Sequence record: PX915676.1
Length of the DNA stretch: 64,000 nt
Source: a phage
Direction: 5' to 3' (one strand)
Part shown: positions 1 through 64,000 of the stretch, one piece after another
How positions within the stretch are numbered: position 1 is the first letter of the stretch
How the letters are laid out: each line of letters opens with the position of its first letter
Notes under the pieces: model-generated
What the model was told of the DNA's origin: nothing
Database searches by the model: none
What the model saw: the letters and a program-made list of their open reading frames with translations, nothing else
Made by a program: the position numbers and the translations under genes

Positions 1-740
1 TCATCTCCTTCACCTTTCATAAATTTATCTACCAGTTCAGTTAAACCGTTCTCTGGTGTAGCTGTAATTGTAACTAGACCTTTAGTTGTGAGTGTACGTG
101 TGACGCACTGTGCGAATATAGCCATAGACTCGTATGGATCTTCTTCGTCTAACCAAATATAGTCAACTGTTGCACCCATCAATGTGTGTTCACCCTGTTG
201 GGTTGAACGGAATTCTAATGTACTTAAACCGTCAAACTCTCCTCTTTCATTTTGATGTTTGATTTGTACGATTTGAAGTTTGTTACCATCTCGTTCTATC
301 GTGTCAATGACGATAGCATCACGAGGAATGACACCTGTCCCCAATAAGTTTGTATCCTTTCCGATAGGTGTACCAAACAATTCCTTTTGCAATACTTTCC
401 TTGTGGAATCCCCTGTAATACCAACTGCCCATGCTAAGATAGGTCTTTTAAATTTATATCCTGTCCACCAAGTTGGGTAGCGACCTGTGACATGACAAGC
501 AAACTCGTATGCCTCGCTGTAAGATTTACCAACACGGTTCGCTGCACACAAGAATCTAAAGCGATGCTTCAATCCTGCTGCATAAAATTTCTTTTGGAAG
601 TCATACGCCTTGAAAGACAAAATCCTATTATACTTCCTCCATTGGTCACGCTCTTTCAACATATTCAATAGTGCTTTCTTTTCGTCTACACTAAGGTTGT
701 TACCAGTTAGAGCTTCATAAATTTGTTTATCTAATGACAT
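1..740 (-). CDS. terminase large subunit, N-terminal ATPase part (3' end of gene lies beyond window start)
   Basis: Reverse-strand ORF with ATG at 740-738 and GGAGGAAG SD; translation MSLDKQIYEALTGNN... has Walker A-like CAANRVGKS and Walker B-like VDYIWLDEED as in phage TerL; absent from ORF track because truncated by window edge. Confidence 0.7.
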   Translation of the reverse strand, partial: MSLDKQIYEALTGNNLSVDEKKALLNMLKERDQWRKYNRILSFKAYDFQKKFYAAGLKHRFRFLCAANRVGKSYSEAYEFACHVTGRYPTWWTGYKFKRPILAWAVGITGDSTRKVLQKELFGTPIGKDTNLLGTGVIPRDAIVIDTIERDGNKLQIVQIKHQNERGEFDGLSTLEFRSTQQGEHTLMGATVDYIWLDEEDPYESMAIFAQCVTRTLTTKGLVTITATPENGLTELVDKFMKGEGD

Positions 741-901
741 ACTTCCTCCAGTTTAAAAATAGAAAAGGGAAAGTCCCTTCGTCAAAGAACCTCCCCTCTC
801 CACTACAAGGGTACACTGCAAAAGAACATCGTGGCAATGAAACTATAACAATCCTTAGATTATTAATCAGATGATCTTCGACAGCTCCCTGTTTCCTTTA
901 C

Positions 902-1375
902 TTAACTCTCGTCCGCTTCCTCCCCCTTTTCAGCGTCCTCAGAGTTGTCTTCTTCTGGAGGCATAACGTCGATACCAAGTGCTCCAGTCAAGAAGTCCTT
1001 GATTTGTGCATTCAATGATTCTTCGTTGATTACATTCTCTTCCTCAATCTTAACTTCAACAGAGGCCGCCTTAGGATATACCAGATCTGCAACTTTTGAT
1101 GCAGCCTTGAATCTAAGATCAGGTGGAATATTAGGATCTTCGTAAATTTGAATTAACACTTCATCAGGAGACAAATGACTTGCAGCAACACGGTCCAACA
1201 TTAATTGTGTCAGTTTACCTCTACTACCTTTGGGTCGTCCGAATTTATTTCCCTTTTGAAACTTCCCATTGCTTGGGTTCATACCACGGCCTTCAAGTTC
1301 TTCCGTTACTCCGGGTAATCTTCCTGTAATCTCAGCTACCTGTGCAGGCGTGAGTTCTCCGTTTTCTCCAAACAT
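902..1375 (-). CDS. hypothetical protein; position directly upstream of TerL suggests terminase small subunit
   Basis: Track ORF 157 aa; AAGGAG SD before ATG; basic GRPKGSRGK segment plus acidic C-terminus; function is positional inference only. Confidence 0.5.
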   Translation of the reverse strand: MFGENGELTPAQVAEITGRLPGVTEELEGRGMNPSNGKFQKGNKFGRPKGSRGKLTQLMLDRVAASHLSPDEVLIQIYEDPNIPPDLRFKAASKVADLVYPKAASVEVKIEEENVINEESLNAQIKDFLTGALGIDVMPPEEDNSEDAEKGEEADES

Positions 1376-1403
1376 TTTATACTCCTTCTACATTATCAAC
1401 AAC

Positions 1404-1426
1404 ACAAAAAGCCTCCCAATGGAGGC
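1404..1426 (-). terminator. intrinsic terminator (minus-strand transcript)
   Basis: GCCTCC-CAAT-GGAGGC hairpin with A-run on plus strand (U-run on minus) between two minus-strand genes. Confidence 0.6.
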
Positions 1427-1431
1427 AAATA

Positions 1432-2064
1432 TTACTTACAATCACCAACGGACAGGTTAAACATCTTACCTAGAGCAATCGTCTCACCTTCCCACGGAAG
1501 TTCTGCACCCTTTTCTTCCTCTAAAAGAATAGAGCCGTCGACCAAAAATTTTTCGTAGTCTCGCAGTGCGTCGTCTACTAACTCACTCTTGTGAATCCAC
1601 GTAATTGTTTCTGTACCATCCTCTTCGATTCTAACATCACGATGCCATTCATCTTTGGAGGTAATATAATCATGGAGCATTTCGTATTCAGCTTCTTCAA
1701 TCATCTCAATCATTGCACGAGCATAGTCAGGGAGGTGATCATGTTTAGTAGATTCGTATTCAACTACTTCCAGAGTAGAAGGCTTAGCCCGTGCAACTTC
1801 TTCAAGTACTTTTGAGCGATCTTTGTAGTAGTTCTCATATTTATCACCAATAGTACCGACTTGAAGTCCACGGTATTGTTCTACTAAACTCATCATATCT
1901 TTCTTCTCCGTAATAGTTGGTTTAAGAATACTTCCACTATATAAATCTTGTACAGCCAATCCTGAAACATTTCCCATAGTTTCTAAATGCTGTAAGCTAC
2001 AACCAGAGCGACATAGCTGTGAATTGTAATCGTTAAGGTCCATCGCTTGGATTAAATTATTCAT
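1432..2064 (-). CDS. hypothetical protein
   Basis: Track ORF trimmed to ATG at 2064-2062 (MNNLIQAMDL...) with AGGGAGA SD; late-operon orientation. Confidence 0.55.
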   Translation of the reverse strand: MNNLIQAMDLNDYNSQLCRSGCSLQHLETMGNVSGLAVQDLYSGSILKPTITEKKDMMSLVEQYRGLQVGTIGDKYENYYKDRSKVLEEVARAKPSTLEVVEYESTKHDHLPDYARAMIEMIEEAEYEMLHDYITSKDEWHRDVRIEEDGTETITWIHKSELVDDALRDYEKFLVDGSILLEEEKGAELPWEGETIALGKMFNLSVGDCK

Positions 2065-2311
2065 TTGTATCTCCCTTGCTGTAATCTTTGTATGTTTCTT
2101 TTCTGTAAGTGCGGAATGCTCTGAAGAAGAGCCAACCAAAACTACTTACATCAATTGTAATATCGAAATCTGTTTCATCATCTAAATCAACAAGACGGCC
2201 TAAGCATGTAGCTTCCATCCCTTCTTCAGAGTCACTGTTGATTACGAAAGCGTATGTCTCAGTTCTGAACCGAGGCACCATCTCTGATAAAAAGTCTAAT
2301 ACTAAATTCAT
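2057..2311 (-). CDS. hypothetical protein
   Basis: Track ORF 84 aa, first gene of the minus-strand block, overlaps next gene start by 8 nt. Confidence 0.45.
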   Translation of the reverse strand: MNLVLDFLSEMVPRFRTETYAFVINSDSEEGMEATCLGRLVDLDDETDFDITIDVSSFGWLFFRAFRTYRKETYKDYSKGDTNE

Positions 2312-2362
2312 AATTCTTCTCCTCTGAATAAGAGTATAAAGGGCACATCATAAGACCTACCC

Positions 2363-2619
2363 GTAAAGGCCACGTCATCTCTGATGACTACCTCACATTA
2401 ACACCCGTGAGAATACCTGTATTCATTTTCGTAGTCTTCTTCAGAGAAGCTACCGTATTCATCTTCTGTCATACATCCCTCTGATAAAGTTAAGACATAA
2501 AGGGGACTTCACGTTAAGGCACCCCCATAAAGGCCATGTCACGTTAAGGTCTGTCCATCCATGTGCTGTGTTTAAGCTTACCACATTTACTACATCTCCA
2601 AGTGGACTTATAAAGGGTG
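2363..2619. repeat. iterated short direct repeats (ATAAAGG boxes; 23-nt unit ATAAAGGnnnnnTCACGTTAAGG at 2497-2519 and 2527-2549)
   Basis: Read directly in the divergent non-coding region between late (minus) and early (plus) blocks. Confidence 0.5.
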
Positions 2620-2861
2620 TGAACTCTTTCATCCCCGTAAGCTTTGCGTATCCGATAGTACTCATGATCACATTTGAATTGCTTAATGATTAACTTAATT
2701 TTCCACATAAGTTCTCTTTCAACCTTATATATAAGAGTTTAAAATTCTGATTTGACCGAATGGGGCTAGCCGCTCGCCGCGCGTTTCCTAAAAGGGGGGA
2801 GTCCTCATTTAAAAAAGGGTTATTGGCAATGCCTTTACCTTCCCTTTCGACGTTCCACCTT

Positions 2862-3279
2862 TCCCCGTGCCTACTCCCCGTTATTCTTTCCCCGTGTATA
2901 CCATCCTATTCATTAGCTACCCGTTTATTTAGTTCCCCTTTAAAGAGTGAGAGAAAGGCTATACTCTGATAATGATTAGATTAAGGCACTATGAATAGGC
3001 TAATAATACCCATAAGCAATAGCCCACATCCCCCATAGTTTGATTGTAAATAGTTTCAATAGTAATGATTATGAGTGCAATAATGATGTATGTATTAATT
3101 AAGTGGAAAGATTATGTTTGATGTTTATTGTTTCTTTTATTACTTTCTTTTTTCAGCGTACATGAGCGTAGCGAATGGTCTTTGATGTTTGAGTTAACTA
3201 ATTATTTAAGTGGTATATTATTACCGCACTATCTTGCTATGTTTCCCCGTGGTCTGTTCTGCGGTTGTGTGTTCCCCGT
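2862..3279. repeat. five copies of TCCCCGT (2862, 2875, 2889, 3244, 3273)
   Basis: Direct inspection; three copies spaced 13-14 nt apart, two more 350 nt downstream. Confidence 0.45.
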
Positions 3280-3445
3280 TTGCCCTGGTCTGTTGGTCTG
3301 CTACCCGTAGCGTCAGCGTAACACCTGTAGGATTAGTGTTATAAAGTAACAATATCCAGTAAGCTGATGCTCTGAGTATGGAAAGTTTAGTAAATTAAAT
3401 TTCTTTAGTTTTCAGTAGGATGCAAGAAAGTTAGAAAATAAATGG

Positions 3446-3474
3446 TTGACAGCCTTTTCCTTTATTATATAGTT
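3446..3474 (+). promoter_or_regulatory. sigma70-type early promoter (TTGACA-N16-TATAGT)
   Basis: Consensus -35 TTGACA at 3446-3451 and TATAGT at 3468-3473, about 45 nt upstream of first plus-strand gene. Confidence 0.55.
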
Positions 3475-3518
3475 GTCAGCGTAGTTTGCAGTTTTCATCA
3501 ACCAAAAGGATTAACAAA

Positions 3519-4391
3519 ATGTCAAAAGTAGCGATTAACCACTTGAACAAAGCAAACGAAAGTCTTTCCTCTTTAGGCTTAACTGTTGGTAGTCCTGATG
3601 CGTGGATGGAAAACGAAAGTGCACGTAAAGGATTCAAAAACTCTGTAATGCTGGCTTGCTTAATCATTAACTCTACTGCGAACGCCTTACAGTGTGAAGA
3701 TGAAAGCACGTTCAAAGAAAACGGTTTTACCGATATGCAGGACGCTATTAATTGCTACATTCAAGCAAATTTAGATAGCTGGAATCAGAAGGATTGGCCT
3801 GAGTCATGCCGTGATGTTAAGGCTGAATTATCCCGCTTGTCTGTCATGGTTGAAGCATGGAACAAGAAAAACAAGAAACAGCCAATCAAGCCTACTGTTG
3901 CAAGTAAGATAATGAAGTCTGTCAATCTGGCAAGTTATGCACTGGTTGCAGCTATTGGTGTTAGTGCACTGGTCACATCTCTTTCTGATAAGGCTATCGC
4001 TAGTCCTACTCCTGCAACTGATGCCGCTAGTGTCTTCTCTAGTTCCATCAATAAGGGTTGGATGATTTGCAACGGTGCAGATAGTGACGGTGCTACCATC
4101 GTGCTAAAGATGAAATTTAGCAACGCTACTAATGATGGCGTTCTCTTTCAATCTAAAACGTTAGATAATCAGCCTAACAGTGATCTAGTTCTCAAGCGTA
4201 CTGATAACGATGCGGATATGGTGACATTTGGCACTGTACAACGTTATGAAGACGTTAAAGCTGTAACCAACCTAGTGAGCTATGGCCCGATCAATGAGTC
4301 GATGATTGCTACAACTGTTTATAATAACGCTAATAACGCTGTTTATACCGTTCACGTTAGTTTAGCCAACTGTATTAAGGCTAGTAAGTAA
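3519..4391 (+). CDS. hypothetical early protein
   Basis: Track ORF trimmed to ATG 3519 (MSKVAINHLNK...) with AAAGGA SD; first gene after promoter. Confidence 0.6.
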   Translation: MSKVAINHLNKANESLSSLGLTVGSPDAWMENESARKGFKNSVMLACLIINSTANALQCEDESTFKENGFTDMQDAINCYIQANLDSWNQKDWPESCRDVKAELSRLSVMVEAWNKKNKKQPIKPTVASKIMKSVNLASYALVAAIGVSALVTSLSDKAIASPTPATDAASVFSSSINKGWMICNGADSDGATIVLKMKFSNATNDGVLFQSKTLDNQPNSDLVLKRTDNDADMVTFGTVQRYEDVKAVTNLVSYGPINESMIATTVYNNANNAVYTVHVSLANCIKASK

Positions 4392-4417
4392 ATAACCTAT
4401 TTTCAGGAGTGTAAAAA

Positions 4418-4669
4418 ATGGCTATCAAAGAAGTTAAGTTATCAAACGGCTTTTCTTGTTTTGTTGGTGGGCAATCTATCGAGTTTAATACACTTGATGG
4501 TCAGATAATCTTGCCTGTTATCACTTTTTGCAGGATGGAATATCAGCCTCTTAAAGATTGGCTAGCCTTTGCTGATTTCGAAATTACCCGCGATGATTTC
4601 AAGTCGATCTATATTGACGGTGATTTGTCACTGGCTAACCTGTTAAGTGAGGGATTGATACATGGTTAA
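4418..4669 (+). CDS. hypothetical protein
   Basis: Track ORF 83 aa; CAGGAG SD. Confidence 0.6.
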   Translation: MAIKEVKLSNGFSCFVGGQSIEFNTLDGQIILPVITFCRMEYQPLKDWLAFADFEITRDDFKSIYIDGDLSLANLLSEGLIHG

Positions 4670-4916
4670 AGAGCATAGCTTTACTATTCCGACTCATAAT
4701 TACGGTGAGATTGATTTCTCGTATACGGATGACTCTGACAAGTGTTTAATCTTGTTTATTGTCGGCGATAATATTAAAACGGTGAGTTTTCCCGCTGTTG
4801 CTTTAATCATGGATACCCTCCTAGCTGGTCAGTATTTGGCGCAACGTCGGATTCTTCTTTCACTGGAAGAGATCGAACTGCTTAGAGTAGCACTTTTTAA
4901 AGGTAAAGGCAACTAA
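4662..4916 (+). CDS. hypothetical protein
   Basis: Track ORF 84 aa; start overlaps upstream stop (ATGGTTAA), translational coupling. Confidence 0.55.
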   Translation: MVKEHSFTIPTHNYGEIDFSYTDDSDKCLILFIVGDNIKTVSFPAVALIMDTLLAGQYLAQRRILLSLEEIELLRVALFKGKGN

Positions 4917-5018
4917 TGATTCATGATTATTTTTGGCGTTGCTTGTTCGTTGCTGCGGTGGCGTTATTCGTCGCTGATATGCTGTATTCTTACATTCTCT
5001 AACTAAAGGTTGATTGTC

Positions 5019-5384
5019 ATGGGTATTATTAAATTCGTAGTGAAAGTATTTGTAGGCTTCTTCCTTGTCGTTCTCCTGTTAGGTGTCCTGCTGTCGGCTA
5101 TGGGTAGCGTTAAGGCTGCAACGTTCTCCCCTGCTACGGTTGACGGTTTACAGTGCACCTATTTGATCGAAAACTATGAAACTGGTAAAAAGTCACCTAA
5201 AGTTATTATTTTGCATGTAAATGATTTCGATCATGTGCAATCATATGATAAAACTATTCAACTGGTAAATGAAACCACTGGTAAGCAAATTACGGTCGAT
5301 CACTTGATGCGCTCATCGTTGACACTCTTTGATGAGTCCATGAATGAAATGGCATCCGGTAACGGTCAATGTGTAAATCCATAG
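5019..5384 (+). CDS. hypothetical membrane/secreted protein
   Basis: Track ORF trimmed to ATG 5019; N-terminal hydrophobic stretch FVVKVFVGFFLVVLLLGVLLSAMG; AAAGG SD. Confidence 0.55.
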   Translation: MGIIKFVVKVFVGFFLVVLLLGVLLSAMGSVKAATFSPATVDGLQCTYLIENYETGKKSPKVIILHVNDFDHVQSYDKTIQLVNETTGKQITVDHLMRSSLTLFDESMNEMASGNGQCVNP

Positions 5385-5460
5385 GCTTAATCTTTCTCCT
5401 GTATTGTGCCGTAGTCATGCCTATGGTCATAATTTATCTGATGCTTTAAATCCTTCCTAT

Positions 5461-5489
5461 AAGCCTCGCTATGAGGCTTTTTTCTTTTA
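5461..5489 (+). terminator. intrinsic terminator
   Basis: AAGCCTC-GCTAT-GAGGCTT hairpin followed by TTTTTTCTTTT. Confidence 0.8.
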
Positions 5490-5767
5490 TAAGGTGATTG
5501 TATACCTTACTCCCTTTTAGCTCGTTGTGATGCGTTACAGGACGTTAAATACTGCTTTACAAGCCGTTTCCTATGATGTATCACTCGCGCCCGTTCTTTT
5601 ATCTATCCCACTATAAAAAGTTTAAAATAATTTGCTTTACCCTATTGCAACCTCATCTGATTAGCGTATACTTCATTTCATCGGGTACGATGTAAAACAT
5701 ACAAGGCAAGAAATTGCCCCGCTCTTTAAAAATCAGGCTAGAAAGTGAAAATATTCTTAAAAAGAGT

Positions 5768-5796
5768 ATTGACACCGAAAACAGCCTGATATATAG
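5768..5796 (+). promoter_or_regulatory. sigma70-type promoter (TTGACA-N17-TATAGT)
   Basis: Perfect -35 at 5768-5773, 17-nt spacer, TATAGT at 5791-5796; A/T-rich upstream. Confidence 0.65.
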
Positions 5797-5900
5797 TGAG
5801 CATAGTCAGCGATGACTTAAAAAATCCCGCTCTTTAAAAACTTATCATCTTGCCCTTTCGCATAGATTCACGCGAGATAAGGGAAAGGAATTAAAAGAAG

Positions 5901-6035
5901 ATGATAAAAAGAGTTGCAAACGTGGTTAAAGTAGTCCATACTAACCACAAGTTAGCAGATACACCGCTAACAAGTTCCCAAATCAACGTATCGCGGGAAA
6001 GGTGGCACATAGTGCAGCGAGTAGTTCAGGGTTAG
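5901..6035 (+). CDS. small ORF (44 aa) in promoter-proximal leader
   Basis: ATG with AAGGA SD 11 nt upstream; MIKRVANVVKVVHTNHKLADTPLTSSQINVSRERWHIVQRVVQG; below track size cut-off; weak support. Confidence 0.25.
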   Translation: MIKRVANVVKVVHTNHKLADTPLTSSQINVSRERWHIVQRVVQG

Positions 6036-6217
6036 GCGTCCTGTTAATGAATCAGTAAGCCTTCAATGTGACAGTGATTAGCAGACACTTTAAAAGGCTA
6101 AACGCTCTTTAACAATATGAATCATTAGTTAAGCCTCACCGCTTAATCTTCAATCAAATAAAGCTGATTGATATATCCTCCCAATAGCGGGAACGACGAA
6201 AAAAGATTAAAAAGCGG

Positions 6218-6246
6218 TTGACAGCGAAAACAACATGATTCATAAT
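6218..6246 (+). promoter_or_regulatory. sigma70-type promoter (TTGACA-N17-CATAAT)
   Basis: -35 TTGACA 6218-6223, 17-nt spacer, CATAAT 6241-6246; shares TTGACAsCGAAAACA with promoter at 5768. Confidence 0.65.
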
Positions 6247-7169
6247 GAGAACTCACTAAGCAAATCATCGCTTCAGTGAAAAGCGTAACAACGGCTAACA
6301 GTTGCATAGTGTGAGAAAGCACACTGATAGATTTACCGCTCTTTAATAATTTAAACATTCTCCTATATCGGTTGAATATGTTAGATGATAATAACCATCG
6401 GATAACATACCAGATAAAACGGCGTAAAACTCCCTAAATTATCAGGGTAAACAGTTTTACACTCCCTTACTGGAAACGTCACCACTGATAAACGGATTCA
6501 TCGAGTACACGCAAAGACTTAAGCTAATCGCCCACGGTTAAGGGTAGCGGCGGTCATCGCTAACATGGTGCTACGGTGAAAGAAGTTAATCAGGGTAGGC
6601 AATCCCGACGAATTAACGCTCAATTGAGAGCGGCGGGGAGTGGTTAAAAAGTGGCAAATTGCTATTTAACAATAAGGTTTAGTGTGAACGTTTACGATGT
6701 GAACGGCTTGAGATTCATCTTATGATGAAAGTACATAGTCGGTTTATGTAGTAAACTTGCCGAAAGATATAAAACGTCGGAACATTAGACGGTCAATGAC
6801 TCTTTCGCAATAGTATCCCGTAGTGGGCGATGACTAGCGATTGAGAGTTGATATAAAAGGATAGGCGAGAGCGAAAGCAAAGTAAACGATATTGCCGACG
6901 GTTACAATAACGTAACTAATTAGAGTCGGACGCACTGCCTTATTGTGATGATTGATCATCGCTATCAGGTCGGCTTCGTTTATAGCGACTAATTAAAGAT
7001 ACCAGATGAAACATCACGGATAAGGAGGCGGCAAGGTTAAGTCCTGATAAGACCGCCTCACTTACCTATAACTACTTAATAGTGAGTGGTTAGAGTTAAG
7101 TTAATAGTGACTTAAACAAGCTCATAGAGAGCGGGGCAATAGCGCCCTTACAATTGAAAGGTGAATATC

Positions 7170-8069
7170 ATGGCTAAAATCTTTACTCTGGTTAACGAAT
7201 CCGGTTTTAATGCTCTGGCTAACAACATTCGTAGTAATAACGCGGCGATCAAACAAGATGTTTCTAACTTCCTGTTAGGGCACTTACAGCACTTCCGCAG
7301 CAATGGTAAGAAGTTAGATGTATTGCAGGCGGCGGTTGACTTCCTGTTAACCGAACGTTTCCGCGATATGGATGTTATTGCCACCGCGATTACTTTCTTA
7401 ACTCCTATCAAGTTTAACACCGACGCGGCTAATGGTCGTAAAAAGTGGATTAATCTGGAAGGTGAAGCGAAAGCTAAAGAAGATGCGAAAGAAGCGCAAA
7501 TTAAAACCAAAATGGAGCAAAACCGTGCCCGCTGGTCAAACGCTTTCGAAAACTTCGCGTTAGGCCGTGAAATTGAAGTCGATAACCCTAACTTTTACAA
7601 GGGTTGTAATGACAACGTGGCGGCACACCTGCAAATACCGGCGAAAAACAAGGAAGATTTTAATCAGGATATTTACGCTTTAGTTGAACGCTTGAATGCA
7701 ATCCGTATTGAAGCCAAATTACTGGCTGATGAGCGCAACGGCGCTACTAGTGATAACACTATCGCCCTGAGTGAAGAAGTAGGGAAGGTTAAAAAATCCT
7801 TTGATTCACTCATCAAGAAAGTCACGGCCTCAACGGTAGCGATCTCAGATGATTATCTGATGAACGCATCAAGCAAAGAACTGGAATCTCTGGACTCTTA
7901 CGCTGATGAAATGGAAAAGACTATTGCATCTATGCAGGAGAAGTTAGAAAGTCTGCGTGGTCGTATCTCTTCAACGGTTGCTACCCGTACCGAACAAGCG
8001 GCGAAAGCAGAAGAGGAAGAAGTATTGCGTAAAGCGGCTGAAATTATGGCGGCACGTCAGGCGGCATAA
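7170..8069 (+). CDS. hypothetical protein (299 aa)
   Basis: Track ORF trimmed to ATG 7170 (MAKIFTLVNESG...) with AAAGGTG SD; followed by strong terminator. Confidence 0.65.
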   Translation: MAKIFTLVNESGFNALANNIRSNNAAIKQDVSNFLLGHLQHFRSNGKKLDVLQAAVDFLLTERFRDMDVIATAITFLTPIKFNTDAANGRKKWINLEGEAKAKEDAKEAQIKTKMEQNRARWSNAFENFALGREIEVDNPNFYKGCNDNVAAHLQIPAKNKEDFNQDIYALVERLNAIRIEAKLLADERNGATSDNTIALSEEVGKVKKSFDSLIKKVTASTVAISDDYLMNASSKELESLDSYADEMEKTIASMQEKLESLRGRISSTVATRTEQAAKAEEEEVLRKAAEIMAARQAA

Positions 8070-8092
8070 GTAAGACAATTTGAATAAACATA

Positions 8093-8126
8093 AGGCGCTA
8101 CCTTAACGGGTAGTGCCTTTTCTTTT
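8093..8126 (+). terminator. intrinsic terminator
   Basis: GGCGCTACC-TTAAC-GGGTAGTGCC hairpin (one G-U pair) plus TTTTCTTTT. Confidence 0.8.
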
Positions 8127-8180
8127 ATCAGTGCATTGATTCAGTGCATTAATCAAAGAATCTAATCAAAGGTGACGATC

Positions 8181-8399
8181 ATGTTAATTACACATACCAC
8201 GATTTATCGGAATCTTGTCAACGGTCAACATTACCGACTATCTAAAAAGTATGGCGTTGAATGTAAATGTGTGCTTACCGGTGAATGGTATCCGTCGCCA
8301 ATGAAGATTGAAACGTTGGAACGTGAAGCGATCAGCTATATCATAACGCAAGAAACAACATTAGGTCGTGTCTTAAGAAAGATGGGATTGAGAAAGTGA
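8181..8399 (+). CDS. hypothetical protein
   Basis: Track ORF trimmed to ATG 8181 with AAAGGTG SD. Confidence 0.5.
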   Translation: MLITHTTIYRNLVNGQHYRLSKKYGVECKCVLTGEWYPSPMKIETLEREAISYIITQETTLGRVLRKMGLRK

Positions 8400-8614
8400 T
8401 ATTCAGTAATAATTTTGGTAAGTGTCCTATTTGTGAGAAACATCGCAGTACGGGAAACCATCGCAAATGTAGTAAGATATTACAGCTCCAACGCGATAAC
8501 AATCATTGGGATACTGTACACACCAATCAACGTAAAGAAGAAGTTAGAAAAATGGCTGTTGAGTCTTCTTATCATCATTCACGTCGAATCAATCACGTTA
8601 AGGTATACGGATAA
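8396..8614 (+). CDS. hypothetical small Cys/His-containing protein
   Basis: Track ORF; GTG start overlapping upstream stop; CPICEKH...C motif. Confidence 0.45.
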   Translation: MIFSNNFGKCPICEKHRSTGNHRKCSKILQLQRDNNHWDTVHTNQRKEEVRKMAVESSYHHSRRINHVKVYG

Positions 8615-8823
8615 TGATCACTAATATCTCAGAGTTTAAGAAAGCTCCCTCTCGTCTGTTAGGCCGTCGTGTTGTATATCTTTATAGCAATAAAGGTAAA
8701 AGTACAACCGGACGAATTACAACGGTGAGTAGTTGCAACAAAAAACTATTGCAATTAAGTGTAGTTATGGATGATGGTACAATCCTGCTACGCAGTTGGA
8801 AGTCATTTAGTTTACTTGATTAA
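8614..8823 (+). CDS. hypothetical protein
   Basis: Track ORF 69 aa; ATG overlaps upstream stop (TAATG). Confidence 0.5.
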   Translation: MITNISEFKKAPSRLLGRRVVYLYSNKGKSTTGRITTVSSCNKKLLQLSVVMDDGTILLRSWKSFSLLD

Positions 8824-8892
8824 GTTATTTGTTCAAGCCTATCGACTTGATGGGCTTGCCCGATATAACTTATCACTGAAAGGAATAAGATT

Positions 8893-9336
8893 GTGGCTAA
8901 ATCAAAAATCAGCATGAAGGGCGGGCGTTGTTTTTCTATCTCTGAACTGGAGAAAGAGAAACCGAAGGCAACTAATCACGTTAGTAAGCGTAGTTTAAAA
9001 CGTCGTGCTGCAAAGGCTGAGGCTGAATCCCACGTTCCTTCCAGTGTGGCAAAACGTGTAGGCCATCGTGTCCATCGTGCTGATGCGTTGTTGTTAGCTG
9101 ATCATAGACGTTCTTTGTTAAAGAGCGGGGGAGCTAAAACCGAAGAAGAGAAGAAGCTAGAAATCTTCTGTAATGGTCGCACTCGTGGTAAACAGAAGTT
9201 TAAGGGTAGCACGAAAGACCCGCAGGCATTCCCTAAGACAAGCCAGTGTGCACCTGATGTTTTCTACGCAGATAGTAAACACAAGTGGGGCGTTGAAAAA
9301 TACATCGACCCCATCAAAGAGGCAAGGGTTAAGTAG
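8893..9336 (+). CDS. hypothetical basic protein
   Basis: Track ORF 147 aa, Lys/Arg-rich; GTG start with AAAGGAA SD. Confidence 0.5.
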   Translation: MAKSKISMKGGRCFSISELEKEKPKATNHVSKRSLKRRAAKAEAESHVPSSVAKRVGHRVHRADALLLADHRRSLLKSGGAKTEEEKKLEIFCNGRTRGKQKFKGSTKDPQAFPKTSQCAPDVFYADSKHKWGVEKYIDPIKEARVK

Positions 9337-9416
9337 TAGGAATATAGCCCCCTCTTTTAGTACTGTGACGCTCTTTCTGTAGCGTCGTGCCCTCTCCCCA
9401 TTTGAAGCTTCCGCAT

Positions 9417-9439
9417 AGCCGCCTTTGAGCGGCTTTTTG
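9417..9439 (+). terminator. intrinsic terminator
   Basis: AGCCGC-CTTTGA-GCGGCT hairpin + TTTTT. Confidence 0.7.
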
Positions 9440-9501
9440 CGTTGCTGTAAGTGCATTTGCGAGTGTATTTATAGCAACGGTTATGTGTTGCTTTCAGGTT
9501 T

Positions 9502-9527
9502 GCCCCGGCTACGGCTGGGGCTTTTTT
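9502..9527 (+). terminator. intrinsic terminator
   Basis: GCCCCGGC-TACG-GCTGGGGC hairpin + TTTTTT. Confidence 0.85.
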
Positions 9528-9577
9528 ATGCCCGTAAAAACAGGAGGTATCAAGTTCTGATAACAACGGCCCAGCTA

Positions 9578-9967
9578 ATGTTGACATTGACTATTTATTA
9601 TGAGGCAGGGAATCAGCCAACCGCATGTAAGGCTTTAGTTGCGGATACCGTAATAAATAGAATGGCACAACGAAAACTGACCGCTGAACAGGTGATAAGA
9701 CAAAAGAACCAGTTTGAGTGGATTCCGGTACTATTAAAACAGGAGAAACCTTATAAACGTTATGTAAAGCTGATTCGTGATAAAAATCCGATGACTAAGC
9801 AAGCCATTGGAGAAAGCGAGCGGCTAGCTAAACGTGCCCTTAAGAAGAATTATGTTCCGCTGTACAGTGGGACTTACTTTCAGAGTAAGAGCGAAGGGGT
9901 GCCAAAATGGTATGCCAATCCTATGTATTGTGGTGATTTAGTGTTCGATAACAGCTCTAGGGAGTAA
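9578..9967 (+). CDS. SleB-like cell wall hydrolase domain protein (putative)
   Basis: Track ORF 9425-9967 trimmed because its 5' part spans two terminators; from ATG 9578: ...TACKALVADTVINRMAQRKL...QKNQFEW...YSGTYFQ...VPKWYANP resembles the SleB/Hydrolase_2 pattern; start codon uncertain (AGGAGG at 9542 has no canonical start at ideal spacing). Confidence 0.45.
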   Translation: MLTLTIYYEAGNQPTACKALVADTVINRMAQRKLTAEQVIRQKNQFEWIPVLLKQEKPYKRYVKLIRDKNPMTKQAIGESERLAKRALKKNYVPLYSGTYFQSKSEGVPKWYANPMYCGDLVFDNSSRE

Positions 9968-10166
9968 TCACTAGTGCCAGATTTGACAAACTAAATTCCT
10001 TTATAAACCAACCACTTAGTAAATTTATTGAAAAAGATGGTAGTATTCTGGGACTATAGGTAATGCTCTGTATATAGACCCTTTGAAAATTTCTTAGAAA
10101 ATAAGTTTACTAAATATAACTTACTTAAATAATATTACTTTTAATCTCTGATAAAGGGTAAATAAT

Positions 10167-10463
10167 ATGACTTTAGAAGTATATAAATTCCTTTTTGTAA
10201 GCTGTTTAACTATCAGCGTTCTAGGATTTATTGTTCTCAGAAACAAAGCAGCAAGCTGGGAGAGAATGTATAAATCCCTAGTCCGAGTGGATGAGATGTA
10301 TAATGAGAAAGTTAAAGTAACACTCAACGATCTTATTATGCAAGTTGAAGACAGAAACAAACGTCTTCAGAACCTCAATCATGAAGTGTTGCGCCTTGCT
10401 CGTGCTAATGAAGACTTGCGAGTGGCTATTGCTAAACAGCAGGAGATTAACAATGAAGCATGA
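10167..10463 (+). CDS. membrane-anchored coiled-coil protein
   Basis: Track ORF 98 aa; N-terminal TM (FLFVSCLTISVLGFIVL) then charged helical region. Confidence 0.55.
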   Translation: MTLEVYKFLFVSCLTISVLGFIVLRNKAASWERMYKSLVRVDEMYNEKVKVTLNDLIMQVEDRNKRLQNLNHEVLRLARANEDLRVAIAKQQEINNEA

Positions 10464-10710
10464 TATTAATACAGCCCCTGTAGTCAAGCAACTGAAAGAC
10501 CTGAAGGTGGGGAGTGTTTTTGAAACTGTTCCACCTAAAAATAAAATATATCTTACAGTAAAGCTAGATTCCTCAACCGTTTATTCAGCTAGTTGGAAGC
10601 CTGACGAAAGAGTAGTAGTAGATCTCACTTCGGATAGAATAACAATGTTGAGAAAAGATACTGTTGTTCAGGTAGTTGATAATGCTCGACTTACCAATAA
10701 GGTGGATTAA
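10453..10710 (+). CDS. small paralog family protein (G[DSE]VF motif family), member 1
   Basis: ATG 10453 with AGGAG SD; LKVGSVF...KIYLTV motif shared with 9 other small ORFs. Confidence 0.6.
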   Translation: MKHDINTAPVVKQLKDLKVGSVFETVPPKNKIYLTVKLDSSTVYSASWKPDERVVVDLTSDRITMLRKDTVVQVVDNARLTNKVD

Positions 10711-10712
10711 AG

Positions 10713-10949
10713 ATGAAAGTTAATATTAAATCCGATCGTACAATGCTTCGCTTAAATAACATGAAGCCGGGGGTTCTGTTTGAGCGTAAAGAATCCCTTT
10801 ACATTAGAACTGACACATTATACGCAGATAACTATGTCAACTGTGTTGATGTGGTAACTGGAAAGCTCATGCCTTTTAAACGGGATGAAGTTTGCCAAGT
10901 TCGCAGTGATCTCCACATAACCAATATAGAGACTAAAGATGAAGATTAA
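10713..10949 (+). CDS. small paralog family protein, member 2
   Basis: Track ORF; MKPGVLF...LYIRTD motif. Confidence 0.6.
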   Translation: MKVNIKSDRTMLRLNNMKPGVLFERKESLYIRTDTLYADNYVNCVDVVTGKLMPFKRDEVCQVRSDLHITNIETKDED

Positions 10950-11196
10950 TCTTGAAGTAAATGAACCGTCTTTGTGTGTTGGTGATCTCAAACTTGGAGA
11001 TGTATTCCAAATCAGGGAAACACGAGCAGATTTCTACATGGTTGTTCAGCTATTTACCCCACAGATTGAAGAGACCAAGCCTTCTGATGGTGGTTGTGTC
11101 GTCCTTAGTCTAACAAATAAGCAAGTCCTTAAGCTTAGCTCGAAAAGCAAGGTTGTTCTTCTTCATGATGTTGTTATTACCAACAAGGGTAAGTGA
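10939..11196 (+). CDS. small paralog family protein, member 3
   Basis: Track ORF; LKLGDVF...FYMVVQ motif. Confidence 0.6.
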   Translation: MKINLEVNEPSLCVGDLKLGDVFQIRETRADFYMVVQLFTPQIEETKPSDGGCVVLSLTNKQVLKLSSKSKVVLLHDVVITNKGK

Positions 11197-11415
11197 ATGG
11201 AAATTAAAGTAGTTGATTATCCTAAATATGCAAATGCAGAAGACGTTAAAAGTGGTGATGTTTTCTCTTACGATAGACGTTTCTGGCTGATGTTGGAAGA
11301 TAAAACTCCTGATGGTTTGTGTAAGGCCGCCGATCTGAACAGTGGTTCTGTTGAAGTCTTCGGTTTATCAACCACTGTTATGCCACGTCCTGATCTGTGT
11401 TTATCCCAAAAGTAA
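11197..11415 (+). CDS. small paralog family protein, member 4
   Basis: Track ORF; VKSGDVF...FWLMLE motif. Confidence 0.6.
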   Translation: MEIKVVDYPKYANAEDVKSGDVFSYDRRFWLMLEDKTPDGLCKAADLNSGSVEVFGLSTTVMPRPDLCLSQK

Positions 11416-11424
11416 CATCGACTT

Positions 11425-11529
11425 ATAGCCCTTGTGTTTATCAGAGGGCTATGTGAGGGTGTTCCTCATTAACTTATTAATTCAGGCATATGCCACACCG
11501 CTAGGGAGAGCTTGCTCGAACATCCGGTG
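11425..11529 (+). promoter_or_regulatory. conserved intergenic element, copy A (hairpin ATAGCCC/GGGCTAT + core CTAGGGAGAG-hairpin-CTCGAACATCCG)
   Basis: Near-identical core and compensatory stem changes relative to copy B at 16791-16904. Confidence 0.5.
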
Positions 11530-11773
11530 CTAGACTAAAACCTGTTAATTTTCGAAAGACTTTCTGATATGTAGGGGTACGTATTAGTTTGGGATTCAGG
11601 AGACTTCCTAGGGGTAGGGAGTCTTCACCAGTTGGAATAAGAGATAGCTCTAGAACCTGAACTCTTAGGCAGAGAAGGTCGGCAATGAGTACGCGGTCAG
11701 GATTAGTCTACTGACTAGGGCTATCCCTTATATCAACTGGCAATAATGCTTCCACTAACAAAGAGAGATAGGT

Positions 11774-11914
11774 ATGAAAGTATCAACCAAACGTATGAAC
11801 CGCCCTGAACGTATGGATGCAGTAGCTAATGGTGCTCTGAAACTGGAAGGCTTTTGGATTCATGCAATGTCAGCCATCCGTAACAAGCAAGGTGGTTGGA
11901 CGTATAACAGTTAA
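11774..11914 (+). CDS. small ORF (46 aa)
   Basis: ATG with GAGAGATAGG SD-like sequence; MKVSTKRMNRPERMDAVANGALKLEGFWIHAMSAIRNKQGGWTYNS; followed by terminator. Confidence 0.35.
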   Translation: MKVSTKRMNRPERMDAVANGALKLEGFWIHAMSAIRNKQGGWTYNS

Positions 11915-11924
11915 TAAATAAAAA

Positions 11925-11953
11925 GGCTGCCTTCGGGTGGCCTTTGTTGTTTT
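11925..11953 (+). terminator. intrinsic terminator
   Basis: GGCTGCC-TTCG-GGTGGCC hairpin + TTTGTTGTTTT. Confidence 0.7.
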
Positions 11954-11996
11954 AATTAAGGGACAACTCTTACTTAAACTAACAAGAGGTGCTTAT

Positions 11997-12350
11997 ATGA
12001 GGCGCATGGTTAAAGATTGGGTAACTAAATCAGGTCTTCGTGCTGTGATTATGCACATGAACGACTCCCATTTTTGTGGATATGTAGAGCTACCAGACAG
12101 CTTAAAACATAAAAACTTCACCGGATATAACGGAAAGGAAGAGGTTTGTTATGTAAATGTTCATGGTGGTGTCACATGGCAAGACACCCTTGAAGAGATG
12201 AGTGGTTTAAATACAATCGGATTTGATTGTGCCCATGCAGGTGATAAGACACGGTTCAACCCTAACGGGGTTACAAGAACAGAAGCGTTCTGCATCAACG
12301 AATGCGAACAAATGGCTGAACAACTGAGAGATCTCGAATCAAATGTCTAA
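11997..12350 (+). CDS. hypothetical protein
   Basis: Track ORF trimmed to ATG 11997 (MRRMVKDW...) with AGAGGTG SD. Confidence 0.6.
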   Translation: MRRMVKDWVTKSGLRAVIMHMNDSHFCGYVELPDSLKHKNFTGYNGKEEVCYVNVHGGVTWQDTLEEMSGLNTIGFDCAHAGDKTRFNPNGVTRTEAFCINECEQMAEQLRDLESNV

Positions 12351-12519
12351 GCAAACAATCAAGAATACACAAGCTGGTTACTCTTATGTTAACTCTCCTT
12401 GCTGCGGTGCTCGTATTAATCTGGTTAAGGAAGAGGTTCGTATCGTTCAGCGTGGCGCTACTGTTGTTCGTTCATGCTGTGTCTGTGGTAATGATATTTT
12501 CATTAAAGGTAAAGTATGA
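12343..12519 (+). CDS. small Cys-rich protein (58 aa)
   Basis: ATG overlapping upstream gene end; SPCCGAR...SCCVCGND pattern; below track cut-off. Confidence 0.4.
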   Translation: MSKQTIKNTQAGYSYVNSPCCGARINLVKEEVRIVQRGATVVRSCCVCGNDIFIKGKV

Positions 12520-12740
12520 TTATCGTTCGCTCTGAGCCTAAAGATAACACTTTTGGTAGTCTCCGTAATGGTGATGTGTTCTCCCTAGAGATAGATGGGG
12601 ATACAAAACCTCCTTTATATATGAAGGTTATGCACAGACATGCTATCTGTATAAACAACCCTGAAACAAGATTTACGTTTGACAGGGGTTGTCCTGTCAA
12701 ATTTTATCAAGCTACCCTAAACGTCAGGAGAGTAGGATGA
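12516..12740 (+). CDS. small paralog family protein, member 5
   Basis: Track ORF; LRNGDVF...LYMKVM motif; ATGA overlap with upstream stop. Confidence 0.6.
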   Translation: MIIVRSEPKDNTFGSLRNGDVFSLEIDGDTKPPLYMKVMHRHAICINNPETRFTFDRGCPVKFYQATLNVRRVG

Positions 12741-12988
12741 AAAACTTCCAAGCTGCACCGATAACTAAAGTGATCGAAGTTGACGATGTAATGATGACTG
12801 TTCCTCTGAACACTCGTTACATTGCAATTGACAAGATGGGTTATGTATGGGCTTGGAAGATTAAGCCTAGCTATAACGCACTGTTTGATGAGTTTGTTTG
12901 TACTGGTACGTATAGTCCTACATTCTTAGGCTTATTTGGAGAGTTTGAAGGTCAGTATAAAATCATAACTCTCCCTGCTTGTGCTTGA
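12737..12988 (+). CDS. hypothetical protein
   Basis: Track ORF trimmed to ATG 12737 with AGGAG SD. Confidence 0.55.
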   Translation: MKNFQAAPITKVIEVDDVMMTVPLNTRYIAIDKMGYVWAWKIKPSYNALFDEFVCTGTYSPTFLGLFGEFEGQYKIITLPACA

Positions 12989-12995
12989 GGTTATT

Positions 12996-13160
12996 ATGTT
13001 CAAGTGGTTTAAATATCTCTTCCATCTCCATGAATGGGAAACTGTAAAAGAGATTCGTTTAAATGTGTATGATGAGTTCGGTAAACTAGAAGACACAGGG
13101 ACTCGTTATATACTTCGATGTAAAACATGTGGTCATATCACCAAACGAGATATGATCTAA
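12996..13160 (+). CDS. small zinc-ribbon-like protein (54 aa)
   Basis: ATG with GAGG SD; ...RCKTCGH... ; below track cut-off. Confidence 0.4.
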   Translation: MFKWFKYLFHLHEWETVKEIRLNVYDEFGKLEDTGTRYILRCKTCGHITKRDMI

Positions 13161-13168
13161 ATAATTCT

Positions 13169-13244
13169 GCGCTCTTAGCTCAATGGATAGAGCAGTAGCC
13201 TTCTAAGCTATTGGTTACAGGTTCGAGTCCTGTAGGGCGCACCA
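13169..13244 (+). tRNA. tRNA-Arg (anticodon TCT)
   Basis: Hand-folded cloverleaf: acceptor GCGCTCT/AGGGCGC, D-stem GCTC/GAGC, anticodon stem GTAGC/GCTAT with loop CTTCTAA, T-arm ACAGG-TTCGAGT-CCTGT, discriminator A and encoded CCA. Confidence 0.85.
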
Positions 13245-13249
13245 CATTT

Positions 13250-13365
13250 AGGGCTAGTATGGGTGCGGCACCAGAGTTAGTGTATCCCTGTTGAGGCAAG
13301 TGCTTTTATAACAGTGGGAATTGCTTTCTTAGTGAGCTTCTGGTTCGATTCCAGATAGTCCACCA
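13250..13365 (+). other. tRNA-like remnant or atypical tRNA (canonical T-arm and acceptor-like helix, body does not fold)
   Basis: TCTGG-TTCGATT-CCAGA T-arm at 13339-13355; 6-bp helix GGGCTA (13251-56)/TAGTCC (13356-61) then CCA; about 80 nt between cannot be folded into D and anticodon arms by eye. Confidence 0.25.
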
Positions 13366-13384
13366 AATCAAATAGGAGGTAGTT

Positions 13385-13666
13385 ATGAGTTGGGGTGGTG
13401 TAATATCCTTAATCTGTATCTTCCTTGTCTGCATAGCCCTTACAGGCTGCGTACAGAGCCGTCCTGATGGATGGTGTGCAGTAGCAGTGGAAGGTGTTTG
13501 TGTTTCTCGCTGGCATAAAGGTGAGAAGGTTCCTTCTGGTGAAATTGATATGCGTTACAGTGGTATCTCATGTCTGAATGGTGCAGCAGTAGATGAGGAG
13601 ACTAAAACCTTATCCGATGCGCAGTGGTGTGGTGGCTCTACAGTTACCACTGGTAAGGAGTGGTAA
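13385..13666 (+). CDS. lipoprotein (signal peptide with lipobox LTGC)
   Basis: Track ORF; AGGAGG SD; MSWGGVISLICIFLVCIALTGC... Confidence 0.65.
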   Translation: MSWGGVISLICIFLVCIALTGCVQSRPDGWCAVAVEGVCVSRWHKGEKVPSGEIDMRYSGISCLNGAAVDEETKTLSDAQWCGGSTVTTGKEW

Positions 13667-13667
13667 T

Positions 13668-13829
13668 GTGACTATTGAAGAACTCATTAGAACTCTTGAA
13701 AACTTATCTGTTACTTGTGGTCCAGATGCTATCGTCTACATCGAAGAACCTTCAGGGAATGAATACCCTGTGAAAGAGGTTCTTGAGTACTCAGTAGGAG
13801 ATCTTTCATCAGTAACCCTAAGACATTGA
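13668..13829 (+). CDS. hypothetical protein
   Basis: Track ORF trimmed to GTG 13668 with AAGGAG SD 8 nt upstream. Confidence 0.45.
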   Translation: MTIEELIRTLENLSVTCGPDAIVYIEEPSGNEYPVKEVLEYSVGDLSSVTLRH

Positions 13830-13836
13830 GGTGTAT

Positions 13837-14085
13837 ATGACAGCTCATTATTGGAATACAAAGAAGCTTCTTGAAGAGATGGCTGGGGGTAGTAGGTTCC
13901 AGTTAAACTCCATGCTTCGAATGGATGCCCGCTCTTTACGTTTCCAAGTAAAGATTGGTAACTTCAGTGATGGCCTTTATTATACCTTGAAAGAAAGGAT
14001 TAAGAAGACTCACTTCATCATATATGGACTCAAACCGAGAACATATGTTAACTACATGTATTGGGATACATGCTACGATAATTGA
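13837..14085 (+). CDS. hypothetical protein
   Basis: Track ORF trimmed to ATG 13837 with GAGGTG SD. Confidence 0.55.
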   Translation: MTAHYWNTKKLLEEMAGGSRFQLNSMLRMDARSLRFQVKIGNFSDGLYYTLKERIKKTHFIIYGLKPRTYVNYMYWDTCYDN

Positions 14086-14092
14086 GGTTATT

Positions 14093-14314
14093 ATGTTATT
14101 TGAAGCTAAGCAAACATTACCAGTAGTTCCTTTGTCTACACTTCTTAGTGGGAGTGCTTTTAGACATGATAATGGTTTTTGGATTAAGGGCGACCAAGAG
14201 GTTGGAGGGTATATTACCTGCATCAACATCTGCAACGGCGTTGTTGACGGATTTCGTCCAGCCGCTGAAGTCACCCCTCAATCCAACGCAAAGGTTGTAG
14301 GTTTAGTTTACTAA
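14093..14314 (+). CDS. small paralog family protein (divergent member, LSGSAF...FWIKGD)
   Basis: Track ORF trimmed to ATG 14093; initiation region TTGAGGTTATTATGTT identical to that of ORF 12996. Confidence 0.5.
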   Translation: MLFEAKQTLPVVPLSTLLSGSAFRHDNGFWIKGDQEVGGYITCINICNGVVDGFRPAAEVTPQSNAKVVGLVY

Positions 14315-14365
14315 GGAGCCTGTATTAGTTGTTTTGGTGGCGGTGAAGTAGATGACGATGATGAC

Positions 14366-14497
14366 ATGGAATCCAACGGTACATGTCCTGATTGTGGATG
14401 TGAGACATGGGATGGGGTGTCTGTATACCCTGCCTGTAGTTACTCACCAGTGATCTGTAAAACATGTGGAGATCAACCTTGTGATCAGTCCTGTTAG
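14366..14497 (+). CDS. small Cys-rich protein (43 aa from ATG; 57 aa if initiated at in-frame ATT 14324)
   Basis: CPDCGCETW...CSYSPVICKTCGDQPCDQSC; AAGGAG at 14313-14318 sits 5 nt before in-frame ATT rather than before the ATG. Confidence 0.3.
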   Translation: MESNGTCPDCGCETWDGVSVYPACSYSPVICKTCGDQPCDQSC

Positions 14498-14714
14498 TAT
14501 CTTGATTGTCTACTTGACAGGTATGGTGATAGTTTCAGCTCTGATAAAATTCCTTGACGTAAAAGGTAGTGTGGAGTTCAGAGGGTGGAACAACGAACCA
14601 AACCTATCAAAGATAGCAATTATAGTTTTTCTATGGCCTATCGTTGCTGTGGTTTTTATATCCCTTGTCTTGTGGGCTGCCCTGTGGGATTTTATACTCC
14701 CTAACAAGAACTAA
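14466..14714 (+). CDS. hypothetical membrane protein (two predicted TM segments)
   Basis: Track ORF; start uncertain (GTG 14466 or ATG 14523). Confidence 0.45.
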   Translation: MEINLVISPVSILIVYLTGMVIVSALIKFLDVKGSVEFRGWNNEPNLSKIAIIVFLWPIVAVVFISLVLWAALWDFILPNKN

Positions 14715-15009
14715 GAACTTATCGTGAAGGATTCTTACGAGAGTCCTTTGAGATAGGACTTCAGATCTCCTATCAAACTAACATTCACGTAACTAGCCCA
14801 TAAGGGCGTTACCCTTTAATAACCCAGCCCACTAAGGGGGCGGGAGTTTAGTGCTGGATTGGCTTTACGCTTATTCCTACAAAGGCAACCGATTGTTAGA
14901 TCTTACATGCAATATTAATTAATAGGATAAGGGAGGATTCGTCCCCTCCCCCTATTTTATTGAATCTTTATCTAAGCAAGTCTTATATAAACGTTTAATT
15001 GGAGGATGT

Positions 15010-15321
15010 ATGAAAGCACGAAGAACTATATGGACTCCGATGCAGATTGAAAATCTTCGGAGACTAATCAAAGAGTACTCAGTTCAAGAAGTTGCTCAGA
15101 TTATGAATGTAACGGAGAATGCTGTTAACACAGCTTGCACTAAATTCGGAATATCAAGAGCTTCAATCCGAGTTAAATGGTCTGAAGAAGAAGACCAGTT
15201 CCTTATCCGTAACGCTGGGTTCATGTCTATTCAGAGAATGGCTGACATGCTCGGTAGAAGTTATGCTGCTGTACAGAACAGGGCATGTATGCACCTTAAT
15301 ATTAGCCTCAAACTTAAATAG
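15010..15321 (+). CDS. putative DNA-binding regulator with two tandem HTH-like repeats (GcrA/Myb-like pattern)
   Basis: Track ORF; GGAGG SD; WTPMQIENLRRL...VQEVAQIMNVTENAV and WSEEEDQFL...MSIQRMADMLGRSYAAVQNR repeats. Confidence 0.55.
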   Translation: MKARRTIWTPMQIENLRRLIKEYSVQEVAQIMNVTENAVNTACTKFGISRASIRVKWSEEEDQFLIRNAGFMSIQRMADMLGRSYAAVQNRACMHLNISLKLK

Positions 15322-15329
15322 GAATCAAT

Positions 15330-15578
15330 ATGAAAATCACATATAAGAAAGAGGAAGTAGAAGCAGTAGAGCTAAGCTCTCTAGCTAATGGTTCTGTGTT
15401 TAAATTCCCACACAATAAAGATCTTTATGTGAAAGGGGTTGTTACCTTAAGTCCTAACATCAAAATCCCAGATAACCGGATACCTACTCTCCGGCTAGGT
15501 GATGGGGTTGTTTCAGCCCCTCTTGGTCGTTGTCAGGTTATCCCTGTGTCAGCTGAACTTTTAGTGAGTGGTTGCTAA
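15330..15578 (+). CDS. small paralog family protein, member 6
   Basis: Track ORF; LANGSVF...LYVKGV motif. Confidence 0.6.
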   Translation: MKITYKKEEVEAVELSSLANGSVFKFPHNKDLYVKGVVTLSPNIKIPDNRIPTLRLGDGVVSAPLGRCQVIPVSAELLVSGC

Positions 15579-15823
15579 TGAAAATCATCCCAAAGAAAAA
15601 GGATAATACGGTACGATTGGAAACAATCATTCCCGGAAACCCCTTCGTGGTTCAGCACGGAAGTGCCTCTCCTCAGTATTATATGAGGGTTGAAAATGCT
15701 TCTTGTAACATCCGTATAGCCAGTGGCTGGGTTCCTGTAGTGAATCTATCCACAGGTGTACTATCTGTTAAAGGTCTTGATGATCAGGTAGAAATGATTC
15801 GTATGTCTGTGGTTCAGGAGTGA
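15578..15823 (+). CDS. small paralog family protein, member 7
   Basis: Track ORF trimmed to ATG 15578; IIPGNPF...YYMRVE motif. Confidence 0.55.
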   Translation: MKIIPKKKDNTVRLETIIPGNPFVVQHGSASPQYYMRVENASCNIRIASGWVPVVNLSTGVLSVKGLDDQVEMIRMSVVQE

Positions 15824-15825
15824 GA

Positions 15826-16071
15826 ATGAGCACGATACATATTAAGGTTCACAACAAAAAAGAAAAGAAACTCTTTGTTAAAGATCTGTCAACCGCTGAC
15901 ATCTTTACTTTAAAAGATGATGACAGTCAGGTCATTTATTTGATGATGCCTCTATCTGGTGGATATCGCAGAGCAGTTAATTTAGGTACAGGCGAACCTC
16001 GTCCTGTTTCTGACACTCTTGAAGTTGGCGAGAAGTTTGCCAAAGCAGAGATCATCTTAACTCCGATGTAA
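15826..16071 (+). CDS. small paralog family protein, member 8
   Basis: Track ORF trimmed to ATG 15826 with AGGAG SD; LSTADIF...IYLMMP motif. Confidence 0.55.
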   Translation: MSTIHIKVHNKKEKKLFVKDLSTADIFTLKDDDSQVIYLMMPLSGGYRRAVNLGTGEPRPVSDTLEVGEKFAKAEIILTPM

Positions 16072-16304
16072 GGGTAAGTAAGTGAAAACAAAAGCATATT
16101 CTTATGATGATATGATTAACCAGAAAGGCTTCGGTCAACGACAGCCTGACGGTTCGATTATCTGGTTTGTAAACGGACAGAAAAAGGTAGCTAAATAAGC
16201 CCTCTTCTCTCCTCCTTTTAGTACTATGACGCCTCTCTGTGGGCGGCCCAATTTGCGTAGGGAATTCCCTCTACGCAGCCATGACTTTTTAAGGAATTTC
16301 CCCT

Positions 16305-16538
16305 ATGTCTAAAGTAAGCGCAATCGATGCAATCCGTCAACCGTTCCAGTTCCAATCCAAATCAACCCAAACCTTCAGCGAACCTAAGCAAATTCGCTTG
16401 GGTGGCACGGAGAAAACTGTGTTTGATCTGGCTAAAAACAAGAGCGTTACCGTAGTTGATGGCGGTACTCTGGTTAACGTTTCACACCGCATTCGCACTG
16501 GCAAAACTGCCAAAGATCGTGCTAAGAAAGGTGAGTAA
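16305..16538 (+). CDS. hypothetical protein
   Basis: Track ORF 77 aa. Confidence 0.55.
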   Translation: MSKVSAIDAIRQPFQFQSKSTQTFSEPKQIRLGGTEKTVFDLAKNKSVTVVDGGTLVNVSHRIRTGKTAKDRAKKGE

Positions 16539-16780
16539 TGAAAATAGGGCAACCAGCTAAGGATGTTCTAGCGAAGATTAGTGATATCTCTATTGGGGAA
16601 GTTTTCTCAGCAGAGCACTTTTCAAGTTACTACATGAAAATCCCTGACACTAAAGTAGAGGGTTGCATCATCCCTGCCAACGCAGTTAACCTGAACACAG
16701 GACATCTATCTGCATTCAAACCTGATTCACAGGTTACTGAGATCAAGGATGCTTATCTCGCATTTGGTGGGAATAAATAG
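16538..16780 (+). CDS. small paralog family protein, member 9
   Basis: Track ORF; ISIGEVF...YYMKIP motif. Confidence 0.6.
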   Translation: MKIGQPAKDVLAKISDISIGEVFSAEHFSSYYMKIPDTKVEGCIIPANAVNLNTGHLSAFKPDSQVTEIKDAYLAFGGNK

Positions 16781-16790
16781 AGTAACATCT

Positions 16791-16904
16791 ATAGCCTTCT
16801 TCGGAGGGCTATATGAGTTATTCTGACTCAACTAACCTAATCTTAATATATTTCCCGTATGGGGCCGATGCTAGGGAGAGGAACATTCCTCGAACATCCG
16901 TCGG
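16791..16904 (+). promoter_or_regulatory. conserved intergenic element, copy B
   Basis: Hairpin ATAGCC/GGCTAT, core CTAGGGAGAG...CTCGAACATCCG, closing stem CCGA/TCGG; matches copy A with compensatory stem changes. Confidence 0.5.
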
Positions 16905-17012
16905 ATAGATATTTTAAGAGCAGGTTATCCACAGATATTGGGTAATATCTTTTTTGGATTTAAAGCTTGGCTCTTTTCGGAGAGTCCTTTTTTAAATTCA
17001 ACGAGAGGAAAT

Positions 17013-17165
17013 ATGTCTAAATTAGATTTAAAACTGCTAGCAGCAGCGGTAGTGATTTGTGCACTAGCACTGGTAACGCAGAGAACATCTGGATTTATTC
17101 AGTGTTTCTTTTCTGGACAATCCACTTATCAGTGGGTTATTGACGAGTGTAAACAACAGGAGTAA
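17013..17165 (+). CDS. small hydrophobic protein (50 aa)
   Basis: Track ORF trimmed to ATG 17013 with GAGAGGAA SD; LLAAAVVICALALV segment. Confidence 0.4.
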   Translation: MSKLDLKLLAAAVVICALALVTQRTSGFIQCFFSGQSTYQWVIDECKQQE

Positions 17166-17167
17166 GT

Positions 17168-17530
17168 ATGAATACACGTCCCATCAAGGGCAACGTTAAT
17201 ATTGAAACTCTGAACAAGGTTGCATCAAACCTCGGTGGAATGTCCAACGATGAGCTTGAGCAAGAACTTGCTTGGATTGCAAATGGTATCAAAGTTGCTA
17301 AAGGTAAGATTGCTCGTGAGCAAAGTAATATGAAAGCTCACAAGTATATCATCCGTCGTGCAAATATGTTACCGGAGCGGGTTGTACATCTTGCCCGTAA
17401 GAACTACGAAAGTGCTAAAGAAGCCCTGCTTGAAGCAGAATTTCAGAAGCATCAATTTATGAACAACTATCGAAACTTCCGAGATATTCTCTATATCCGT
17501 AAATCGATTGAGTTGATTAAAAACCAATAG
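17168..17530 (+). CDS. hypothetical protein
   Basis: Track ORF 120 aa. Confidence 0.6.
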   Translation: MNTRPIKGNVNIETLNKVASNLGGMSNDELEQELAWIANGIKVAKGKIAREQSNMKAHKYIIRRANMLPERVVHLARKNYESAKEALLEAEFQKHQFMNNYRNFRDILYIRKSIELIKNQ

Positions 17531-17541
17531 AGGTTGGTATA

Positions 17542-27115: not shown

Positions 27116-27141
27116 GCTCAAGGATTCCAAGGAGGAAGAGC

Positions 27142-28932
27142 ATGTCAAAGATCATTTTGGGAGACACAGGTTGTAAGGAATGTATCTCTCATGGTCGTGA
27201 TAAAACCCACAACCACATGATTCTCTTCCGTAACGAAGAGACTGGTGAGGAGTGGGGGAGTTGTAACCGTTGTGGGAATTACGAAGTGTTCGAAAAGGGC
27301 ACTACACCTACTCCAAACGAGAAGAAAGAGTTATCCCCTGAAGAGTTGAGAGAAGTCTTAGATGATTGCTTAGAGCTTCCTCAGGGTGAACTTACTCGCC
27401 GTTTAATCCCTAAAGCTGTATCAGAGCGGTTTGAGTGTCGTATTGGCCTCAGTCAAACTGATGGTCAGACACCAGACAGTTACTTCTTTCCTCGTGAACG
27501 TGATGGAAACATTGTCGGATACGAGGTTAAGCTGCTAGATAGTAAGAAGTTCTATTACGTCGGCAGTGTGAAAGAAGCAGATTTGTTCGGTATGGCACAA
27601 GCTCAACGTGGAGATGTGTACAACAAGAAGCTGTTCATTTTTGAAGACCCGCTATCCTGTATGTCAGGTTTCCATGTCCTTACAGCTTTTACAAATGCAA
27701 CAAATATTAAACCAGCATGTGTTTCTTTACCGTTCGGTGCAGGTTCAATCTCTTCTGTGTTGTCTCGTAACCGAGACTTCGTAAATGGTTTTGAGGAGGT
27801 TGTGCTCTGCATGGACAACGATGATGCAGGTGAGATAGCTTTAACAAAAGGTCGTTCTTTATTCCCTCATGTTAAATTTGCTCGTATTCCTAAAGGAACT
27901 TTCCCATACAACGGTGTGGAGAAAGAGATTAAGGATGCGAATGACATGCTTCTGTCTGGTCGTGGTCAAGAGTTATTCAACATTCTCAAGTATTCAGCAA
28001 AGCGGGAATCTCCTGCTGGTGCTGTAACAATCTTTGATTGTCTTGATGATGCTCTGAAGAAAGCGGAGTGGGGTATCCCGTATCCGTGGAAGACTCTGAA
28101 TGAGATGACCTTCGGTATTCGATGGGGAGAGGTGGTAGCAATTGGTGGTGGAGTAGGGAGTGGTAAAACGCTCATTGCTCACGAGCTGGTTGCTCATCTG
28201 TGCTTAGAGCATGGTTTTAATGGAGGTGGCTTCTTCTTGGAAGAGAAGGTAGGCATGTCTGTTAAGAACATTGCTGGTAAGTCAGCATCAATTCCTTTCC
28301 ACCGACCTGATGTTGAATATGACGAGGAAGATTTGCGTAATGAAGCACTTCGTTATGCAGACAAATTCTTCTTGTATGACAACTTCGGACAGAATGAATG
28401 GGAAGACATTAAACAGTGTATCCGTTTCTGGGTAGTTGAAAACCAGTGTAAGTTCATCATCCTTGATAATATTACCGCTCTGGTATCTCATTTAACACCT
28501 TCAGAGATTAACACTGAAATCAGTAAGATTGCTTCCGAGCTTGCTGGTATGTGTAAAGAATTAGACTTTACCGCTTTCGTGCTATCTCACCTTAATGCTC
28601 CGGCAGGTGGTGCTCCTCATGAAGAAGGTGGGCAGGTACGTGAAGTACAGTTCACTGGCTCTCGTTCTCTTATGCGTTGGTGTCAGTGTATCATTGGCTT
28701 TGAGCGTGATAAGCAAGCTGACGGCTTAGCTAAGAACCTCTCAGTCATTCGATTACTGAAAGAACGTAACTACGGTCAGACAGGTGTCTGTTATACTAAG
28801 TATATCAGCGAAACCGGTAGACTTGTAGAAAGGGAAGACTTTGAAGTTGATGAAGATAATCCATTCGTTTTAACTAACGGAGAGGATGCAGCTTCTCTCG
28901 TCAACCAAGCAGATGGAGCTTCACCGTGGTAA
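27142..28932 (+). CDS. DNA primase/helicase (T7 gp4-like)
   Basis: N-terminal zinc-binding CKEC...CNRCG, TOPRIM-like middle, Walker [10 protein letters not shown] and DnaB-like helicase C-terminus. Confidence 0.9.
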
Positions 28933-29483
28933 AGAAAAAGAAGAAAGTGTTTGCATTCGATATCGAGAGTAATGCACTGTACGATGACATAACTAAAGTA
29001 TGGTGTATTTATATCTTTGATGTTGAAACTGGTGAAAGGTGGGGCTATCGGCCTCACCAAATTGAAGATGGGATTCGTAAACTTACAGAAGCAGATGTAC
29101 TAGTGGGTCATAATATTATTGACTTCGACTTACCTGCTCTGAAAAAGATGTATCCCTCTTTGATTAAATATAATTTTAACGTCTTTGACACTTTATGTCT
29201 TAGTCGATATCTTAAACCTGACCGTATTGGTGACAGTCCTGAGTATCCGAAAGGCGACCCTAGACGTGGCCCAAGAGGTCATGGTTTGAAGCAATGGGGT
29301 GAGTTCTTAGAGGAACTTAAAGGTGACTACGGTGAGCAAGAGGAAGCATGGGATGCTTTCACTGAAGATATGTTTACTTATTGTGAACAGGACGTTAACT
29401 TAACTGTTAAGGTTTATCTTTTCTTGTGTGAACTCACGGGATTTGACCCTTACGACCCACCTTCATTATATTGGAAAATGTAA
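28926..29483 (+). CDS. DNA polymerase I family 3'-5' exonuclease subunit (T7 DNAP N-terminal homolog)
   Basis: Exo I FDIESNAL, Exo [15 protein letters not shown], Exo [11 protein letters not shown] collinear with T7 gene 5 residues 1-185; GTG start with GGAG SD overlapping primase stop. Confidence 0.85.
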
Positions 29484-29484
29484 A

Positions 29485-30798
29485 ATGATTGTTATCCCGA
29501 TTAACCAAATTGAAGATAAGGTTGCTCAACAACCTGATATCACTGTTGGTCGTCACTTCATTGAACAGTTGATTAACAACAACTTGATTCCAGATGGTAT
29601 CTGTCCCATCATTACTGGTGGGGCTGTTCGTGATGCTGTCCTTAATAACATAGCTCCACATGACATTGATATCTTTATTGTCAGAGGACAAACACCAAGA
29701 ACTCAAAACACTTTCATCCCAACTGATCGTTGGCAAGAGCTTGGACGGGAGATTGAAAGTAATGTGAAGGAATGGCTAGAGTCACAAGATATTGAATATG
29801 CATCACTTCTTGCTGAAGCTACAAACGAATCCTATGCTGGGGGTTCTCAATTAACATTCACTGATATTATTGAGTTTCAGTGGAATGGGGTTCGTATCCA
29901 ATTCATGTTTAATTATCCTACTTCTATTGAAGAGGTATTGGATAATTTTCCTATGATGTGCCGTGGTGCGATGACTCTTGACAACTTATTCATGACTTCT
30001 CACGGATATTTGGCTATGACTTCCCCTTGTCCAGTGGTTGTCTCTAGTCGTGAAATCAGGTATGTTCACAAGAAGTGGCCTAACTCACAAGTGTTGAGAT
30101 TTTCCTCTCCAGCAGTTGCGCATCAATACATGGCCCAAACTCGATATCTTCCCACACCTCAGCCAGTTAGTCATCTAGTCAATGGATTAGGTCAGGTTTC
30201 TCTTATTGAAGATACAACAAGTGCTCTATATTGTGTTAACCGAGACATGAGTCGATTCTTTGGAATCCCTTATGAAGAGATTCAGATTATGTCTAGTCTT
30301 CACGGTTCTGGTCAGATTCATGCGTATTGGTCTGAGGGGTTGACAAATTTAACGACTAACACGGGTGGTGATCTGCTTGGTCGAGAAGAGGAACCTAACC
30401 GACACAATGCAATTGAAGGGGTGTTTGTAGCCCCTGCAATGCGTCGAGCACAAGAGTCACGAAGAGAAAGCCCTACTCGTAGAACATCTTTTGAAGAAGC
30501 TCTTGGTATTACAAGTGATTCTATGGAGCGATGGATGGCTAGACCCTCTCGTGGTCGACCAAACGGCTTAACTGTTAGCGCACGTCAGTTCTCTGGTCAG
30601 GGTTTCGCTGTTGGTGATATCAACGCCCCTTCTCGTGTTATCTGGACTGATGAAGGTATGGAACAAGATTTGGGAGATAGTCTCGCTGATCGCTTTATTG
30701 CTAACAACCCTGAAGTATTAGAACCTCAAACCCGTACAGTTCGGTTTGCCGATGAAGCGGGTCGTGGAATCTCTTTTGACATGGAAACAAATAACTAA
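29485..30798 (+). CDS. polymerase beta-superfamily nucleotidyltransferase (CCA-adding/poly(A) polymerase-like head domain)
   Basis: ITGGAVRDAVL...HDIDIF matches GGxVRD and DxD motifs of class II tRNA nucleotidyltransferases; remaining 350 aa unrecognised. Confidence 0.55.
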   Translation: MIVIPINQIEDKVAQQPDITVGRHFIEQLINNNLIPDGICPIITGGAVRDAVLNNIAPHDIDIFIVRGQTPRTQNTFIPTDRWQELGREIESNVKEWLESQDIEYASLLAEATNESYAGGSQLTFTDIIEFQWNGVRIQFMFNYPTSIEEVLDNFPMMCRGAMTLDNLFMTSHGYLAMTSPCPVVVSSREIRYVHKKWPNSQVLRFSSPAVAHQYMAQTRYLPTPQPVSHLVNGLGQVSLIEDTTSALYCVNRDMSRFFGIPYEEIQIMSSLHGSGQIHAYWSEGLTNLTTNTGGDLLGREEEPNRHNAIEGVFVAPAMRRAQESRRESPTRRTSFEEALGITSDSMERWMARPSRGRPNGLTVSARQFSGQGFAVGDINAPSRVIWTDEGMEQDLGDSLADRFIANNPEVLEPQTRTVRFADEAGRGISFDMETNN

Positions 30799-30807
30799 GG
30801 AATAAGA

Positions 30808-31341
30808 ATGAGTTTACTAGGAAGTATTGAACTGCATGATGTAATTGACAATGGCTATCTGGATGCGGAGCATAAGTATGTTAACGCTGCTAGTGTGGAT
30901 ATCCGTATTGGTGATACTATCCTTGTTGAAGAACAGGCTGATGGCATCGTTGATATTGATGCGAAAGAGAATCTTCAGTGGAAGGAAGTAAAGATTCCTG
31001 AAGAGGGTTTGGTTATCACTCCGGGTCAGTTCTTCTTGGCTCACTCTATGGAGGAGTTTAACCTTCCAGATAACATCTCAAGTCTGTTTGTTCTGCGTTC
31101 GTCTATGGCTCGTTGTGGTTTGAACCACCTTCACGCCGGTTGGGCAGATGCAGGATTTAATAGCAGTAAGCTGACATTTGAATTCCATAACGTAACCAAG
31201 CACCACAGCTTACGAGTTCGTGCTGGTATGCGTGTTGGTCAGATGGTTATGTTTGAGCACTCTCATGCAGGGGAACACTCCTATGCAGTGAAGGGTCGTT
31301 ATAATAACTCTGAAGGTGTGGTTGCATCTAAAGGTGTGTAA
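30808..31341 (+). CDS. dCTP deaminase family protein
   Basis: ASVDIRIGD and AGWADAGFNSSKLTFEFHN resemble dCTP deaminase/dUTPase motifs. Confidence 0.75.
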   Translation: MSLLGSIELHDVIDNGYLDAEHKYVNAASVDIRIGDTILVEEQADGIVDIDAKENLQWKEVKIPEEGLVITPGQFFLAHSMEEFNLPDNISSLFVLRSSMARCGLNHLHAGWADAGFNSSKLTFEFHNVTKHHSLRVRAGMRVGQMVMFEHSHAGEHSYAVKGRYNNSEGVVASKGV

Positions 31342-31539
31342 ATGAAAAAGTGGATTGTTCGTGTACATGATAACACGACTGGAGAGTTAGTAGCTGTAGA
31401 TTTTGTTAAGACTCGAGAACACGCACGTAGGGTCAAAAATCAATACAAGTCTACTTTTAGACTTAACAAGGTTACAATTGGAAAAGCTATTGTGAATAGC
31501 GAAGGTGCTTTTATTGCCAACAGTAAGGTTTATTATTAA
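31342..31539 (+). CDS. small protein, tandem paralog 1 of 3 (C-terminal KVYY)
   Basis: Track ORF; shares W-rich N-terminus, TRE(H/E)AR motif and SKV.YY end with next two ORFs. Confidence 0.55.
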   Translation: MKKWIVRVHDNTTGELVAVDFVKTREHARRVKNQYKSTFRLNKVTIGKAIVNSEGAFIANSKVYY

Positions 31540-31748
31540 TGAGACCGATCACTATGAGACAATTTTGGTTAGCAAAGATTAAGTGGGTATCAGGTGGCAT
31601 GACTATGACTGCACTACCCACTCGCCAACAAGCTCGAGATTTTAAAAAGACTATGCTTACTGGTGACGTGGTCAATAGTATCAGTATCCATAAGGCCAAG
31701 GAATATTCCTCTGGTCGTGTTTATATCAGCGGAAAGGTACACTACTAA
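31539..31748 (+). CDS. small protein, tandem paralog 2 of 3
   Basis: Track ORF; same pattern (ends KVHY). Confidence 0.55.
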   Translation: MRPITMRQFWLAKIKWVSGGMTMTALPTRQQARDFKKTMLTGDVVNSISIHKAKEYSSGRVYISGKVHY

Positions 31749-31957
31749 TGAAAAAGATGTGGGCTATTAGAATTGTTTGGGAACGTGAGCAACACCTAGG
31801 CAAAGATAATATCAAACTGTTTGAAACTCGTGAAGAGGCTCGTATTGCTAAGAAGGAGTTGAAGACTCTGATCGGAACTATTAAAAGTGTTGACATTCAT
31901 CGCTGGTACGAAGACCCTAGCTCGGGTTCTTTTATGTCTAAAGTAATTTATTACTGA
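31748..31957 (+). CDS. small protein, tandem paralog 3 of 3
   Basis: Track ORF; same pattern (ends KVIYY). Confidence 0.55.
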   Translation: MKKMWAIRIVWEREQHLGKDNIKLFETREEARIAKKELKTLIGTIKSVDIHRWYEDPSSGSFMSKVIYY

Positions 31958-32029
31958 TTGGTAGTAGATATGGTAACTCTCAAATGTATATAGAGTACAA
32001 TAAGAATTTGTATTTTACAGGAGAGAGTT

Positions 32030-32359
32030 ATGTTAGATTTGAGTAAAGTGGCCCCGCCCACTGAAGAGATTACAAAATCCAAGGTGATGCAACAGTTTTA
32101 TCATCGTGATATGCTTGGTCGCTTTATCAAGAATCGTGATGTTGTTGCTTGGTCTATTGGTAATCAGGGATATCTGTTGAAGGTTCTTCAGGTTACAGGT
32201 TCAACTGCTAAGCGAGTTAAGGTGTATGACCCTGAAATGGGGCGTTCTAAGTCAGTAGACCCACAGAACTGCATCGTAATTACCCAGCAGGTAATGGATA
32301 ATATTGCACGTAATGTTGCTAACTCAGTTGAACTTGATGGAGAAAACCCAAATGCATAA
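32030..32359 (+). CDS. hypothetical protein
   Basis: Track ORF 109 aa. Confidence 0.55.
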   Translation: MLDLSKVAPPTEEITKSKVMQQFYHRDMLGRFIKNRDVVAWSIGNQGYLLKVLQVTGSTAKRVKVYDPEMGRSKSVDPQNCIVITQQVMDNIARNVANSVELDGENPNA

Positions 32360-32915
32360 GAATGTCTTTGATTTACCTGAGATTGGTCGTGACAGTTATA
32401 GTATGTTAGACCGGTCCGACCTATCAATCTCTCGCCTTGAAACGATGCAAGGTATGATTAGTGGAAACAGCCTAGAACACATCCTGAGCTGCTTACAAGC
32501 TAACATGGAACTCTTGCATATCAAAGCTAAAAACTACCACTGGAACGTCTCTGGTGCAGGATTTCAGGGTGTTCATGGTATGTTTGATGAGCTGGAAGAT
32601 TACGCACGACAGGTAGGAGATCGTATTGCTGAACGTATGCGTTACCACTGTGTTAAAGTGGATGCTACAGCAGCTAACTACCTCTCTCATTCTTGGTTCT
32701 CAGAGGGTAATGCTGATCTAGACATGGACGGTATGCTCTCTGATATGTGCATGACCTTGATGTGTATTATTGAGAAGATGGATGAGTTTGATGGTGATTT
32801 AGCCACCTACCCTGTCGATCAGAGTATGCTTCAAGAAATTAATGAAGGTCTTGGCAAGTATTGCTACTTCGTCAAGAGCAACATGTCCCATTCAAGTGGT
32901 GACGTGTCTTACTAA
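32352..32915 (+). CDS. Dps-like ferritin-fold protein
   Basis: Track ORF trimmed to ATG 32352 with GGAG SD; LHIKAKNYHWNVSGAGFQGVHGMFDELEDYARQVGDRIAER matches the Dps ferroxidase-site helix pattern. Confidence 0.65.
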   Translation: MHKNVFDLPEIGRDSYSMLDRSDLSISRLETMQGMISGNSLEHILSCLQANMELLHIKAKNYHWNVSGAGFQGVHGMFDELEDYARQVGDRIAERMRYHCVKVDATAANYLSHSWFSEGNADLDMDGMLSDMCMTLMCIIEKMDEFDGDLATYPVDQSMLQEINEGLGKYCYFVKSNMSHSSGDVSY

Positions 32916-32976
32916 AAACCTCCGCCCTGTCTCCTAACCCGAGGTGGGGCGAACTTATTTATAAGGATATAGATAT

Positions 32977-33156
32977 ATGTTATCAGCAATCGTATGGGGT
33001 ATTTGGGCTATCTTTATTGGTGGTGGTATTTATTGGGCTTCTGGTAAGCTTATTGAAGAAACTCCTGATAAGAAAGGTGAGATTCAAACAGCATCAACCA
33101 TCATGGTTATCGTAGCTGTTGTTATCCCATTCCTGCTTCACCTCCTGACTGCATAA
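32977..33156 (+). CDS. small membrane protein (59 aa, two hydrophobic segments)
   Basis: ATG with AAGGA SD; below track cut-off. Confidence 0.4.
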   Translation: MLSAIVWGIWAIFIGGGIYWASGKLIEETPDKKGEIQTASTIMVIVAVVIPFLLHLLTA

Positions 33157-33164
33157 GGATTTAC

Positions 33165-33440
33165 ATGTCTAAAGTAATTAAGTTTTATAGTGATCAGTGT
33201 GCTCCATGTAAAGCAATGGCTCCTACCTTTGAGAAGGTTGTTAAGGAGTTTGATGTAGAAGTGGAAGAGATTAACATCCTTGAAGGTGATGGTCGTGAAC
33301 AAGCTGTTAAGTATGGTATACGAAGCATCCCTGCTTTTGTTGTGCCTGACCGTAACAGTGGTGCACACTACAGCCTCTCCGGTATGCAGACTGAAGCAAA
33401 CCTGAAAGCATTTTTGGACACAGCCCTGAGAAATAAGTAA
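33165..33440 (+). CDS. thioredoxin/glutaredoxin-fold protein (CxxC)
   Basis: Track ORF; active-site-like CAPC near N-terminus, about 90 aa. Confidence 0.7.
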   Translation: MSKVIKFYSDQCAPCKAMAPTFEKVVKEFDVEVEEINILEGDGREQAVKYGIRSIPAFVVPDRNSGAHYSLSGMQTEANLKAFLDTALRNK

Positions 33441-33455
33441 TAAGGATATTCACGG

Positions 33456-34112
33456 ATGAATGAACAACTACAAGCAACATTAATCGAAGCTATGGGAAGT
33501 GATCGTAGCGTAGTAAACGCAGCTCGAGTTTCCTTTGGCGTAACCCGTGAAGGTGATTTAAATGAACGTGATGAACGTCTCATCAACTTCCTCGCACGGG
33601 AAAAACACTGTACCCCATTCCGACACCCGCAAGTCAGCTTCCGATGCAAAGCACCTATTGCAATTGCGAGACAGCTGGGCAAGCATCAGGTTGGATTCTC
33701 GTGGAACGAAATGTCCCGGCGGTATAAAGATGGAGCAGTTGAAGTCTTCATCCCTAAAGAGATTTTTGCGAGACCTTCGGACCTCCATGCAGGTTCAGGG
33801 ATTCAACTCATCGACGGAGAGCGAGCTGAAGCATTAATGCTGATTAACGATGCATATGAAGCTTCTCTAGCAGCATATGACAAGTTGATTGAATTTATTG
33901 CACCAGAGCAAGCTCGATTTGTTCTTCCTCAGGGGATGATCACTGAGTGGGTGTGGACCGGTTCTTTGTATGGCTGGTTTGAGTTGTGTCGTCAGCGACT
34001 CTCCTCTCACGCTCAATATGAAGTTCGAGTGTTTGCTAAATCTGTAGACGAAGAGATGGCTAAGATCTACCCAATCTCGTGGGCAGCCCTGAAGAAAACT
34101 TTGGAGAGTTAA
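33456..34112 (+). CDS. thyX: flavin-dependent thymidylate synthase ThyX (variant motif)
   Basis: AARVSF, TPFRHPQVSFRCKAPIAIARQ, SWNEMSRRY and SHAQYEV match ThyX blocks; canonical RHR triad reads KHQ here. Confidence 0.8.
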   Translation: MNEQLQATLIEAMGSDRSVVNAARVSFGVTREGDLNERDERLINFLAREKHCTPFRHPQVSFRCKAPIAIARQLGKHQVGFSWNEMSRRYKDGAVEVFIPKEIFARPSDLHAGSGIQLIDGERAEALMLINDAYEASLAAYDKLIEFIAPEQARFVLPQGMITEWVWTGSLYGWFELCRQRLSSHAQYEVRVFAKSVDEEMAKIYPISWAALKKTLES

Positions 34113-34261
34113 TATTGGAAGAAGATGATGATGATGTGTTCTGCACCAAGTGCGGAATGACAGTGGATGATGCATATGACCCAAGTGTAGAAATTTGTCC
34201 ATGTTGCGGGGTATGTGAGTATTGCTGTTCTCATAATCCAGAGGATTAGCAGGAATTTCTG

Positions 34262-34495
34262 ATGAAAATCAAACATATTACAGATATTCAGGAGGCATTT
34301 AGGATGCTTCCTCGAAGAGAGAAGGATAAGATTAAAAAGCTTATTCAAGTTTATGGTCATACATCTAAAGATGATGTAGACTATATGCCTTCTACTTTCG
34401 TAGAGTGTGGGATTGCTCGCGGTTTCACATTCGACCATAAAGTGTTTCAGCAATTCGTTGACCACTGGAGAAAAGATGGAAAAGAAAGTCTGTAG
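34262..34495 (+). CDS. hypothetical protein
   Basis: Track ORF 77 aa; ends with TAG. Confidence 0.5.
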   Translation: MKIKHITDIQEAFRMLPRREKDKIKKLIQVYGHTSKDDVDYMPSTFVECGIARGFTFDHKVFQQFVDHWRKDGKESL

Positions 34496-34661
34496 CTTCT
34501 GTAAGAAAGAGAAACCTATCGCCAACTTCAAACCTAACCCTGTAACTGGTCTGACCCATGTCATGTGCCACTCTTGCAGGATATATCTTGAAACAAAGCA
34601 CACTATCAATAGGTTGCACTATTATCACCCAACAACATTCAAATTTAAGGTTGTGAAATGA
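34476..34661 (+). CDS. small zinc-ribbon protein
   Basis: Track ORF trimmed to ATG 34476; CSFC...CHSC. Confidence 0.45.
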   Translation: MEKKVCSFCKKEKPIANFKPNPVTGLTHVMCHSCRIYLETKHTINRLHYYHPTTFKFKVVK

Positions 34662-34981
34662 TTGACAGTAATACATTTAGGACTTCAAATGGAAGTGAAA
34701 TAAGTCCCGCTGAAGTAATCAATCGGCATAGAAGGCAATTGATCATCCATTCCTACTTGTATTACTGGTTGGATGACCCTATCTGGTCTGATGATAAATG
34801 GCAACAAGTTGCTAATGATCTAGCGGAGCTGCAAGCTCTGTATCCAGAACCTACTGGAGTCTTTGACAACGAGTTTAAAGATTGGGATGGTTCTACAGGT
34901 ATGCATCTCCCACATAACGAAGCTGTTGCTTGTATGGCGACAGCTGTTTACAGACTTCATAAAGAGGTTAACGTCGCATGA
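34658..34981 (+). CDS. hypothetical protein
   Basis: Track ORF 107 aa. Confidence 0.55.
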   Translation: MIDSNTFRTSNGSEISPAEVINRHRRQLIIHSYLYYWLDDPIWSDDKWQQVANDLAELQALYPEPTGVFDNEFKDWDGSTGMHLPHNEAVACMATAVYRLHKEVNVA

Positions 34982-35178
34982 GCGTAGTTTATGTTCTAGA
35001 AAGATACGCTGAAGATCACAGCAGTATTGTTGCCATATTTAAATATGCCCCGGATGTTGAGGATATTTTGAATGTGACTCACTTAACTGATGTTGATAAA
35101 ATCAAAGACCTCATCAGGAATGACAATGCCCACATAGGTGACTCTCTGTGGTCTCTTACTGAATGGACATTGTGGTGA
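34978..35178 (+). CDS. hypothetical protein
   Basis: Track ORF 66 aa. Confidence 0.5.
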   Translation: MSVVYVLERYAEDHSSIVAIFKYAPDVEDILNVTHLTDVDKIKDLIRNDNAHIGDSLWSLTEWTLW

Positions 35179-35360
35179 AGTGCTCTAAATGTGAAGGAAC
35201 AAACCTTCATTTAAGTAACAAGGTTATCAGAGAGCTTGCTAAAGGCTCTCCAACCAAAGGGAAGAACAAACGATTTACTAACGTCAGGGTTTATACAGCA
35301 ATCTGTAAAGACTGCTTAACTACTGAGTGTCATTACGAAGAAATTGGAGAGCGTAAATGA
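35163..35360 (+). CDS. small zinc-ribbon protein
   Basis: Track ORF; CSKC...CKDC. Confidence 0.5.
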   Translation: MDIVVKCSKCEGTNLHLSNKVIRELAKGSPTKGKNKRFTNVRVYTAICKDCLTTECHYEEIGERK

Positions 35361-36094
35361 GTCGTCGTCAATCACGGAAAGAATCACGGAAAGACCTTCG
35401 TCGGGAAGCACTTGTTACTCGTAAAGGTAAGCGAGAGTATGAAGAGGTTATTTTAGCAAAGCCTGTAGTCCCTCAGAACCAGTTTCAGTCTGAGCTACTC
35501 AATGCTATTAAGACTAAACAAGTTGTGTTCACAGACGCTCCTGCGGGCTGTGGTAAGACCTTTGTAATCACTTCCACGGTTATCGATGCACTGAAGAGTG
35601 GTAAGATTCAGAAGATCATTCTGAGTCGCCCTTCGGTTGGCATGGGAAACTCTCTTGGGTTACTTCCGGGAGGAATGCGTGAGAAGTTTGAACCTTACCT
35701 GATGCCTATCATTGATGTTATTACTCAGCGATATGGTAAGGGATTCTATGAATGCCAAATCGGAAATGGTAACATTGAATTTGTACCTCTGGAATATCTC
35801 CGTGGTCGTTCTTTCAATGATGCTATTGTTATTGTTGATGAGTTCCAGAACACCACTAAAGATGAAGCCTTCTCGATCATGACTCGATTGGGAGAAACCT
35901 CTCAGCTGTTCTGCATGGGCGATACTAACCAGCATGATATGCGTGGTCGTGAGAGTGGTCTTACTTGGGCTACTAACTTTATTGATGAACATGATCTGTA
36001 TGAGTTTGCTGAGATTGTAGATGGTGAATCAGATGATATTGTTCGTTCTGGTTTCTGTAAGGCGATTGTTAAAGCAATGGAAAAGAAAGCTTAA
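35357..36094 (+). CDS. phoH: PhoH-like ATPase
   Basis: Walker A DAPAGCGKTF and Walker B VIVDEFQN as in PhoH family. Confidence 0.85.
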   Translation: MSRRQSRKESRKDLRREALVTRKGKREYEEVILAKPVVPQNQFQSELLNAIKTKQVVFTDAPAGCGKTFVITSTVIDALKSGKIQKIILSRPSVGMGNSLGLLPGGMREKFEPYLMPIIDVITQRYGKGFYECQIGNGNIEFVPLEYLRGRSFNDAIVIVDEFQNTTKDEAFSIMTRLGETSQLFCMGDTNQHDMRGRESGLTWATNFIDEHDLYEFAEIVDGESDDIVRSGFCKAIVKAMEKKA

Positions 36095-36105
36095 ACAGTA
36101 ACTTA

Positions 36106-36114
36106 TAATGTATA
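36106..36114 (+). promoter_or_regulatory. TAATGTATA motif (candidate phage sigma-dependent promoter element)
   Basis: Exact 9-mer about 37 nt upstream of ATG 36151; same 9-mer at 43133 (+) and 52851-52859 (-), each upstream of a gene start. Confidence 0.45.
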
Positions 36115-36150
36115 CTCCTTAGTGTACACTGATATATTAAGGAGTTTTAA

Positions 36151-36465
36151 ATGGCAGATCATGTAGGAAAGAGAGATTATGCACAAGAAAGACGTACCGC
36201 AATTGCCCGTGGTGAGACAGGCGTTGGGAGCAAGAGCGGAGATGCTCAGCGCCACCGTGCACGTCGCATCGTTGAAAAGCGCGATGGAAAAGCTGCTGTC
36301 AGAGGTAAAGATGTTGGACACAAACGAGCTGTCAAGTCTGGAGGCTCTAATGCGTCAAGCAACTTACGTGTTGAATCAGTCAGCTCAAACCGTTCAAACG
36401 GCGGCAAAAGTGGTGATCGAGCTGGAAAAGCAGCTGGAGCACGCAAAGGAGCTTTAAGCTCATAA
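36151..36465 (+). CDS. highly basic Gly/Ser/Lys/Arg-rich protein
   Basis: Track ORF; AAGGAG SD; G-first/T-third codon periodicity favours this frame over overlapping ORF 36179-36457. Confidence 0.5.
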   Translation: MADHVGKRDYAQERRTAIARGETGVGSKSGDAQRHRARRIVEKRDGKAAVRGKDVGHKRAVKSGGSNASSNLRVESVSSNRSNGGKSGDRAGKAAGARKGALSS

Positions 36466-36475
36466 AGAGGTTATA

Positions 36476-36769
36476 GTGTCAGCAGAAACAAAAAGATGTA
36501 CAATTCACACTTATTGTAAATTCTGTAAAGCAGAGGGTGTAAAAAGAGTTGCAACTTTAATGACCAAGTATTCTCCAAGTAGAGGATATAGGGACCACTA
36601 TAAGCACTACTCTTGTAGTGATCACTCCCATCTATTAGAAGATACAGACCCGAATAGAACAAGGAGAGAGCATAACATCGACCTGAGAGCCACTCTCAAG
36701 GAAATGAAAAACAACTCTCGAAACAATCATTACACTGAAGCTGACTATCAAACTTGGCTTCGTCTATAG
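36476..36769 (+). CDS. hypothetical Cys/His-rich protein
   Basis: Track ORF; GTG start with AGAGG SD. Confidence 0.5.
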   Translation: MSAETKRCTIHTYCKFCKAEGVKRVATLMTKYSPSRGYRDHYKHYSCSDHSHLLEDTDPNRTRREHNIDLRATLKEMKNNSRNNHYTEADYQTWLRL

Positions 36770-36775
36770 AACAAA

Positions 36776-36804
36776 GGCTGCCTAATCGGGTGGCCTTTTC
36801 TTTT
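36776..36804 (+). terminator. intrinsic terminator
   Basis: GGCTGCC-TAATCG-GGTGGCC hairpin + TTTTCTTTT. Confidence 0.7.
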
Positions 36805-36839
36805 ATATAAACCAAATTAAAACTTCTTAGGTAATAAAT

Positions 36840-37094
36840 ATGTCTATTGTAAAAATCGTAAATATTTTTGATGTAACCAGAGATGGCAAGATTGTTAAGT
36901 GGACTTTCACTAACCACCACAACAAATCAAACAAGATCATCGAACGGATGATTGAGATTAACCCAAAAACAGCTCGCACTAATGTAATCCTTCGTGGTGC
37001 TGATGGTAAATTCATTTCTTATAAAAACAAAGACGTAGAAAAATCTTTCCGTGTTGCAGTAGAAAATCTCATCCCATTCCCTAAAGGAGTTTAA
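36840..37094 (+). CDS. hypothetical protein, paralog pair member 1
   Basis: Track ORF; C-terminal KTARTNVILRGADGKFISY...PFPKG shared with next ORF. Confidence 0.55.
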   Translation: MSIVKIVNIFDVTRDGKIVKWTFTNHHNKSNKIIERMIEINPKTARTNVILRGADGKFISYKNKDVEKSFRVAVENLIPFPKGV

Positions 37095-37095
37095 T

Positions 37096-37380
37096 ATGAA
37101 TAAGTTAGCTATGGTTCAAATTCGGGACACATACCCTAACCGCCCGGAGCAGAAACCGCGTACTTGGTCTTATCTGTTGGCTGAAAGTAAGACTATTGAC
37201 AAATACGCTGTAGGGGTTGATGCTATTCCAACTAGTATCACATTGCTCCCTCACAAAACAGCCAGAACCCATGTGATGTTACGTGATAGCAAAGGTAAGT
37301 TTATCTCTTATCGTGATTCACGAATCAATAATGAGATTAAATCTGCTATGGAATTTTTGATGCCATTCCCAAAAGGTTGA
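37096..37380 (+). CDS. hypothetical protein, paralog pair member 2
   Basis: Track ORF; KTARTHVMLRDSKGKFISY...PFPKG. Confidence 0.55.
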   Translation: MNKLAMVQIRDTYPNRPEQKPRTWSYLLAESKTIDKYAVGVDAIPTSITLLPHKTARTHVMLRDSKGKFISYRDSRINNEIKSAMEFLMPFPKG

Positions 37381-37383
37381 GTA

Positions 37384-37542
37384 ATGAAAGAATATATTTA
37401 CGTAGGACAGCGCTGGTTCGGTGATGAATGGGAAGGTGGTTACAGCGTTGTGAAAGCTTTTAAGTCTGAAGAAGATGCCAAGTCATGGGTCTTAAAAGAT
37501 GACGTCGGTGAGAGAACTTACATTGAAGTAGAGGTGGAGTAG
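37384..37542 (+). CDS. small ORF (52 aa)
   Basis: ATG with AAAGG SD; below track cut-off. Confidence 0.4.
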   Translation: MKEYIYVGQRWFGDEWEGGYSVVKAFKSEEDAKSWVLKDDVGERTYIEVEVE

Positions 37543-37543
37543 G

Positions 37544-37966
37544 ATGCCATTACCAGCTAGACACCAAAACCGTTTCTTAGTTCTCAAGTGGGATGATATC
37601 GAAATGAATCTCACTGAACATGAACTAGATTTGTTCCATGAATTATTATCAGAGATTCGCTCTGGTATTCCTGAACGTCAGTATGTGGTTATCAGTGATA
37701 AACACCCTCAAGAGTTTGAAGAAGCTTGGGGTATGAAGCTGGCCTACATTCAGAGAGCTATTAGAGAAAGAGAAGAAGTTGCTAATCAGAGGGTTGTGGC
37801 TCATCTGGTACGAGAACAGCCTCGTGAAGCCAGAGCTACACATACACCACCTCCGCCCCCTCCTTGGACAGTTGTCAACGGGACAGTTAGGGCTTATAGT
37901 GATGAAGCAACCATGCTGAATGTAGTAGAAGATAACCAAGCATTTACAGATTTACTTTACCAATAA
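37544..37966 (+). CDS. hypothetical protein (contains PPPPPPW)
   Basis: Track ORF; GAGGTGGAG SD. Confidence 0.6.
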   Translation: MPLPARHQNRFLVLKWDDIEMNLTEHELDLFHELLSEIRSGIPERQYVVISDKHPQEFEEAWGMKLAYIQRAIREREEVANQRVVAHLVREQPREARATHTPPPPPPWTVVNGTVRAYSDEATMLNVVEDNQAFTDLLYQ

Positions 37967-37982
37967 TTTAAAGGAGTATAAA

Positions 37983-39827
37983 GTGAGCAACCCGGACGCT
38001 CTTCCATTTTTGACAGAGATGACTGTCGCTGATATAATCTCTAAGCAAGCAAAGCACGGAGTGAGTTTCAACCGAAGAAATGCTCGGTGGTATGTTCACC
38101 TCCTTAAAGAGATTATTGTTAATATTGACAGAGAGTTGATTCCTCTCTTACCTAAGATGAGATTAGACGGCTCTACTTATATGAAGCCGTTTAAGAAGTC
38201 TGGAGCTTTGCAGAAATGGCCTCAAGCTTATTGTGATAGGGTTGGGCTGAAGAGAGAAGACATTGGCGGAGCTTTCACCTGTGTCGAATACGTAGACTTT
38301 GACCCATCGAAAGATGCACGAGTTAAAGAAGCTCTTATGGATGAGGGCTTTCTTCCTCCAGAGTTTAACGTATCTAAGAAGCCTTGGAATACTTTCGAAA
38401 TTAAGAAAGATATGAGAAAGTATGGAACATACCAAGCATGGTATACTGCTTGGATGCGAGGCAATGCTAAGCAAAAGCAGACAGCCGAGATGGTTGACGC
38501 TGATATTAAGAAGTTCTTAGAAAAGCATTTCAGGTTTAAGACTAAGAATTACATGAAGGCTTACGTATTTGGTTTGGGGTTGAACCCTAATCGCCGTAAT
38601 CCTGTAACGTTTGATGAGATTAAGAAAGCGCTAGCCACATCAAACAAGTGGCCTACAGCTCCTACAAATCTCGAGGAGACTCTCGAAGAAGGGTTAGGAG
38701 GTGAGCTAGGGAGTGTCGGAAGTTTGCTTAAGAGACGCGTTGTAGCAGCTCACAGGCTAGGTCTTATCAATGGACTCATAGCAAAGGAACGCGAAGATGG
38801 TAAACTTTCGGCAGAAGCTAACAGCTGCGCTACGCCGACTTTTCGATTCAAACATCGTATCGTGGTTAATATTCCCTCCCGTGGTTTGTTTGGTCACGAG
38901 TGTCGCAGTTTGTTTGAGTCTGACTATAACTCAGACAGTGATCATTCTCGTCCTTTCATTATTACTAACGTTGTTCCTGATGGTTGTTATATACGAAAAG
39001 GTACTAACGTAATTTACGAGAAGGGTAAGCCGGGGAAGAAAGACAAACCTGTAGGTGCTTACAAATATTACATACCCGCTGGTAAAGAAGTATTCTTAGG
39101 GTATGATGGTTCTGGGCTTGAACTTCGCATGCTCGCTCACTACCTCATTAAAGAGTGTAGGGACATGCTTGCTGAAGCAATAGAAGAGAATAATCCAGCT
39201 AAGAAAGCTCTGGCAGAACGTGGTTTAGCTTCTGCTATTATGTATCGTGACATCCTCCTTGAAGGGGATATCCACTCCCACAACCAGAAACTTGCTGGTC
39301 TTCCTACTCGTGACAACGCTAAGACCTTTATCTACGCATTCAACTATGGTGCTGGTGATGCTAAGCTCGGTTCAATTGTAGGTGGTGGGGCTGACGAAGG
39401 TTCAGTGATGCGAGCACGTTTCTTAGCAGAGAACCCATGTATTGCAATCCTCATTGATCGTATGACAGAGAAAGCTGCTCAAGGATACTTGATTGGTGTC
39501 GATGGTCGTAAGATTACAATGAGACGGGATGCCACTGGTAAGGTTATGGTTCATAAAGCCCTTAACACACTCCTGCAATGTGCTGGTGCTGTTGTTATGA
39601 AATATGCTATGATGTTCCTTAACAAGTGGATTGAGAAAGATAAGGTTCGTTGTGCTAAGGTAATTGATATGCACGATGAAGGTCAATTCTCAGTAAACCG
39701 TAATGATGTACAGAAACTCAAAGAGCACACTGAGCTTTGTGTTAAGAAAGCTGGCGAGTATCTGAACATGGAATGTCCTCTGGCATCTGATTGTCAGATT
39801 GGACTTAACTGGATGCATACACACTAA
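37983..39827 (+). CDS. DNA polymerase I family polymerase subunit (T7 DNAP C-terminal homolog)
   Basis: GYDGSGLELRMLAHY, PTRDNAKTFIYAFNYGAGDAKLG (motif B), MHDEGQF (motif C), collinear with T7 gene 5 from about residue 190; GTG start with AAAGGAG SD. Confidence 0.9.
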   Translation: MSNPDALPFLTEMTVADIISKQAKHGVSFNRRNARWYVHLLKEIIVNIDRELIPLLPKMRLDGSTYMKPFKKSGALQKWPQAYCDRVGLKREDIGGAFTCVEYVDFDPSKDARVKEALMDEGFLPPEFNVSKKPWNTFEIKKDMRKYGTYQAWYTAWMRGNAKQKQTAEMVDADIKKFLEKHFRFKTKNYMKAYVFGLGLNPNRRNPVTFDEIKKALATSNKWPTAPTNLEETLEEGLGGELGSVGSLLKRRVVAAHRLGLINGLIAKEREDGKLSAEANSCATPTFRFKHRIVVNIPSRGLFGHECRSLFESDYNSDSDHSRPFIITNVVPDGCYIRKGTNVIYEKGKPGKKDKPVGAYKYYIPAGKEVFLGYDGSGLELRMLAHYLIKECRDMLAEAIEENNPAKKALAERGLASAIMYRDILLEGDIHSHNQKLAGLPTRDNAKTFIYAFNYGAGDAKLGSIVGGGADEGSVMRARFLAENPCIAILIDRMTEKAAQGYLIGVDGRKITMRRDATGKVMVHKALNTLLQCAGAVVMKYAMMFLNKWIEKDKVRCAKVIDMHDEGQFSVNRNDVQKLKEHTELCVKKAGEYLNMECPLASDCQIGLNWMHTH

Positions 39828-39835
39828 GGTGAGTG

Positions 39836-40201
39836 ATGAAAGAAACCAATATCATCTACAGAACATTGAGATGTTTAGCTAAAGAGAGGGGGATGGAGGA
39901 TTTCCTCCTCCAATATTATGAAATAGCTAAGACTGGAATTTATCCAAAATGGTTTAGTGAAGATCACGGATTATGCTTCAACTTTCGCTGTTATAAGAGG
40001 TATTACTATTTCACAAAGCATTTAGATATTGACGACATGAAGGATATGTTTAATCAAGAAAAGTTTTTGGACCCAACATACCCATTCGGATGTGATCAAT
40101 ATTTTAGAGATAGGGAAAACGGGGCACATCATAAGAATCCAAAACGACGGGCTTGGATTAAAGATACACTGAAAACTCTATATAGTATTGAGGTTGAGTG
40201 A
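39836..40201 (+). CDS. hypothetical protein
   Basis: Track ORF trimmed to ATG 39836 with AAGGTGAG SD. Confidence 0.6.
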   Translation: MKETNIIYRTLRCLAKERGMEDFLLQYYEIAKTGIYPKWFSEDHGLCFNFRCYKRYYYFTKHLDIDDMKDMFNQEKFLDPTYPFGCDQYFRDRENGAHHKNPKRRAWIKDTLKTLYSIEVE

Positions 40202-40392
40202 TGAGTGTTCGTGGTTATTATGAATCTTGGGCCGTCTTTAGTGGTGGCTCCACTCTCGTAGCATTAAATGGTCAACTGTGTATCTTTGAGACAGAGAACT
40301 TAGCAATAACCAAAGCAGCAGAGCTAGTTCGAAAGTTTCCAAACAAGACATTCACAGTTAAAAGGATAGAAGTACCTGCATTGGTAGAGTGA
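40201..40392 (+). CDS. hypothetical protein
   Basis: Track ORF trimmed to ATG 40201. Confidence 0.5.
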   Translation: MSVRGYYESWAVFSGGSTLVALNGQLCIFETENLAITKAAELVRKFPNKTFTVKRIEVPALVE

Positions 40393-40447
40393 ATAAATAA
40401 GACGAATGAACTATTCTTATTGATTGGTTCGTAACAAGGAGATTGAA

Positions 40448-40576
40448 GTGGAAGAGATGCCATCGGATTGGTGTTATCGTCAGAGCGCCATCTGTAATGA
40501 ACAAGGTCGTCCTGATGAGGCTGAGTTCTATCTAGAGCTAGCCGAACTGTGGAAAGAACGAGAGGAGAAAGAGTGA
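40448..40576 (+). CDS. small ORF (42 aa)
   Basis: GTG with AAGGAG SD; stop overlaps next ATG. Confidence 0.3.
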   Translation: MEEMPSDWCYRQSAICNEQGRPDEAEFYLELAELWKEREEKE

Positions 40577-40743
40577 TGGAAGGTATTTACCGTAAACCGC
40601 CTCCAAAATATAACATCCTTTATACTGATGCAACAGGCGAGTTTAGGAGTGTGTTAGTTTACACGGATGAAGAACGAAACCAAATGGTTGCTGCTATTGA
40701 AGCCAATGGTGGTACAATCATGCGAATTTATAACATAACATAA
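40576..40743 (+). CDS. small ORF (55 aa)
   Basis: Track ORF trimmed to ATG 40576 with GAGAGGAG SD. Confidence 0.4.
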   Translation: MEGIYRKPPPKYNILYTDATGEFRSVLVYTDEERNQMVAAIEANGGTIMRIYNIT

Positions 40744-40752
40744 GGAATATCA

Positions 40753-40929
40753 ATGACTGCTTCTGAATTAAAAGAAACCCTATCCACTGAAGAAGGTAAA
40801 GCTTTCTTCTTATCTCAAGTACACTCTATGGGTAAAGATGCCCTTCGCCAAGCAGTCGTTGAGCTTACTGGTGTAGTGATTGACTTGAGTATTGAAAACG
40901 AAACACTTGAAGCTAAAGTGAACAGTTAA
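40753..40929 (+). CDS. small ORF (58 aa)
   Basis: ATG with AAGGAA SD; followed by terminator. Confidence 0.4.
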   Translation: MTASELKETLSTEEGKAFFLSQVHSMGKDALRQAVVELTGVVIDLSIENETLEAKVNS

Positions 40930-40934
40930 ATAAG

Positions 40935-40958
40935 AAGCTGCCTTCGGGCGGCTTTTCT
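40935..40958 (+). terminator. intrinsic terminator
   Basis: AAGCTGCC-TTCG-GGCGGCTT hairpin + TTTTCTT. Confidence 0.7.
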
Positions 40959-40975
40959 TGTCTAAAGGATTTGAC

Positions 40976-41368
40976 ATGAATATTGGTTTAGATTATGATG
41001 ACACTTACACAGCAGACAGACGACTGTGGAGAGATGTGATAGGCTTGATGAAAGAATACGGACATGATGTAAGATTCGTGACTTTCCGTTTCTCAGAGCC
41101 TAACGGTTATGATAACGTGGATATCCTCTACGATGCAGAGACCTTGCAGATTCCTATCATCTTTTGTAATGGTGTCCAGAAGGATGAGGTGTGTCGACAG
41201 TTAGGTTTCTTCGTAGATATCTGGATTGATGACTTCCCTGTTGGAATCCCCAAAAAGGACCACCTAGACGGTATGCTGAAGGGCGTAAGACTTAATGACC
41301 TTAGGGCAGCACCTCCTGTAGAAATAGCCGCTCCTGTGTACTCTGAAGAGCCTTTGGTGATTCGATGA
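40976..41368 (+). CDS. HAD-superfamily phosphatase-like protein (putative nucleotidase)
   Basis: Track ORF trimmed to ATG 40976; N-terminal LDYDDT (DxDxT-like) and later WIDDFP (DD motif). Confidence 0.4.
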   Translation: MNIGLDYDDTYTADRRLWRDVIGLMKEYGHDVRFVTFRFSEPNGYDNVDILYDAETLQIPIIFCNGVQKDEVCRQLGFFVDIWIDDFPVGIPKKDHLDGMLKGVRLNDLRAAPPVEIAAPVYSEEPLVIR

Positions 41369-41541
41369 AAAAGATAATTCTTTGGGCTTTAGGTATAGCT
41401 CTATTCCTATATCTTATCGATATCGGAGGGGATGCCAGTAGAGAAGACTGTGAAGTGAGGTTGTCTCAAGAGTTTAAGTCAGAGACAAAGTGGGTTAATG
41501 GTCGATGCTATGTAAAAGATTGGGGAAGAACTTCTCGATGA
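41365..41541 (+). CDS. small secreted/membrane protein (58 aa)
   Basis: ATGA overlap with upstream stop; N-terminal KKIILWALGIALFLYLI. Confidence 0.4.
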   Translation: MKKIILWALGIALFLYLIDIGGDASREDCEVRLSQEFKSETKWVNGRCYVKDWGRTSR

Positions 41542-41699
41542 AAAAGTATAGTGTATGGTTTAACGAGGTAGAAGAGGGTTTTGATGAAGTCGGAGGATGG
41601 GTAAATATCCTAAACACTGACGATATAGAAGAGGCCGAGAAGTGCGCCCTAAACTACAACTCTGGGTATTATGAAAGAAATTGGGAATATGAGGAATAA
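41538..41699 (+). CDS. small ORF (53 aa)
   Basis: Track ORF trimmed to ATG 41538 overlapping upstream stop. Confidence 0.45.
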   Translation: MKKYSVWFNEVEEGFDEVGGWVNILNTDDIEEAEKCALNYNSGYYERNWEYEE

Positions 41700-41701
41700 G
41701 A

Positions 41702-41923
41702 ATGATTTGGGTTCACACTTATAGAATTGGGAAGAAAGGGCTTACTACTATTCACACATCTGAAGATAGTGCTAAAGCATCTCAGGCTGTACTGAAAGGA
41801 AAGATCACACCTTATGTAGTTGCTGAAGAAAAGAAGAGTCCTCCAGTTCTGGAATACTTAGGAACAGGTAAAGCTTATACAGCACTGGATGTTATTAACA
41901 ACAAACAAGGAGATATGGCATAA
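41702..41923 (+). CDS. hypothetical protein
   Basis: Track ORF 73 aa. Confidence 0.5.
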   Translation: MIWVHTYRIGKKGLTTIHTSEDSAKASQAVLKGKITPYVVAEEKKSPPVLEYLGTGKAYTALDVINNKQGDMA

Positions 41924-41925
41924 AA

Positions 41926-42141
41926 ATGGAATACATTGATAAATACTCAAGTGAAGATTCAACAGACGCTGAAGTTTTATTTATACTAAAAACAGACTGT
42001 CTTGAACATGGTCAACTTATCAATTTCATTGAGTTGGCAAAACTTAAAGAAGAGATTGATCAACTATATAGTGATGAGCAATCCAGATTACTTTCTCTAT
42101 CCCTTCTAGGTGATTTAACTTGCGATGGGTGCACTATCTAA
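41926..42141 (+). CDS. hypothetical protein
   Basis: Track ORF 71 aa. Confidence 0.5.
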   Translation: MEYIDKYSSEDSTDAEVLFILKTDCLEHGQLINFIELAKLKEEIDQLYSDEQSRLLSLSLLGDLTCDGCTI

Positions 42142-42150
42142 GAGGTCTTT

Positions 42151-42654
42151 ATGGCTGAAGTTTATTTTGCAGGGGATGGTCACTTAGGTCATCGCAACAT
42201 CTGTAGTTTTCGTAAGCAATTTAAAACCATCGAAGAACATGACAAAGCAATTCTAGCTGCATTTGATCATGTAACTAAGCGAGATAAGATCTTCTTTACT
42301 GGTGATTGGGTGTTTGAAAAATATGCCCTTGATATCATCGCTGAAGTAAAAGGAGAGAAACATCTGGTCTTGGGGAATCATGACAAATTAGAACTTCTCC
42401 CTGATATGATGAAAGTCTTCCGTAGAATCTCTGGTGATTATAAATATAAAGAGTTTTGGGTAACTCATATTCCTATTCACGCTGATGAAATGAGAGGGAA
42501 GTTTAATATTTATGCTCATACCCATAATCATGTAATTGATGATTGGAGATATTTCTGTACATCAATGGAGCAAATTAACTATAAAGCTGTTTCTCTGCAA
42601 GAGATTAGGAAGGTCTTTGATGAAAGAAGAAAAGAACAAGATCTCATTATTTAA
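42151..42654 (+). CDS. calcineurin-like metallophosphoesterase
   Basis: AGDGHLGH, TGDWVF, LGNHD and HTH motifs in canonical order. Confidence 0.7.
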   Translation: MAEVYFAGDGHLGHRNICSFRKQFKTIEEHDKAILAAFDHVTKRDKIFFTGDWVFEKYALDIIAEVKGEKHLVLGNHDKLELLPDMMKVFRRISGDYKYKEFWVTHIPIHADEMRGKFNIYAHTHNHVIDDWRYFCTSMEQINYKAVSLQEIRKVFDERRKEQDLII

Positions 42655-43132
42655 AGAACCTGTAGTTTATAAAGACTCTATCAGAGATCAATATAATGAG
42701 ATGTTAAAGAAACAAGCTGATTCTAATCTTCGTTATCAGAGGATAGTAGAAAAATCTAATTTTAAAGGTTTACTTGAATGGTAACTTATATTCTTTACTT
42801 TTTAGCTTTCTTAGGAATAATCTTTTTATCTATTATTCTTGAATTTGGTTTAAGTAAGTTAGTTAATTATTTAGGTAATAAGTAATTAATATTCTTTTAA
42901 ATAGAGAATCAAAGTCCCTAGGAGTCCCTACAACCTAAATCAAGGATTCCTTAATTCTCTATTTTTATCTCGCAGGTGGCTCCTGCCCTTCGGTACTTGC
43001 AAGGGATTCTGTGAATTGCCCAATATACAAGCCTGCAATAACTTTATCAGCTATACAATATATACATTACTAGTGTGTTATATCTACTACCAAAGATACT
43101 TATATTATATAGTACTCTTATCGGTATAAGCG

Positions 43133-43141
43133 TAATGTATA
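43133..43141 (+). promoter_or_regulatory. TAATGTATA motif (candidate phage sigma-dependent promoter element)
   Basis: Exact 9-mer in AT-rich region about 60 nt upstream of ATG 43201. Confidence 0.45.
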
Positions 43142-43200
43142 CTATACATAACCGCTCAAAGAGAGCAACAATCTTTCAAATTAAATAAGGAAATTAAAAT

Positions 43201-43947
43201 ATGTCTATGATTCCAACTATCGCAACTGCTTCTCGTAAATCCAACTACGATGTAATCCCTGATGGTGAATACGAAGCACGTATCGTTCGTGTAGTAGGTT
43301 TAGGTGTTCACAATCGTGACCCTTGGATTGACCCGAAGACCAAAGCAGTAACCCCTAAGAATCCGGCTTTCCGTATGGATTTAGCTTTCGAGCTGATTGG
43401 TGTTGATGCTACTGGTAAAGATTCCGATGGTAAGGCATTAGAACCACGTCCGGCTTGCCAGTTCAAGAGCTATGATGTAAACCCACGAGCTAAGAACTCT
43501 GGTATTCTTGATCTTTGCAAGATGATTGACCCAAGTATTCAAGCACTGAAAGGTGATCTGTCTTGGTTCAAGGATGTTCTGTTAGGTCAGCCTGTTAACA
43601 TTCTAGTTAACTCTTACACTAACAAAGCTGGTGAAATTAAAAACTCCATCAAGACCATTTCTCCAATCCCAACCAAATATCGTGCAGCAGTTGGTGAAGC
43701 TCGTAGTCCTCTGGTATTCTTCGAACCGTATGCTGAAACCGATGAGAACGTAGCATCCTATCAACTGATGTTTCCGTTCCAGCGCAACCTGCTTACTCAA
43801 GCTAATGACGCTAAGAACATGCCTCTGGCTGGTCGTGAAATTACTCGTGCTTCTGAAACAGAGCAGAAAGAAGCTACTCCTTCAATCCCTACGATTGATA
43901 AAGAGCCTGCTTCTACTTACGAAGACGACAACGATAGCCCATTCTAA
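43201..43947 (+). CDS. putative single-stranded DNA-binding protein (acidic C-terminal tail ending DDNDSPF)
   Basis: Track ORF; C-terminus resembles the SSB acidic tip (E. coli SSB ends DDDIPF); strong terminator follows; fold not verified. Confidence 0.5.
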   Translation: MSMIPTIATASRKSNYDVIPDGEYEARIVRVVGLGVHNRDPWIDPKTKAVTPKNPAFRMDLAFELIGVDATGKDSDGKALEPRPACQFKSYDVNPRAKNSGILDLCKMIDPSIQALKGDLSWFKDVLLGQPVNILVNSYTNKAGEIKNSIKTISPIPTKYRAAVGEARSPLVFFEPYAETDENVASYQLMFPFQRNLLTQANDAKNMPLAGREITRASETEQKEATPSIPTIDKEPASTYEDDNDSPF

Positions 43948-43968
43948 TAACTCTCCTTGTTATAGCTT

Positions 43969-43992
43969 AGCCACCTCCGGGTGGCTTTTTTC
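43969..43992 (+). terminator. intrinsic terminator
   Basis: AGCCACC-TCCG-GGTGGCT hairpin + TTTTTT. Confidence 0.85.
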
Positions 43993-44239
43993 GTTGGAGA
44001 CAACATGCAAAACACATTAAGTGATAACTTAGGGTTTATCGTTTTCTCAGCTCTTGTATTCTTTGGTGGTATGAAGTTTAACGAGTACCAAACAGACAGT
44101 AGTAATCTGGATAAAGAGAAACATCAACAAGAGTTAGAGATTGAAAGAAATAGAGCAGCTGATGAAGTTGCTCAGAGGGTTCTTGCCGGTTTATCTAACT
44201 GGAAGAAGAACACGGAAACCGTTTATAAAGAGATGCATT

Positions 44240-45529
<1,290 letters not shown>

Positions 45530-45533
<4 letters not shown>

Positions 45534-46423
45534 GTGAAGAGGTAAAAGCTTTAAAGAAAGCTCTTGCAATTAAAATCAAACATTTAAATTTCGTCAGAGA
45601 TGAGTTGGAGGAGCTATCCAACTTATCAGGGTATGAATTACAGAATGAACTTGTAGAGTTTCAAATCAATGTTGATGGCGGTAGATACGTAGAAACAACT
45701 AGAGCGATTTTACCTAAAGTTACTGGTAACAAAACTTCTCCAGTAGATTACTCACATGACCACACGGAGCAATTAGAAATGGAATCTCAAGGCAATCCAG
45801 CACTGACCAATATGGTGGGAGATTCCCACTATAAGCCTTTAGTAGTAATTCTTAATGGGCCTCCGGGTTGTGGTAAAGATACGATAGCCAATGCTTGGGT
45901 CAATGCCCATTCATACCACCACGGATATTCAACCAAATCCTTCAAGGAGCCAATGTACAGAGTAGCTGCTGCTGCACTAGGAATACCTCTAGAAAATTTT
46001 CTAGCACGCTATGAAGATCGTGAATGGAAAGAAAAACCTAGACCAGAATGGGGAGGGAAGTCTGTAAGAGATTTGATGATTTCTACAAGTGAAGACTTCT
46101 TAAAACCTATGTTTGGCAACAATCATATGGGGAATCTTGCTGTAAAAAGTATCAAACAAGAAGGGCTAGGTCAGGATGATATTGTCGTGTTTACTGACGG
46201 AGGTTTTGATGCAGAGGTACGAGAACTAGAAAAGAATTTCCATGTCCAAGTTGTCCAAGTTCTTAGAGATGGTTGCTCTTTTGATGGAGACTCTCGTTCA
46301 TATATTGAAGGCGAACAGAGAAAAACATATCTACTGTTTAATGACTCAACCATCGAATCAGCAGTCTCAGATCTAGATTGGATTATTGCTCAAGCTCAGG
46401 ATGATATTTATGGAAGAAGTTAA
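45530..46423 (+). CDS. P-loop kinase, deoxynucleoside monophosphate kinase-like
   Basis: Track ORF trimmed to ATG 45530; P-loop LNGPPGCGKDT as in T4 gp1-type dNMP kinases, with N-terminal extension. Confidence 0.5.
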
Positions 46424-47228
46424 GCTCCCTGAAGTTGCTATAGTGGATGCTGACGTTCTTCGATATGAAGTGGGTGCTCTTACTCAGGAGCATCCCTTTC
46501 TTGACACAGGACGTGTTCCAGTTGATTACAATTTCATGATTGAACGACTTCAGTACAAGATTGATACTATCATTGCTCGCTCAGGTTGTAATAAGGTTGT
46601 ATTCTACTTCAGCGAAGGTGGTAACTTCCGTTTCGATGTTGCCAAGCAACAAGGTTACAAAGCAAACAGACCTCCAGGAGAAAGACCTTTTCACTGGCAA
46701 AACGTTGGCGATTACATTAAAGGTAAGTACGAATATATTGATGTATTTGGAAGAGAGGCTGATGACGCTCTAGCTGAGAGACAGCGTAGAGATAAGAACA
46801 CTATCATCTGTACCAGAGACAAAGATTTATTAATAACCCCCGGATGGCACTATCGTTGGGCCTGTGGAGAGAAACAAAGAGAAGTACCTCCTCATTATGT
46901 ATCTGACTTGGTATCATGGCAAAACTTCTTCTATCAAATGTTGATTGGGGATGGGACAGATAACATTCCCGGATGCGGTGAACGTAAAGAAGTTATGTGG
47001 GGCGGTAAGCTCCAGCTACGACGTCAAGGTGTCGGGAAGAAAGCAGCAGCTAGTCTGTTGGCTGGTGTTACAGATAAGTGGACCATGTATCATATAGTAC
47101 GAATGGAGTATTATAAGAAGTTCGATACTGAAGATGAAGAGAAGATGCTCGAGAATGCTCGGCTTCTTTTTGTTGGTCAGACTCCGGAAGACCTGTTCGA
47201 CTGGACATGGTTAGATAAATCTTGGTAA
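46410..47228 (+). CDS. 5'-3' exonuclease / flap endonuclease (FEN family)
   Basis: Acidic clusters DADVLRY, EADD, TRDKDLL and H3TH motif IGDGTDNIPG; start could also be ATG 46401. Confidence 0.8.
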   Translation: MEEVKLPEVAIVDADVLRYEVGALTQEHPFLDTGRVPVDYNFMIERLQYKIDTIIARSGCNKVVFYFSEGGNFRFDVAKQQGYKANRPPGERPFHWQNVGDYIKGKYEYIDVFGREADDALAERQRRDKNTIICTRDKDLLITPGWHYRWACGEKQREVPPHYVSDLVSWQNFFYQMLIGDGTDNIPGCGERKEVMWGGKLQLRRQGVGKKAAASLLAGVTDKWTMYHIVRMEYYKKFDTEDEEKMLENARLLFVGQTPEDLFDWTWLDKSW

Positions 47229-47241
47229 TAAGGATATTATA

Positions 47242-47421
47242 ATGGGTAAATTTGATTATCGTTCATATGATGAAAACTCCTCCAACCGTGAATCTCGTAA
47301 AGACCAAAAGATTAAACATCAGCTGTTTGATCAGAGAACTGGTCGTATTCCTCGTGAGGGTAAGGTGAGTCATCGTGTAAACAAACGAGTTTGGGAAGAA
47401 GCTGATTATGGCGAAGTCTGA
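47242..47421 (+). CDS. small ORF (59 aa)
   Basis: ATG with AAGGA SD; below track cut-off. Confidence 0.4.
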   Translation: MGKFDYRSYDENSSNRESRKDQKIKHQLFDQRTGRIPREGKVSHRVNKRVWEEADYGEV

Positions 47422-47809
47422 GAAGACTCGCTGTAGTGGAATGTGGACTGAAGCTCGTTACAACTCTTTCATCAAGTCAGGGATTCGTTCTCTGACTAGA
47501 AAGTGGAAGCCCATGTTCGATGCACTAGCAGACGCCAAGACAGAGAAGAAGATTAATCCAAAGACAGGAAGACTGGCAATGCACTTTAAGTGTGCCATGT
47601 GTGGTTCTGACCACCCTGTAAAAGATATGGCTATTGACCACATAGAGCCTATAGTTCCCTTAGATCATGAAGCAACTTGGGATGAAATCATCTCTCGTGC
47701 TCTGTGTGAGAAAGAAGGTTTTCAGGTTCTATGTAAAGACCCTTGTCATAAGATTAAAACAAAAGAAGAGAATGATGCAAGAAAACAATTCAAAAAAGGA
47801 AATGAGTGA
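47408..47809 (+). CDS. HNH endonuclease
   Basis: CAMCGSDH...AIDHIEP...LCEKEG...CHKIK matches the HNH zinc-finger nuclease pattern. Confidence 0.75.
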   Translation: MAKSEKTRCSGMWTEARYNSFIKSGIRSLTRKWKPMFDALADAKTEKKINPKTGRLAMHFKCAMCGSDHPVKDMAIDHIEPIVPLDHEATWDEIISRALCEKEGFQVLCKDPCHKIKTKEENDARKQFKKGNE

Positions 47810-48029
47810 TGATCAAAAATCTACGCAACAAGTGCTTCGCTTTCGCTATCGCAATTGGAGAGGCGAGGTTGCTGACCGGTCCGTTATTCCACTCCGAACC
47901 TCCGTTGCTAGCTCCCGTTTTCATAACGGTGGCAAACCTTGTTGGATTATGACAGCGATAGATGTAGAGAAAGATGAGATTCGAGAGTTCAAACTCTCTG
48001 ACATTATTCAGTATTACGATTTAATCTAG
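47802..48029 (+). CDS. hypothetical protein
   Basis: Track ORF trimmed to ATG 47802 overlapping HNH stop. Confidence 0.45.
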   Translation: MSDDQKSTQQVLRFRYRNWRGEVADRSVIPLRTSVASSRFHNGGKPCWIMTAIDVEKDEIREFKLSDIIQYYDLI

Positions 48030-48037
48030 GAACTGAC

Positions 48038-48199
48038 ATGATCACACAAGCAGATAAAAATAAACTCTTCGACTTAATCCACGACCTATTAGAAGCTCAG
48101 AGCTTTATTGACAATGCCCATACTTGGGAGATGGAAGCAGCTGGAAAAGCTTTTGATGAAAGCGAAGAGAAGCTTATTAATTTTATAAACACAATCTAA
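48038..48199 (+). CDS. small ORF (53 aa)
   Basis: ATG with AGGAA SD; below track cut-off. Confidence 0.4.
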   Translation: MITQADKNKLFDLIHDLLEAQSFIDNAHTWEMEAAGKAFDESEEKLINFINTI

Positions 48200-48355
48200 G
48201 GGGGTTATATGAGTGAAGAAGTTGTAATTCTTGGTAGTAAAGCAGATTGGTTCACTGGTGGTATCTCAGGGTGCTTTGAAGATGAACGCCCAGACCCCTG
48301 AAGAAAATTGGGATGTATGACGAATTTGATGGTTTTTAAAACTTAGAAATAATAA

Positions 48356-48389
48356 AGCCCCCTTCCTTTCGGTTGGGGGCTTTTCTTTT
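48356..48389. terminator. bidirectional intrinsic terminator between convergent plus and minus gene blocks
   Basis: AGCCCCC...GGGGGCT hairpin flanked by A-run upstream and T-run downstream. Confidence 0.7.
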
Positions 48390-48390
48390 A

Positions 48391-51300
48391 TCACTCCTTA
48401 GGTCGAACTCTTACACGGAGTCTCGATTGACGCTTACTGCGTTCAAGCTTCTCTGACAATGAGCCACGTTTAATCTTCGGCTTCCCTTCGTCATTAAACT
48501 TCTCCAAGAACTGCAAGTACTCAGTACGATTCGTTGTCTTGTAAGAAGGAATCTTGATATCAGGGTTCTCTTCAATCACACGTCTCATCTTCGCTACATC
48601 ATCCCTACCAAGCAACTTACTCTTAGCCTGTTCAGCTGTAGAACCAAAGATCTTCTCCAGTGCTCTAGATTTGTTACCGCCTGCGGAAGAAGCACCAAGT
48701 TTAGCAATAGCAGAGTAATCATCAGCACTAAACCAAGCTACTGGATTATCACCATACTTCTTCTTGTTTTCAGCAGCGGTCTGCAATGCACGCACAAAGC
48801 GACGGTTGTTACCAGCCTTATCTGCACCATGAACCCTGTCTAAAACTTCAGCCACACTAGCCAACTCATCCAAGCTCTTCCCACTCAAGAAAGCTTTCTC
48901 TACTTTATCAGCAAAGACCTCTTCCTGTTGTTTAATGCTTTCCAAGATATCAGAATTTGCTTGAGATCTTTCATCATCAGGCAGAGCAGAACGAATCTTC
49001 TCCATCTCCAACTCTTCCTCTTGCAGTTTCTTAATATCAGAGTCAACCTTCTGAGCCTCCTCAATAGCCTTCCTAGTATCCGCATCCAAGTTATCAAGCT
49101 TACCTTCAGTATCTCCAGTAACCTTAACAATCTCTTTCTCGATAGGAGTCATTGATTCGTACTTCTTAGCAAACTTCTCAACATCAGCTTCGATACGAGA
49201 ACGAGCATTCTGATGTTCAGTAGGAGTCATAGGTTTCTCAAGAAGTGCATAACGGTTGTCCATATAGGAACCAGCAAACGCTTCAGCATCCTCTCTAGAT
49301 ATGCCCTTATCTTCCATAGTACGCATCAGGCGGCGATGAATGTCATCACGTTGACGTTGTACTGCCATAAGGTCATTCTCACGCTCTTGGGCCGCTTTAA
49401 GTTCTTCACTGCGCTTAACTCTCTTGTCCACATCAAACTTACGGTTCATCTCTTCCGCTTGCTCATACATCTTGTTCCACTTGGCCTGACGAGCATCTTC
49501 CTCTGCATCAGTTAAACGACGCTGACGATCAAGGTAATCTGACTCGGCGTTATGGATACGTTCGATATAACTACGGAACTTCTCTGGAGGAACTGGAGAG
49601 TTCTTGTCATGGTGAGCAGCCAACTGTTTCAATGTACGAGATTCCTGAGCCTCACGAACGGGTTTAGGTAAACCTTCCATCATCTTCTCAATCTCGCTCT
49701 TCTGAGCTGCAATAGCCTCTAGAGTTTTACGTTCATTCTCAACAACAGCCTTAGCATCCGAACGAGCCTGAGCCTTTTTCCTGAGTGTAGCAAGACGTTC
49801 TTCACGAGCCTGTAAATGCTTAGCAGCAGCTTCGTACTGAGAGTTCTTGTTAGCTTTGTTGAAGGCATTCACTTCTCTGTTATAGGTGTTAATAAACCCA
49901 TCCCAAATATCCTTCATCTGACCAACTTCCAAAGCCTCTTCCCTACCAGCCTTCTCTGAAGATTTAAACTTCCCATCTACAAAGTCATTCATCAGCTTAC
50001 GCATAGCATCTTTCTGAGCAGGACGTAAAGGTTCTGAATCAATCAAAGCATCAATCTCAGACTGAAGCTCTTTCTTCTGGTCAACCAGCTTAGGAGCATT
50101 CTTGTTATCGAAAGCTTTATTCTCTTCTAGAGCTTGTTGGTACAGTCTATCAAACTCATCTTCACGCTGCTTCTGATACAACCTTTCAGCACGACGTTTC
50201 AGACTATCCAAGTTAGTTACGTTCCCACCTAAACCTTTCTCTTCAGCACGTAATGCCTTAGTAGCAATGTCTTCTGGCAGACCACGTTCCTTAACCCATT
50301 CAGCAAAATTAGTTCGTACAGTGTTGTTCTTAGCAGTAGCAATACCTTGCTGAGAAGCCAGCTGGTTACGAGCCATTTCTTCATGACGTTCAGTGTTGAT
50401 AGCATTGTCTTCCTGACGAATACGACGCATCAATTCCTTAGGATCACCTTTATAAGCCAAGAAGTTTTCAGCAGTAGCTTTAGCCTTAGCAGCCTTAGAG
50501 TACAGAGAACGAGCAAAACGTTCTGCACGATCTTTAGTAGCCTGACGAGCAGCACTTGACATAGCAGCTAAACGCTCTACACCACTTGCCGGTTTAACGT
50601 CCTGTACAGCTTCCTTAGGAGCTTTAGGAGCACGAGCAGGTAATGGCTCAGCTTTGACTGTTGGTTCCTCTACGGTTGGTTCTGGAGCCTGTGCGGCCTC
50701 TTCTTGAGCACGTTGCTGTTCCATTGCACGACGCTCCTCTAGAGGGTTACGAGCAGGGAGAGGTTCAGCCTGTGGAGCTTGTTCGACTGGAGCTTCTTGA
50801 GCAGCAGCTGCCTCTTCTTCAGCGCGACGCTGTTCAGCCTGACGGATAGCACGTCTTTGCGCAACTAAATCACGAGCTGTAAGAGGGGTTTCTTGAGGAG
50901 CAGAAGAAGGAAGATTTTCTTCCGTCATAGTACTAGAAGAAGGCTCCCGAACCGGTTCGGTTTCCACGTCATTTTGCGTCTTAAATTTAATGTCATCAAC
51001 AACTGGTTCTTCTTCCATTTTAGCACGAGCTTCATCAGCAGTAGATTTAGCACGAGCAACTTCCAAATCACCACGAGCCAGAGAGCGGATAGCTTCACTG
51101 TTAGATTCTTGTTGCTTAACACGTTGAGAACGGGCACGCTGAGAAGAGAAGCGATTCAGAGCATATTTAGCAGCACCGAGAGTGTTCATTACCAGACTGG
51201 GTGAAGAAGCCTCACGGAATCCATCATCAGTCAGGGAAGTCCAACCACGATCTTGGTTGCTCATGAATTTAGCTGTATTGTTCAGAGTATAAGCATCTTG

Positions 51301-52812
51301 AATAGGATTAAAACCTTCAGGCATACCTTTCAGTTTCTTCAACCCACCAATAGCTTTCTTCATCTCTGGAGAAACATTATCAGCCATCTTCTGTAGTTCA
51401 GCAGCTTTCTCTACAAAGTTATTAAAGTCTTCACCATCACGAGCTTTGAATCGATTTGCTTCATTGTAGAAAGTCTTGTAAGCATCAATGAAATCACGGT
51501 CAGCTTGTGTACGGTTCTTAATATCAATCGGACTACCAGTAAAATCACCAGAAGCTCGGAGAGAGGTTAATTCACGGTCTAGATTATCTAGAACATCTGT
51601 AAGAGCTTTCGTGTTGTCTTTGGTGTAGTCAGCCATTGCGTCCTTCATAGCAACAGCCTGCTTCTGGTTGTGCTCGTTATCAGCGAATGCTTTACCACGA
51701 GTCTTAGCAGGAGAAGCTAAAGGGTTGAGGCCCGGAATGTTGGAATGTTCTTTCTGAACGGAAGCAGCTTTCTCAGCACGAGCTTGGTCAGTATTAAGAA
51801 TACGCTGAGCGGCAGGAGAATCTACAGCAACAGCATCTGTAATACGGAATCCATTCTCATCCAGAAGGTTCAGAGCAGAAGCAGCGTTAGCAGTTTCAGC
51901 TTTAGAGTAAGCTTCTTTCAATTCATCAACATTCTTAGCACTACGAATCAGTTCATCATCAGCAGCAATATCGGTCTTCGCATACTCTGGAGTATTCTTG
52001 AAGACAGCAGAATCCGGACGGCTAATCAAACCATGAACCCCACCAACTGCACCACCGAATGCAGCACCCATAGCACCTTCTTCGATAGCACCTTCTAATA
52101 CATTAGCAAAGGTTGTATCATCTCCATGCTTGTTCTGAGCTTCAGCAGCACCTACAAGAGCACCACCTTTAGCACCAGCCACTGCGTTAGTAGCAACGTT
52201 CTGACCAATACGTCCAAGTGTGGATTCAGCTGTACCGACAGCACCCGGAAGGATTCTCTGAGCCGCATAGTTAGCACCACCAACTAAGGCTGCATCTAGA
52301 ATAGACTTATCTTCTCCCTCTTCAGGGGTTTGGTCTGCATATGCACGACCTGTCTCACGACCTGCGATGATAGCAGCAGCAGCCAATGGGTTAGCAACTG
52401 TCAAACCGATATCACCAGCAACACCAGCATACTGACCGACAGTTTTACCAATCCCATCCTCAATCTTATCCATACGTTCTTTCAGAAGGTTCTGAGAGTT
52501 CTCTTGGATACGCTTACCATAACTAGTTTGTGCTCCAGCTAGATTCTCACCAATCTCAACTAAACCACCAATACCTTTAGCAGCACTAGCTGCAATATTT
52601 GCACCACCAGATTGAAGAGCATTTGACACACCTTGAGCAAACTCACCTATAGCACCACGTTCTTCTTGTTGTGGTTGTGCTATTGGTTGTTCCTCAGGAA
52701 TAGAGCCACCTGCTGCCTTATATTGTTCTCTCATTTGAGCTTGTTGCTCCGGAGAGGCATTCAGATACGCAGGAGCTTTGGAAGCTTCTTCCCACGGTTT
52801 AATGTTAGCCAT
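48391..52812 (-). CDS. large virion protein (1473 aa; internal/ejection or tape-measure-like, coiled-coil rich)
   Basis: Track ORF trimmed to ATG at 52812-52810 (MANIKPWEEASK...) with AAAGGAGA SD; Ala/Glu/Lys/Arg/Gln-rich, low-complexity repeats. Confidence 0.7.
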   Translation of the reverse strand: MANIKPWEEASKAPAYLNASPEQQAQMREQYKAAGGSIPEEQPIAQPQQEERGAIGEFAQGVSNALQSGGANIAASAAKGIGGLVEIGENLAGAQTSYGKRIQENSQNLLKERMDKIEDGIGKTVGQYAGVAGDIGLTVANPLAAAAIIAGRETGRAYADQTPEEGEDKSILDAALVGGANYAAQRILPGAVGTAESTLGRIGQNVATNAVAGAKGGALVGAAEAQNKHGDDTTFANVLEGAIEEGAMGAAFGGAVGGVHGLISRPDSAVFKNTPEYAKTDIAADDELIRSAKNVDELKEAYSKAETANAASALNLLDENGFRITDAVAVDSPAAQRILNTDQARAEKAASVQKEHSNIPGLNPLASPAKTRGKAFADNEHNQKQAVAMKDAMADYTKDNTKALTDVLDNLDRELTSLRASGDFTGSPIDIKNRTQADRDFIDAYKTFYNEANRFKARDGEDFNNFVEKAAELQKMADNVSPEMKKAIGGLKKLKGMPEGFNPIQDAYTLNNTAKFMSNQDRGWTSLTDDGFREASSPSLVMNTLGAAKYALNRFSSQRARSQRVKQQESNSEAIRSLARGDLEVARAKSTADEARAKMEEEPVVDDIKFKTQNDVETEPVREPSSSTMTEENLPSSAPQETPLTARDLVAQRRAIRQAEQRRAEEEAAAAQEAPVEQAPQAEPLPARNPLEERRAMEQQRAQEEAAQAPEPTVEEPTVKAEPLPARAPKAPKEAVQDVKPASGVERLAAMSSAARQATKDRAERFARSLYSKAAKAKATAENFLAYKGDPKELMRRIRQEDNAINTERHEEMARNQLASQQGIATAKNNTVRTNFAEWVKERGLPEDIATKALRAEEKGLGGNVTNLDSLKRRAERLYQKQREDEFDRLYQQALEENKAFDNKNAPKLVDQKKELQSEIDALIDSEPLRPAQKDAMRKLMNDFVDGKFKSSEKAGREEALEVGQMKDIWDGFINTYNREVNAFNKANKNSQYEAAAKHLQAREERLATLRKKAQARSDAKAVVENERKTLEAIAAQKSEIEKMMEGLPKPVREAQESRTLKQLAAHHDKNSPVPPEKFRSYIERIHNAESDYLDRQRRLTDAEEDARQAKWNKMYEQAEEMNRKFDVDKRVKRSEELKAAQERENDLMAVQRQRDDIHRRLMRTMEDKGISREDAEAFAGSYMDNRYALLEKPMTPTEHQNARSRIEADVEKFAKKYESMTPIEKEIVKVTGDTEGKLDNLDADTRKAIEEAQKVDSDIKKLQEEELEMEKIRSALPDDERSQANSDILESIKQQEEVFADKVEKAFLSGKSLDELASVAEVLDRVHGADKAGNNRRFVRALQTAAENKKKYGDNPVAWFSADDYSAIAKLGASSAGGNKSRALEKIFGSTAEQAKSKLLGRDDVAKMRRVIEENPDIKIPSYKTTNRTEYLQFLEKFNDEGKPKIKRGSLSEKLERSKRQSRLRVRVRPKE

Positions 52813-52850
52813 AACGTCTCCTTTTATAAATAAAAATGTCCTACCCCCTA

Positions 52851-52859
52851 TATACATTA
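52851..52859 (-). promoter_or_regulatory. TAATGTATA motif (minus strand)
   Basis: Reverse complement of TATACATTA, about 40 nt upstream of the 1473 aa gene start. Confidence 0.45.
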
Positions 52860-52879
52860 TAGAAGGCAGGACTTAGGTC

Positions 52880-54535
52880 TTATTGAGTAAACCAGCTAGT
52901 GTCTTCGACAGCTGATAAAGCACCATTAAGCTTAGGATTGGTTGCTGCACCACCAACTGCTTCTTCTGCTTGTTCAGAGAAAACACCTAGAGGGTCATAG
53001 AAACCACCAGAAGGGATTGCACGGTTAACCAATGCAGTAGCTCTCTTCTTATCCATACCAGAACCGATGTAAGCTTCAATCGTAGCTCTCTTAGCATCAG
53101 CAACACCTTTCATTGCAGAGGTGTGACCAACATTAGCTTGCTTACGAGCATAAGCAAGAGCAGAATCAGTAGGACGCCATCCAGATTTCAGCGCAAACTT
53201 GTTGCCAACACGAACGAAGATTGATGGGTCTTCTGCAAAGTGCCCCAAGTCTTCTTCGGTAAGAGAACGAGTAGCACCGATTTCAGCCCTTGCGGAGTTC
53301 ATGATAGCCTGCATGTAAGCAGAACGAGCTGTCTGATAGTCTTTATCCTTAACAGCCTTATCAGCCAAATCCAAGTCTTTGTTAGACTGGTTAAACAGGC
53401 CACCTTTCTCTGCCCACTGCTTAGCAACCGTACCTTCAGCTGTATTCTGAGCAAGACGAACTTCTTTCGGGTTAAAGTTAAAACTCTGAGCAGCTTGTTC
53501 AGCACGTTCAGCCTTAACTTTATCACGATAACCAATCAACTCTTTCTGACGTTCAAAGTTCATGTTAGCCCTTTCTTCAGCGGCACGACGAGTTTCATCA
53601 GCACGCTCACGCATAGTTTGCTCTTGAATCTGTTGACGTCTATCCCATTCAGCATTTTGTCGTTCTTCACGAGCAGCATACAACGCTTCTTTCTGAGCAG
53701 GGTCTACAGCTCTCATCTTCAGTAGAGACGGGTCTCCGTTAGCAATAGCAGCTGCGATCGAGTCTTGAGAGAAGCCTTGTTCAATCAGAGCATCACGGTT
53801 AGCTTCCAGTTGCTTCTTAGTCTCATCTTGATTAGCCATTCCCTGACCAATCTGGAAAGCTTCGATAGGAGACTTACCTGACATGATTGAAAGACCTACA
53901 CCCATCAAACCTGTGTAGAAACTAGAGTTCTGATAGAATGGTTCTTTCTGTAATTTGTTCCAAGCTTCTGAAGGGTCTTTAGCTTTCGCAACTTGCAAGA
54001 TATCGTTGTTAACACGTTCCTGATCTTTAGCACGAGTAGCAGCAGCCATTCCATCACCAGTGTCTTGTCCTTGAGCAAGAGTGTTAATCACACCCTGTGC
54101 CTGTTCCACCTGAGAAGGAGTAAACTCCATAGGACCAGCTTCTAGTGGTTTAGGAGGAGGTGTTACCGGAAGAGGGTCACTAGGCATAAGCCCAGCATCC
54201 TGTAAACCTTGATCAGTGGATAGGTTAGGATTAGCTGCTACAGGGGCCGGTGCTCCAATATCAATACCCTGAAGACTAGTAGGAGTTCCTTGATTCTGCT
54301 GTTCCATAAGACGTTGCTGGAATCCCGGATTAACCATAGCATTCTGATCTTCTTCTGCCTGAGAGACAAGACCTGCAAGAGATGAAGGTACAGCAGGACG
54401 TTGATACATAGAAATATCTGCTGTCTGAGTAGGTCTAGCCATATAAGGAGAGGCCGAAGCCGCTCCCGGATTAACACCATAGAAAGTATTTCTCGGGTCA
54501 CGACTTCTGACCTGAGCGTAAGTTGTCTGTTGCAT
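52880..54535 (-). CDS. virion structural protein (551 aa)
   Basis: Track ORF in late operon. Confidence 0.65.
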   Translation of the reverse strand: MQQTTYAQVRSRDPRNTFYGVNPGAASASPYMARPTQTADISMYQRPAVPSSLAGLVSQAEEDQNAMVNPGFQQRLMEQQNQGTPTSLQGIDIGAPAPVAANPNLSTDQGLQDAGLMPSDPLPVTPPPKPLEAGPMEFTPSQVEQAQGVINTLAQGQDTGDGMAAATRAKDQERVNNDILQVAKAKDPSEAWNKLQKEPFYQNSSFYTGLMGVGLSIMSGKSPIEAFQIGQGMANQDETKKQLEANRDALIEQGFSQDSIAAAIANGDPSLLKMRAVDPAQKEALYAAREERQNAEWDRRQQIQEQTMRERADETRRAAEERANMNFERQKELIGYRDKVKAERAEQAAQSFNFNPKEVRLAQNTAEGTVAKQWAEKGGLFNQSNKDLDLADKAVKDKDYQTARSAYMQAIMNSARAEIGATRSLTEEDLGHFAEDPSIFVRVGNKFALKSGWRPTDSALAYARKQANVGHTSAMKGVADAKRATIEAYIGSGMDKKRATALVNRAIPSGGFYDPLGVFSEQAEEAVGGAATNPKLNGALSAVEDTSWFTQ

Positions 54536-54548
54536 ATTTATCTCCTAA

Positions 54549-55517
54549 TTAAGTACTAGCCAACCCACCGATTACACCCCCAGCTAATGCACCCCAAGGT
54601 CCAAAGGAAGAGCCAGCTGCTGCACCACTCATAGCTCCACCAAGGAAACCACCTTTGCCACCAGATGTTTTAGTAGTTGTAGTTTGTCCGAGAGCACCAT
54701 TAAGTACACCTGCTGCACCGAGTTGGTTATTGATATCTTGCCATCCCCAATTAGCTGCGTTCTGAGCATTCTGGTAGGCATTATCATATTCATTCTGTTG
54801 TTGCTGTTGTTGCTGCAACCCTGCATTCCATTGATTCATTATTTGCTGTTGAGACAAATTAGCACCCTGCTGACCTAGGTTAGAAAGGTTAGAACCAATA
54901 TTAGAAAGACCAGAGAGAGCAGCTGCCTGATTCTGTCTATTACCAGAGAGGATGCTTTCAGCTTGGCTGATAGCCGAGTTATAGGCACTGTTGGTAATAT
55001 CTGTTGCTTGACCTTGCATCTGATTCAGAGCATCACCTTGGGCAAAAGATTTAGCCATACGAGCACCTGAACCTTGCTGACCCGCATATTGTTGAGCTAA
55101 CTGAGGAAGAGCATTACGTGCTAGATTCTGTTGAACCTGTTCATTGTTAGCTGTAATGGCTGCTTGCACAGCGTCATCATCATACAGTTGACCAGCGAGA
55201 GCACCAATCTGTTCTCCAGTAATCCCACCTTGTCCAGAAAGGCTCTGATAGCCTTTATAGGCATTATCCAGATACCCTAACCCTTGACCTGCTGCATCCA
55301 TGTATTGCTGTGAGAGAGTGCCCAAAGCGCCAGATTGTGCTAGGTTATTAAGTGCCTCTGTCTGATTATTATTAAACCCTACATTGTCACGATAGACATA
55401 ATCCCCTGAACTAGTATTACCAATCTGTTGGTTAAGCTGGTCAATATACTGTTGAATGTATTCAGGGCGAATCATTTGGGAAGTAGTTTTACTACCCCCG
55501 CCTCCGAAAAGTCCCAT
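54549..55517 (-). CDS. Q/N/G-rich virion protein, paralog A
   Basis: Track ORF; MGLFGGGGSKTT..., shares N-terminal and internal motifs with next ORF. Confidence 0.65.
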   Translation of the reverse strand: MGLFGGGGSKTTSQMIRPEYIQQYIDQLNQQIGNTSSGDYVYRDNVGFNNNQTEALNNLAQSGALGTLSQQYMDAAGQGLGYLDNAYKGYQSLSGQGGITGEQIGALAGQLYDDDAVQAAITANNEQVQQNLARNALPQLAQQYAGQQGSGARMAKSFAQGDALNQMQGQATDITNSAYNSAISQAESILSGNRQNQAAALSGLSNIGSNLSNLGQQGANLSQQQIMNQWNAGLQQQQQQQNEYDNAYQNAQNAANWGWQDINNQLGAAGVLNGALGQTTTTKTSGGKGGFLGGAMSGAAAGSSFGPWGALAGGVIGGLAST

Positions 55518-55529
55518 ATCAAATCTCCT

Positions 55530-56582
55530 TTAGTTTGCTCCAAATGCCCCTAAGACACCACCTAAGATATTACTACCTGCTGTGGATAACCAGTTAGACT
55601 GACCTTTCTGTTGAGAAAGATTAGAACCTCCAATCATAGGACCAGCCATTCCAGATTGCCCACCTGAGTTGTTATAGGAACTCCAAGCATTCTGAGTCTG
55701 TTGGTTAGGAGAGAAAGCACCCATACGACCTGCAATACCTAAACCAGTGATACCAGCACCTAGGAGCTGTTGTCCAGTATTAACCCCCGGAGCAGCATTC
55801 TTAATTGTATACCCAGCCATTGGGCTTACACTATTTAATACATTAAGTTGGTTGTTAAGCTGATTCCACCCATACTGCTGAGAGCCAATAGCGTTCTGCC
55901 AATTAATATCAGCTTGAGCTTGAGCTTGTTGCTGTTGCAGATTACCAGCCATCAGCTGATTCTGAATAGCTTGTTGAGTTGCCTGAACGCCTTGAGCACC
56001 AAGATTGAGGTTCTGTCCAGCTAAACCAGACTGAGCACCAAGCAACCCTCTCTGGAAGTTCTGATCTTGTTGCAGAGCACTTACACCCATATTCTTACCA
56101 CTGATAGTACGAGACAGGTTAGTGTTAGCGTCATTCAAAGCAGCCCCTTGAGCCGCAGCCCTACGGAGAGAGCCAGAGTCAGAGCCATTGCCAAGAGAGA
56201 CATTAGAAGCTGCTTTGCTAGTAGCTTGTGCAAGGGCTGAGTTATTCAAACCTTTACTAAAGTTATTAACCCCTTCAGCTGTTACTCCACCACCATTAAC
56301 AATATTCTGATACTGCTGGGCAAGAGCGTTTAATTGGTCCAACCCTTGCTGTGTACGTGGTGTATACATATCAGCTAGTTTCTTCTGAGTAGTAGAAGCT
56401 GCTAAGTTGTTCAGAGCACCTTGTTGGTTGCCATTAAACCCAGCCAGCTGTTGGGAGATGAATCCCGGATCGTTGTTCTGCATATTCTGAGCATTAGCAA
56501 CAATCTGCTTCAGCAGGGCATCAACCTGAGAGGAAGGGGCCACTGTGGTTTTGCTAGAAGCTGATTTTCCAAATAAAGACAT
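55530..56582 (-). CDS. Q/N/G-rich virion protein, paralog B
   Basis: Track ORF; MSLFGKSASSKTT..., G.NGNQQGALNNLA shared. Confidence 0.65.
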   Translation of the reverse strand: MSLFGKSASSKTTVAPSSQVDALLKQIVANAQNMQNNDPGFISQQLAGFNGNQQGALNNLAASTTQKKLADMYTPRTQQGLDQLNALAQQYQNIVNGGGVTAEGVNNFSKGLNNSALAQATSKAASNVSLGNGSDSGSLRRAAAQGAALNDANTNLSRTISGKNMGVSALQQDQNFQRGLLGAQSGLAGQNLNLGAQGVQATQQAIQNQLMAGNLQQQQAQAQADINWQNAIGSQQYGWNQLNNQLNVLNSVSPMAGYTIKNAAPGVNTGQQLLGAGITGLGIAGRMGAFSPNQQTQNAWSSYNNSGGQSGMAGPMIGGSNLSQQKGQSNWLSTAGSNILGGVLGAFGAN

Positions 56583-56601
56583 AAGTCCTCCTTAAAGATT
56601 A

Positions 56602-57384
56602 TTACTTTACACCAATGCTAGCCAAACGTCTGAGCACTGCTTGTGTTTGTGGACTGTACTGAGAACCTGCTGCATGTGGTGCACTTGCCCTCTGAACTGT
56701 TTGAGAAGTCGGAGGTTTACCAGCAAGCATAGCAGCTACACCTAATACTGCATTACCAAAGTTCTGTTGAGGCTTCTGATCTTCCCCTTCTTGTGCTTCA
56801 TCAGAGTAAAACTCTACTGGATTTCCGCCTAAAGCACCTGTCTTAGAAGCAGTAATGTCTGCCTGAGTTGGAGCTTGTGCGGCCTTCTCTCTATCTAACA
56901 AGTCAGGACTAAACTGATTGACTGGTTGAACAGCTTGTAAAGCTCCAACAGGGTTAGCAATCTGAGAAGCTGCATCACCATAGAAAGGAAGAAAGTGTTT
57001 GTTGTTCATTGAGTCAAGGGCTTGAGGTGTAAATCCCTTTTTACCAGCGAACATTTGCTTAGCACCACCAATGCCTTCTGAGTAACCAACCATCGCCTTC
57101 TTAACATCACCATTAAAAGCTTTTAAATTATCTCTAATATAACGAGCACCCATATCAATGTTCTTTGCTGGGTCAAGTCTGTCTTCTAGTTTGTAACCGT
57201 AGTCTTTAGCCAATCCTTTACTGATCTGCATTAAACCTACAGGACCAGTTCCAGAAGCCACTGTAGGACGACCACTAGACTCCCTTTGGATTACAGCATG
57301 AATCAAAGCAGCAGGAATCCCATACTTCTTTGAAGCCTGTTGAACCATTGGGTCTAGTTCTTCAATACCCATTTTAATTGCCAT
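56602..57384 (-). CDS. lytic transglycosylase (SLT domain), virion-associated
   Basis: AVIQRESSGRP...GPVGLMQI matches the SLT catalytic motif. Confidence 0.85.
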   Translation of the reverse strand: MAIKMGIEELDPMVQQASKKYGIPAALIHAVIQRESSGRPTVASGTGPVGLMQISKGLAKDYGYKLEDRLDPAKNIDMGARYIRDNLKAFNGDVKKAMVGYSEGIGGAKQMFAGKKGFTPQALDSMNNKHFLPFYGDAASQIANPVGALQAVQPVNQFSPDLLDREKAAQAPTQADITASKTGALGGNPVEFYSDEAQEGEDQKPQQNFGNAVLGVAAMLAGKPPTSQTVQRASAPHAAGSQYSPQTQAVLRRLASIGVK

Positions 57385-57396
57385 AATATCTCCTTG

Positions 57397-58428
57397 TTAT
57401 AGTCCAGCAAAAACCTTAGCTGCATTTATTACAGGAACTGACAAATTAACTACAGTATCAGCCCCTAGGTCGTAATTTTGATCCCACTGAAATAGATACC
57501 TTCCATAGCCAGTTCCTATGCTAGAGCCACTCATTGTGTGAGATCTCATTTGCTGATATCTCCATCCACTGCCTTGGCCTTTTATCGCACCTATTCCAGA
57601 GGTAAGAGGTATCATAGGGTATGCCATTCCTGTGTTACCACCTCCTGAGCCTATAAAAGTATCAACAGTGAAAGGTGTTCTGTTAGTAGAGAAGACACAT
57701 TGCGTGGTACCCGGAGAATAAATATTCAAACCTCCATTATGTTCCGGAACTCCTGCTCCATTGCAGAATACTGCAACTCTAGCAAACACAGAACCACCCT
57801 CATTAGTGTTGCCGTTTATGTAAGGTCTGTTCTGATAAACACGAATAACCCTGTCATCAGAGGTATAAGATAGTCCTATCCCTCCATCAGACCAATTAGC
57901 AAACACAACAGCATTGGTCATATTGAACCCACCGATATTTGGTATCTGGAGTGCATTGTTTATGGTCCCCTGCCAAGCCCAAATACATTGACCGACGACC
58001 CCACTATCAGATATCGAGAAGTAGTCTGCTGTATTAGAAAAGGTAATTCCGTAATTCCTATCCGCTCTAGGCCATATTTGATATACGTTGAACCCACAGT
58101 CAAATAAGGGGTTACTGCCGGGGTTCTGATTCAGAGTAACTCTAAAAGAGGAACTGTTTTCTACGTAGATGTTATTCACACAATAAACATCAGGAACTAG
58201 GTTAGGAGGGACTTCCCATTGCCAGCATAAAGAACCGGTAGGAACAATAACTATCTGACCGCTGCCATCCCATCCACTAATAGGGAAAGATCTCCCAGCC
58301 CCATTAAAGTTAAAACTCCCTCTTATACTATTCTTGAACTGAGGGAAAGTGCTTCCGCTATCAATAAATAAGGGAGCGGGGGTTGCTGGCCCCGGCCCTA
58401 CTGGTTGTGTCCATATTCCATATGCCAT
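57397..58428 (-). CDS. tail protein (343 aa)
   Basis: Track ORF, Gly/Asn/Ser-rich, between transglycosylase and tail fibre genes. Confidence 0.6.
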   Translation of the reverse strand: MAYGIWTQPVGPGPATPAPLFIDSGSTFPQFKNSIRGSFNFNGAGRSFPISGWDGSGQIVIVPTGSLCWQWEVPPNLVPDVYCVNNIYVENSSSFRVTLNQNPGSNPLFDCGFNVYQIWPRADRNYGITFSNTADYFSISDSGVVGQCIWAWQGTINNALQIPNIGGFNMTNAVVFANWSDGGIGLSYTSDDRVIRVYQNRPYINGNTNEGGSVFARVAVFCNGAGVPEHNGGLNIYSPGTTQCVFSTNRTPFTVDTFIGSGGGNTGMAYPMIPLTSGIGAIKGQGSGWRYQQMRSHTMSGSSIGTGYGRYLFQWDQNYDLGADTVVNLSVPVINAAKVFAGL

Positions 58429-58429
58429 A

Positions 58430-59398
58430 TTACCAACTCCCTATCCTGATTCTCAGAGCACCGCTTCCATCGTAGAAGTCTATTCTGTTACCATTCATCC
58501 ACAATTGTGCCCCACCTGTGCCACCCATAACAAAGTCCCCACCAACAGTAAGTCTCCAGTTAGAACCCCACATAGAGCCAGCAGTAATCTTATCCGCTGA
58601 CAAGTTCTGAATCTGAGCATTGGAGATAGATACGTTATCAATCTGTGCCCATTGGATCCTAGCGTTGGCAATCTGAGCTGTTGTGATGTTGACGTTCTTT
58701 ATGTCAGCGAACTCCATCCTAGCCCTACCACCCTCAAACACAAAAGGTGTGTTACCAGAGCTGCCATCACCAACAATAAACTTGTTAGCTGTTACTTGGA
58801 ATTGACTGTTTGTTCCGTTGTTAGTTAACTTGACCCCAGCATATCTTCCGTTTACTGTAGAGTTAATACCCCACGTAGCTTCATATTCAGAGAGCTTCAT
58901 ATACTGAGATAGGCTTCCATTAATATTTTGAATCTCTGTCTGAACCAAAGCAATCTCTTGACCTTGGTCGTTGACGATACCTTCTACAGTTTGAATCTTG
59001 GTTGTGTTACCTTCAATACTTGTTTTAAAGCCAGATACAGTGCTTTCTAATTTTACAGGAGGTTGAACAGAATTATCCCAAATATCTTCAGTGGAGAGGT
59101 TCCCCATCTGTGTTTGGATATCGGCAATAGCTGTCTCTATCTCTGTAGTAATTCTATTCTCAAGCTCATCGAATTGTAGATTCATTGCATTAAGAGCTTT
59201 AATACGAACATCAATCTCTTCGTGAATTTCATCTATAGCTTGGAACATTTGGTTAGTAGCTGTGCTAACTTTTTGTAATTCATCATACACGGCTACGTTA
59301 TATGTTTCTGTGTCCTGTACATTATTGAGAAACCCAACGTTGTACGGGAGTGTGGTGTTATTGCGACCAGTGTTCTTACGAAAACCACCTGCACCCAT
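58430..59398 (-). CDS. tail fibre protein
   Basis: Track ORF trimmed to ATG at 59398-59396 (MGAGGFRKN...) with GGAGGAA SD downstream of a minus-strand terminator hairpin; N-terminal coiled coil, C-terminal beta-rich repeats. Confidence 0.6.
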   Translation of the reverse strand: MGAGGFRKNTGRNNTTLPYNVGFLNNVQDTETYNVAVYDELQKVSTATNQMFQAIDEIHEEIDVRIKALNAMNLQFDELENRITTEIETAIADIQTQMGNLSTEDIWDNSVQPPVKLESTVSGFKTSIEGNTTKIQTVEGIVNDQGQEIALVQTEIQNINGSLSQYMKLSEYEATWGINSTVNGRYAGVKLTNNGTNSQFQVTANKFIVGDGSSGNTPFVFEGGRARMEFADIKNVNITTAQIANARIQWAQIDNVSISNAQIQNLSADKITAGSMWGSNWRLTVGGDFVMGGTGGAQLWMNGNRIDFYDGSGALRIRIGSW

Positions 59399-59410
59399 AA
59401 GTTCCTCCAA

Positions 59411-59435
59411 AACAATAAAAGGGGCACGAAGCCCC
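59411..59435 (-). terminator. intrinsic terminator (minus-strand transcript)
   Basis: GGGGC-TTCGT-GCCCC hairpin followed by U-run on the minus strand. Confidence 0.7.
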
Positions 59436-59441
59436 TTGTTG

Positions 59442-62400
59442 TTATCTCCGCCCGCCAACAGCAAACTCTATCGTTAAACCATTGATAGCAGCATTACTGT
59501 TAACATCATTATCTATAACATTATAGAAAAGGTATGGATGGTTCAGTCTCACAGAGACATGCCTGTCAACACCGATCGTGTATGTCTTAGATGTGTGTGG
59601 GTGTCCATATTCATTTGAGAATTGACTACCACCAGCTTCAAATATGTAAGTACCTGAACCAGTTGTCTGAGGTCGGAACCTGTTAATATGCTTCTGATTC
59701 CACTCATTTGTCACATTATCAAAATCTATACCAGTCCTCTCTAACCTCATTTCCAGAGGCTTCTCTATAATAACATCGTTTAGCCTGTCATAGAAATAGT
59801 CAAGAGCACCTACATCCACCTGATAGAATCCCCTCAAGAACGAACCTACTATAGTAACCCTCTGTCTGAAGTTTGTTGCATCCTTTCTCCAAACAAGTTC
59901 TTTAATAGATGGGTCATCCCAAGTGATTTCTTGGAAGTCAGACCAGATTGGACCTCTTTCTAAAACAGGAGGATCAACAAGACCAATACACTGAGCATAT
60001 GGTATAGTACGGAAAGACCAAGTATCAAACTCGTAGTTCCATACAGCAGCTTTAGTACAAGCGAAGCTTTCTTTTGGTTCTCCCGGACCTACGTACAGAA
60101 CCCAAACTTCTTTCTTATCCTGATGCAAGTGTACTCGAGTTGCTAGAGGGTTAACCAGACACACCTCGTTAATCAACATGTTCTTGACACGGTTAGATGC
60201 AATTGACTTCTTGGTTGCACCATTGTGTAAGATTACATCGTTCTGAGTAACTACGAAGTGACTACCTTCTACTTCAACCACACACTCAGGAGCAAGGATA
60301 CCAGAGTCATTAAAGAGCTTCTTGAACATTAGAGGTTGGTACGTGTTATTAGTCGGAGAACCAATATACGTTTCAAACTCTGTGTAAACGAACAAGTAAT
60401 CTTTAAGAGGTAGGATATCAATCAAGCTACCATTAGAGTCAGCTAAATCAATGTAACCAGCATATCCATTCTCTAGAGCCTGAGTCTGCCCTACAATGTT
60501 AGAAGCTAAGTCCGAAGACACAACTCGATCATAGGCAAAGTCATCCCACAGCGTAGGAGCCTTGTTCTCATTGGCAAAGTTAGACCAACGAAGACGAAGC
60601 GGATAGTTAGTGGTAACACCAGAAGCATTAGCTTCTCTCATATTCAGAGCAAAAAGACGGTTGTTAAAAGATCTTACTCTTTCACATTTCCAGTTAAACT
60701 TCTTGACTGAAGGGTTTCCATCGTTATCAACAACTGTTTGCTCACCCCACCCCGGAAGGTCTACAAAGTATTCTGATTCGAATTCTTTTACCTGAGGAGT
60801 TTCATAGTGAGTTGTAGCAACTGCACAGTTAGAGATAACAGCGTGATACCAAGGATAGTCATCAAAAGCATCGTAGTCCTTCTGAGTCATCTGACTGACA
60901 GTACATGTTACGTTAATCTCTCCTTTACGAAGAGCAACCAGTTTGATAGATTTACCAGTAACTGAGGTTGTAGAAACATAACCAGTTTTATCAACAGACC
61001 ACTGATAAGAGTACTCACCTTCTGGAGAAGCTGTGGCTGTAATGACAATCTCTTCACCAACATCAAGAGAAGCACTGACAATATCTAAGGTTACAGACGA
61101 CAAAGGGGTTGCCAGTAAAGAAGCTCTTGCAAAACCTTCAATATCATTCACGTTAGAGTAGTCGTAGAAGTTGTTACCTTCATACATCCCTGACGTATCA
61201 ATACCGGATGTAGGCTCAGCAAAATAAATTGTCTCTTCACTTTCAGGAGGAGTTACTACTTCTTCCTCTTGAGTTTCTACTGACGCTGACACAGGAGCGG
61301 CAAATGCCATAGCACTTGTCATCATTGTCCTTCCAGCTAAATCCACACGTACAGTACAGACAGCAACTCTGTTACCTTCTTCAGTGGTAGCTGTAATCTC
61401 AGTAAAACCAGCAAGTAGAGCGTTGATCGTCCCTTGTGTGCTAGTCCCTGATACTGTTGCAATATTTGGATTAGAAGAGGTCCAAGTAATATTTTGATTA
61501 GGGGCGTTAGCAGGAGAAAGGGTAGCAGTTAAGATATACTGAGAACCTCTACTCACAGTAACATCTGACTGGCTTAAAGAGATACTATCAATCTGAGGGA
61601 TAGAAACAATCTCACAAGAAGCAGTCTTAGTCCCGTTATCAGCAGTGATTGTTACATTACCTTCTCCATTCGCTGTAATGACAGCAGTTAAAGAGTTGGC
61701 GTTAGGGGTTACGGATACAATAGAAGCATTATTGCTTGACCAAGTTACAGGGGTCTTGCCAGTAACAGCCGTGAGAGTAGTAGTCCCCCCTTTACGAATT
61801 GTAACAGTGTCTTGACTCAAGAAGATGCCTGAATCACCGTCGATAATATTAACAGCAATCTGAGCCACCACGGATTCATTGGCAGTAGAGATAGTTACTA
61901 CAAGATTACCCTCTTTCTCAAAAGATGTTAGAGTAGCAAGTTTAGAGTCACTAGGGTCTACCGTAATACTTCCATAGGATGAGTTACTAACCTCCCAAAT
62001 AAGATCAGTATTGTTAGCATCAGCAGGGAGAAGAGAAACCTCTAGATTCTTGGTCTGATTGAAGTTCATTGAGATAGTTGATTCTTTAGGAACGATCTGA
62101 GAAACAACTGGATAAATCTTAATTGAGGCAGAAGCCTTCTTAGTGACTGTAGCAACCTTACGGCTAATATCAGTCAAGCTTTCATCTGTCAGTTTGTATA
62201 ACTTCTTATCCGTACCTACAACAAGAAAGCTATTACCTGCGCTATAATAATCGAAAGGCATAGAAACGAAAGACAGAGGGGTTAAATCCTTATCTTCATC
62301 TACATAAGAAAGAGGGGCATTGCCCCCCGTCTTAAATACTCTCTGCTCAACAAATCGAGCATTTATAGCATTAGTGAAAGCATTAGGAGCTAAGTCTGTC

Positions 62401-62459
62401 GGAGCCTGATCAGCGATAACGCCTACAGCACCTAATGACTTTATTGGATACAGCGCCAT
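59442..62459 (-). CDS. large tail protein with bacterial Ig-like (BIG2-type) repeats
   Basis: Track ORF 1005 aa; repeated TVTIRKGGTTTLTAV / NVTITADNGTKTA-type segments typical of Ig-like domains. Confidence 0.65.
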   Translation of the reverse strand: MALYPIKSLGAVGVIADQAPTDLAPNAFTNAINARFVEQRVFKTGGNAPLSYVDEDKDLTPLSFVSMPFDYYSAGNSFLVVGTDKKLYKLTDESLTDISRKVATVTKKASASIKIYPVVSQIVPKESTISMNFNQTKNLEVSLLPADANNTDLIWEVSNSSYGSITVDPSDSKLATLTSFEKEGNLVVTISTANESVVAQIAVNIIDGDSGIFLSQDTVTIRKGGTTTLTAVTGKTPVTWSSNNASIVSVTPNANSLTAVITANGEGNVTITADNGTKTASCEIVSIPQIDSISLSQSDVTVSRGSQYILTATLSPANAPNQNITWTSSNPNIATVSGTSTQGTINALLAGFTEITATTEEGNRVAVCTVRVDLAGRTMMTSAMAFAAPVSASVETQEEEVVTPPESEETIYFAEPTSGIDTSGMYEGNNFYDYSNVNDIEGFARASLLATPLSSVTLDIVSASLDVGEEIVITATASPEGEYSYQWSVDKTGYVSTTSVTGKSIKLVALRKGEINVTCTVSQMTQKDYDAFDDYPWYHAVISNCAVATTHYETPQVKEFESEYFVDLPGWGEQTVVDNDGNPSVKKFNWKCERVRSFNNRLFALNMREANASGVTTNYPLRLRWSNFANENKAPTLWDDFAYDRVVSSDLASNIVGQTQALENGYAGYIDLADSNGSLIDILPLKDYLFVYTEFETYIGSPTNNTYQPLMFKKLFNDSGILAPECVVEVEGSHFVVTQNDVILHNGATKKSIASNRVKNMLINEVCLVNPLATRVHLHQDKKEVWVLYVGPGEPKESFACTKAAVWNYEFDTWSFRTIPYAQCIGLVDPPVLERGPIWSDFQEITWDDPSIKELVWRKDATNFRQRVTIVGSFLRGFYQVDVGALDYFYDRLNDVIIEKPLEMRLERTGIDFDNVTNEWNQKHINRFRPQTTGSGTYIFEAGGSQFSNEYGHPHTSKTYTIGVDRHVSVRLNHPYLFYNVIDNDVNSNAAINGLTIEFAVGGRR

Positions 62460-62468
62460 AATTCCTCC

Positions 62469-63272
62469 TTAGCTAATACGTCTCCAAATGTGAGCTGCTC
62501 TGAATGGTGGCAAAGTGTTAATAGGTTGACGAGAAATATCATCACGACCAAGACTTACACTACCAGAGATTGTATGAGTATGTGTGTCATTATCAGTTCT
62601 CTGGCTGTAACCACCACCCGGACTATACCAGTTTGGCGAGCTGTTATGACCACTAGCATCTCCACGACCAAATACCATGTTGTGACTGTGAGTATTACTG
62701 GATAGAGAGAAGCTGGAGCCATTAACTGTCATCAAAGGTACGTTCTCAGTTCGAATAGTATTGAAGACACGACCACCAGTACCACCTGCTTGGAACTCAA
62801 CTCTTTGAGCGTTAGGAACAGAACCATCAGGGTTTACTACACCAGTACCCATGATAACACCAGTCACTTTAGCCCAAGAGCCAAACCCTAAGGAGATTGA
62901 ATCACCGGGGTTAATATCTTCTTCAGTGATGTAGTAAGAACCAATTCGATAGAGCTTATTCTCCATCCAGTTCTTCATGAACGCTTCCATCTGACCTTTA
63001 GTAACAACATCCTTGTCACCAGTTCCCGGAGTAACGTTCTTGATCATAAGACCACCAACATCCATTGCATCACCAGTAAACTTGAGCTTCTCTGACATAA
63101 TCTTAAAGGTGTCAGAATCTATATCAACTGGCTCTGTAACATTGGGGAATGTGTTCTGTAACGTTTGTTTAATGAGGCGGATTTGAGCCGCCCCTTCGTA
63201 GATATAATCCCTGTCTCTAGGATAGAGTGGGTTTAAGTCGGTAATAACTACCGCATTAGTTTCGATAGCCAA
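62469..63272 (-). CDS. tail fibre-like protein with HxH motifs
   Basis: Track ORF; NTHSHN and THTHTISG His-X-His motifs as in metal-binding tail fibre tips. Confidence 0.5.
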   Translation of the reverse strand: MAIETNAVVITDLNPLYPRDRDYIYEGAAQIRLIKQTLQNTFPNVTEPVDIDSDTFKIMSEKLKFTGDAMDVGGLMIKNVTPGTGDKDVVTKGQMEAFMKNWMENKLYRIGSYYITEEDINPGDSISLGFGSWAKVTGVIMGTGVVNPDGSVPNAQRVEFQAGGTGGRVFNTIRTENVPLMTVNGSSFSLSSNTHSHNMVFGRGDASGHNSSPNWYSPGGGYSQRTDNDTHTHTISGSVSLGRDDISRQPINTLPPFRAAHIWRRIS

Positions 63273-63284
63273 AAGGCACCTCCA

Positions 63285-63776
63285 TTAATATTTACCTTCG
63301 GTGTAAAGATCAGCTTCTGCAACCCTTCTGTTATGAAGACCCTGACTTCTCTGCTTCTCTCCCCTTACCGTTATTTTATCCCAACGAAGAAATTCGGAAT
63401 AAACATCCCCTTTAACCTCTCCATTGATAACCTTCCTTAACTTAGATGTGCTCAAAGCCCCACTGCCAACATTGAAGTTGAAAGAAGTGAGTGCATCAAA
63501 CTCATGAACTAGTAAAGGAACCTTTATATTCTTCTGAGTAGCACGAACAGAGTCTTGTGTGTCTCTATCTAGCAGAGCTAGACAATCCTCTATAGAATAC
63601 GTTAATCCTTGTCTAACCGGATAACCATTCATATCGCGCGTAGCCCCTACACATATCGTCCAGATACCTGCGGAATCTTTATAAGCCTTTGTTCTCATAC
63701 CCTCATGCTTCATGATGAATTCCATTCCAGCTGGGCTTAAGTTTAGTTGTACAGGTGGCAATGCGACGTTATCCAT
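63285..63776 (-). CDS. endolysin, lysozyme (GH24, T4 lysozyme-like)
   Basis: HEGMRTKAYKDSAGIWTICVGAT matches the GH24 catalytic-region signature; AAAGGAGG SD. Confidence 0.85.
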   Translation of the reverse strand: MDNVALPPVQLNLSPAGMEFIMKHEGMRTKAYKDSAGIWTICVGATRDMNGYPVRQGLTYSIEDCLALLDRDTQDSVRATQKNIKVPLLVHEFDALTSFNFNVGSGALSTSKLRKVINGEVKGDVYSEFLRWDKITVRGEKQRSQGLHNRRVAEADLYTEGKY

Positions 63777-63806
63777 TTCTAACCTCCTTTTGTAGTCCCT
63801 TTAAAT

Positions 63807-64000
63807 TAAGGTAGTATCTTTCTCAGAGCGTTAGATTCAGCATCAGGACAAATAACAACTAGGTTATTTTGAATTGTTCTCTGCTTACATTGAGAGCTAA
63901 GTTTCTCTACTGGAGCAGGGACAGTTACTAATGGATGAACTGCGCTTACAGGAACTGCGGTTGATACCACAACGCCCGCACCTAAACAGATTAAACCATA
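63807..64000 (-). CDS. hypothetical membrane protein (C-terminal part; start beyond window end), holin candidate by position
   Basis: Reverse-strand frame open to window edge; YGLICLGAGVVVSTAV hydrophobic segment; immediately upstream of endolysin. Confidence 0.3.

What the first reader, a model, noticed from the sequence alone, without database searches (positions are those of the whole stretch)
2312..3445. Divergent switch region between late (minus) and early (plus) blocks with iterated short repeats
About 1.1 kb without convincing genes containing ATAAAGG boxes (five), a 23-nt direct repeat (2497-2519, 2527-2549) and TCCCCGT x5. Iterons of this type are typical of origins, packaging sites or genome ends.
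Basis: seen in the sequence. Interest (0 to 1): 0.4.

Follow-up and report, generated by a model that had tools for sequence, protein, structure and literature searches.

The report
Phage genome-end junction with iterons
This stretch is where the two ends of a phiEco32-like coliphage genome were joined by the assembler: it holds the 193-bp terminal repeat plus two families of short one-strand repeats that look like protein-binding sites, which is an ordinary feature of this phage group, though the short repeats appear not to have been described before.

Summary
The window is a phiEco32-like podophage (Kuravirus). Window 2768-2960 is 95% identical to the mapped 193-bp direct terminal repeat (DTR) of phiEco32. 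Records of phiEco32, SU10, YF01 and Paul start or stop at exactly these positions. The flagged "switch region" is therefore the collapsed junction of the two genome ends. Left-end genes run leftward and the first early gene, with a near-consensus sigma-70 promoter (3446-3473), runs rightward.

The repeats are real and far above chance:
- TCCCCGT occurs 6 times in 64 kb, all here and all on one strand.
- CCCGT-type boxes number 10: four in the DTR, three at 29-bp spacing on the early side, three on the late side.
- A 15-nt box, RTAAAGGSSAYNTCA, occurs 4 times, only here.

All are conserved across 15 Kuravirus genomes. In a divergent clade the CCCCGT boxes read ACCCAT at the same positions, so I read them as protein-binding iterons. 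T7 has the same architecture, with CCTAAAG arrays in and beside its DTR.

"No convincing genes" is wrong in part. A 54-aa gene (phrog_7696) and a 24-aa homologue of phi32_2 lie inside the region.

The genome-end reading is supported. The origin reading remains untested. The DTR itself is already known for this group. What reads the iterons is unknown.

The parts
2768..2960 (.). Direct terminal repeat (single collapsed copy, 193 bp). In phiEco32 orientation it reads from 2960 down to 2768.
   Evidence: It is 185/194 identical to phiEco32 nt 1-193. phiEco32 position 1 corresponds to window 2960, and positions 193 and 77554 correspond to 2768. DTR annotations in Paul, YF01, 4E8, LAMP and NC-B break at the same points. 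Conservation collapses immediately after 2960.
2764..2771 (.). Inferred cut site at the late-side DTR boundary, GGCT|AGCC (cut between 2767 and 2768).
   Evidence: The boundary table for 14 genomes shows invariant CT|AG here. NC-B has GGCT|AGGT in record orientation.
2957..2964 (.). Inferred cut site at the early-side DTR boundary, GGCT|ATAC (cut between 2960 and 2961). Most relatives have GGCT|AGCA.
   Evidence: GGCT|A is present in 13 of 14 genomes, so the same short sequence lies at both boundaries.
2780..2838 (.). Near-invariant core of the DTR (CGCGTTTCCTAAAAGGGGGGAGTCCTCATTTAAAAAAGGGTTATTGGCAATGCCTTTAC). It contains two A-run/G-run units and an inverted TAAAGG box at 2824-2838.
   Evidence: It is invariant or nearly so in all 14 genomes, including the divergent clades. 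It matches the 'conserved region ~130-170' of the DTR reported in PMC9965538. SU10 reads vary in the homopolymer runs.
2860..2868 (+). B box 1 in the DTR (TTTCCCCGT).
2874..2881 (+). B box 2 in the DTR (CTCCCCGT).
2887..2895 (+). B box 3 in the DTR (TTTCCCCGT). It aligns column for column with TTTACCCAT in Bas87, Bas88 and TH43.
2917..2924 (+). B box 4 in the DTR (CTACCCGT). This subtype is conserved in all clades.
3242..3250 (+). B box, early-side flank (TTTCCCCGT).
   Evidence: It reads TTACCCAT in the divergent clade.
3272..3279 (+). B box, early-side flank (TTCCCCGT), 29 bp after the previous box.
3301..3308 (+). B box, early-side flank (CTACCCGT), 29 bp after the previous box. A decayed fourth copy lies at about 3320-3327 (ACACCTGT; ACACCCGT in TH06, ECW14-3 and SGF2).
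2357..2364 (+). B box, late-side flank (CTACCCGT), fused to A box 2363 as ACCCGTAAAGG.
   Evidence: The composite ACCC(G/A)TAAAGG also occurs in Bas87, TH43 and NC-B.
2336..2350 (+). A box (ATAAAGGGCACATCA), 25 nt upstream of the phi32_4-homologue ATG on the - strand.
   Evidence: (family D1).
2363..2377 (+). A box (GTAAAGGCCACGTCA). It carries an 18-20-nt hairpin-forming insert at 2372-2391 that sits in a different A box in TH06, ShigP1, phiEc_1 and ECW14-3.
2497..2511 (+). A box (ATAAAGGGGACTTCA), part of the 24-nt repeat 2496-2519, 25 nt upstream of the ATG of the 24-aa ORF.
   Evidence: (D1, D3).
2527..2541 (+). A box (ATAAAGGCCATGTCA), part of the 24-nt repeat 2526-2549. It starts right after the stop codon of the 54-aa gene.
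2544..2708 (-). Small gene of 54 aa with a CxH...CxxC pattern (zinc-ribbon-like); first gene at the left genome end.
   Evidence: It matches phrog_7696 (E = 6e-17). It is annotated in phiEc_1, EC.W14-3, LAMP (gp0.1), NJ01 and Bas89. It is conserved at the protein level across divergent DNA (68% to Bas87).
2398..2472 (-). 24-aa acidic ORF (MTEDEYGSFSEEDYENEYRYSHGC), the short form of phi32_2.
   Evidence: TH43 keeps the peptide with synonymous or conservative changes.
2709..2767 (-). Conserved upstream region of the 54-aa gene. It holds the invariant palindrome CTTATATATAAG (2724-2735) and an IHF-consensus match (2740-2752). I take it to be the left-end promoter region.
   Evidence: Conservation. 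SU10 Table S2 lists this stretch as a potential sigma-70 promoter. The consensus scan did not score it. The IHF pattern is the only match in 2000-3800.
2961..3240 (.). AT-rich (30% GC) non-coding spacer with islands of conservation at 3029-3042, 3068-3105, 3140-3160 and 3200-3230.
3446..3473 (+). Early sigma-70 promoter of the first early gene (TTGACA, 16 nt, TATAGT), about 680 bp from the physical end at 2768.
   Evidence: It scores 11 of 12 in the scan. The same sequence is listed as the early promoter upstream of CDS125 in SU10. It is conserved with its upstream A/T block in 12 of 14 genomes.
3519..4391 (+). First early gene, homologue of phi32_128 (290 aa from the ATG at 3519).
   Evidence: phrog_36409, E = 1e-199.
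2057..2311 (-). Homologue of phi32_4 (84 aa); marks the left limit of the flagged region.
   Evidence: phrog_12698.

Best explanation
The region is the collapsed end-to-end junction of a phiEco32-like (Kuravirus) genome.

What the region is:
- Virion DNA is linear and blunt-ended with a 193-bp direct terminal repeat. The assembler merged the two copies into one at 2768-2960.
- To its left lie the left-end genes, all on the - strand: a 54-aa zinc-ribbon-like protein, a 24-aa acidic peptide, gp4, gp5, a putative small terminase and the large terminase.
- To its right lie a 280-bp AT-rich spacer, three phased boxes, and the strong sigma-70 promoter that starts early transcription about 680 bp from the physical end.

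How I think it works (inferred, T7-type model): during replication the genomes form concatemers with one repeat per junction. Terminase cuts at both boundaries of the repeat, each lying in the same short sequence GGCT^A(G). The repeat is duplicated by fill-in or strand-displacement synthesis, giving each packaged genome a copy at both ends.

The short repeats are two families of duplex protein-binding sites, all pointing the same way:
- B boxes have the form Y(C/A)CCCGT. Four lie in the repeat, three at 29-bp spacing on the early side, and a few on the late side.
- A boxes have the form RTAAAGGSSAYNTCA and lie in two pairs on the late side, between the repeat and the terminase genes.

I propose that these arrays mark the junction and load a phage protein complex that recognises, processes or protects the ends. 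This would parallel the co-oriented CCTAAAG arrays in and beside the T7 terminal repeat.

Status of each step:
- Shown here: the homology-based position of the repeat and its boundaries; that the boxes are real, strand-specific, conserved and changed in parallel between clades; the genes and the promoter.
- Inferred: that cutting occurs at GGCT^A in this particular phage; that the boxes bind a protein; that their role lies in end recognition or processing.
For: Identity of the phage and the repeat:
- 92 phage records match the region, 86 of them Escherichia and 3 Shigella phages, with phiEco32 and SU10 among the listed hits; the records I then fetched are classified as Kuravirus where classified to genus.
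- The window aligns to both ends of phiEco32, and the DTR is 95% identical.
- Independent records begin or end at window 2960 and 2768, and several carry DTR annotations.
- The papers give direct evidence for the DTR in relatives: restriction mapping and primer walking for phiEco32, full-length nanopore reads for YF01, PhageTerm for Paul, and sharp read drop-off for SU10.

Cut sites: both boundaries share GGCT|A in 13-14 of 14 genomes and in NC-B.

Boxes:
- Enrichment and strand bias.
- B boxes sit at the same offsets in all 14 aligned genomes, with almost none on the opposite strand (0-1 per segment per genome).
- At least four homologous B boxes read TCCCCGT in this clade and TACCCAT in Bas87, Bas88, TH43 and NC-B.
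- The enrichment is reciprocal genome-wide. TCCCCGT is 6/6 in the junction here and 0/3 in Bas87. TACCCAT is 6/17 in the Bas87 junction and 1/11 here.
- A-box copy number and arrangement vary by slippage (three tandem 14-nt units in SGF2; an 18-nt indel moves between boxes), while the TAAAGG core is kept in all clades.
- There is no RNA family, tRNA or significant single-strand structure here, which fits duplex binding sites.

T7 comparison: T7 has CCTAAAG 11 times at its left end (3 in the DTR, 8 just after it) and 5 times at its right end, with none on the other strand. T3 is similar.

Promoter.
Against: - No reads from this phage are available, so its own termini are inferred by homology only.
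- No binding protein has been identified.
- The putative small terminase (157 aa) and the large terminase N-terminus are 92-94% identical between clades whose B boxes differ. It fits better with the invariant DTR core, the cut sites and the TAAAGG core.
- The small-terminase assignment itself could not be confirmed.
- Some box copies lie in coding sequence (2401, 2631) and may be coincidental.
- As far as I recall, the function of the analogous T7 arrays has not been established, so the analogy does not prove a role.
- Sequence similarity to the T7/T3 junction is not significant.
Confidence: 0.6

Rival explanations
1. The boxes are iterons of a replication origin. An initiator would bind the phased repeats and open the adjacent AT-rich tract (2961-3240), so the junction region would double as ori in circular or concatemeric replicative DNA.
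For: - The short repeats are co-oriented, and three of them are spaced 29 bp apart.
- A 280-bp tract of 30% GC lies next to them.
- The cumulative GC skew has its minimum near 2850-3150.
- The conserved islands in the spacer have no assigned function.
Against: - The skew switch coincides with the switch of coding strand, which explains it equally well.
- The boxes are 8-15 bp, shorter than typical 17-22-bp iterons.
- No initiator-like gene lies next to them: the neighbours have only unknown-function PHROG families and no Pfam hit.
- The single DnaA-box match (2699-2707) lies over the start of the 54-aa gene, and the count across the window is at chance level.
- In the infecting linear genome the three clusters lie on opposite ends.
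Confidence: 0.15
2. The boxes are operators for a transcription regulator that controls the two outward-facing promoters (the left-end promoter and the early promoter P128) and the small left-end genes.
For: - Each pair of A boxes precedes a start codon, and the proximal box lies exactly 25 nt from the ATG in both cases (2497 to 2472 and 2336 to 2311).
- The two modules share CCCTTTAT..CTTA..TCAGAGG.
- The B cluster at 3242-3308 lies 140-200 bp upstream of P128.
Against: - Four B boxes sit inside the terminal repeat, far from either promoter.
- NJ01 and XT18 have replaced the P128 module but keep the B boxes.
- The box-to-ATG distance is not conserved; it is 36 nt in NC-B.
- The boxes match neither the sigma-70 consensus nor the gp36 promoter consensus TAATGTATA.
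Confidence: 0.2
3. The repeats are by-products of coding sequence or of base composition, or simply chance, and have no function of their own.
For: - phiEco32 annotates ORFs (phi32_1 to phi32_3) over the A-box area.
- Two B-type copies (2401, 2631) and one ATAAAGG copy (2610) do lie in conserved small genes.
- The + strand is C-rich up to about 3000.
Against: - The enrichment P values are 1e-7 to 1e-11, with almost complete strand bias.
- The phi32_1 frame has no PHROG family.
- The 14-nt tandem period in SGF2 and TH43 is not a multiple of three.
- The boxes at 3242-3308 lie in a region of positive GC skew and without ORFs.
- The same two-base change at several homologous boxes in another clade is not expected without selection.
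Confidence: 0.04

Closest known systems
Direct terminal repeat of phiEco32 and other Kuravirus phages (Savalia et al. 2008 as cited in PMC9965538; SU10, PMC4281155; YF01, PMC9965538)
   Same: - The sequence is the same (95% identity), with the same 193-bp length and the same boundaries.
- The conserved core is the same.
- The flanking genes and the early promoter are the same.
   Different: - Nothing essential differs. This phage has GGCT|ATAC instead of GGCT|AGCA at the early-side boundary, a 66-nt deletion in the phi32_2 homologue, and an 18-nt insert in one A box.
- The papers I could read describe the DTR, its conserved core and a CCCTTTTTTA repeat, but not the A-box and B-box arrays.
Short co-oriented repeat arrays in and beside the terminal repetition of phage T7 and T3 (CCTAAAG heptamers; called SRL/SRR in the T7 genome paper, from memory)
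   Same: - A short DTR (160-231 bp against 193 bp).
- Short repeats on one strand only, inside the repeat and in both flanks.
- Tandem units with a 13-14-nt period.
- Related sequence at both cut sites.
- Host-RNAP early promoters several hundred bp from the leading end (T7 A1 at 498, P128 at about 680).
- The A-box core (A/G)TAAAGG resembles (C/A)TAAAG.
   Different: - There is no significant sequence similarity between the junctions.
- Kuravirus has two box families rather than one.
- There are no phage-RNAP promoters (phiOL/phiOR) at the junction, because these phages use host RNAP with a phage sigma factor.
- The late-side array is separated from the repeat by a small gene.
Lambda cosB (terminase small-subunit R sites plus an IHF site between the cut site and the terminase genes)
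   Same: Repeated short sites and one IHF-consensus match lie between the cut site and the terminase genes.
   Different: - The ends are a blunt direct repeat, not cohesive.
- Binding by the small terminase is untested, and the small-terminase assignment is itself unconfirmed.
Origin iterons of lambda-type phages and iteron plasmids
   Same: Direct repeats with roughly helical phasing lie next to an AT-rich tract.
   Different: - The units are much shorter.
- There is no adjacent initiator gene.
- The arrays straddle the genome ends.

Membership tests
Kuravirus / phiEco32-type direct terminal repeat | Sequence homologous to the experimentally mapped DTR, with the same boundaries | tested here: met
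   The DTR is 185/194 identical to phiEco32 nt 1-193. The boundaries at 2768 and 2960 coincide with the ends of the phiEco32, SU10, YF01 and Paul records.
Kuravirus / phiEco32-type direct terminal repeat | Conserved core at about nt 130-170 of the repeat | tested here: met
   Window 2791-2831 is invariant in 14 genomes, and the feature is described in PMC9965538.
Kuravirus / phiEco32-type direct terminal repeat | Flanking synteny: small left-end genes leading to terminase on one side, and the first early gene with its sigma-70 promoter on the other | tested here: met
Kuravirus / phiEco32-type direct terminal repeat | The repeat is physically present at both ends of the virion DNA of this phage (read pile-up, blunt ends) | not testable with these tools
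   No reads are available for the window. It has been shown only for relatives.
T7-type terminal short-repeat arrays | Short repeats confined to one strand, within the DTR and in both flanks | tested here: met
   In the window, B boxes are 10 on the + strand and 0 on the - strand, and the arrangement holds across 14 genomes. T7 has CCTAAAG 16 times on one strand and 0 on the other.
T7-type terminal short-repeat arrays | Sequence homology of the junction to T7/T3 | tested here: not met
   Local alignment against shuffles gives p = 0.11-0.31, and 227 of 3196 window tiles score as well.
T7-type terminal short-repeat arrays | Phage-specific promoters reading across the junction (phiOR/phiOL) | tested here: not met
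   There is no gp36-consensus promoter in 2312-3445 at up to 1 mismatch, apart from a non-conserved - strand hit inside the DTR. The nearest conserved sequence is TGATGTATG, with 2 mismatches.
Replication-origin iterons | Three or more phased direct repeats next to an AT-rich unwinding tract | tested here: inconclusive
   Three boxes at 29-bp spacing lie next to a tract of 30% GC. However, the units are only 8-9 bp long.
Replication-origin iterons | A cognate initiator gene nearby, or DnaA boxes | tested here: not met
   The neighbouring proteins have no Pfam domain and only unknown-function PHROG families. The single DnaA-box match lies in coding sequence, and the count is at chance level.
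Terminase recognition site of the cosB/pac type | Repeated sites between the cut site and the terminase genes | tested here: met
   The A boxes at 2336-2541 lie between the DTR and the 157-aa and TerL genes.
Terminase recognition site of the cosB/pac type | The sites are bound by the small terminase subunit | not testable with these tools

The most novel reading that the evidence does not exclude
The B boxes (and perhaps the A boxes) are read by a fast-evolving, still unidentified phage protein that binds the genome ends.

The argument rests on three observations:
- At least four homologous boxes switch from TCCCCGT to TACCCAT between Kuravirus clades.
- The shared CTACCCGT subtype stays the same across clades.
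- The terminase proteins stay above 90% identical between those clades.

Together these suggest a clade-specific 'end code' separate from terminase. Such a code could serve in end protection, concatemer-junction marking, or exclusion of related co-infecting phages. The same logic might explain the long-unexplained CCTAAAG arrays of T7.
Probability: 0.3. Interest if true: 0.55.

Novelty: new member of a known kind. Interest (0 to 1): 0.3.

Why it matters
For annotation, this fixes the true genome start and end of the phage. It shows that the contig is circularly permuted with the repeat collapsed, so the real genome is 193 bp longer. It also corrects small-gene calls at the left end.

For biology, the terminal repeat itself is textbook for this group. 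The strand-specific box arrays, and their parallel change between clades, give a concrete and testable handle on how T7-type terminal-repeat phages mark and process their ends. That question is still not settled even for T7. The boxes would also need to be kept when building packaging-competent plasmids or engineered Kuravirus genomes.

Tried and rejected
1. Homology between the T7/T3 junction and the Kuravirus junction. A palindrome followed by TTTAAAAT some 22-24 nt before the cut looked shared, but local alignment is not better than shuffles (p = 0.11-0.31). Rejected.

2. A boxes as promoters. They match neither the sigma-70 pattern nor the gp36 consensus TAATGTATA, and their distance to the ATG is not conserved in NC-B. 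Not supported.

3. An RNA element. There is no Rfam match at E up to 1, no tRNA, and no TRF array. Single-strand folds of the junction are no more stable than shuffles (z from +0.3 to +1.0). Only the small hairpin at 2374-2388 is slightly favoured (z = -1.5).

4. phi32_1-type ORF over the A boxes (2459..2671, - strand). It has no PHROG or Pfam family. The overlapping 54-aa frame is the conserved one.

5. Confirming that the 157-aa protein (902..1375, - strand) is the small terminase.
- Pfam gives only a weak DUF5681 match (32 of 36 homologues, best E = 1.4e-5, below the cut-off).
- NCBIfam and PDB sequence searches found nothing.
- Result: inconclusive.

6. The primary phiEco32 papers (PMC2587145, PMC3275717) are not held in the library. 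Their results are cited only through later open papers.

7. NarL-heptamer and DnaA-box look-alikes were considered and dropped as coincidences (for DnaA). The termini of more distant relatives (7-11, Privateer) are not mapped, so they could not extend the comparison.
Full report
**What the window is.** A megablast of 2000-3800 finds 92 phage records, 86 of them Escherichia and 3 Shigella phages, and phiEco32 and SU10 are among the listed hits. The records I then fetched are classified as Kuravirus where classified to genus. The window + strand corresponds to the reverse orientation of the phiEco32 record. Window 2057..2311(-) is phi32_4. Window 3519..4391(+) is phi32_128, the first gene of the early cluster.

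**The terminal repeat.**
- phiEco32 nt 1 aligns to window 2960. Its nt 193, and equally its last base 77554, align to window 2768.
- The stretch 2768-2960 is 185/194 identical to the phiEco32 repeat.
- In a more sensitive search, many records start at the position matching window 2960 (phiEco32, IMEP8, CHD5UKE1, WFI101126, Paul and others) or stop at the position matching 2768 (SU10, YF01).
- Several carry a DTR annotation at that place: Paul 1-193 by PhageTerm, YF01 193 bp, 4E8 206 bp, LAMP 172 bp. NC-B has an exact 250-bp repeat.
- The literature states that the phiEco32 DTR was found by restriction profiling, primer walking and subcloning, and that of YF01 by full-length nanopore reads. DTRs of 192-193 bp with a conserved core at about 130-170 were identified in 30 phages.
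- SU10 reads drop off sharply after the last base of each repeat, which indicates blunt ends.
- The window holds a single copy with both unique flanks attached, so it comes from a circularly permuted assembly in which the repeat was collapsed.

**Boundaries.** In a MAFFT alignment of the window with 13 other Kuravirus junctions, conservation is high through the repeat and collapses right after 2960. Both boundaries lie in the same short sequence:
- Late side: ...GGCT|AGCC..., with invariant CT|AG in 14 of 14 genomes.
- Early side: ...AAGGCT|A(G/T)..., in 13 of 14 genomes.
- NC-B, from a divergent clade with a 250-bp repeat, has GCT|AGCC and GGCT|AGGT.

This is what a T7-type mechanism with two sequence-specific cuts would predict, but cutting has not been shown for this phage.

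- All six TCCCCGT copies in the 64-kb window lie between 2632 and 3279 on the + strand (P = 3e-11).
- The core CCCGT has 10 of its 30 + strand copies and 0 of its 17 - strand copies in the region (P = 7e-11).
- I call these B boxes. Four are in the repeat (2860-2868, 2874-2881, 2887-2895, 2917-2924). Three are on the early side at 29-bp spacing (3242, 3272, 3301). Three are on the late side (2357, 2401, 2631).
- The last two of those late-side copies sit in small coding sequences and may be coincidental.
- The ATAAAGG boxes belong to a 15-nt family, RTAAAGGSSAYNTCA (A boxes). It has four copies at 2336, 2363, 2497 and 2527 and none elsewhere in the window (expected 0.36).
- The copy at 2610 is a coding coincidence, and the one at 3459 (- strand) lies in the early promoter spacer.
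- The 23-nt repeat is confirmed as a 24-nt pair at 83% identity.

**Conservation and co-variation.**
- In all 14 aligned genomes the B boxes occur only on the + strand, with almost none on the other (0-1 per segment per genome), and the four in the repeat keep their relative order and spacing (same offsets in the 193-bp-DTR genomes).
- In the clade of Bas87, Bas88, TH43 and NC-B, the boxes that read T(T/C)CCCCGT here read (C/T)TACCCAT at the aligned positions. This holds both inside the repeat and on the early side. The CTACCCGT subtype is unchanged.
- Whole-genome counts are reciprocal. In Bas87, TACCCAT has 6 of 17 copies in its 1.25-kb junction and TCCCCGT has 0 of 3. In the window, TCCCCGT is 6/6 and TACCCAT 1/11.
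- The same two-base change at several short, separate sites is hard to explain without a reader that changed its specificity.
- A boxes keep the TAAAGG core in every clade but vary in number and arrangement. SGF2 and TH43 have three tandem 14-nt units.
- An 18-nt hairpin-forming indel sits in box 2363 here but in box 2497 in four relatives. This is the slippage behaviour typical of iteron arrays.
- A and B boxes are sometimes fused, as ACCC(G/A)TAAAGG.

**What else is in the region.**
- It is not gene-free. 2544..2708(-) encodes a 54-aa CxH...CxxC protein in phrog_7696. It is annotated in several relatives and conserved at the protein level where the DNA has diverged.
- The phiEco32 record instead annotates an overlapping frame that has no family support.
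- 2398..2472(-) encodes the C-terminal 24 aa of phi32_2. The window lacks 66 nt between two ATGACNGAAGATGAAT repeats.
- Upstream of the 54-aa gene lies an invariant palindrome, CTTATATATAAG, and an IHF-consensus match. The SU10 authors list this stretch as a potential sigma-70 promoter, although the simple scan does not score it.
- On the other side, TTGACA-16-TATAGT at 3446-3473 scores 11 of 12 and is the published early promoter. It lies about 680 bp from the physical end, comparable to the T7 A1-A3 promoters at 498-750.
- The AT-rich spacer 2961-3240 (30% GC) has four conserved islands of unknown role.
- No Rfam family, tRNA, tandem-repeat array or significant single-strand structure was found.

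**Comparison with T7.** I fetched the T7 and T3 ends.
- T7 has a 160-bp repeat with CCTAAAG three times inside it, eight times in the 180 bp after the left copy, and two more just before the right copy. There are none on the other strand. T3 is similar.
- The architecture is therefore shared: a short repeat, one-strand short iterons in and on both sides of it, and host-RNAP promoters some hundreds of bp in.
- A tempting local similarity (palindrome plus TTTAAAAT before the cut) is not significant. This is analogy, or very remote homology, and not membership.

**Who reads the boxes?**
- The 157-aa protein next to the large terminase is the small terminase according to PMC9965538, by position. 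It is 92% identical between the window and Bas87, and the large terminase N-terminus is 94% identical. The median for all ORFs is 63%.
- Conserved terminase fits the conserved elements: the DTR core, GGCT^A and the TAAAGG core. It fits poorly with the B boxes that changed.
- I could not confirm the small-terminase fold.
Diverged end-proximal proteins (gp4 at 54%, gp128 at 58%, the 54-aa protein at 68%) are candidates only.

**Verdict.** The terminal repeat is already known for this phage group, so the finding is a new member of a known kind. The box arrays and their parallel change between clades are not mentioned in the papers I could search. They are the only part with some novelty.

Noticed in passing
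window 2544-2708 (-): A 54-aa CxH...CxxC (zinc-ribbon-like) protein, phrog_7696, is the first gene at the left genome end. The phiEco32 reference annotates a different, unsupported overlapping frame (phi32_1), which is probably a mis-annotation.
   Followed up: partly
window 2398-2472 (-): A 24-aa highly acidic ORF (MTEDEYGSFSEEDYENEYRYSHGC) equals the C-terminal half of phi32_2. The window lacks 66 nt between two ATGACNGAAGATGAAT direct repeats. The peptide is conserved in TH43 with conservative changes.
   Followed up: partly
window 2372-2391: An 18-20-nt indel that forms a 6-bp hairpin (GTCATC TCT GATGAC) sits inside A box 2363 here but inside the A box equivalent to 2497 in TH06, ShigP1, phiEc_1 and EC.W14-3. 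It looks like slippage between half-boxes.
   Followed up: partly
window 3068-3105: A block invariant in all clades (ATGAGTG.A.TA.TGATGTATGTAT). Its TGATGTATG is two transitions away from the phage sigma (gp36) promoter consensus TAATGTATA and points toward the early genes. No such promoter is reported here.
   Followed up: no
window 3200-3264: A conserved block ATTATTTAAGTGGTATATTATTACCGCA, with an extended -10-like TGGTATATT in this clade only, is followed by a weak hairpin at 3247-3264 that overlaps a B box. Its meaning is unclear.
   Followed up: no
window 2724-2752: An invariant 12-bp palindrome CTTATATATAAG and, 5 bp further on, the only IHF-consensus match (AATCAGAATTTTA, - strand) in 2000-3800. 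Both lie 16-44 bp outside the late-side DTR boundary.
   Followed up: partly
window ~3279/3280 and ~3475: These are mosaic breakpoints. Many relatives (MN03, PGN6866, FS2B, NJ01, XT18) lose similarity right after the second early-side B box, and others lose it after the early promoter. NJ01 and XT18 carry a different first-early-gene module but keep the B boxes.
   Followed up: partly
window 2788-2820: The homopolymer runs (A4G6 and A6G3) in the DTR core correspond to the CCCTTTTTTA repeats that vary between reads and between the left and right repeat copies in SU10. The window has one more G and one fewer A than phiEco32 in the first run, so a sequencing or assembly error, or real heterogeneity, is possible.
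   Followed up: no
window 8092-8125: An intrinsic-terminator-like hairpin, AGGCGCTACCTTAACGGGTAGTGCC followed by TTTTCTTTT, lies downstream of the 7161-8069 gene. It contains CTACCCGT and CCTTAACG by chance, which explains the out-of-region hits for those words.
   Followed up: no
window 902-1375 (-): The 157-aa protein next to the large terminase, called small terminase by position in PMC9965538, gives only a weak DUF5681 signal and a mid-confidence all-helical model with no terminase-like structural match. Its assignment deserves a proper test.
   Followed up: partly

What the first reader, a model, noticed from the sequence alone, without database searches (positions are those of the whole stretch)
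5490..7169. 1.7 kb almost ORF-free region behind two strong sigma70 promoters, with repeated CCGCTCTTTAA boxes
Two near-consensus promoters (5768, 6218) fire into a stretch with no ORF above 44 codons before the gene at 7170. The sequence (C)CCGCTCTTTAA[AC]AA recurs at 5717-5732, 5826-5840, 6103-6115 and 6337-6350, with inverted partial copies (GAGAGCGG) at 6612 and 7127. Candidate non-coding RNA(s), replication origin, or regulator-binding array.
Basis: seen in the sequence. Interest (0 to 1): 0.5.

Follow-up and report, generated by a model that had tools for sequence, protein, structure and literature searches.

The report
BoxA-guarded large structured phage RNA
The "empty" 1.7 kb of this phiEco32-like coliphage looks like an rRNA-operon-style early transcription unit: host-type promoters, each followed by a host anti-termination signal (BoxA), lead into a roughly 0.8-0.9 kb untranslated RNA whose fold is kept by compensatory mutations, and I found no description of this RNA in Rfam or in the papers I could read.

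Summary
The window is a Kuravirus (phiEco32-like) phage, and 5490-7169 is the unannotated "spacer" between the phi32_125 and phi32_124 homologs.

The repeated box matches the gamma-proteobacterial BoxA consensus GYTCTTTAANA, the NusB/NusE(S10) site of rrn leaders and lambda nut sites. There are four copies, all on the + strand (about 0.6 expected in the whole window). In 15 relatives and 9 more distant metagenomic phages, BoxA copies are all in sense orientation. They mostly alternate with sigma70-type promoters and usually follow a small hairpin whose stem covaries.

Downstream of the last BoxA, about 800 nt (6350-7150) form a multi-domain RNA structure:
- 99% of pair cells are kept across 23 phages.
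- 75 of 245 pairs carry compensatory double changes (6-11 in slid controls).
- G.U cells outnumber A.C cells 584 to 24, so the RNA is + sense.
- There is no codon periodicity and no Rfam match.

Best reading: Nus-factor (rrn-type) antitermination protects a long untranslated early RNA from Rho. That RNA is a leader or ncRNA co-transcribed with the phi32_124 homolog, and its function is unknown. No origin signature was found. The promoters were already reported. I found no prior report of the BoxA elements or the RNA.

The parts
5461..5488 (+). Intrinsic terminator that ends the first early operon (phi32_128 to phi32_125 homologs). It marks the upstream boundary of the unit.
   Evidence: 8-bp GC-rich stem followed by TTTTTTCTTTT. 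Annotated as a terminator in 4E8, SU7 and SU10. The SU10 paper places a terminator here.
5645..5672 (+). Promoter P1 (TTGCAA-16-TATACT), weak in this phage. Predicted start near 5679.
   Evidence: 9/12 match. Relatives carry TTGACA-16/17-TAATAT at or near this place.
5705..5718 (+). Hairpin GGCAA-GAAA-TTGCC (GNRA loop) lying 2 nt 5' of BoxA 1. It is boxB-like by position.
   Evidence: Read from the sequence and folded. Other phages have different hairpins at the same place (GCAC..GTGC, AGGCTA..TAGCCT, GGCAC-TTA-GTGCC).
5721..5731 (+). BoxA 1: GCTCTTTAAAA.
   Evidence: Exact match to GYTCTTTAANA.
5769..5797 (+). Promoter P2 (TTGACA-17-TATAGT) with an A-rich upstream tract. Predicted start near 5804.
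   Evidence: 11/12 match. Conserved in Kuravirus relatives. The SU10 paper reports sigma70 promoters in this spacer.
5804..5817 (+). Hairpin AGTCA-GCGA-TGACT (GNRA loop) 11 nt 5' of BoxA 2.
   Evidence: Folded. Compensatory variant ATTCA-GCGA-TGAAT in 4E8 and phiEco32; loop GTGA in SU7.
5829..5839 (+). BoxA 2: GCTCTTTAAAA.
5842..5908 (+). Nearly invariant ~67-nt hairpin element between BoxA 2 and the next promoter.
   Evidence: Almost identical in all 11 phages shown. Folds at -17.7 kcal/mol. One compensatory A-U to G-C change in SU7-type phages.
5914..5942 (+). Promoter P3 position. It is degenerate here (TTGCAA-17-CATACT, 8/12).
   Evidence: Read. At the equivalent place SU7, EK010, TH34, PAS59 and TH43 have TTGACA-16-TAGAAT, 11/12.
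5943..6100 (+). Optional RNA module, an insertion shared with 4E8, KBNP1711 and TH34.
   Evidence: Present or absent among relatives. An internal stem covaries (CAGGG..CCTG versus CGGGC..CCCCG).
6104..6114 (+). BoxA 3: GCTCTTTAACA. With the preceding C it equals the rrn-type core CGCTCTTTAACAA.
6218..6246 (+). Promoter P4 (TTGACA-17-CATAAT) with an A-rich upstream tract. Predicted start near 6253.
   Evidence: 11/12 match. Both hexamers are identical or nearly so in the relatives examined (the -10).
6307..6326 (+). boxB-like hairpin GTGTG-AGAAAG-CACAC, 11 nt 5' of BoxA 4.
   Evidence: Three pairs carry compensatory changes within Kuravirus. The stem is fully replaced in distant clades (GUGAUAG/CUAUCAC, GCGGGC/GCCUGC, AGGGU/ACCCU) while the loop stays purine-rich.
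6338..6348 (+). BoxA 4: GCTCTTTAATA. It is always 826-936 nt upstream of the ATG of the next gene.
6350..6648 (+). Structured RNA, domain I, closed by the helix 6350-6362 / 6636-6648.
   Evidence: RNAalifold and pair counts, helices 7-18.
6649..6667 (+). Hairpin overlapping the invariant BoxA-like TGCTATTTAACAA (6660-6672). Position 4 is A rather than C.
   Evidence: It departs from the consensus at position 4, one of the two positions whose mutation abolished Nus-factor association at suhB.
6669..6946 (+). Structured RNA, domain II, closed by ACAATAAGGT / GCCTTATTGT.
   Evidence: Helices 20-31. The closing helix covaries in distant clades (AATATGG/CCTATATT, AATTTGG/CCAAATT). Covariance model R1 of 6751-6875 hits L039 at E=2e-30.
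6947..7148 (+). Structured RNA, domain III, a row of hairpins.
   Evidence: Helices 32-40.
7170..8069 (+). phi32_124 homolog (299 aa, function unknown), co-transcribed with the RNA. Its RBS is AAGGTG at 7158-7163.
   Evidence: PHROG 13018, no Pfam family. The gene and the RNA region each match 98 phage records, and a homologous gene-free BoxA region precedes the gene in all 9 distant contigs.
8092..8128 (+). Strong intrinsic terminator after the gene. Probable end of the unit, or the first barrier to read-through.
   Evidence: 12-bp stem plus a T-run.

Best explanation
The region is an early, host-RNA-polymerase transcription unit built like an rRNA operon leader. Several sigma70 promoters stand in tandem. 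About 25-160 nt after each start the transcript carries a small hairpin and then a BoxA element.

Proposed mechanism:
1. BoxA RNA is bound by host NusB/NusE(S10).
2. With NusA, NusG and SuhB this converts the elongating polymerase into a Rho-resistant, fast complex.
3. That complex can transcribe the roughly 0.9 kb of untranslated RNA that follows (about 6253-7169) and continue into the phi32_124 homolog.

The untranslated RNA is not a passive spacer. About 800 nt of it (6350-7150) adopt a three-domain secondary structure kept under purifying selection. It is therefore a functional RNA: either a stand-alone or processed ncRNA, or an unusually elaborate 5' leader of the downstream gene.

Shown here by computation: the BoxA match, its sense orientation, its near-regular alternation with promoters, its conservation across clades, and the RNA structure, strand and non-coding nature.

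Inferred: promoter activity, Nus-factor binding, protection from Rho, and any function of the RNA.
For: 1. BoxA identity. All four boxes match the published gamma-proteobacterial consensus GYTCTTTAANA. The window holds 6 matches against 0.63 expected, with four within 630 nt on one strand.

2. Arrangement. In 15 relatives, strong promoters and BoxA copies alternate in most phages, and no BoxA lies on the - strand of the region. Nine more distant phages (downstream protein 47-70% identical) show the same plan, with the last BoxA 870-936 nt before the ATG.

3. BoxA core GCTCTTTAA is invariant although the flanks are mosaic.

4. The hairpins 5' of BoxA change sequence but keep pairing. The order hairpin then BoxA is that of the rrn leader (boxB, boxA, boxC; PMC10250234).

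5. The other 11/12 early promoter, at 3446, is followed at once by a coding sequence and has no BoxA. This is as expected if BoxA is needed only where the RNA is untranslated.

6. Rho terminates untranslated RNA, and BoxA protects long untranslated CRISPR-array transcripts from it; the Nus complex does the same for rRNA.

7. RNA structure in 23 phages: 99.0% of pair cells are standard pairs (32-46% when partners are slid); 75 pairs have double changes (32 in shuffles, 6-11 slid); 291 cells are double-changed (10-26 slid). The same structure transferred to a plain MAFFT alignment that includes the distant clades gives 84.2% paired against 35-44%, 157 against 71-100 pairs, and a covariation score of 0.428 against 0.08-0.13.

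8. Strand: 584 G.U cells against 24 A.C cells. The MFE z-score is -8.3 for the + strand and -5.5 for the - strand.

9. Non-coding: variable sites are 0.448/0.446/0.442 by codon phase, indels are mostly 1 nt, and no ORF is conserved.

10. The SU10 genome paper states that, as in phiEco32, three sigma70 promoters lie in this spacer.
Against: There are no transcript, binding or termination data for this region in anything I could read.

No GU-rich boxC-like element was seen by eye after the boxes.

The third promoter is degenerate in this phage (8/12), so BoxA 3 may have no promoter of its own here.

The RNA is highly structured and G-rich relative to C. That alone could make it a poor Rho substrate, so the need for BoxA is not proven.

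Salmonella phage 7-11 has about 1 kb of untranslated DNA before its first early gene but no BoxA in its last 14 kb.

From my own recollection, not checked here, rrn-type complexes are not reported to bypass intrinsic terminators. If so, this mechanism alone would not explain expression of genes beyond the terminators at 8092 and 9417-9521.
Confidence: 0.7

Rival explanations
1. The hairpin-BoxA modules are nut-like sites. Their main purpose would be processive antitermination of the whole early operon, reading through the intrinsic terminators at 8092, 9417-9521 and 11922, possibly with a phage-encoded N-like factor that binds the GNRA hairpins. Protection of the RNA would be secondary. This is compatible with the best explanation and could hold together with it.
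For: No + strand sigma70 promoter of 11/12 or better exists between 6218 and 20000, while several strong + strand terminators do. The hairpin loops are GNRA-like or purine-rich and conserved in position. The authors of the 7-11 study argue that a relative must antiterminate early transcription by an undefined strategy.
Against: The order is hairpin then BoxA, as in rrn, not BoxA then boxB as in lambda. No small arginine-rich early protein was found, and the proteins of the first operon have no informative Pfam hit. SU7 is annotated with a promoter after the equivalent terminator.
Confidence: 0.25
2. The BoxA array is a decoy. Four or five BoxA copies on very abundant early transcripts would titrate NusB/S10/SuhB away from host rrn operons and help shut off host ribosome synthesis.
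For: There are several BoxA copies behind near-consensus promoters with A-rich upstream tracts. From my own recollection, not checked here, BoxA overexpression was reported to compete for a host factor (Friedman and colleagues, 1990).
Against: A decoy does not explain the near one-BoxA-per-promoter pattern, or the constant distance of the last BoxA from the structured RNA. Distant relatives have only 2-3 copies. The phage already has a dedicated sigma70 inhibitor, gp79.
Confidence: 0.1
3. The region is the replication origin. The promoters would activate it, or the structured transcript would act as a primer in the manner of ColE1 RNA II or T4 R-loop origins.
For: Strong promoters fire into non-coding DNA, and a conserved structured transcript could be a pre-primer.
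Against: There are no iterons, tandem repeats, DnaA boxes or AT-rich unwinding element. GC content is 0.37-0.42, like the rest of the window, and the GC-skew switch lies at about 3000, where the gene strand changes. The promoters are sigma70-type, and gp79 shuts such promoters off by the middle phase, when the phage DNA polymerase is made.
Confidence: 0.05
4. The boxes are DNA operators for a repressor or activator, or the region hides frameshifted protein genes.
For: A repeated 10-13-mer lies near promoters. A few records annotate small ORFs here.
Against: The boxes are asymmetric, always in sense orientation, lie downstream of the promoters, and match an RNA element's consensus. There is no codon periodicity, indels are 1 nt, ORF frames are inconsistent, and G.U pairs are tolerated only on the + strand.
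Confidence: 0.03

Closest known systems
E. coli rrn operon leader (tandem P1/P2 promoters, boxB-boxA-boxC, Nus-factor/SuhB antitermination complex)
   Same: Tandem strong sigma70 promoters with A-rich upstream tracts. A hairpin then BoxA early in the transcript. BoxA 3 is CGCTCTTTAACAA; from memory the rrn BoxA is TGCTCTTTAACAA. A long, highly structured, untranslated RNA follows.
   Different: No boxC was recognised. There is one BoxA per promoter rather than one shared leader. The RNA is about 0.8 kb, unrelated to rRNA (no E. coli match), and is followed by a protein gene. It sits in a virulent phage.
BoxA upstream of CRISPR arrays in Salmonella and other bacteria (Stringer et al. 2020, PMC7665894)
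   Same: BoxA is placed at the start of a long untranslated transcript to counter Rho. It is a non-rRNA use of the host Nus complex.
   Different: The cargo here is a single large folded RNA, not a repeat array. There are several promoter-BoxA modules in tandem. The context is a phage.
Lambda nutL/nutR sites with N protein
   Same: A phage early transcript carries BoxA plus a small hairpin with a GNRA-like loop just after an early promoter.
   Different: The order is reversed (hairpin 5' of BoxA). No N-like protein was found. The phage is virulent rather than temperate. There are four modules in a row.
suhB 5' UTR BoxA (Baniulyte et al. 2017, PMC5725501)
   Same: Same consensus and the same host factors, acting on an mRNA leader.
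   Different: The suhB-type BoxA sites in that survey lie within 50 nt of the start codon, and at suhB the complex promotes Rho termination. Here the last BoxA is about 830 nt upstream of the ATG.
Large structured ncRNAs linked to phages and prophages (GOLLD, ROOL) and other large bacterial ncRNAs (OLE, HEARO)
   Same: Similar size class (600-800 nt), a multi-domain covariation-supported fold, many GNRA loops, unknown function, phage context.
   Different: No Rfam family matches, even at E up to 5. This RNA has identifiable promoters and BoxA elements. It was found only in E. coli Gordonclarkvirinae and a few related uncultured phages.

Membership tests
BoxA (NusB/NusE binding element of Nus-factor antitermination) | Sequence matches the gamma-proteobacterial consensus GYTCTTTAANA | tested here: met
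   Four exact matches at 5721, 5829, 6104 and 6338. Six in the window against 0.63 expected.
BoxA (NusB/NusE binding element of Nus-factor antitermination) | Lies on the transcribed strand, downstream of a promoter, early in the transcript | tested here: met
   All copies are on the + strand, 25-160 nt after predicted starts. They alternate with promoters in most of 24 phages and none lies on the - strand of the region. The promoters are predicted, and reported for this spacer in SU10 and phiEco32.
BoxA (NusB/NusE binding element of Nus-factor antitermination) | Bound by NusB-NusE; loss of function with point mutations in the core | not testable with these tools
   Needs EMSA, ChIP and genetics.
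BoxA (NusB/NusE binding element of Nus-factor antitermination) | Confers resistance to Rho-dependent termination on downstream transcription | not testable with these tools
   Needs reporter fusions with and without bicyclomycin, and nus or suhB mutants.
rrn-type leader (boxB-boxA-boxC) | Hairpin (boxB) 5' of BoxA | tested here: met
   Hairpins lie 0-15 nt 5' of BoxA 1, 2 and 4, with covarying stems. None is obvious before BoxA 3 in this window.
rrn-type leader (boxB-boxA-boxC) | GU-rich boxC 3' of BoxA | tested here: inconclusive
   No GU-rich element was seen by eye after any box. No formal model was available.
Lambda-type nut site | BoxA followed by a boxB hairpin, and a phage N-like arginine-rich protein | tested here: not met
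   The order is reversed. No small early ORF has an arginine-rich motif. No informative Pfam hit for the first-operon proteins.
suhB-type BoxA translational repression | BoxA within about 50 nt of the regulated start codon | tested here: not met
   The last BoxA is 826-936 nt from the ATG in all phages examined.
Known RNA families (Rfam 15, including GOLLD, ROOL, OLE, HEARO, 6S, riboswitches, introns) | Covariance-model score at or above the family threshold | tested here: not met
   Only the tRNA at 13169 passes in the whole window. In 5400-7300 the best E-values are 0.85-4.7 and all scores are far below the gathering thresholds.
Structured non-coding RNA (generic) | Compensatory base changes exceeding controls, strand asymmetry of G.U, and no coding signal | tested here: met
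Replication origin | Iterons or initiator boxes, an AT-rich unwinding element, a skew switch | tested here: not met

The most novel reading that the evidence does not exclude
The roughly 800-nt RNA is a new class of large trans-acting phage RNA. It would be made in bulk within minutes of infection from an rRNA-operon-like gene that borrows the host's rRNA antitermination and RNA-folding machinery. It would act in host take-over or counter-defence, for example by sequestering a host RNA-binding protein, or as a ribonucleoprotein with the always-adjacent phi32_124-family protein. On this reading it is more than a leader.
Probability: 0.35. Interest if true: 0.85.

Novelty: new variant of a known kind. 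Interest (0 to 1): 0.72.

Why it matters
BoxA/Nus antitermination is textbook for rRNA and lambda, and has recently been extended to CRISPR arrays and suhB. A virulent coliphage that places a BoxA after nearly every promoter of a tandem array, in order to make a large folded RNA, would be a further and very clean natural use of it. It would also offer a candidate answer to how phiEco32-type phages keep host polymerase going on early transcripts.

The RNA itself is the larger prize. It is an ~800-nt, three-domain RNA backed by covariation and absent from Rfam. It is encoded by phages that are abundant, said to be largely resistant to the defence systems tested in the BASEL study, and now available on E. 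coli K-12 (Bas86-93). Its function can therefore be tested directly by genetics, probing and cryo-EM, which has been hard for other large ncRNAs of unknown function.

On the practical side, 98 GenBank genomes leave this region blank or annotate spurious small ORFs in it.

Tried and rejected
- Rfam, at gathering thresholds and at E up to 5: nothing credible.
- Similarity to E. coli genomes: none. An invariant 27-mer is absent from 185,579 species genomes. It occurs in only 7 metagenome contigs and a second conserved 27-mer in only 5 IMG/VR contigs, those of any length being Kuravirus-sized.
- Homology with the ~1 kb leader of Salmonella phage 7-11. An eyeballed similarity was not confirmed by nhmmer or by covariance model R1, and 7-11 has no BoxA in its last 14 kb.
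- Long-range helix between the BoxA 4 flank (6331-6341) and the RBS (7156-7166), predicted by RNAalifold. It shows no covariation within Kuravirus and is only 70.7% paired in the wider alignment. Not claimed.
- "Anti-BoxA" pairing of 7125-7140 with BoxA 1 (94% complementary). The GAGC arms belong to local hairpins that covary, so this is not claimed.
- The - strand BoxA match at 9116 and the + strand match at 59897. The first is absent from 4E8 and phiEco32; the count of two is close to the chance expectation of 0.63.
- gp36-type promoter (TAATGTATA): none on the + strand of the region.
- N-like arginine-rich early protein: none found.
- Literature: no paper in the held library links phiEco32 or Kuravirus to BoxA, antitermination at this locus or an ncRNA. 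Savalia 2008 and Pavlova 2012 could not be read.
Full report
IDENTITY AND CONTEXT. The window is a phiEco32-like podophage (Kuravirus, Gordonclarkvirinae). The stretch 5400-7250 matches 98 phage records at 60-97% identity, all from Escherichia or Shigella hosts. In phiEco32 the region is the 1.9 kb unannotated gap between phi32_125 and phi32_124, inside the early gene block, which host sigma70 polymerase transcribes. The window is circularly permuted. The genome end and the switch of gene strand lie near 3000, which is also where GC skew changes sign.

THE OBSERVATION. It holds.
- On the + strand no ORF exceeds 44 codons between 5490 and 7169.
- The two promoters score 11 of 12 consensus matches each.
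- CGCTCTTTAA occurs four times on the + strand within 630 nt, against 0.13 expected in the whole window.
- The "inverted partial copies" exist at 6626-6633 and 7127-7134, but they are arms of local hairpins in the downstream RNA.
- The SU10 genome paper had already noted that, as in phiEco32, three sigma70 promoters lie in this "spacer region" and that a terminator precedes it. The promoters are therefore prior knowledge.

WHAT THE BOXES ARE. They match BoxA, the RNA element bound by NusB/NusE(S10) that nucleates Nus-factor antitermination.
- Baniulyte et al. derived GYTCTTTAANA as the gamma-proteobacterial consensus. All four boxes match it exactly. The window has six matches against 0.63 expected.
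- The two other matches are a - strand site at 9116, inside a coding sequence and absent from 4E8 and phiEco32, and a + strand site at 59897. Two stray matches are close to the chance expectation.
- The invariant TGCTATTTAACAA at 6660 has A instead of C at position 4, one of the two positions whose mutation abolished Nus-factor association at suhB. It is part of a hairpin and helix of the RNA, and I do not count it as a BoxA.

ARRANGEMENT.
- Across 15 relatives, promoters scoring 10/12 or better and BoxA copies alternate in most phages, with no BoxA on the - strand of the region. Exceptions are places where the promoter falls below that threshold, as for the degenerate third promoter of this window (8/12, read). 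Where this window has that weak site, other phages have TTGACA-16-TAGAAT.
- The flanks are mosaic. Modules of about 150-190 nt come and go, and SU7-type phages carry a small annotated CDS. The core GCTCTTTAA, however, never varies.
- BoxA 1, 2 and 4 are each preceded by a small hairpin: GGCAA-GAAA-TTGCC, AGTCA-GCGA-TGACT and GTGTG-AGAAAG-CACAC. Their stems change by compensatory substitutions.
- The order hairpin then BoxA is that of the rrn leader (boxB, boxA, boxC), not that of lambda nut.
- The other 11/12 early promoter, at 3446, is followed immediately by a coding sequence and has no BoxA.

DEEPER CONSERVATION. A protein search with the downstream gene found uncultured relatives at about 70% and 47-50% identity. 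Their contigs (L038-L048) all have 1.4-3 kb without called genes upstream of the homolog. Each has 2-3 sense-strand BoxA copies, mostly alternating with TTGACA-type promoters. The last BoxA lies 870-936 nt before the ATG and follows a hairpin whose stem sequence is entirely different (GUGAUAG/CUAUCAC, GCGGGC/GCCUGC, AGGGU/ACCCU, CAAAG/CUUUG), usually with a purine-rich loop.

THE STRUCTURED RNA. From just after BoxA 4 to about 20 nt before the start codon, the sequence is conserved in the manner of a folded RNA.

In an alignment of 23 phages (A1, 89% mean identity) RNAalifold predicts 245 pairs, of which 75 have at least one sequence with both sides changed and the pair kept. Counting that structure against its two controls gives:

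| Measure | Observed | Shuffles | Slid partners |
|---|---|---|---|
| Pair cells that are standard pairs | 99.0% | 94.3% | 32-46% |
| Pairs with a double change | 75 | 32 | 6-11 |
| Double-changed cells | 291 | 75 | 10-26 |

None of 500 shuffles reached any observed value.

The structure has three parts:
- domain I, 6350-6648;
- domain II, 6669-6946, closed by ACAATAAGGT/GCCTTATTGT;
- a 3' row of hairpins, 6947-7148.

As an independent check I mapped this Kuravirus-derived structure onto a plain MAFFT alignment that adds the nine distant sequences (A3, 56% mean identity):

| Measure | Observed | Slid partners |
|---|---|---|
| Pair cells that are standard pairs | 84.2% | 35-44% |
| Pairs with a double change | 157 | 71-100 |
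| Double-changed cells | 592 | 127-212 |
| Covariation score | 0.428 | 0.08-0.13 |

A covariance model of one sub-domain (6751-6875) finds the 70% clade at E=2e-30, with many compensatory changes.

Further properties:
- The RNA is + sense: 584 G.U cells against 24 A.C cells. The MFE z-score is -8.3 for the + strand and -5.5 for the - strand.
- It is not coding. Variable sites are spread evenly over the three phases, indels are mostly 1 nt, and stop-free stretches are short and in inconsistent frames.
- No Rfam family matches.
- Nothing similar exists in E. coli genomes or in one genome per bacterial species.

MECHANISM. The shown facts are those above. The inference runs as follows. Host polymerase starts at the tandem promoters early in infection. 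The nascent BoxA recruits NusB/S10 and, with NusA, NusG and SuhB, forms an rrn-type complex. That complex resists Rho, which otherwise terminates untranslated RNA. This lets the ~0.9 kb untranslated RNA be completed and the polymerase continue into the phi32_124 homolog, up to the strong terminator at 8092.

This is the logic shown experimentally for CRISPR arrays and described for rRNA. It also explains why BoxA is present only where untranslated RNA follows a promoter. I put 0.7 on this reading.

A compatible second role is read-through of the downstream terminators in the nut manner. I can neither show nor exclude it. There is no strong promoter between 6218 and 20000, but no N-like protein was found either. 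From my own recollection, not checked here, rrn-type complexes are not reported to bypass intrinsic terminators.

FUNCTION OF THE RNA. It remains open. The RNA region and the downstream gene each match 98 phage records, and a homologous region precedes the gene in all nine distant contigs. This suggests a functional link, as a leader or as a ribonucleoprotein. The protein gives no clue: it has no Pfam family, a model of moderate confidence, and no significant structural neighbour. No terminator separates the RNA from the gene, so it is at least made as a leader. Whether it is processed into a stand-alone RNA needs transcript mapping.

RIVALS. A Nus-factor decoy, a replication origin or primer RNA, DNA operators, and hidden genes were all considered. 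Each is disfavoured for the reasons listed under the rival explanations.

NOVELTY AND LIMITS. The promoters are known. I found no report of BoxA elements, antitermination at this locus, or a structured RNA in phiEco32-like phages in the searchable library, and Rfam has no such family. The authors of the 7-11 study state that the antitermination strategy of that relative is undefined. The two primary phiEco32 papers could not be read, so a passing mention there cannot be excluded. All functional statements are predictions from sequence.

Noticed in passing
window 5842-5908: A ~67-nt hairpin element between BoxA 2 and the next promoter is almost invariant in all Kuravirus and Suseptimavirus genomes examined, even where the flanks are mosaic. 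SU7-type phages carry one compensatory A-U to G-C change. Its role is unknown.
   Followed up: partly
window 5943-6100; L002 (phiEco32), about 185 nt after BoxA 2: The promoter-BoxA array is mosaic. Structured modules of 150-190 nt are present in some phages and absent in others, and SU7-type phages carry an annotated 66-aa CDS (SU7_114) in the array. It looks like shuffling of RNA modules between phages.
   Followed up: partly
L030 (Salmonella phage 7-11) 12865-13917: Phage 7-11 also has about 1 kb without annotated genes between its right end and its first early gene, 151, whose product starts MAKL like the phi32_124 family's MAKI. It has no BoxA in the last 14 kb and no detectable homology to the Kuravirus RNA by nhmmer or the covariance model. 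It may be an analogous long leader.
   Followed up: partly
window 9116-9126 (- strand): An exact BoxA consensus match in antisense orientation inside the phi32_120 homolog CDS. It is absent from 4E8 and phiEco32, so it is probably chance.
   Followed up: yes
window 9000-9600: A locally GC-rich patch (0.47-0.49 against about 0.40) at the end of the phi32_120 homolog, with three terminator-like hairpins in a row on the + strand (9417, 9440, 9502).
   Followed up: no
window 4418-4669 and 5010-5384: The small early proteins homologous to phi32_127 and phi32_125 are labelled "polymerase" and "terminase" in GenBank and PHROGs, although they are 83 and 124 aa with no Pfam support. The second has an N-terminal hydrophobic segment. 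These are probably propagated mis-annotations.
   Followed up: partly
window 6404-6420 and 6996-7012; 6414-6427 and 6769-6782: Short motifs recur inside the structured RNA: ATACCAGAT[AG]AAAC and ATAAAACG. They could be repeated protein-binding or tertiary-contact elements.
   Followed up: no
window 5721-5739 and 5783-5801: The sequence just after BoxA 1 (AATCAGGCT) is complementary to the spacer and -10 region of promoter P2 (AGCCTGAT). A transcript from P1 could fold a hairpin across P2. The extension GCTCTTTAAAAATCAGGCT is also present in the distant contig L041.
   Followed up: no
window 13169-13244: tRNA-Arg (anticodon TCT). It is the only Rfam or ARAGORN hit in the window.
   Followed up: yes
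L038, L039, L041 (Logan contigs), about 950-2500: In the more distant relatives the promoter-BoxA array is preceded by a further 1.5 kb or so without called genes, and then by divergently oriented genes. There the RNA unit appears to be the first early transcription unit. The content of that extra gene-free DNA was not examined.
   Followed up: no

What the first reader, a model, noticed from the sequence alone, without database searches (positions are those of the whole stretch)
9352..9371. Second conserved intergenic motif CTTTTAGTACT(G/A)TGACGC (copies at 9352-9371 and 16214-16232)
Two approximately 45-nt stretches downstream of gene stops share (A)GCCC..CTCTTTTAGTACTRTGACGC(C)TCT.TGT.G. 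Each is followed by hairpins (intrinsic terminators at 9417 and 9502 for copy 1; GCGTAG-GGAATTCC-CTACGC palindrome at 16248-16270 for copy 2). Candidate promoter, processing or regulator-binding site.
Basis: seen in the sequence. Interest (0 to 1): 0.45.

Follow-up and report, generated by a model that had tools for sequence, protein, structure and literature searches.

The report
Conserved phage DNA nicking-site motif
The repeated intergenic motif is real, and its invariant core TACTRTGACG matches the sequence at which related Pseudomonas phages carry site-specific single-strand breaks in their packaged DNA, so this E. coli phage probably has three fixed nick sites and encodes a small HNH-type enzyme that may make them.

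Summary
The window is a phiEco32-like coliphage (Kuravirus). In detail: both copies exist. A third copy lies on the minus strand at 50922-50939, inside a late gene.

Across 6-9 genomes from three genera, the only invariant block at all three sites is TACT-R-TGAC-G. This equals the consensus 5'-TACT/RTGMC-3', at which Pseudomonas phages tf and Rembedalsseter carry mapped single-strand nicks.

The window shares a collinear replication and structural gene set with tf. More distant relatives are strongly enriched for the motif on one strand:
- Salmonella phage 7-11: 12:1
- Proteus phage Privateer: 9:0 (6 TACTGTGAC + 3 TACGGTGAC)
- Cronobacter phage GAP52 and Aeromonas phage LAh_9: a TACGGTGACG variant, 8:0 and 6:1 (related 9-mer ACTACGGTG 10:1)

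The sites lie almost always on the non-template strand.

All these lineages encode a ~104-aa divergent HNH protein (window 36151-36465). It is the most conserved protein shared with tf, which makes it the candidate nickase.

The motif is not a sigma-70 promoter, a gp36 promoter or a nut-like site. Nicking in this phage is inferred, not shown. I rate it a new member of a known kind, of moderate interest.

The parts
9361..9370 (+). Site 1 core TACTGTGACG. The predicted nick lies between 9364 and 9365 on the + strand.
   Evidence: The core is invariant in 9 related genomes while the flanks diverge. It matches the tf nick consensus TACT/RTGMC and the 14 mapped tf sites.
9367..9386 (+). Short inverted repeat overlapping site 1: GACGCT, loop CTTTCTGT, AGCGTC.
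   Evidence: It is retained with changes in SU7, Paul and NJ01, and is weak or lost in 4E8 and KBNP1711.
16222..16231 (+). Site 2 core TACTATGACG. The predicted nick lies between 16225 and 16226 on the + strand.
   Evidence: The core is invariant in 8 related genomes.
16230..16245 (+). Short inverted repeat overlapping site 2: CGCC, loop TCTCTGTG, GGCG.
   Evidence: In 4E8 and KBNP1711 the stem is GACGCT/AGCGTC, so the sixth stem pair reads T-A there (as at site 1) against C-G in the window's site 2.
50923..50932 (-). Site 3 core TACTATGACG on the minus strand, inside the phi32_26-like late gene on its coding strand. The predicted nick lies between 50929 and 50928.
   Evidence: It is conserved, including synonymous positions, in phiEco32, LAMP, KBNP1711, SU7 and ECBP2.
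50909..50923 (-). Short inverted repeat after site 3: GGAAGA, loop AAA, TCTTCC.
36151..36465 (+). Candidate nickase: a 104-aa divergent HNH-type protein, homologous to phi32_58, to 7-11 gp068 and to an unannotated ORF at tf 16126-16413.
36106..36114 (+). Exact gp36-type promoter element TAATGTATA, 36 nt upstream of the candidate nickase gene.
   Evidence: Gene 58 is listed among the six phiEco32 genes downstream of gp36-dependent promoters (PMC8948821).

Best explanation
The two intergenic copies, plus a third copy inside a late gene, are the three recognition sites of a site- and strand-specific DNA nicking system. This system is the same kind as the one that produces the 'localized single-strand interruptions' at 5'-TACT/RTGMC-3' in the related Pseudomonas podophages tf and Rembedalsseter.

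Shown here: the invariant core is TACTRTGACG. The three sites keep their genome positions across three genera. The phage belongs to the same wider lineage as tf. Relatives carry many copies on one strand.

Inferred: late in infection a phage enzyme cuts the motif-bearing strand between T4 and R5. That strand is the non-template strand at all three sites. Packaged genomes would then carry ligatable nicks at about 9%, 19% and 64% of genome length from the early end. The most likely enzyme is the small HNH protein at 36151-36465, expressed from its own gp36-dependent promoter. In Kuravirus a short inverted repeat directly after each site may add to recognition or to nick persistence. The biological purpose of such nicks is unknown in every phage that has them.
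For: Twelve of the 14 mapped tf sites are also followed by G, as are all three sites here.

(2) TACT-R-TGAC-G is the only invariant block at all three sites in 6-9 genomes of Kuravirus, Nieuwekanaalvirus and Suseptimavirus. The flanks diverge.

(3) Site 3 lies in a coding region and keeps its synonymous positions.

(4) The window shares collinear genes with tf: primase/helicase at 47% identity, DNA polymerase, two exonucleases, the amidoligase cluster, TerL and tail genes.

(5) Relatives are enriched for the motif on one strand. 7-11 has 12:1 against about 0.8 expected per strand, with a simulation maximum of 4. Privateer has 6:0 TACTGTGAC plus 3:0 TACGGTGAC. GAP52 has the variant TACGGTGAC at 8:0 and LAh_9 has it at 6:1 (ACTACGGTG 10:1). 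In tf, 7-11 and LAh_9 the motif is the most strand-asymmetric 9/10-mer found de novo; in GAP52 it is the top 10-mer and among the top 9-mers; in the AT-rich Privateer it does not rank among the top k-mers.

(6) Every one of these lineages encodes the mini-HNH. One of its residues, G or K in the stretch SKS[G/K]DA, tracks T-type against G-type motifs.

(7) Nicks at this motif were mapped physically in tf by primer extension and ligase-reversible fragmentation, and in Rembedalsseter by strand-specific nanopore coverage (PMC3517423 and PMC11780129).
Against: No physical evidence of nicks exists for any phiEco32-like phage in the searchable literature.

In Kuravirus the 9-mer count is not above chance: 3 against 1.9 expected. 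The sites are also split 2:1 between strands, unlike tf at 14:0.

The two intergenic copies share extra flanking similarity and hairpins that the nick consensus does not need. A second, local function is therefore possible.

Confidence: 0.6

Rival explanations
1. The motif is a DNA-level recognition site for a phage or host protein that binds without nicking. Examples would be a replication-initiation, packaging-pause or ejection-pause signal, or an operator of the early HTH regulator.
For: The sequence-invariant asymmetric 10-mer shows no covariation, and the sites keep fixed genome positions. Both features fit any sequence-specific DNA-binding protein. The three Kuravirus sites also carry adjacent inverted repeats.
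Against: In the two phages where the same consensus was examined physically, it marks a nick in nearly all molecules. No alternative binding protein co-varies with the motif, whereas the mini-HNH does. The HTH homologue (phi32_99) was not tested.
Confidence: 0.15
2. The motif is an RNA-level cis element in sense transcripts, UACURUGACG plus a small hairpin. Its function could be an endonuclease processing or stability site, a nut/put-like antitermination signal ahead of the terminators at 9417 and 9502, or the 5' boundary of a 3'UTR-derived small RNA.
For: All three Kuravirus copies are on the sense strand of their transcription units, and each is followed by a small stem. The sixth stem pair differs in a compensatory way (T-A against C-G) between site 1 and site 2, and between site 2 of 4E8/KBNP1711 and site 2 of the window. 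Copy 1 sits just upstream of two strong terminators inside the early operon. Its loop contains CGCTCTTTC, which resembles boxA. Authors working on 7-11 expect an undefined antitermination mechanism (PMC8948821).
Against: Two of the 14 tf sites and one 7-11 site lie antisense to the genes there. In relatives most copies sit inside coding regions, and tf, 7-11 and Privateer show no hairpin enrichment. The boxA-like string is absent from sites 2 and 3. The hairpin is weak or lost at site 1 of 4E8 and KBNP1711 while the 10-mer stays intact. Folding z-scores are unremarkable, -1.1 to -1.4. Rfam finds nothing there.
Confidence: 0.12
3. The motif is a promoter: a -10-like TACTRT with a GC-rich discriminator, used by host RNA polymerase with a phage factor.
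For: TACTAT and TACTGT keep the T, A and final T of a -10 hexamer. The copies lie upstream of genes.
Against: There is no -35 element or extended -10 on the + strand at either copy. Neither copy resembles the gp36 element tAATGTAtA. Site 3 and most copies in relatives are intragenic. Copy 1 is followed by two terminators rather than a gene start.
Confidence: 0.03
4. The motif is a chance or neutral remnant of an intergenic duplication and has no function.
For: The 9-mer count in the window is within chance expectation. The two intergenic copies share flanks, which suggests common descent.
Against: The 18-mer repeat is far beyond chance. The 10-mer is invariant across three genera while its flanks decay. 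The same motif is independently enriched and strand-biased in distant relatives.
Confidence: 0.02

Closest known systems
Localized single-strand interruptions at 5'-TACT/RTGMC-3' (WACTRTGAC) in LUZ24-like Pseudomonas podophages: tf, and Rembedalsseter (Vicosavirus), with predicted sites in LUZ24, PaP3 and other Bruynoghevirus phages
   Same: The core sequence is identical, including the R degeneracy and the following G. The phage lineage is related, with collinear replication, amidoligase and structural genes. The sites lie mostly on the non-template strand and cluster toward the early end. The same small HNH gene is present.
   Different: There are only three sites per genome, against 9-14. 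They are split 2:1 between strands rather than all on one strand. Two of the three are intergenic. Each is followed by a short inverted repeat and preceded by a pyrimidine tract. The host is E. coli. Nicks have not been shown physically.
Major nicks of coliphage T5 and BF23, and nicks of phiKMV-like phages
   Same: Both have a small number of fixed, strand-specific interruptions in virion DNA of a lytic phage with terminal repeats. In both the function is unknown and the nicks are dispensable in the laboratory (as discussed in PMC3517423 and PMC11780129).
   Different: The consensus sequences are unrelated: R/GCGCRGG for T5 and CGACNNNNNCCTA/CTCCGG for phiKMV-like phages. The phage lineages are also unrelated.
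Small phage HNH nicking endonucleases, for example Gme HNH (4H9D), GVE2 HNH and I-HmuI
   Same: The candidate enzyme has an H...N...N catalytic pattern. These structures are its best fold matches.
   Different: The candidate has no zinc-binding cysteines. Its N-terminal Arg-rich region is very strongly conserved. It is not next to the terminase, and its activity is untested.
Lambda nut and HK022 put antitermination sites
   Same: Those systems also have two copies in early transcription units. Each copy is a linear motif plus a small hairpin upstream of terminators.
   Different: The boxA-like string occurs only in copy 1. The hairpins are not conserved in sequence or loop type. A third copy lies in a late gene, and in relatives most copies are intragenic.

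Membership tests
TACT/RTGMC localized-nick sites of LUZ24-like phages | Sequence matches 5'-TACTRTGMC-3' | tested here: met
   All three window sites are TACT[G/A]TGAC followed by G.
TACT/RTGMC localized-nick sites of LUZ24-like phages | Physical single-strand break after position 4 in most virion DNA molecules | not testable with these tools
   This needs native-DNA sequencing, primer extension or alkaline gels. No such data for phiEco32-like phages appear in the searched literature.
TACT/RTGMC localized-nick sites of LUZ24-like phages | Over-representation of the motif, all copies on one strand | tested here: not met
   The window has 3 sites against 1.9 expected. The phiEco32 genome has exactly 3, split 2:1 between strands. 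The feature is met in the relatives 7-11 (12:1), Privateer (9:0), GAP52 (8:0, variant) and LAh_9 (6:1 for TACGGTGAC, 10:1 for ACTACGGTG).
TACT/RTGMC localized-nick sites of LUZ24-like phages | Sites held at corresponding genome positions among related phages | tested here: met
   All three sites are present at homologous positions in Kuravirus, Nieuwekanaalvirus and Suseptimavirus.
TACT/RTGMC localized-nick sites of LUZ24-like phages | Phage belongs to the lineage that carries the system | tested here: met
   The window shares collinear homologues of primase/helicase, DNA polymerase, exonucleases, the amidoligase cluster, TerL and tail proteins with tf.
Sigma-70 promoter | -35 and -10 hexamers with 16-18 bp spacing on the transcribed strand | tested here: not met
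   There is no + strand promoter-like site at 9340-9380 or 16200-16240.
phiEco32 gp36-dependent promoter | Single element tAATGTAtA 6-8 nt upstream of the start site | tested here: not met
   No match with 1 mismatch or fewer lies at either copy.
Lambda-type nut site | Conserved boxA (CGCTCTTTA-like) plus boxB hairpin in every copy | tested here: not met
   The boxA-like CGCTCTTTC occurs only in the loop of copy 1. Copies 2 and 3 lack it.
HNH nuclease superfamily (candidate nickase 36151-36465) | Beta-beta-alpha-metal fold with a catalytic His and Asn/His metal ligands | tested here: inconclusive

The most novel reading that the evidence does not exclude
phiEco32-like coliphages, Salmonella 7-11-like phages, Proteus Privateer-like phages, Cronobacter GAP52-like phages and Aeromonas LAh-like phages all share one ancient genome-nicking system with the LUZ24-like Pseudomonas phages. 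Its long-sought nickase is the ~100-aa cysteine-less mini-HNH (phi32_58 family). That gene is unannotated or annotated in the wrong frame in tf. A single G/K residue in it co-varies with T or G at motif position 4. In Kuravirus the system is pared down to three hairpin-flanked sites, which would make the function of phage genome nicks testable in E. coli genetics.
Probability: 0.4. Interest if true: 0.7.

Novelty: new member of a known kind. Interest (0 to 1): 0.55.

Why it matters
Site-specific nicks in packaged phage DNA have been known for about 50 years in T5, and later in phiKMV-like and LUZ24-like phages. Neither an agreed function nor, for the LUZ24 group, an identified enzyme has followed.

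If the three sites here are nicked, three things follow:
- The TACTRTGAC system extends from Pseudomonas phages to several families of enterobacterial and Aeromonas phages.
- There is a concrete candidate nickase, with a motif variant (TACT against TACG) that can serve as a specificity test.
- There is a minimal three-site model in E. coli. Sites and enzyme can be mutated one at a time there, to ask what nicks do for ejection, transcription, recombination or defence evasion.

There is also a practical point. Nicks break native long reads and can confuse assemblies and engineering of these therapeutic-candidate phages.

Tried and rejected
- Rfam at gathering thresholds over the whole window found only tRNA-Arg.
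- A scan of viral contigs for TTTAGTACTNTGACGC gave only Kuravirus contigs plus single hits that look like chance, with no extra motif copies.
- The search for related loci with the upstream protein returned only 5 Kuravirus loci.
- RNA folding of both copies gave unremarkable z-scores.
- Sigma-70, gp36 and other sigma-like readings were rejected (and inspection).
- A CRP half-site (TGTGA) and a T7-type primase site were considered by eye and dropped, because copy 2 and the relatives do not fit.
- Hairpin enrichment next to the motif was tested. It is absent in tf, 7-11 and Privateer, so it is not part of the general system. An earlier MFE comparison was confounded by the GC-rich motif end.
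- The genome termini were checked for the motif. The repeat boundaries read GCT|AG(C/G)C and do not resemble it, so nicking is not simply terminus cutting.
- The two TACGATGAC sites in phiEco32 lack the flanking context and were not counted.
- A profile search of the HNH family against PDB sequences found nothing.

Full report
**Identity of the window.** BLAST of 8800-10000 against phage records gives 95-98% identity to about 75 phiEco32-like coliphages (Kuravirus, Gordonclarkvirinae). The window + strand corresponds to the phiEco32 minus strand. The + strand at 7-47 kb carries the early and middle genes, and the minus strand beyond about 48 kb carries late genes. Strong sigma-70 promoters sit at 5769-5797 and 6218-6246. 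The collapsed terminal repeat lies near 2768-2960.

**Checking the observation.** Both copies are present: CTTTTAGTACTGTGACGC at 9354-9371 and CTTTTAGTACTATGACGC at 16215-16232. Each lies just after a gene stop. Allowing three mismatches gives 3 matches against 0.09 expected, and 0 of 100 shuffles reach 3. The third match is CTTCTAGTACTATGACGG on the minus strand at 50922-50939. It lies inside the large late gene homologous to phi32_26, on that gene's coding strand. The terminators after copy 1 and the palindrome after copy 2 are real.

**What is actually conserved.** I collected the three sites from the window, phiEco32, Paul, NJ01, an IMG contig, LAMP, 4E8, KBNP1711 (Nieuwekanaalvirus), SU7 and ECBP2 (Suseptimavirus). 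Anchored on the motif, the only invariant block at every site in every genome is TACT-R-TGAC-G, with R = A or G.
- The upstream CTTTTAG and everything downstream vary. SU7 site 1 reads ccagtggtcaacTACTATGACgctc, and 4E8 site 1 reads ttctttgcagcTACTGTGACgttt.
- At site 3 the codons ACT RTG ACG GAA GA are identical in all six genomes, although the surrounding linker is only about 73% identical between genera.
- The complete phiEco32 genome has exactly three TACTRTGMC sites: minus strand 70592 and 63070, plus strand 27941.

**The match to a known motif.** The 9-mer TACTRTGAC is the consensus 5'-TACT/RTGMC-3' at which Pseudomonas putida phage tf carries 14 single-strand interruptions. All 14 are on one strand and are present in more than 90% of molecules. 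They were shown by run-off sequencing, primer extension and ligase-reversible fragmentation (PMC3517423). [quoted passage not shown] In the tf record, 12 of the 14 mapped sites are followed by G, as are all three sites here. By count alone the window is not enriched: 3 against 1.9 expected. The argument therefore rests on conservation and on relatives.

**Relatedness to the nicked phages.** A local BLASTP of window ORFs against tf ORFs finds a collinear shared set:
- COOH-NH2 ligase, amidoligase, glutamine amidotransferase and ATP-grasp genes
- primase/helicase (47% identity), 3'-5' exonuclease, DNA polymerase (40%) and 5'-3' exonuclease
- TerL and tail proteins

The SU10 paper also places the phiEco32 and LUZ24 groups as sister clades for head proteins.

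**More distant relatives.**
- **Salmonella phage 7-11 (89.9 kb):** 12 sites on the minus strand and 1 on the plus strand. A third-order Markov model expects about 0.8 per strand, with a maximum of 4 in 100 simulations. The sites cluster in the early right end and lie mostly inside coding regions.
- **Proteus phage Privateer:** TACTGTGAC at 6:0 plus TACGGTGAC at 3:0, in 65 kb.
- **De novo test:** I ranked the most strand-asymmetric 9- and 10-mers in each genome. This recovers TACTGTGAC in tf (11:0) and ACTACTGTGA in 7-11 (13:1). In Cronobacter GAP52 and Aeromonas LAh_9 it recovers a one-base variant: CTACGGTGAC at 8:0 and ACTACGGTG at 10:1. In the AT-rich Privateer the motif does not rank among the top k-mers.
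- **Strand rule:** in all these genomes the motif strand is almost always the non-template strand of the local genes.

The general form is (A)C-TAC-K-R-TGAC-G. None of the papers I could search reports this for enterobacterial or Aeromonas phages. Dougherty et al. state that they found no enrichment outside their Pseudomonas cluster.

**A candidate enzyme.** The most conserved protein between the window and tf is a 104-aa ORF at 36151-36465, homologous to phi32_58, at 62% identity.
- In tf it lies at 16126-16413, in a different frame from the annotated tf_29.
- The family keeps RGETGVGSKSGDAxRHRARR and VDH...GGSN...SNL...N, with H57, N71 and N80 invariant.
- 22 of 30 members hit Pfam HNH, best E 5e-4, and 12 hit HNH_3. 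All are below the curated cut-offs, and the window protein itself has no hit.
- The 7-11 homologue hits PHROG HNH families at 1e-4.
- tblastn finds the gene in 247 phage records: Pseudomonas 105, Escherichia 95, Aeromonas 11, Proteus 8, Salmonella 7, Cronobacter 6, Vibrio 3. These are the motif-bearing lineages, and they include NV1, a close relative of Rembedalsseter.
- One residue tracks the motif type. SKSGDA occurs in Kuravirus, tf and 7-11, which use TACT. SKSKDA occurs in GAP52 and LAh_9, which use TACG, and in Privateer, which uses both. The sample is small and the lineages are not independent.
- The gene has an exact gp36-type promoter element at 36106-36114. Gene 58 is one of the six genes known to lie downstream of gp36 promoters. 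That timing would allow nicking in mid to late infection, as described for phiKF77 in the tf paper.

**Kuravirus-specific features.** Each of the three sites is followed, within 0-3 nt of GACG, by a perfect 4-6 bp inverted repeat. Stems of 5 bp or more occur at 7% of control GACG/GCCG positions. There is no such enrichment in tf, 7-11 or Privateer. The two intergenic copies also share a pyrimidine-rich leader. Mosaic junctions between genomes lie close to the sites:
- a 158-bp insertion in Paul, ending 17 nt upstream of site 1
- a junction 7 nt downstream of site 2 in SU7 and ECBP2
- a 774-bp insertion in phiEco32 after the second terminator

These features may reflect a local second role. They may also be nick-stimulated recombination, or simply the usual plasticity of intergenic DNA.

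**Alternatives.**
- **Promoter readings fail**.
- **An RNA-level element** (processing, nut/put-like or sRNA) is compatible with the sense orientation and with the small stems that show one compensatory change. It does not explain antisense sites in tf and 7-11, the intragenic majority in relatives, the loss of the stem at site 1 in 4E8 and KBNP1711 while the 10-mer persists, or the absence of the boxA-like string from sites 2 and 3.
- **A non-cleaving DNA-binding site** cannot be excluded without wet-lab data.
- **The genome ends do not resemble the motif**.

**Verdict.** The functional core is the 10-mer TACTRTGACG. It most likely marks three site-specific nicks in the non-template strand, made by a phage enzyme for which the mini-HNH is the leading candidate. 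Membership of the TACT/RTGMC family is supported by sequence, lineage and positional conservation. The defining physical nick is untested, and the one-strand over-representation criterion is not met in Kuravirus itself. I rate it a new member of a known kind, with moderate interest.

Noticed in passing
L026 (phage tf) 16126-16413 + versus annotated tf_29 at 16115-16429: The tf homologue of the mini-HNH lies in a different reading frame from the annotated tf_29, which is described as a hypothetical protein with one TM region. The deposited annotation probably misses the real gene. This may be why no nickase candidate was named in 2012.
   Followed up: partly
L030/L031 (GAP52), L040/L032 (LAh_9), L033/L039 (Privateer): A one-base variant motif, acTACGGTGACg, is strongly strand-specific in GAP52 (8:0) and LAh_9 (6:1; the related 9-mer ACTACGGTG 10:1). 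It coexists with TACTGTGAC in Privateer. The mini-HNH residue in SKS[G/K]DA is K in these three lineages and G in the TACT-type lineages.
   Followed up: partly
window 9332-9344, 9530-9537, 16238-16305: Mosaic junctions between related genomes fall next to the sites. Paul has a 158-bp insertion with an extra ORF, ending 17 nt upstream of site 1. phiEco32 has a 774-bp insertion (genes 119 and 118) after the second terminator. SU7 and ECBP2 diverge 7 nt downstream of site 2 and carry about 470 bp there, against 67 bp in the window.
   Followed up: partly
phiEco32 genome positions 70592, 63070, 27941 (window 9361, 16222, 50932): Measured from the early (right) end, the three sites lie at 9.0%, 18.7% and 64.0% of genome length. 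From memory, and not checked here, the major nicks of T5 map at about 7.9, 18.5, 32.6, 64.8 and 99.5%. This may be coincidence.
   Followed up: no
window 13169-13241 +: tRNA gene (Rfam tRNA, 72 bits), corresponding to the tRNA-Arg annotated in phiEco32 and its relatives.
   Followed up: no
window 2768-2960 (minus strand orientation of phiEco32 1-193): A single collapsed copy of the 193-bp direct terminal repeat, so the window comes from a circularly joined assembly. In phiEco32 both repeat boundaries read GCT|AG(C/G)C.
   Followed up: partly
window 5769-5797 and 6218-6246 +: Two near-consensus sigma-70 promoters (TTGACA-17-TATAGT and TTGACA-17-CATAAT) lie in the long non-coding stretch upstream of the early genes. 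Terminator-like hairpins in 4500-17500 are far above the shuffle expectation (25 against 9.1).
   Followed up: no
window 36151-36465 +: In the closest Kuravirus members the residue before the catalytic His is Gly (KDVGHKR), where the rest of the family has Asp (VDHKK). The Kuravirus enzyme could therefore have altered activity.
   Followed up: no
window 9341-9369, minus strand: The reverse complement of site 1 (GTCACA) scores as a weak -35-like hexamer paired with TATATT (9 of 12). The equivalent at site 2 is GTCATA. I judged this to be chance.
   Followed up: no

What the first reader, a model, noticed from the sequence alone, without database searches (positions are those of the whole stretch)
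9578..10463. SleB-like cell wall hydrolase plus a TM coiled-coil protein in the early region
A putative peptidoglycan hydrolase and an adjacent membrane-anchored coiled-coil protein lie in the early region, separate from the late lysozyme and from the spanin pair. This could be a second lysis-related set, an entry/ejection function or something else. The hydrolase start is ambiguous (AGGAGG at 9542 has no canonical start codon at ideal spacing).
Basis: partly seen in the sequence, partly recalled or inferred. Interest (0 to 1): 0.35.

Follow-up and report, generated by a model that had tools for sequence, protein, structure and literature searches.

The report
Throttled SleB-like wall hydrolase, phiEco32-type phage
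This is the already catalogued SleB/CwlJ-type cell-wall-cleaving enzyme of phiEco32-like coliphages plus an unrelated-looking small membrane protein next to it; the one new point is that the enzyme almost certainly starts seven codons earlier than any database record says, at a rare CTG start codon behind a terminator cluster, so it is probably made in very small amounts.

Summary
The window is a Kuravirus (phiEco32-like) genome.

**The hydrolase**
- ORF 9578-9967 is phi32_117 / Paul gp123, a single-domain SleB/CwlJ-family hydrolase.
- Evidence: Pfam PF07486 above cut-off; profile match to SleB crystal structures at E=5e-17; AlphaFold pLDDT 93 with SleB as the only PDB fold match; invariant catalytic Glu.
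- It has no signal peptide or membrane helix.
- It is under purifying selection (dN/dS 0.07-0.2).

**The membrane protein**
- ORF 10167-10463 is a conserved 98-aa protein with one transmembrane helix and a coiled coil.
- The "DNA helicase" label in databases is unfounded.

**The start codon**
- Relatives carry ATG or TTG exactly there, and every Gordonclarkvirinae locus examined (window plus fetched loci) carries CTG.
- Changes between CTG and ATG 9578 are synonymous, and the predicted first helix needs those residues.

**Context**
- The gene follows a conserved terminator cluster with no visible promoter.
- The phage already has a late lysozyme and a virion transglycosylase, and two natural genomes have lost this gene.
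- The best reading is therefore a low-level, dispensable accessory muralytic enzyme.
- A functional pairing with the membrane protein is not supported.

Known kind; modest interest.

The parts
9417..9434 (+). Intrinsic terminator-like hairpin T1 (AGCCGC-CTTTGA-GCGGCT followed by TTTTT). It is the first of the terminator cluster between the 147-aa gene (8893-9336) and the hydrolase.
   Evidence: Scan. The same hairpin is present in phiEco32. Equivalent clusters occur in L011, L013, L023 and L024.
9502..9527 (+). Intrinsic terminator T2 (GCCCCGGC-TACG-GCTGGGGC followed by TTTTTT), 15 nt upstream of the hydrolase Shine-Dalgarno sequence.
   Evidence: It is annotated as a terminator in phage Paul and conserved across Gordonclarkvirinae.
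9542..9547 (+). Shine-Dalgarno sequence AGGAGG (AGGGGG in Suseptimavirus and Nieuwekanaalvirus), 9 nt upstream of CTG 9557.
9557..9967 (+). SleB/CwlJ-like cell wall hydrolase CDS as re-delimited here: 136 codons plus stop, with a proposed non-AUG (CTG) start. Database versions start at 9578 (129 aa), 9581 (128 aa) or at internal Met39 (101 aa).
   Evidence: Start. Family. Selection.
9602..9604 (+). GAG codon for Glu16, the putative catalytic glutamate in the motif IYYEAGNQP. It is invariant in 57 relatives and aligns with the Glu of 'VYGES' in SleB 4F55.
   Evidence: Papers cited state that a catalytic Glu is essential in SleB and in a SleB-like T6SS toxin.
9983..10079 (+). Conserved intergenic blocks between the two genes. 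Block 1 is TTGACA-AAACTAAATTCCTTTATAAA (9983-10007). Block 2 is GGTAATGCTCTGTATATAGAC (about 10059-10079). They are probably regulatory DNA for the downstream unit; their function is unknown.
   Evidence: Alignment: invariant even in relatives whose coding DNA is only 65-72% identical. Block 1 is unique in the window. Block 2 resembles the P68 middle-promoter site at 31985. There is no convincing RNA structure.
10167..10463 (+). 98-aa membrane-anchored coiled-coil protein (phi32_116). The predicted transmembrane helix spans residues about 8-24 (10188-10238). The predicted topology is N-terminus out with a cytoplasmic C-terminal coiled coil.
   Evidence: The 'DNA helicase' label traces to PHROG 12154. 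There are no Pfam, NCBIfam or PADLOC family matches.
63285..63776 (-). Context: the late endolysin (Phage_lysozyme), which sits next to the class III holin in phage Paul's annotation.
56602..57384 (-). Context: internal virion protein with an SLT lytic transglycosylase domain, the likely entry-associated wall-cleaving enzyme.

Best explanation
**Identity and start.** The gene encodes a 136-residue, single-domain SleB/CwlJ-family glycan-strand-cleaving enzyme, most likely a lytic transglycosylase like SleB, with an intact catalytic glutamate (Glu16). Translation most likely starts at the near-cognate codon CTG 9557 (less likely at the adjacent ATA 9560), which is served by the strong AGGAGG 9 nt upstream. 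It most likely does not start at ATG 9578.

**Expression.** The gene is the first one after a conserved cluster of intrinsic terminators, and no promoter of its own is recognisable. Transcription therefore depends on read-through or antitermination from the early promoters upstream. Combined with the weak start codon, this predicts very low, delayed-early expression.

**Role.** The protein has no signal peptide, SAR domain or membrane anchor, so it is made in the cytoplasm, where it has no substrate. It can reach peptidoglycan only when the late holin permeabilises the inner membrane. It would then act as a minor accessory muralytic enzyme alongside the T4-lysozyme-type endolysin. It is beneficial enough to stay under purifying selection but is dispensable for phage viability.

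**The neighbour.** The adjacent 98-aa membrane protein is a separate, conserved early-region gene of unknown role. Its coiled coil faces the cytoplasm. It is probably not a mechanistic partner of the hydrolase.

**What is shown and what is inferred.**
- Shown: family, fold, conserved Glu, purifying selection, start-codon conservation pattern, terminators, natural knock-outs.
- Inferred: actual use of CTG, low expression, holin-dependent access, accessory lysis role.

**My confidence by part.** Family identity about 0.95. Start at 9557 about 0.75. Accessory-lysin role about 0.4.
For: **Family**
- PF07486 scores 31.9 bits against a cut-off of 27.
- The 57-sequence profile hits SleB 4F55 and 4FET at E=5e-17 over residues 4-131.
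- The AlphaFold model has pLDDT 93.4. The SleB catalytic domains are its only PDB fold matches (probability 1.0, TM 0.60-0.65).
- Many phage proteins named 'SleB' match in the BFVD viral structure library.
- Glu16 and Arg35 are invariant in 57 relatives.

**Start**
- In L023 and L024 an ATG lies at the position of window 9557. In L011, L013 and Privateer it is TTG. In every Gordonclarkvirinae locus examined (23 fetched loci, several of them the same genome fetched twice, plus the window) it is CTG. The SD sequence always precedes it.
- In Suseptimavirus and Nieuwekanaalvirus there is no ATG at all before Met39, and in-frame stops lie directly upstream.
- The only variable sites between 9557 and 9578 are synonymous third positions.
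- All homologous genes are exactly 136 codons when counted from this position.
- About 40 distant stand-alone relatives align from their residue 1-3.
- The predicted helix 4-17, which carries Glu16, includes residues upstream of Met8.
- CUG and AUA initiate at roughly 1-2% of AUG in E. coli.

**Transcription**
- Terminators are found at 9417-9434 and 9502-9521, with no sigma-70-like or AATGTA-type promoter between them and the gene.
- Terminator clusters occupy the same place in phiEco32, L011, L013, L023, L024 and 7-11.

**Localisation**
- The maximum 19-residue hydropathy is 0.71, so there is no transmembrane or signal segment.

**Redundancy and dispensability**
- The window also encodes a late Phage_lysozyme and a virion SLT-domain protein.
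- Privateer's authors assign lysis to a different enzyme.
- myPSH1131 and a 76-kb metagenomic genome carry independent disruptions of the gene.
- The protein was not detected in the SU10 proteome.

**Selection**
- dN/dS is 0.07-0.20.
Against: - No experiment shows initiation at CTG. Kuraviruses have a derived ATG at codon 8 that may be used instead or in addition.
- Low expression is inferred only from sequence signals. A promoter type that I cannot recognise may exist, or antitermination may be efficient.
- An accessory-lysis role is a default inference. Nothing here shows muralytic activity on E. coli peptidoglycan.
- Bacillus SleB needs muramic-delta-lactam, which E. coli lacks.
- Strong purifying selection on a gene that is both throttled and redundant is somewhat paradoxical and may point to a different, non-lysis function.
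- The two 'natural knock-outs' could be assembly errors or laboratory or metagenomic variants of reduced fitness.
Confidence: 0.55

Rival explanations
1. The database gene models are right. Translation starts at ATG 9578 in Kuravirus (129 aa) and at TTG 9581 in Suseptimavirus and Nieuwekanaalvirus (128 aa). The conserved upstream sequence is a 5' leader, not coding sequence.
For: - ATG and TTG are canonical start codons.
- Gene callers and curators (Paul, phiEco32, SU10) chose them.
- Kuraviruses acquired ATG at this codon by two base changes from CTT, which could reflect selection for a usable start.
Against: - There is no SD sequence within 15 nt of 9578 or 9581. The strong SD lies 30 nt upstream, 9 nt from CTG.
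- The seven upstream codons change only synonymously, and they match the N-termini (M-L-T-T-A-A-L-L) of relatives that start with ATG or TTG at that position.
- The truncated protein would lose half of the helix that carries the catalytic Glu.
- ATG 9578 is absent from two of the three genera.
Confidence: 0.2
2. The hydrolase and the membrane-anchored coiled-coil protein form a functional pair. The membrane protein would tether, inhibit or release the enzyme at the inner membrane, as Bacillus SleB is held by membrane-anchored YpeB, or it would act as a dedicated holin-like exporter. Together they would form a second, early wall-remodelling or lysis module.
For: - The two genes are adjacent in all Gordonclarkvirinae and also in three more distant lineages (L011, L013, L023), where the hydrolase is only 58-74% identical and the neighbour about 32% identical to the window's proteins.
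- Both proteins would face the cytoplasmic side of the membrane.
- SleB in Bacillus depends on a membrane-anchored helical partner.
- In Certrevirus a small membrane protein next to a SleB-like gene has been proposed as a holin.
Against: - The whole region is syntenic in these phages, so adjacency alone carries little weight.
- About 200 nt with conserved, probably regulatory, blocks separates the genes.
- The hydrolase occurs without this neighbour in L024, 7-11 and Privateer.
- Both natural hydrolase knock-outs keep the membrane gene intact.
- One transmembrane helix with a charged cytoplasmic coil is not a typical holin.
- No interaction was or could be tested here.
Confidence: 0.12
3. The protein has been co-opted for a non-lytic, cytoplasmic role. 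It would be a regulator or binding protein, in the way T7 lysozyme binds T7 RNA polymerase, or it would act on a cytoplasmic muropeptide or precursor during host takeover.
For: - It has an early-type genomic position, no export signal and very low predicted dosage.
- It is strongly conserved even though the phage has two other wall-cleaving enzymes.
Against: - The catalytic Glu and the substrate-groove motifs (NR, QF.W, F/Y..S, W, G.h.F) are conserved across the family, as expected for an active glycan-cleaving enzyme.
- From general knowledge, the MurNAc-beta-1,4-GlcNAc bond cleaved by this enzyme class does not exist in cytoplasmic precursors.
- No partner or alternative function is indicated by any search.
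Confidence: 0.08
4. It is a virion-associated enzyme that opens the wall during DNA ejection.
For: Many podoviruses carry a wall-cleaving enzyme in the particle. Only a small copy number would be needed, which is compatible with weak expression.
Against: - The phage already has an internal virion protein with an SLT domain.
- The gene lies among early-type genes, on the opposite strand from the structural genes.
- It was not among the 34 proteins detected in SU10 preparations, nor mentioned among Privateer's virion proteins.
Confidence: 0.03
5. It is a decaying, functionless relic. The weak start, the position behind terminators and the occasional disruptions would all be signs of loss.
For: The non-AUG start, two independent disruptions and functional redundancy.
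Against: - dN/dS is 0.07-0.20 across lineages whose synonymous sites are near saturation.
- Gene length is exactly conserved.
- The catalytic Glu is invariant.
- CTG plus SD is itself invariant across three genera, which suggests that the weak start is maintained rather than drifting.
Confidence: 0.02

Closest known systems
phiEco32 gp117 (phi32_117), SU10_0116 (UniProt A0A0B4N207, 'Cell wall hydrolase SleB domain-containing protein') and Paul gp123 ('cell wall hydrolase')
   Same: It is the same gene. The protein is 100% identical over all 136 residues, including the seven upstream codons, in about 60 Kuravirus records. It occupies the same position after the terminators and before the membrane-protein gene.
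   Different: Nothing differs biologically. The difference lies in the gene model: the records start at ATG (129 aa), at TTG (128 aa) or at internal Met39 (101 aa, which lacks the catalytic Glu), whereas I propose the 136-aa CTG-initiated form. No function has been tested for any of them.
Bacillus spore cortex-lytic enzymes SleB (catalytic domain, PDB 4F55 and 4FET) and CwlJ
   Same: The fold and the catalytic-Glu motif are shared. Like CwlJ, it is a single catalytic domain with no peptidoglycan-binding domain.
   Different: - Sequence identity to the SleB catalytic domains in the structural alignments is about 16-17%.
- It carries an extra helical hairpin (residues about 60-95) relative to SleB.
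- It has no signal peptide and no N-terminal peptidoglycan-binding domain.
- Its host peptidoglycan lacks muramic-delta-lactam.
- It is encoded by a virulent coliphage rather than a sporulation regulon.
Extra SleB-domain hydrolases encoded far from the holin in other Gram-negative phages: 7-11 gp111, Privateer gp098, GAP52, the SleB-domain ORFs far from the holin in the Salmonella phages, and Vequintavirinae such as CB7_83
   Same: This is the same pattern: a second, small Hydrolase_2 protein outside the lysis cassette with an unresolved role. 7-11 also has a terminator just upstream, and Privateer also has a non-ATG (TTG) start.
   Different: The Vequintavirinae proteins have a signal peptide and an overlapping candidate holin, and are toxic on expression. 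This protein has neither. In 7-11 the homologue is annotated as the endolysin, whereas kuraviruses have a separate lysozyme and holin.
SleB-like T6SS effector T6EC3
   Same: It is a SleB-fold enzyme that acts on Gram-negative peptidoglycan when it is in the periplasm, and it depends on the equivalent glutamate. This shows that the fold can work on E. coli walls.
   Different: It is delivered by a secretion system and paired with a periplasmic immunity protein. There is no homology beyond the fold, and no immunity-like gene is evident here.
i-spanins (lambda Rz type), considered for the membrane protein
   Same: Both have an N-terminal transmembrane helix followed by a coiled coil and are of similar size.
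   Different: Here the charge distribution places the coil in the cytoplasm. There is no embedded or adjacent lipoprotein ORF. The gene lies in the early-type region and is unrelated in sequence.

Membership tests
SleB/CwlJ cell wall hydrolase family (Pfam PF07486, Hydrolase_2) | Significant match to the family profile | tested here: met
   PF07486 at E=2e-7, 31.9 bits against a gathering score of 27. All close and distant relatives carry PF07486. The family profile hits SleB 4F55 and 4FET at E=5e-17.
SleB/CwlJ cell wall hydrolase family (Pfam PF07486, Hydrolase_2) | SleB catalytic-domain fold | tested here: met
   The AlphaFold2 model has pLDDT 93.4. By Foldseek against the PDB, only 4FET and 4F55 match, with probability 1.0, TM 0.57-0.65 and 135 aligned columns.
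SleB/CwlJ cell wall hydrolase family (Pfam PF07486, Hydrolase_2) | Catalytic glutamate at the end of helix 1 | tested here: met
   Glu16 is invariant in 57 sequences and aligns with the Glu of 'VYGES' in 4F55. Papers state that the Glu is essential. That this particular Glu is the published catalytic residue rests on my recollection of the SleB structure papers, which I could not open.
SleB/CwlJ cell wall hydrolase family (Pfam PF07486, Hydrolase_2) | Lytic transglycosylase activity on peptidoglycan (1,6-anhydro-MurNAc products) | not testable with these tools
   This needs purified protein, sacculi and muropeptide analysis.
SleB proper (as opposed to CwlJ-like single-domain members) | [quoted passage not shown] | tested here: not met
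   The whole 136-aa protein is the catalytic domain. There is no hydrophobic N-terminal segment (maximum hydropathy 0.71). 'CwlJ-like single domain' is therefore the more accurate description.
Canonical holin-dependent endolysin of a lysis cassette | Encoded next to the holin/spanins and expressed late | tested here: not met
   The holin and Phage_lysozyme pair lies among the late genes (window 63285-63776 for the lysozyme). This gene lies in the early-type cluster, on the opposite strand from the late genes.
Canonical holin-dependent endolysin of a lysis cassette | Required for host lysis | tested here: inconclusive
   Two natural genomes have the gene disrupted, which suggests dispensability. 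No lysis phenotype data exist.
SAR (signal-anchor-release) endolysin | N-terminal weakly hydrophobic transmembrane-like segment of about 20 residues preceded by positive charge | tested here: not met
   Only 15 uncharged residues precede Glu16, and there are no N-terminal basic residues. Hydropathy over 19 residues is 0.71. The segment is helix 1 of the conserved fold.
Virion-associated peptidoglycan hydrolase | Present in purified particles and encoded with structural genes | tested here: not met
   It is not among the SU10 proteins detected by mass spectrometry. It is encoded in the early-type cluster. A virion SLT-domain protein already exists. The proteomics were not targeted, so very low copy number is not excluded.
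Two-component spanin (i-spanin), for the 98-aa protein | N-in/C-out topology with a periplasmic coiled coil, and a cognate outer-membrane lipoprotein gene embedded in or next to it | tested here: not met
   Basic residues follow the transmembrane helix (RNK..R..K) in the window and in distant homologues, which predicts a cytoplasmic coil. No lipobox-bearing ORF overlaps or follows the gene.
DNA helicase (database label of phi32_116 and PHROG 12154), for the 98-aa protein | Helicase/ATPase domain with Walker motifs | tested here: not met
   The protein is 98 aa, consisting of a transmembrane helix and a coiled coil, with no Pfam or NCBIfam hit. There is only a 17-bit coiled-coil-type similarity to a DnaB-like PHROG.

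The most novel reading that the evidence does not exclude
The SleB-like enzyme may be deliberately kept at trace level. A conserved terminator cluster plus an invariant CTG start codon would maintain a two-layer throttle across at least three genera.

On this reading it works early in infection together with the neighbouring membrane-tethered coiled-coil protein, as a phage analogue of the Bacillus SleB-YpeB arrangement. The pair would carry out a non-lysis task, such as local wall remodelling, blocking septation, or excluding superinfecting phages.

My evidence does not exclude this. It does not support it beyond the conserved adjacency and the unusual expression signals.
Probability: 0.08. 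Interest if true: 0.6.

Novelty: already known. Interest (0 to 1): 0.25.

Why it matters
As a feature, this is an ordinary gene that is already annotated. It is identical to phiEco32 gp117 and is already labelled a SleB-domain cell wall hydrolase in several records. Extra SleB-like hydrolases outside the lysis cassette are a recognised, unexplained pattern in phages of Gram-negative bacteria.

Two points have practical value.

1. **The gene model is wrong or inconsistent in every record examined.**
   - The records give 129, 128 or 101 aa, and the 101-aa form lacks the catalytic residue.
   - Anyone who expresses the annotated ORF to test it as an enzybiotic or lysin would use a protein missing half of its catalytic helix.
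   - The corrected 136-aa form, with Met in place of the CTG-encoded Leu, is the one to clone.

2. **The start codon and terminators form a natural, testable case.**
   - A CTG start behind a strong Shine-Dalgarno sequence, invariant across three genera while relatives use ATG or TTG, may be a maintained near-cognate initiation codon in a coliphage.
   - Together with the conserved terminator cluster, it offers a handle on the delayed-early (read-through or antitermination) layer of phiEco32-type gene expression, which the 7-11 study left open.

What a third wall-cleaving enzyme does in these phages remains an open but modest question.

Tried and rejected
**Searches that gave little or nothing**
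- A PDB sequence search with a narrow profile of close relatives found nothing relevant. It worked only after the profile was widened.
- The first AlphaFold run, with 9 close sequences, was poor (pLDDT 65). I replaced it with a 57-sequence alignment.
- Rfam on 9200-10300 gave only sub-threshold matches caused by the terminator hairpins.
- NCBIfam and PADLOC gave no meaningful hits for either protein.
- The search for the gp36 promoter motif (TAATGTATA with at most 1 mismatch, AATGTA core) found no site upstream of the hydrolase. The total count equals chance expectation.
- The IMG/VR scan with the protein profile returned few loci. The viral and metagenome DNA pattern scans added only more CTG-bearing kuraviruses.

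**Ideas considered and dropped**
- An RNA structure in the conserved intergenic blocks: the consensus fold is only -6.4 kcal/mol with no useful covariation, so I rejected it.
- A SAR or signal sequence in the hydrophobic N-terminus: it is too short, and it is helix 1 of the fold, so I rejected it.
- Translational coupling through the overlapping TGA in 'CTGATAA': there is no conserved upstream ORF, and phiEco32 has different upstream DNA, so I did not pursue it.
- The long upstream ORF extension from TTG 9425: it runs through both terminators, and in most relatives it is closed by in-frame stops, so I rejected it.

**Not resolved**
- I looked for the spanin pair at the overlapping ORFs 47408-48029. 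They do not look like spanins, and I did not search further.
- Four papers could not be opened: Pavlova 2012 on phiEco32 temporal classes, Savalia 2008 on the phiEco32 proteome, and Li 2012 on the SleB structure. The temporal class therefore rests on synonymy with SU10 and on secondary descriptions.
Full report
**What the window is.** The region 9300-10700 is 98.4% identical to Escherichia phage ES17 and about 97-98% identical to phiEco32, SU10 and about 70 other records. All are Gordonclarkvirinae, mostly Kuravirus. The + strand of this part of the window runs in the direction of the early/middle gene cluster. The late structural genes are on the - strand from about 48.4 kb. In SU10, CDSs 69-125 are classed as early by analogy with phiEco32. 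The two genes of the finding correspond to SU10_0116 and SU10_0115, to phi32_117 and phi32_116, and to Paul gp123 and gp122.

**The observation.**
- The first matches Pfam Hydrolase_2 (PF07486) just above the curated threshold (31.9 against 27 bits).
- Several database records already call it 'cell wall hydrolase', and UniProt names the SU10 copy 'Cell wall hydrolase SleB domain-containing protein'.
- The second ORF has no family match.
- The second ORF has one clear transmembrane segment, with hydropathy 2.12 for the best 19-residue window.
- Its C-terminal part has regular heptads, with 7 of 8 a/d positions hydrophobic.
- Its RefSeq/PHROG label 'DNA helicase' comes from PHROG 12154, whose name has no basis in a 98-residue membrane protein.
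- Both genes evolve under purifying selection: dN/dS is 0.07-0.20 for the hydrolase and 0.08-0.27 for the membrane protein.

**How good the hydrolase assignment is.**
- A profile made only from close relatives finds nothing in the PDB. This shows how far the protein has diverged from SleB.
- An exhaustive phmmer search of 1.8 billion representative proteins found 42 relatives. Most are stand-alone proteins of 125-145 residues.
- A profile of 57 relatives hits the SleB catalytic domains of B. cereus (4F55) and B. anthracis (4FET) at E=5e-17 over residues 4-131.
- With that alignment, AlphaFold2 gives a confident model (pLDDT 93.4).
- The only PDB fold matches to that model are the same SleB domains (probability 1.0, TM 0.57-0.65).
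- Its matches among viral models are dozens of phage 'SleB' proteins.
- Glu16 (motif IYYEAGNQP) is invariant in all 57 sequences and aligns with the glutamate of 'VYGES' in SleB.
- Papers state that this glutamate is essential in SleB, and that the equivalent one is essential in a SleB-like T6SS toxin that kills E. coli from the periplasm.
- The protein is the catalytic domain and nothing more. It has no signal peptide, no peptidoglycan-binding domain and no membrane segment. In architecture it is CwlJ-like rather than SleB-like.
- Relative to SleB it carries an extra helical hairpin at residues about 60-95.

**The start codon.** This is where the data go beyond existing annotation. After AGGAGG (9542-9547) the in-frame codons are TAT CAA GTT CTG ATA ACA ACG GCC CAG CTA ATG TTG. 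Databases disagree on the start: 129 aa from ATG 9578 (phiEco32, SU10, Paul), 128 aa from TTG 9581 (4E8, PAS59), or 101 aa from internal Met39 (SU7, EP335, 101114UKE3, myPSH1131). The last form lacks the catalytic Glu. Five lines of evidence place the real start at CTG 9557.
1. Relatives have a canonical start exactly there, preceded by the same kind of SD sequence. It is ATG in L023 (58% identity) and L024 (45%), and TTG in L011, L013 and Privateer. Their N-termini (M-L-T/S-T-A-A/V-L-L/I-L-T-L-T) match the window's L-I-T-T-A-Q-L-M-L-T-L-T.
2. In Suseptimavirus and Nieuwekanaalvirus, codon 8 is CTT rather than ATG, and TAG TAA lie in frame directly before GTT CTG. No canonical start is therefore available near the SD sequence.
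3. Within Gordonclarkvirinae, the only variable sites between 9557 and 9578 are synonymous third positions (ACA/ACG, ACG/ACA, GCC/GCA).
4. Counted from this codon, all homologous genes are exactly 136 codons, and distant stand-alone relatives align from their residues 1-3.
5. The helix that ends in Glu16 spans residues 4-17 in the model and has the same length in SleB. Starting at Met8 would remove half of it.

A pattern search that left the first base of this codon free found CTG in every one of the 23 fetched loci that hold the motif. Several of these are the same genome fetched twice. They cover three genera and six metagenomic contigs. The window itself also has CTG.

CUG and AUA are near-cognate initiators that work at roughly 1-2% of AUG in E. 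coli. I therefore propose a CTG-initiated (fMet) 136-residue protein made at low level. Kuraviruses have in addition acquired ATG at codon 8, so a shorter isoform cannot be excluded.

**Transcription context.**
- The gene is the first one after two good intrinsic terminators (9417-9434 and 9502-9521, each followed by a T-run). These lie in a strongly structured 220-nt spacer (z = -3.3).
- No sigma-70-like site on the + strand and no gp36-type (AATGTA) motif lies between the terminators and the gene.
- The mapped or predicted early promoters of SU10 lie about 3.4 kb upstream.
- A terminator cluster occupies the same place in phiEco32, where an extra roughly 0.8-kb gene has been inserted between terminator and SD sequence.
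- The same is true of the distant relatives L011, L013, L023 and L024 and of Salmonella phage 7-11.
- The authors of the 7-11 transcription study noted that some antitermination or read-through mechanism must exist in these phages.
- By inference, the hydrolase is a delayed-early gene whose transcription depends on read-through. Weak transcription and weak initiation would combine to give low expression.

**Why it is probably not the lysin, not an entry enzyme, and not essential.**
- The window encodes a T4-type lysozyme at 63285-63776 (-), which lies next to a class III holin in Paul's annotation.
- It also encodes an internal virion protein with an SLT transglycosylase domain at 56602-57384 (-). 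The SleB-like protein is thus a third wall-cleaving enzyme.
- Homologues sit in the equivalent non-structural region of other C3-morphotype podophages (7-11, GAP52, Privateer and Aeromonas LAh phages).
- Privateer's curators assigned lysis to a different endopeptidase.
- The protein was not among the 34 proteins detected in SU10 preparations, although six early proteins were detected.
- Two genomes have lost the gene independently, and both keep the downstream conserved blocks and the membrane-protein gene.
- In phage myPSH1131, a 43-nt segment covering helix 1 and Glu16 is replaced by 32 unrelated nucleotides, which shifts the frame.
- A 76-kb metagenomic genome, seen in two samples, has a 158-nt deletion (9815-9972) that removes the last third of the gene.
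- The gene is thus dispensable for viability, yet generally maintained by selection.

**The membrane protein and the 'pair' idea.**
- Homologues of the 98-aa protein are confined to this phage group.
- They lie next to the hydrolase also in L011, L013 and L023, at about 32% identity in L011 and L013.
- Basic residues follow the transmembrane helix in all of them, which predicts a cytoplasmic coiled coil. That is unlike a spanin, and no lipoprotein ORF is embedded.
- Arguing against a functional pair, the entire neighbourhood is syntenic in these phages.
- The hydrolase lacks this neighbour in L024, 7-11 and Privateer.
- The 200-nt spacer contains blocks conserved even where coding DNA is only 65-72% identical.
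- Block 1 is TTGACA-AAACTAAATTCCYTTATAAA, which is unique in the window.
- Block 2 is ..TAATG.(A/T)CTGTATATAGAC, which resembles the P68 middle promoter at 31985.
- These blocks look like DNA-level regulatory elements for a separate downstream unit rather than an RNA structure.
- An SleB-YpeB-like tethering relationship remains a speculative possibility that I could not test.

**Mechanism I commit to.** It is a CwlJ-like single-domain glycan-strand-cleaving enzyme, made in trace amounts in the cytoplasm from a CTG start on read-through transcripts. It gains access to the wall only when the holin fires, and it acts as a minor accessory to the lysozyme. My confidence is about 0.95 for the family, about 0.75 for the start, and about 0.4 for the role. 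The main tension is that strong purifying selection on a throttled, redundant and occasionally lost gene hints at a condition-specific or non-lysis role that sequence analysis cannot reveal.

**Comparison with what is known, and novelty.**
- The gene is identical to one sequenced in 2008 and is already labelled as a SleB-domain hydrolase.
- Second SleB-like hydrolases far from the holin are repeatedly noted in Gram-negative phages, for example in several Salmonella phages whose holin-adjacent endolysin is a Peptidase M15C enzyme, and in Vequintavirinae.
- I therefore rate the feature as already known.
- As far as the papers and records I could read show, three things are not in the records. 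First, the corrected 136-aa gene model with an invariant CTG start. Second, the conserved terminator-then-hydrolase arrangement. Third, the two natural knock-outs.
- These are useful corrections and a small, testable case of maintained near-cognate initiation, not a new kind of system.

Noticed in passing
window 10453-11415 (+); also L020 (phage 7-11) 2506-2733 and 3410-3667: Four tandem small genes (10453-10710, 10713-10949, 10939-11196, 11197-11415; 72-85 aa) look like paralogues that share an N-terminal motif of the type 'L/V-K-x-G-D/S/E-V-F'. Similar small proteins flank the SleB-like gene in 7-11 (gp112 and gp110: 'NCGEVF', 'KCGEVV'). Their function is unknown.
   Followed up: no
window 9983-10007 and about 10059-10079: These are intergenic blocks conserved even in relatives whose coding DNA is only 65-72% identical.
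- Block 1 has a perfect TTGACA, but only 13 nt separate it from TATAAA, so it is not a standard sigma-70 promoter.
- Block 2 (CTGTATATAGAC) resembles the P68 middle promoter (AAATGTATATAGAG at 31982-31995) but lacks the AA of the AATGTA core.
- L013 has an exact AATGTA here, and L011 has an insertion containing TAATGTAT.
- They are possibly a gp36-dependent or regulator-bound promoter for the downstream unit.
   Followed up: partly
L002 (phiEco32) 2724-3540, equivalent to window about 9528-9541: The short stretch between terminator T2 and the hydrolase SD sequence is an insertion site. phiEco32, SkaterBoy_Bas90 and others carry an extra roughly 0.8-kb gene there (phi32_119, labelled 'agglutinating adhesin' or 'tail protein') plus a doubtful small ORF (phi32_118). 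The annotated start of phi32_119 overlaps the terminator, so that gene model is probably also too long.
   Followed up: partly
L015 1669-1974, L016 1682-1987, L017 1671-1976, L018 1671-1976: In SU7, EP335, 101114UKE3 and myPSH1131 the hydrolase is annotated from internal Met39 (101 aa). That form lacks the catalytic Glu. The BFVD model of the EP335 version accordingly does not superpose on the full-length model (TM 0.28).
   Followed up: yes
window 10167-10463; RefSeq phi32_116, EP335 ORF116, PHROG 12154: The 98-aa membrane coiled-coil protein is labelled 'DNA helicase' in RefSeq and PHROGs. This is an annotation error that propagates through phage records.
   Followed up: yes
window 9337-9556: The 220-nt spacer upstream of the hydrolase folds much better than shuffled controls (-87 kcal/mol, z = -3.3). 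In the minimum-energy fold, but not in the centroid, a CCCCCUCUU stretch near 9348-9356 pairs with the AGGAGG SD sequence, which could add a further layer of translational masking. I did not test this for covariation.
   Followed up: no
window 56602-57384 (-), 63285-63776 (-), 9557-9967 (+): The genome encodes three different peptidoglycan glycan-strand-cleaving folds: an SLT domain in an internal virion protein, a T4-type lysozyme next to the holin, and the SleB-like enzyme.
   Followed up: partly
window 47408-47809 (+) and 47667-48029 (+): These are two overlapping ORFs at the end of the rightward cluster. The first has a Cys/His-rich pattern (CAMCGSDHP...DHIEPIV) reminiscent of an HNH-type nuclease. 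They are not the spanin pair. I did not run them against any library.
   Followed up: no
L011, L013, L023 (Logan metagenome contigs): A sister group of uncultured phages shares the local gene order (about 300-aa gene, small genes, about 148-aa gene, terminators, SleB-like gene, membrane coiled-coil gene). Downstream it carries TerB- and KilA-N-domain genes that were not seen in the equivalent kuravirus stretch. One contig is 96 kb.
   Followed up: no
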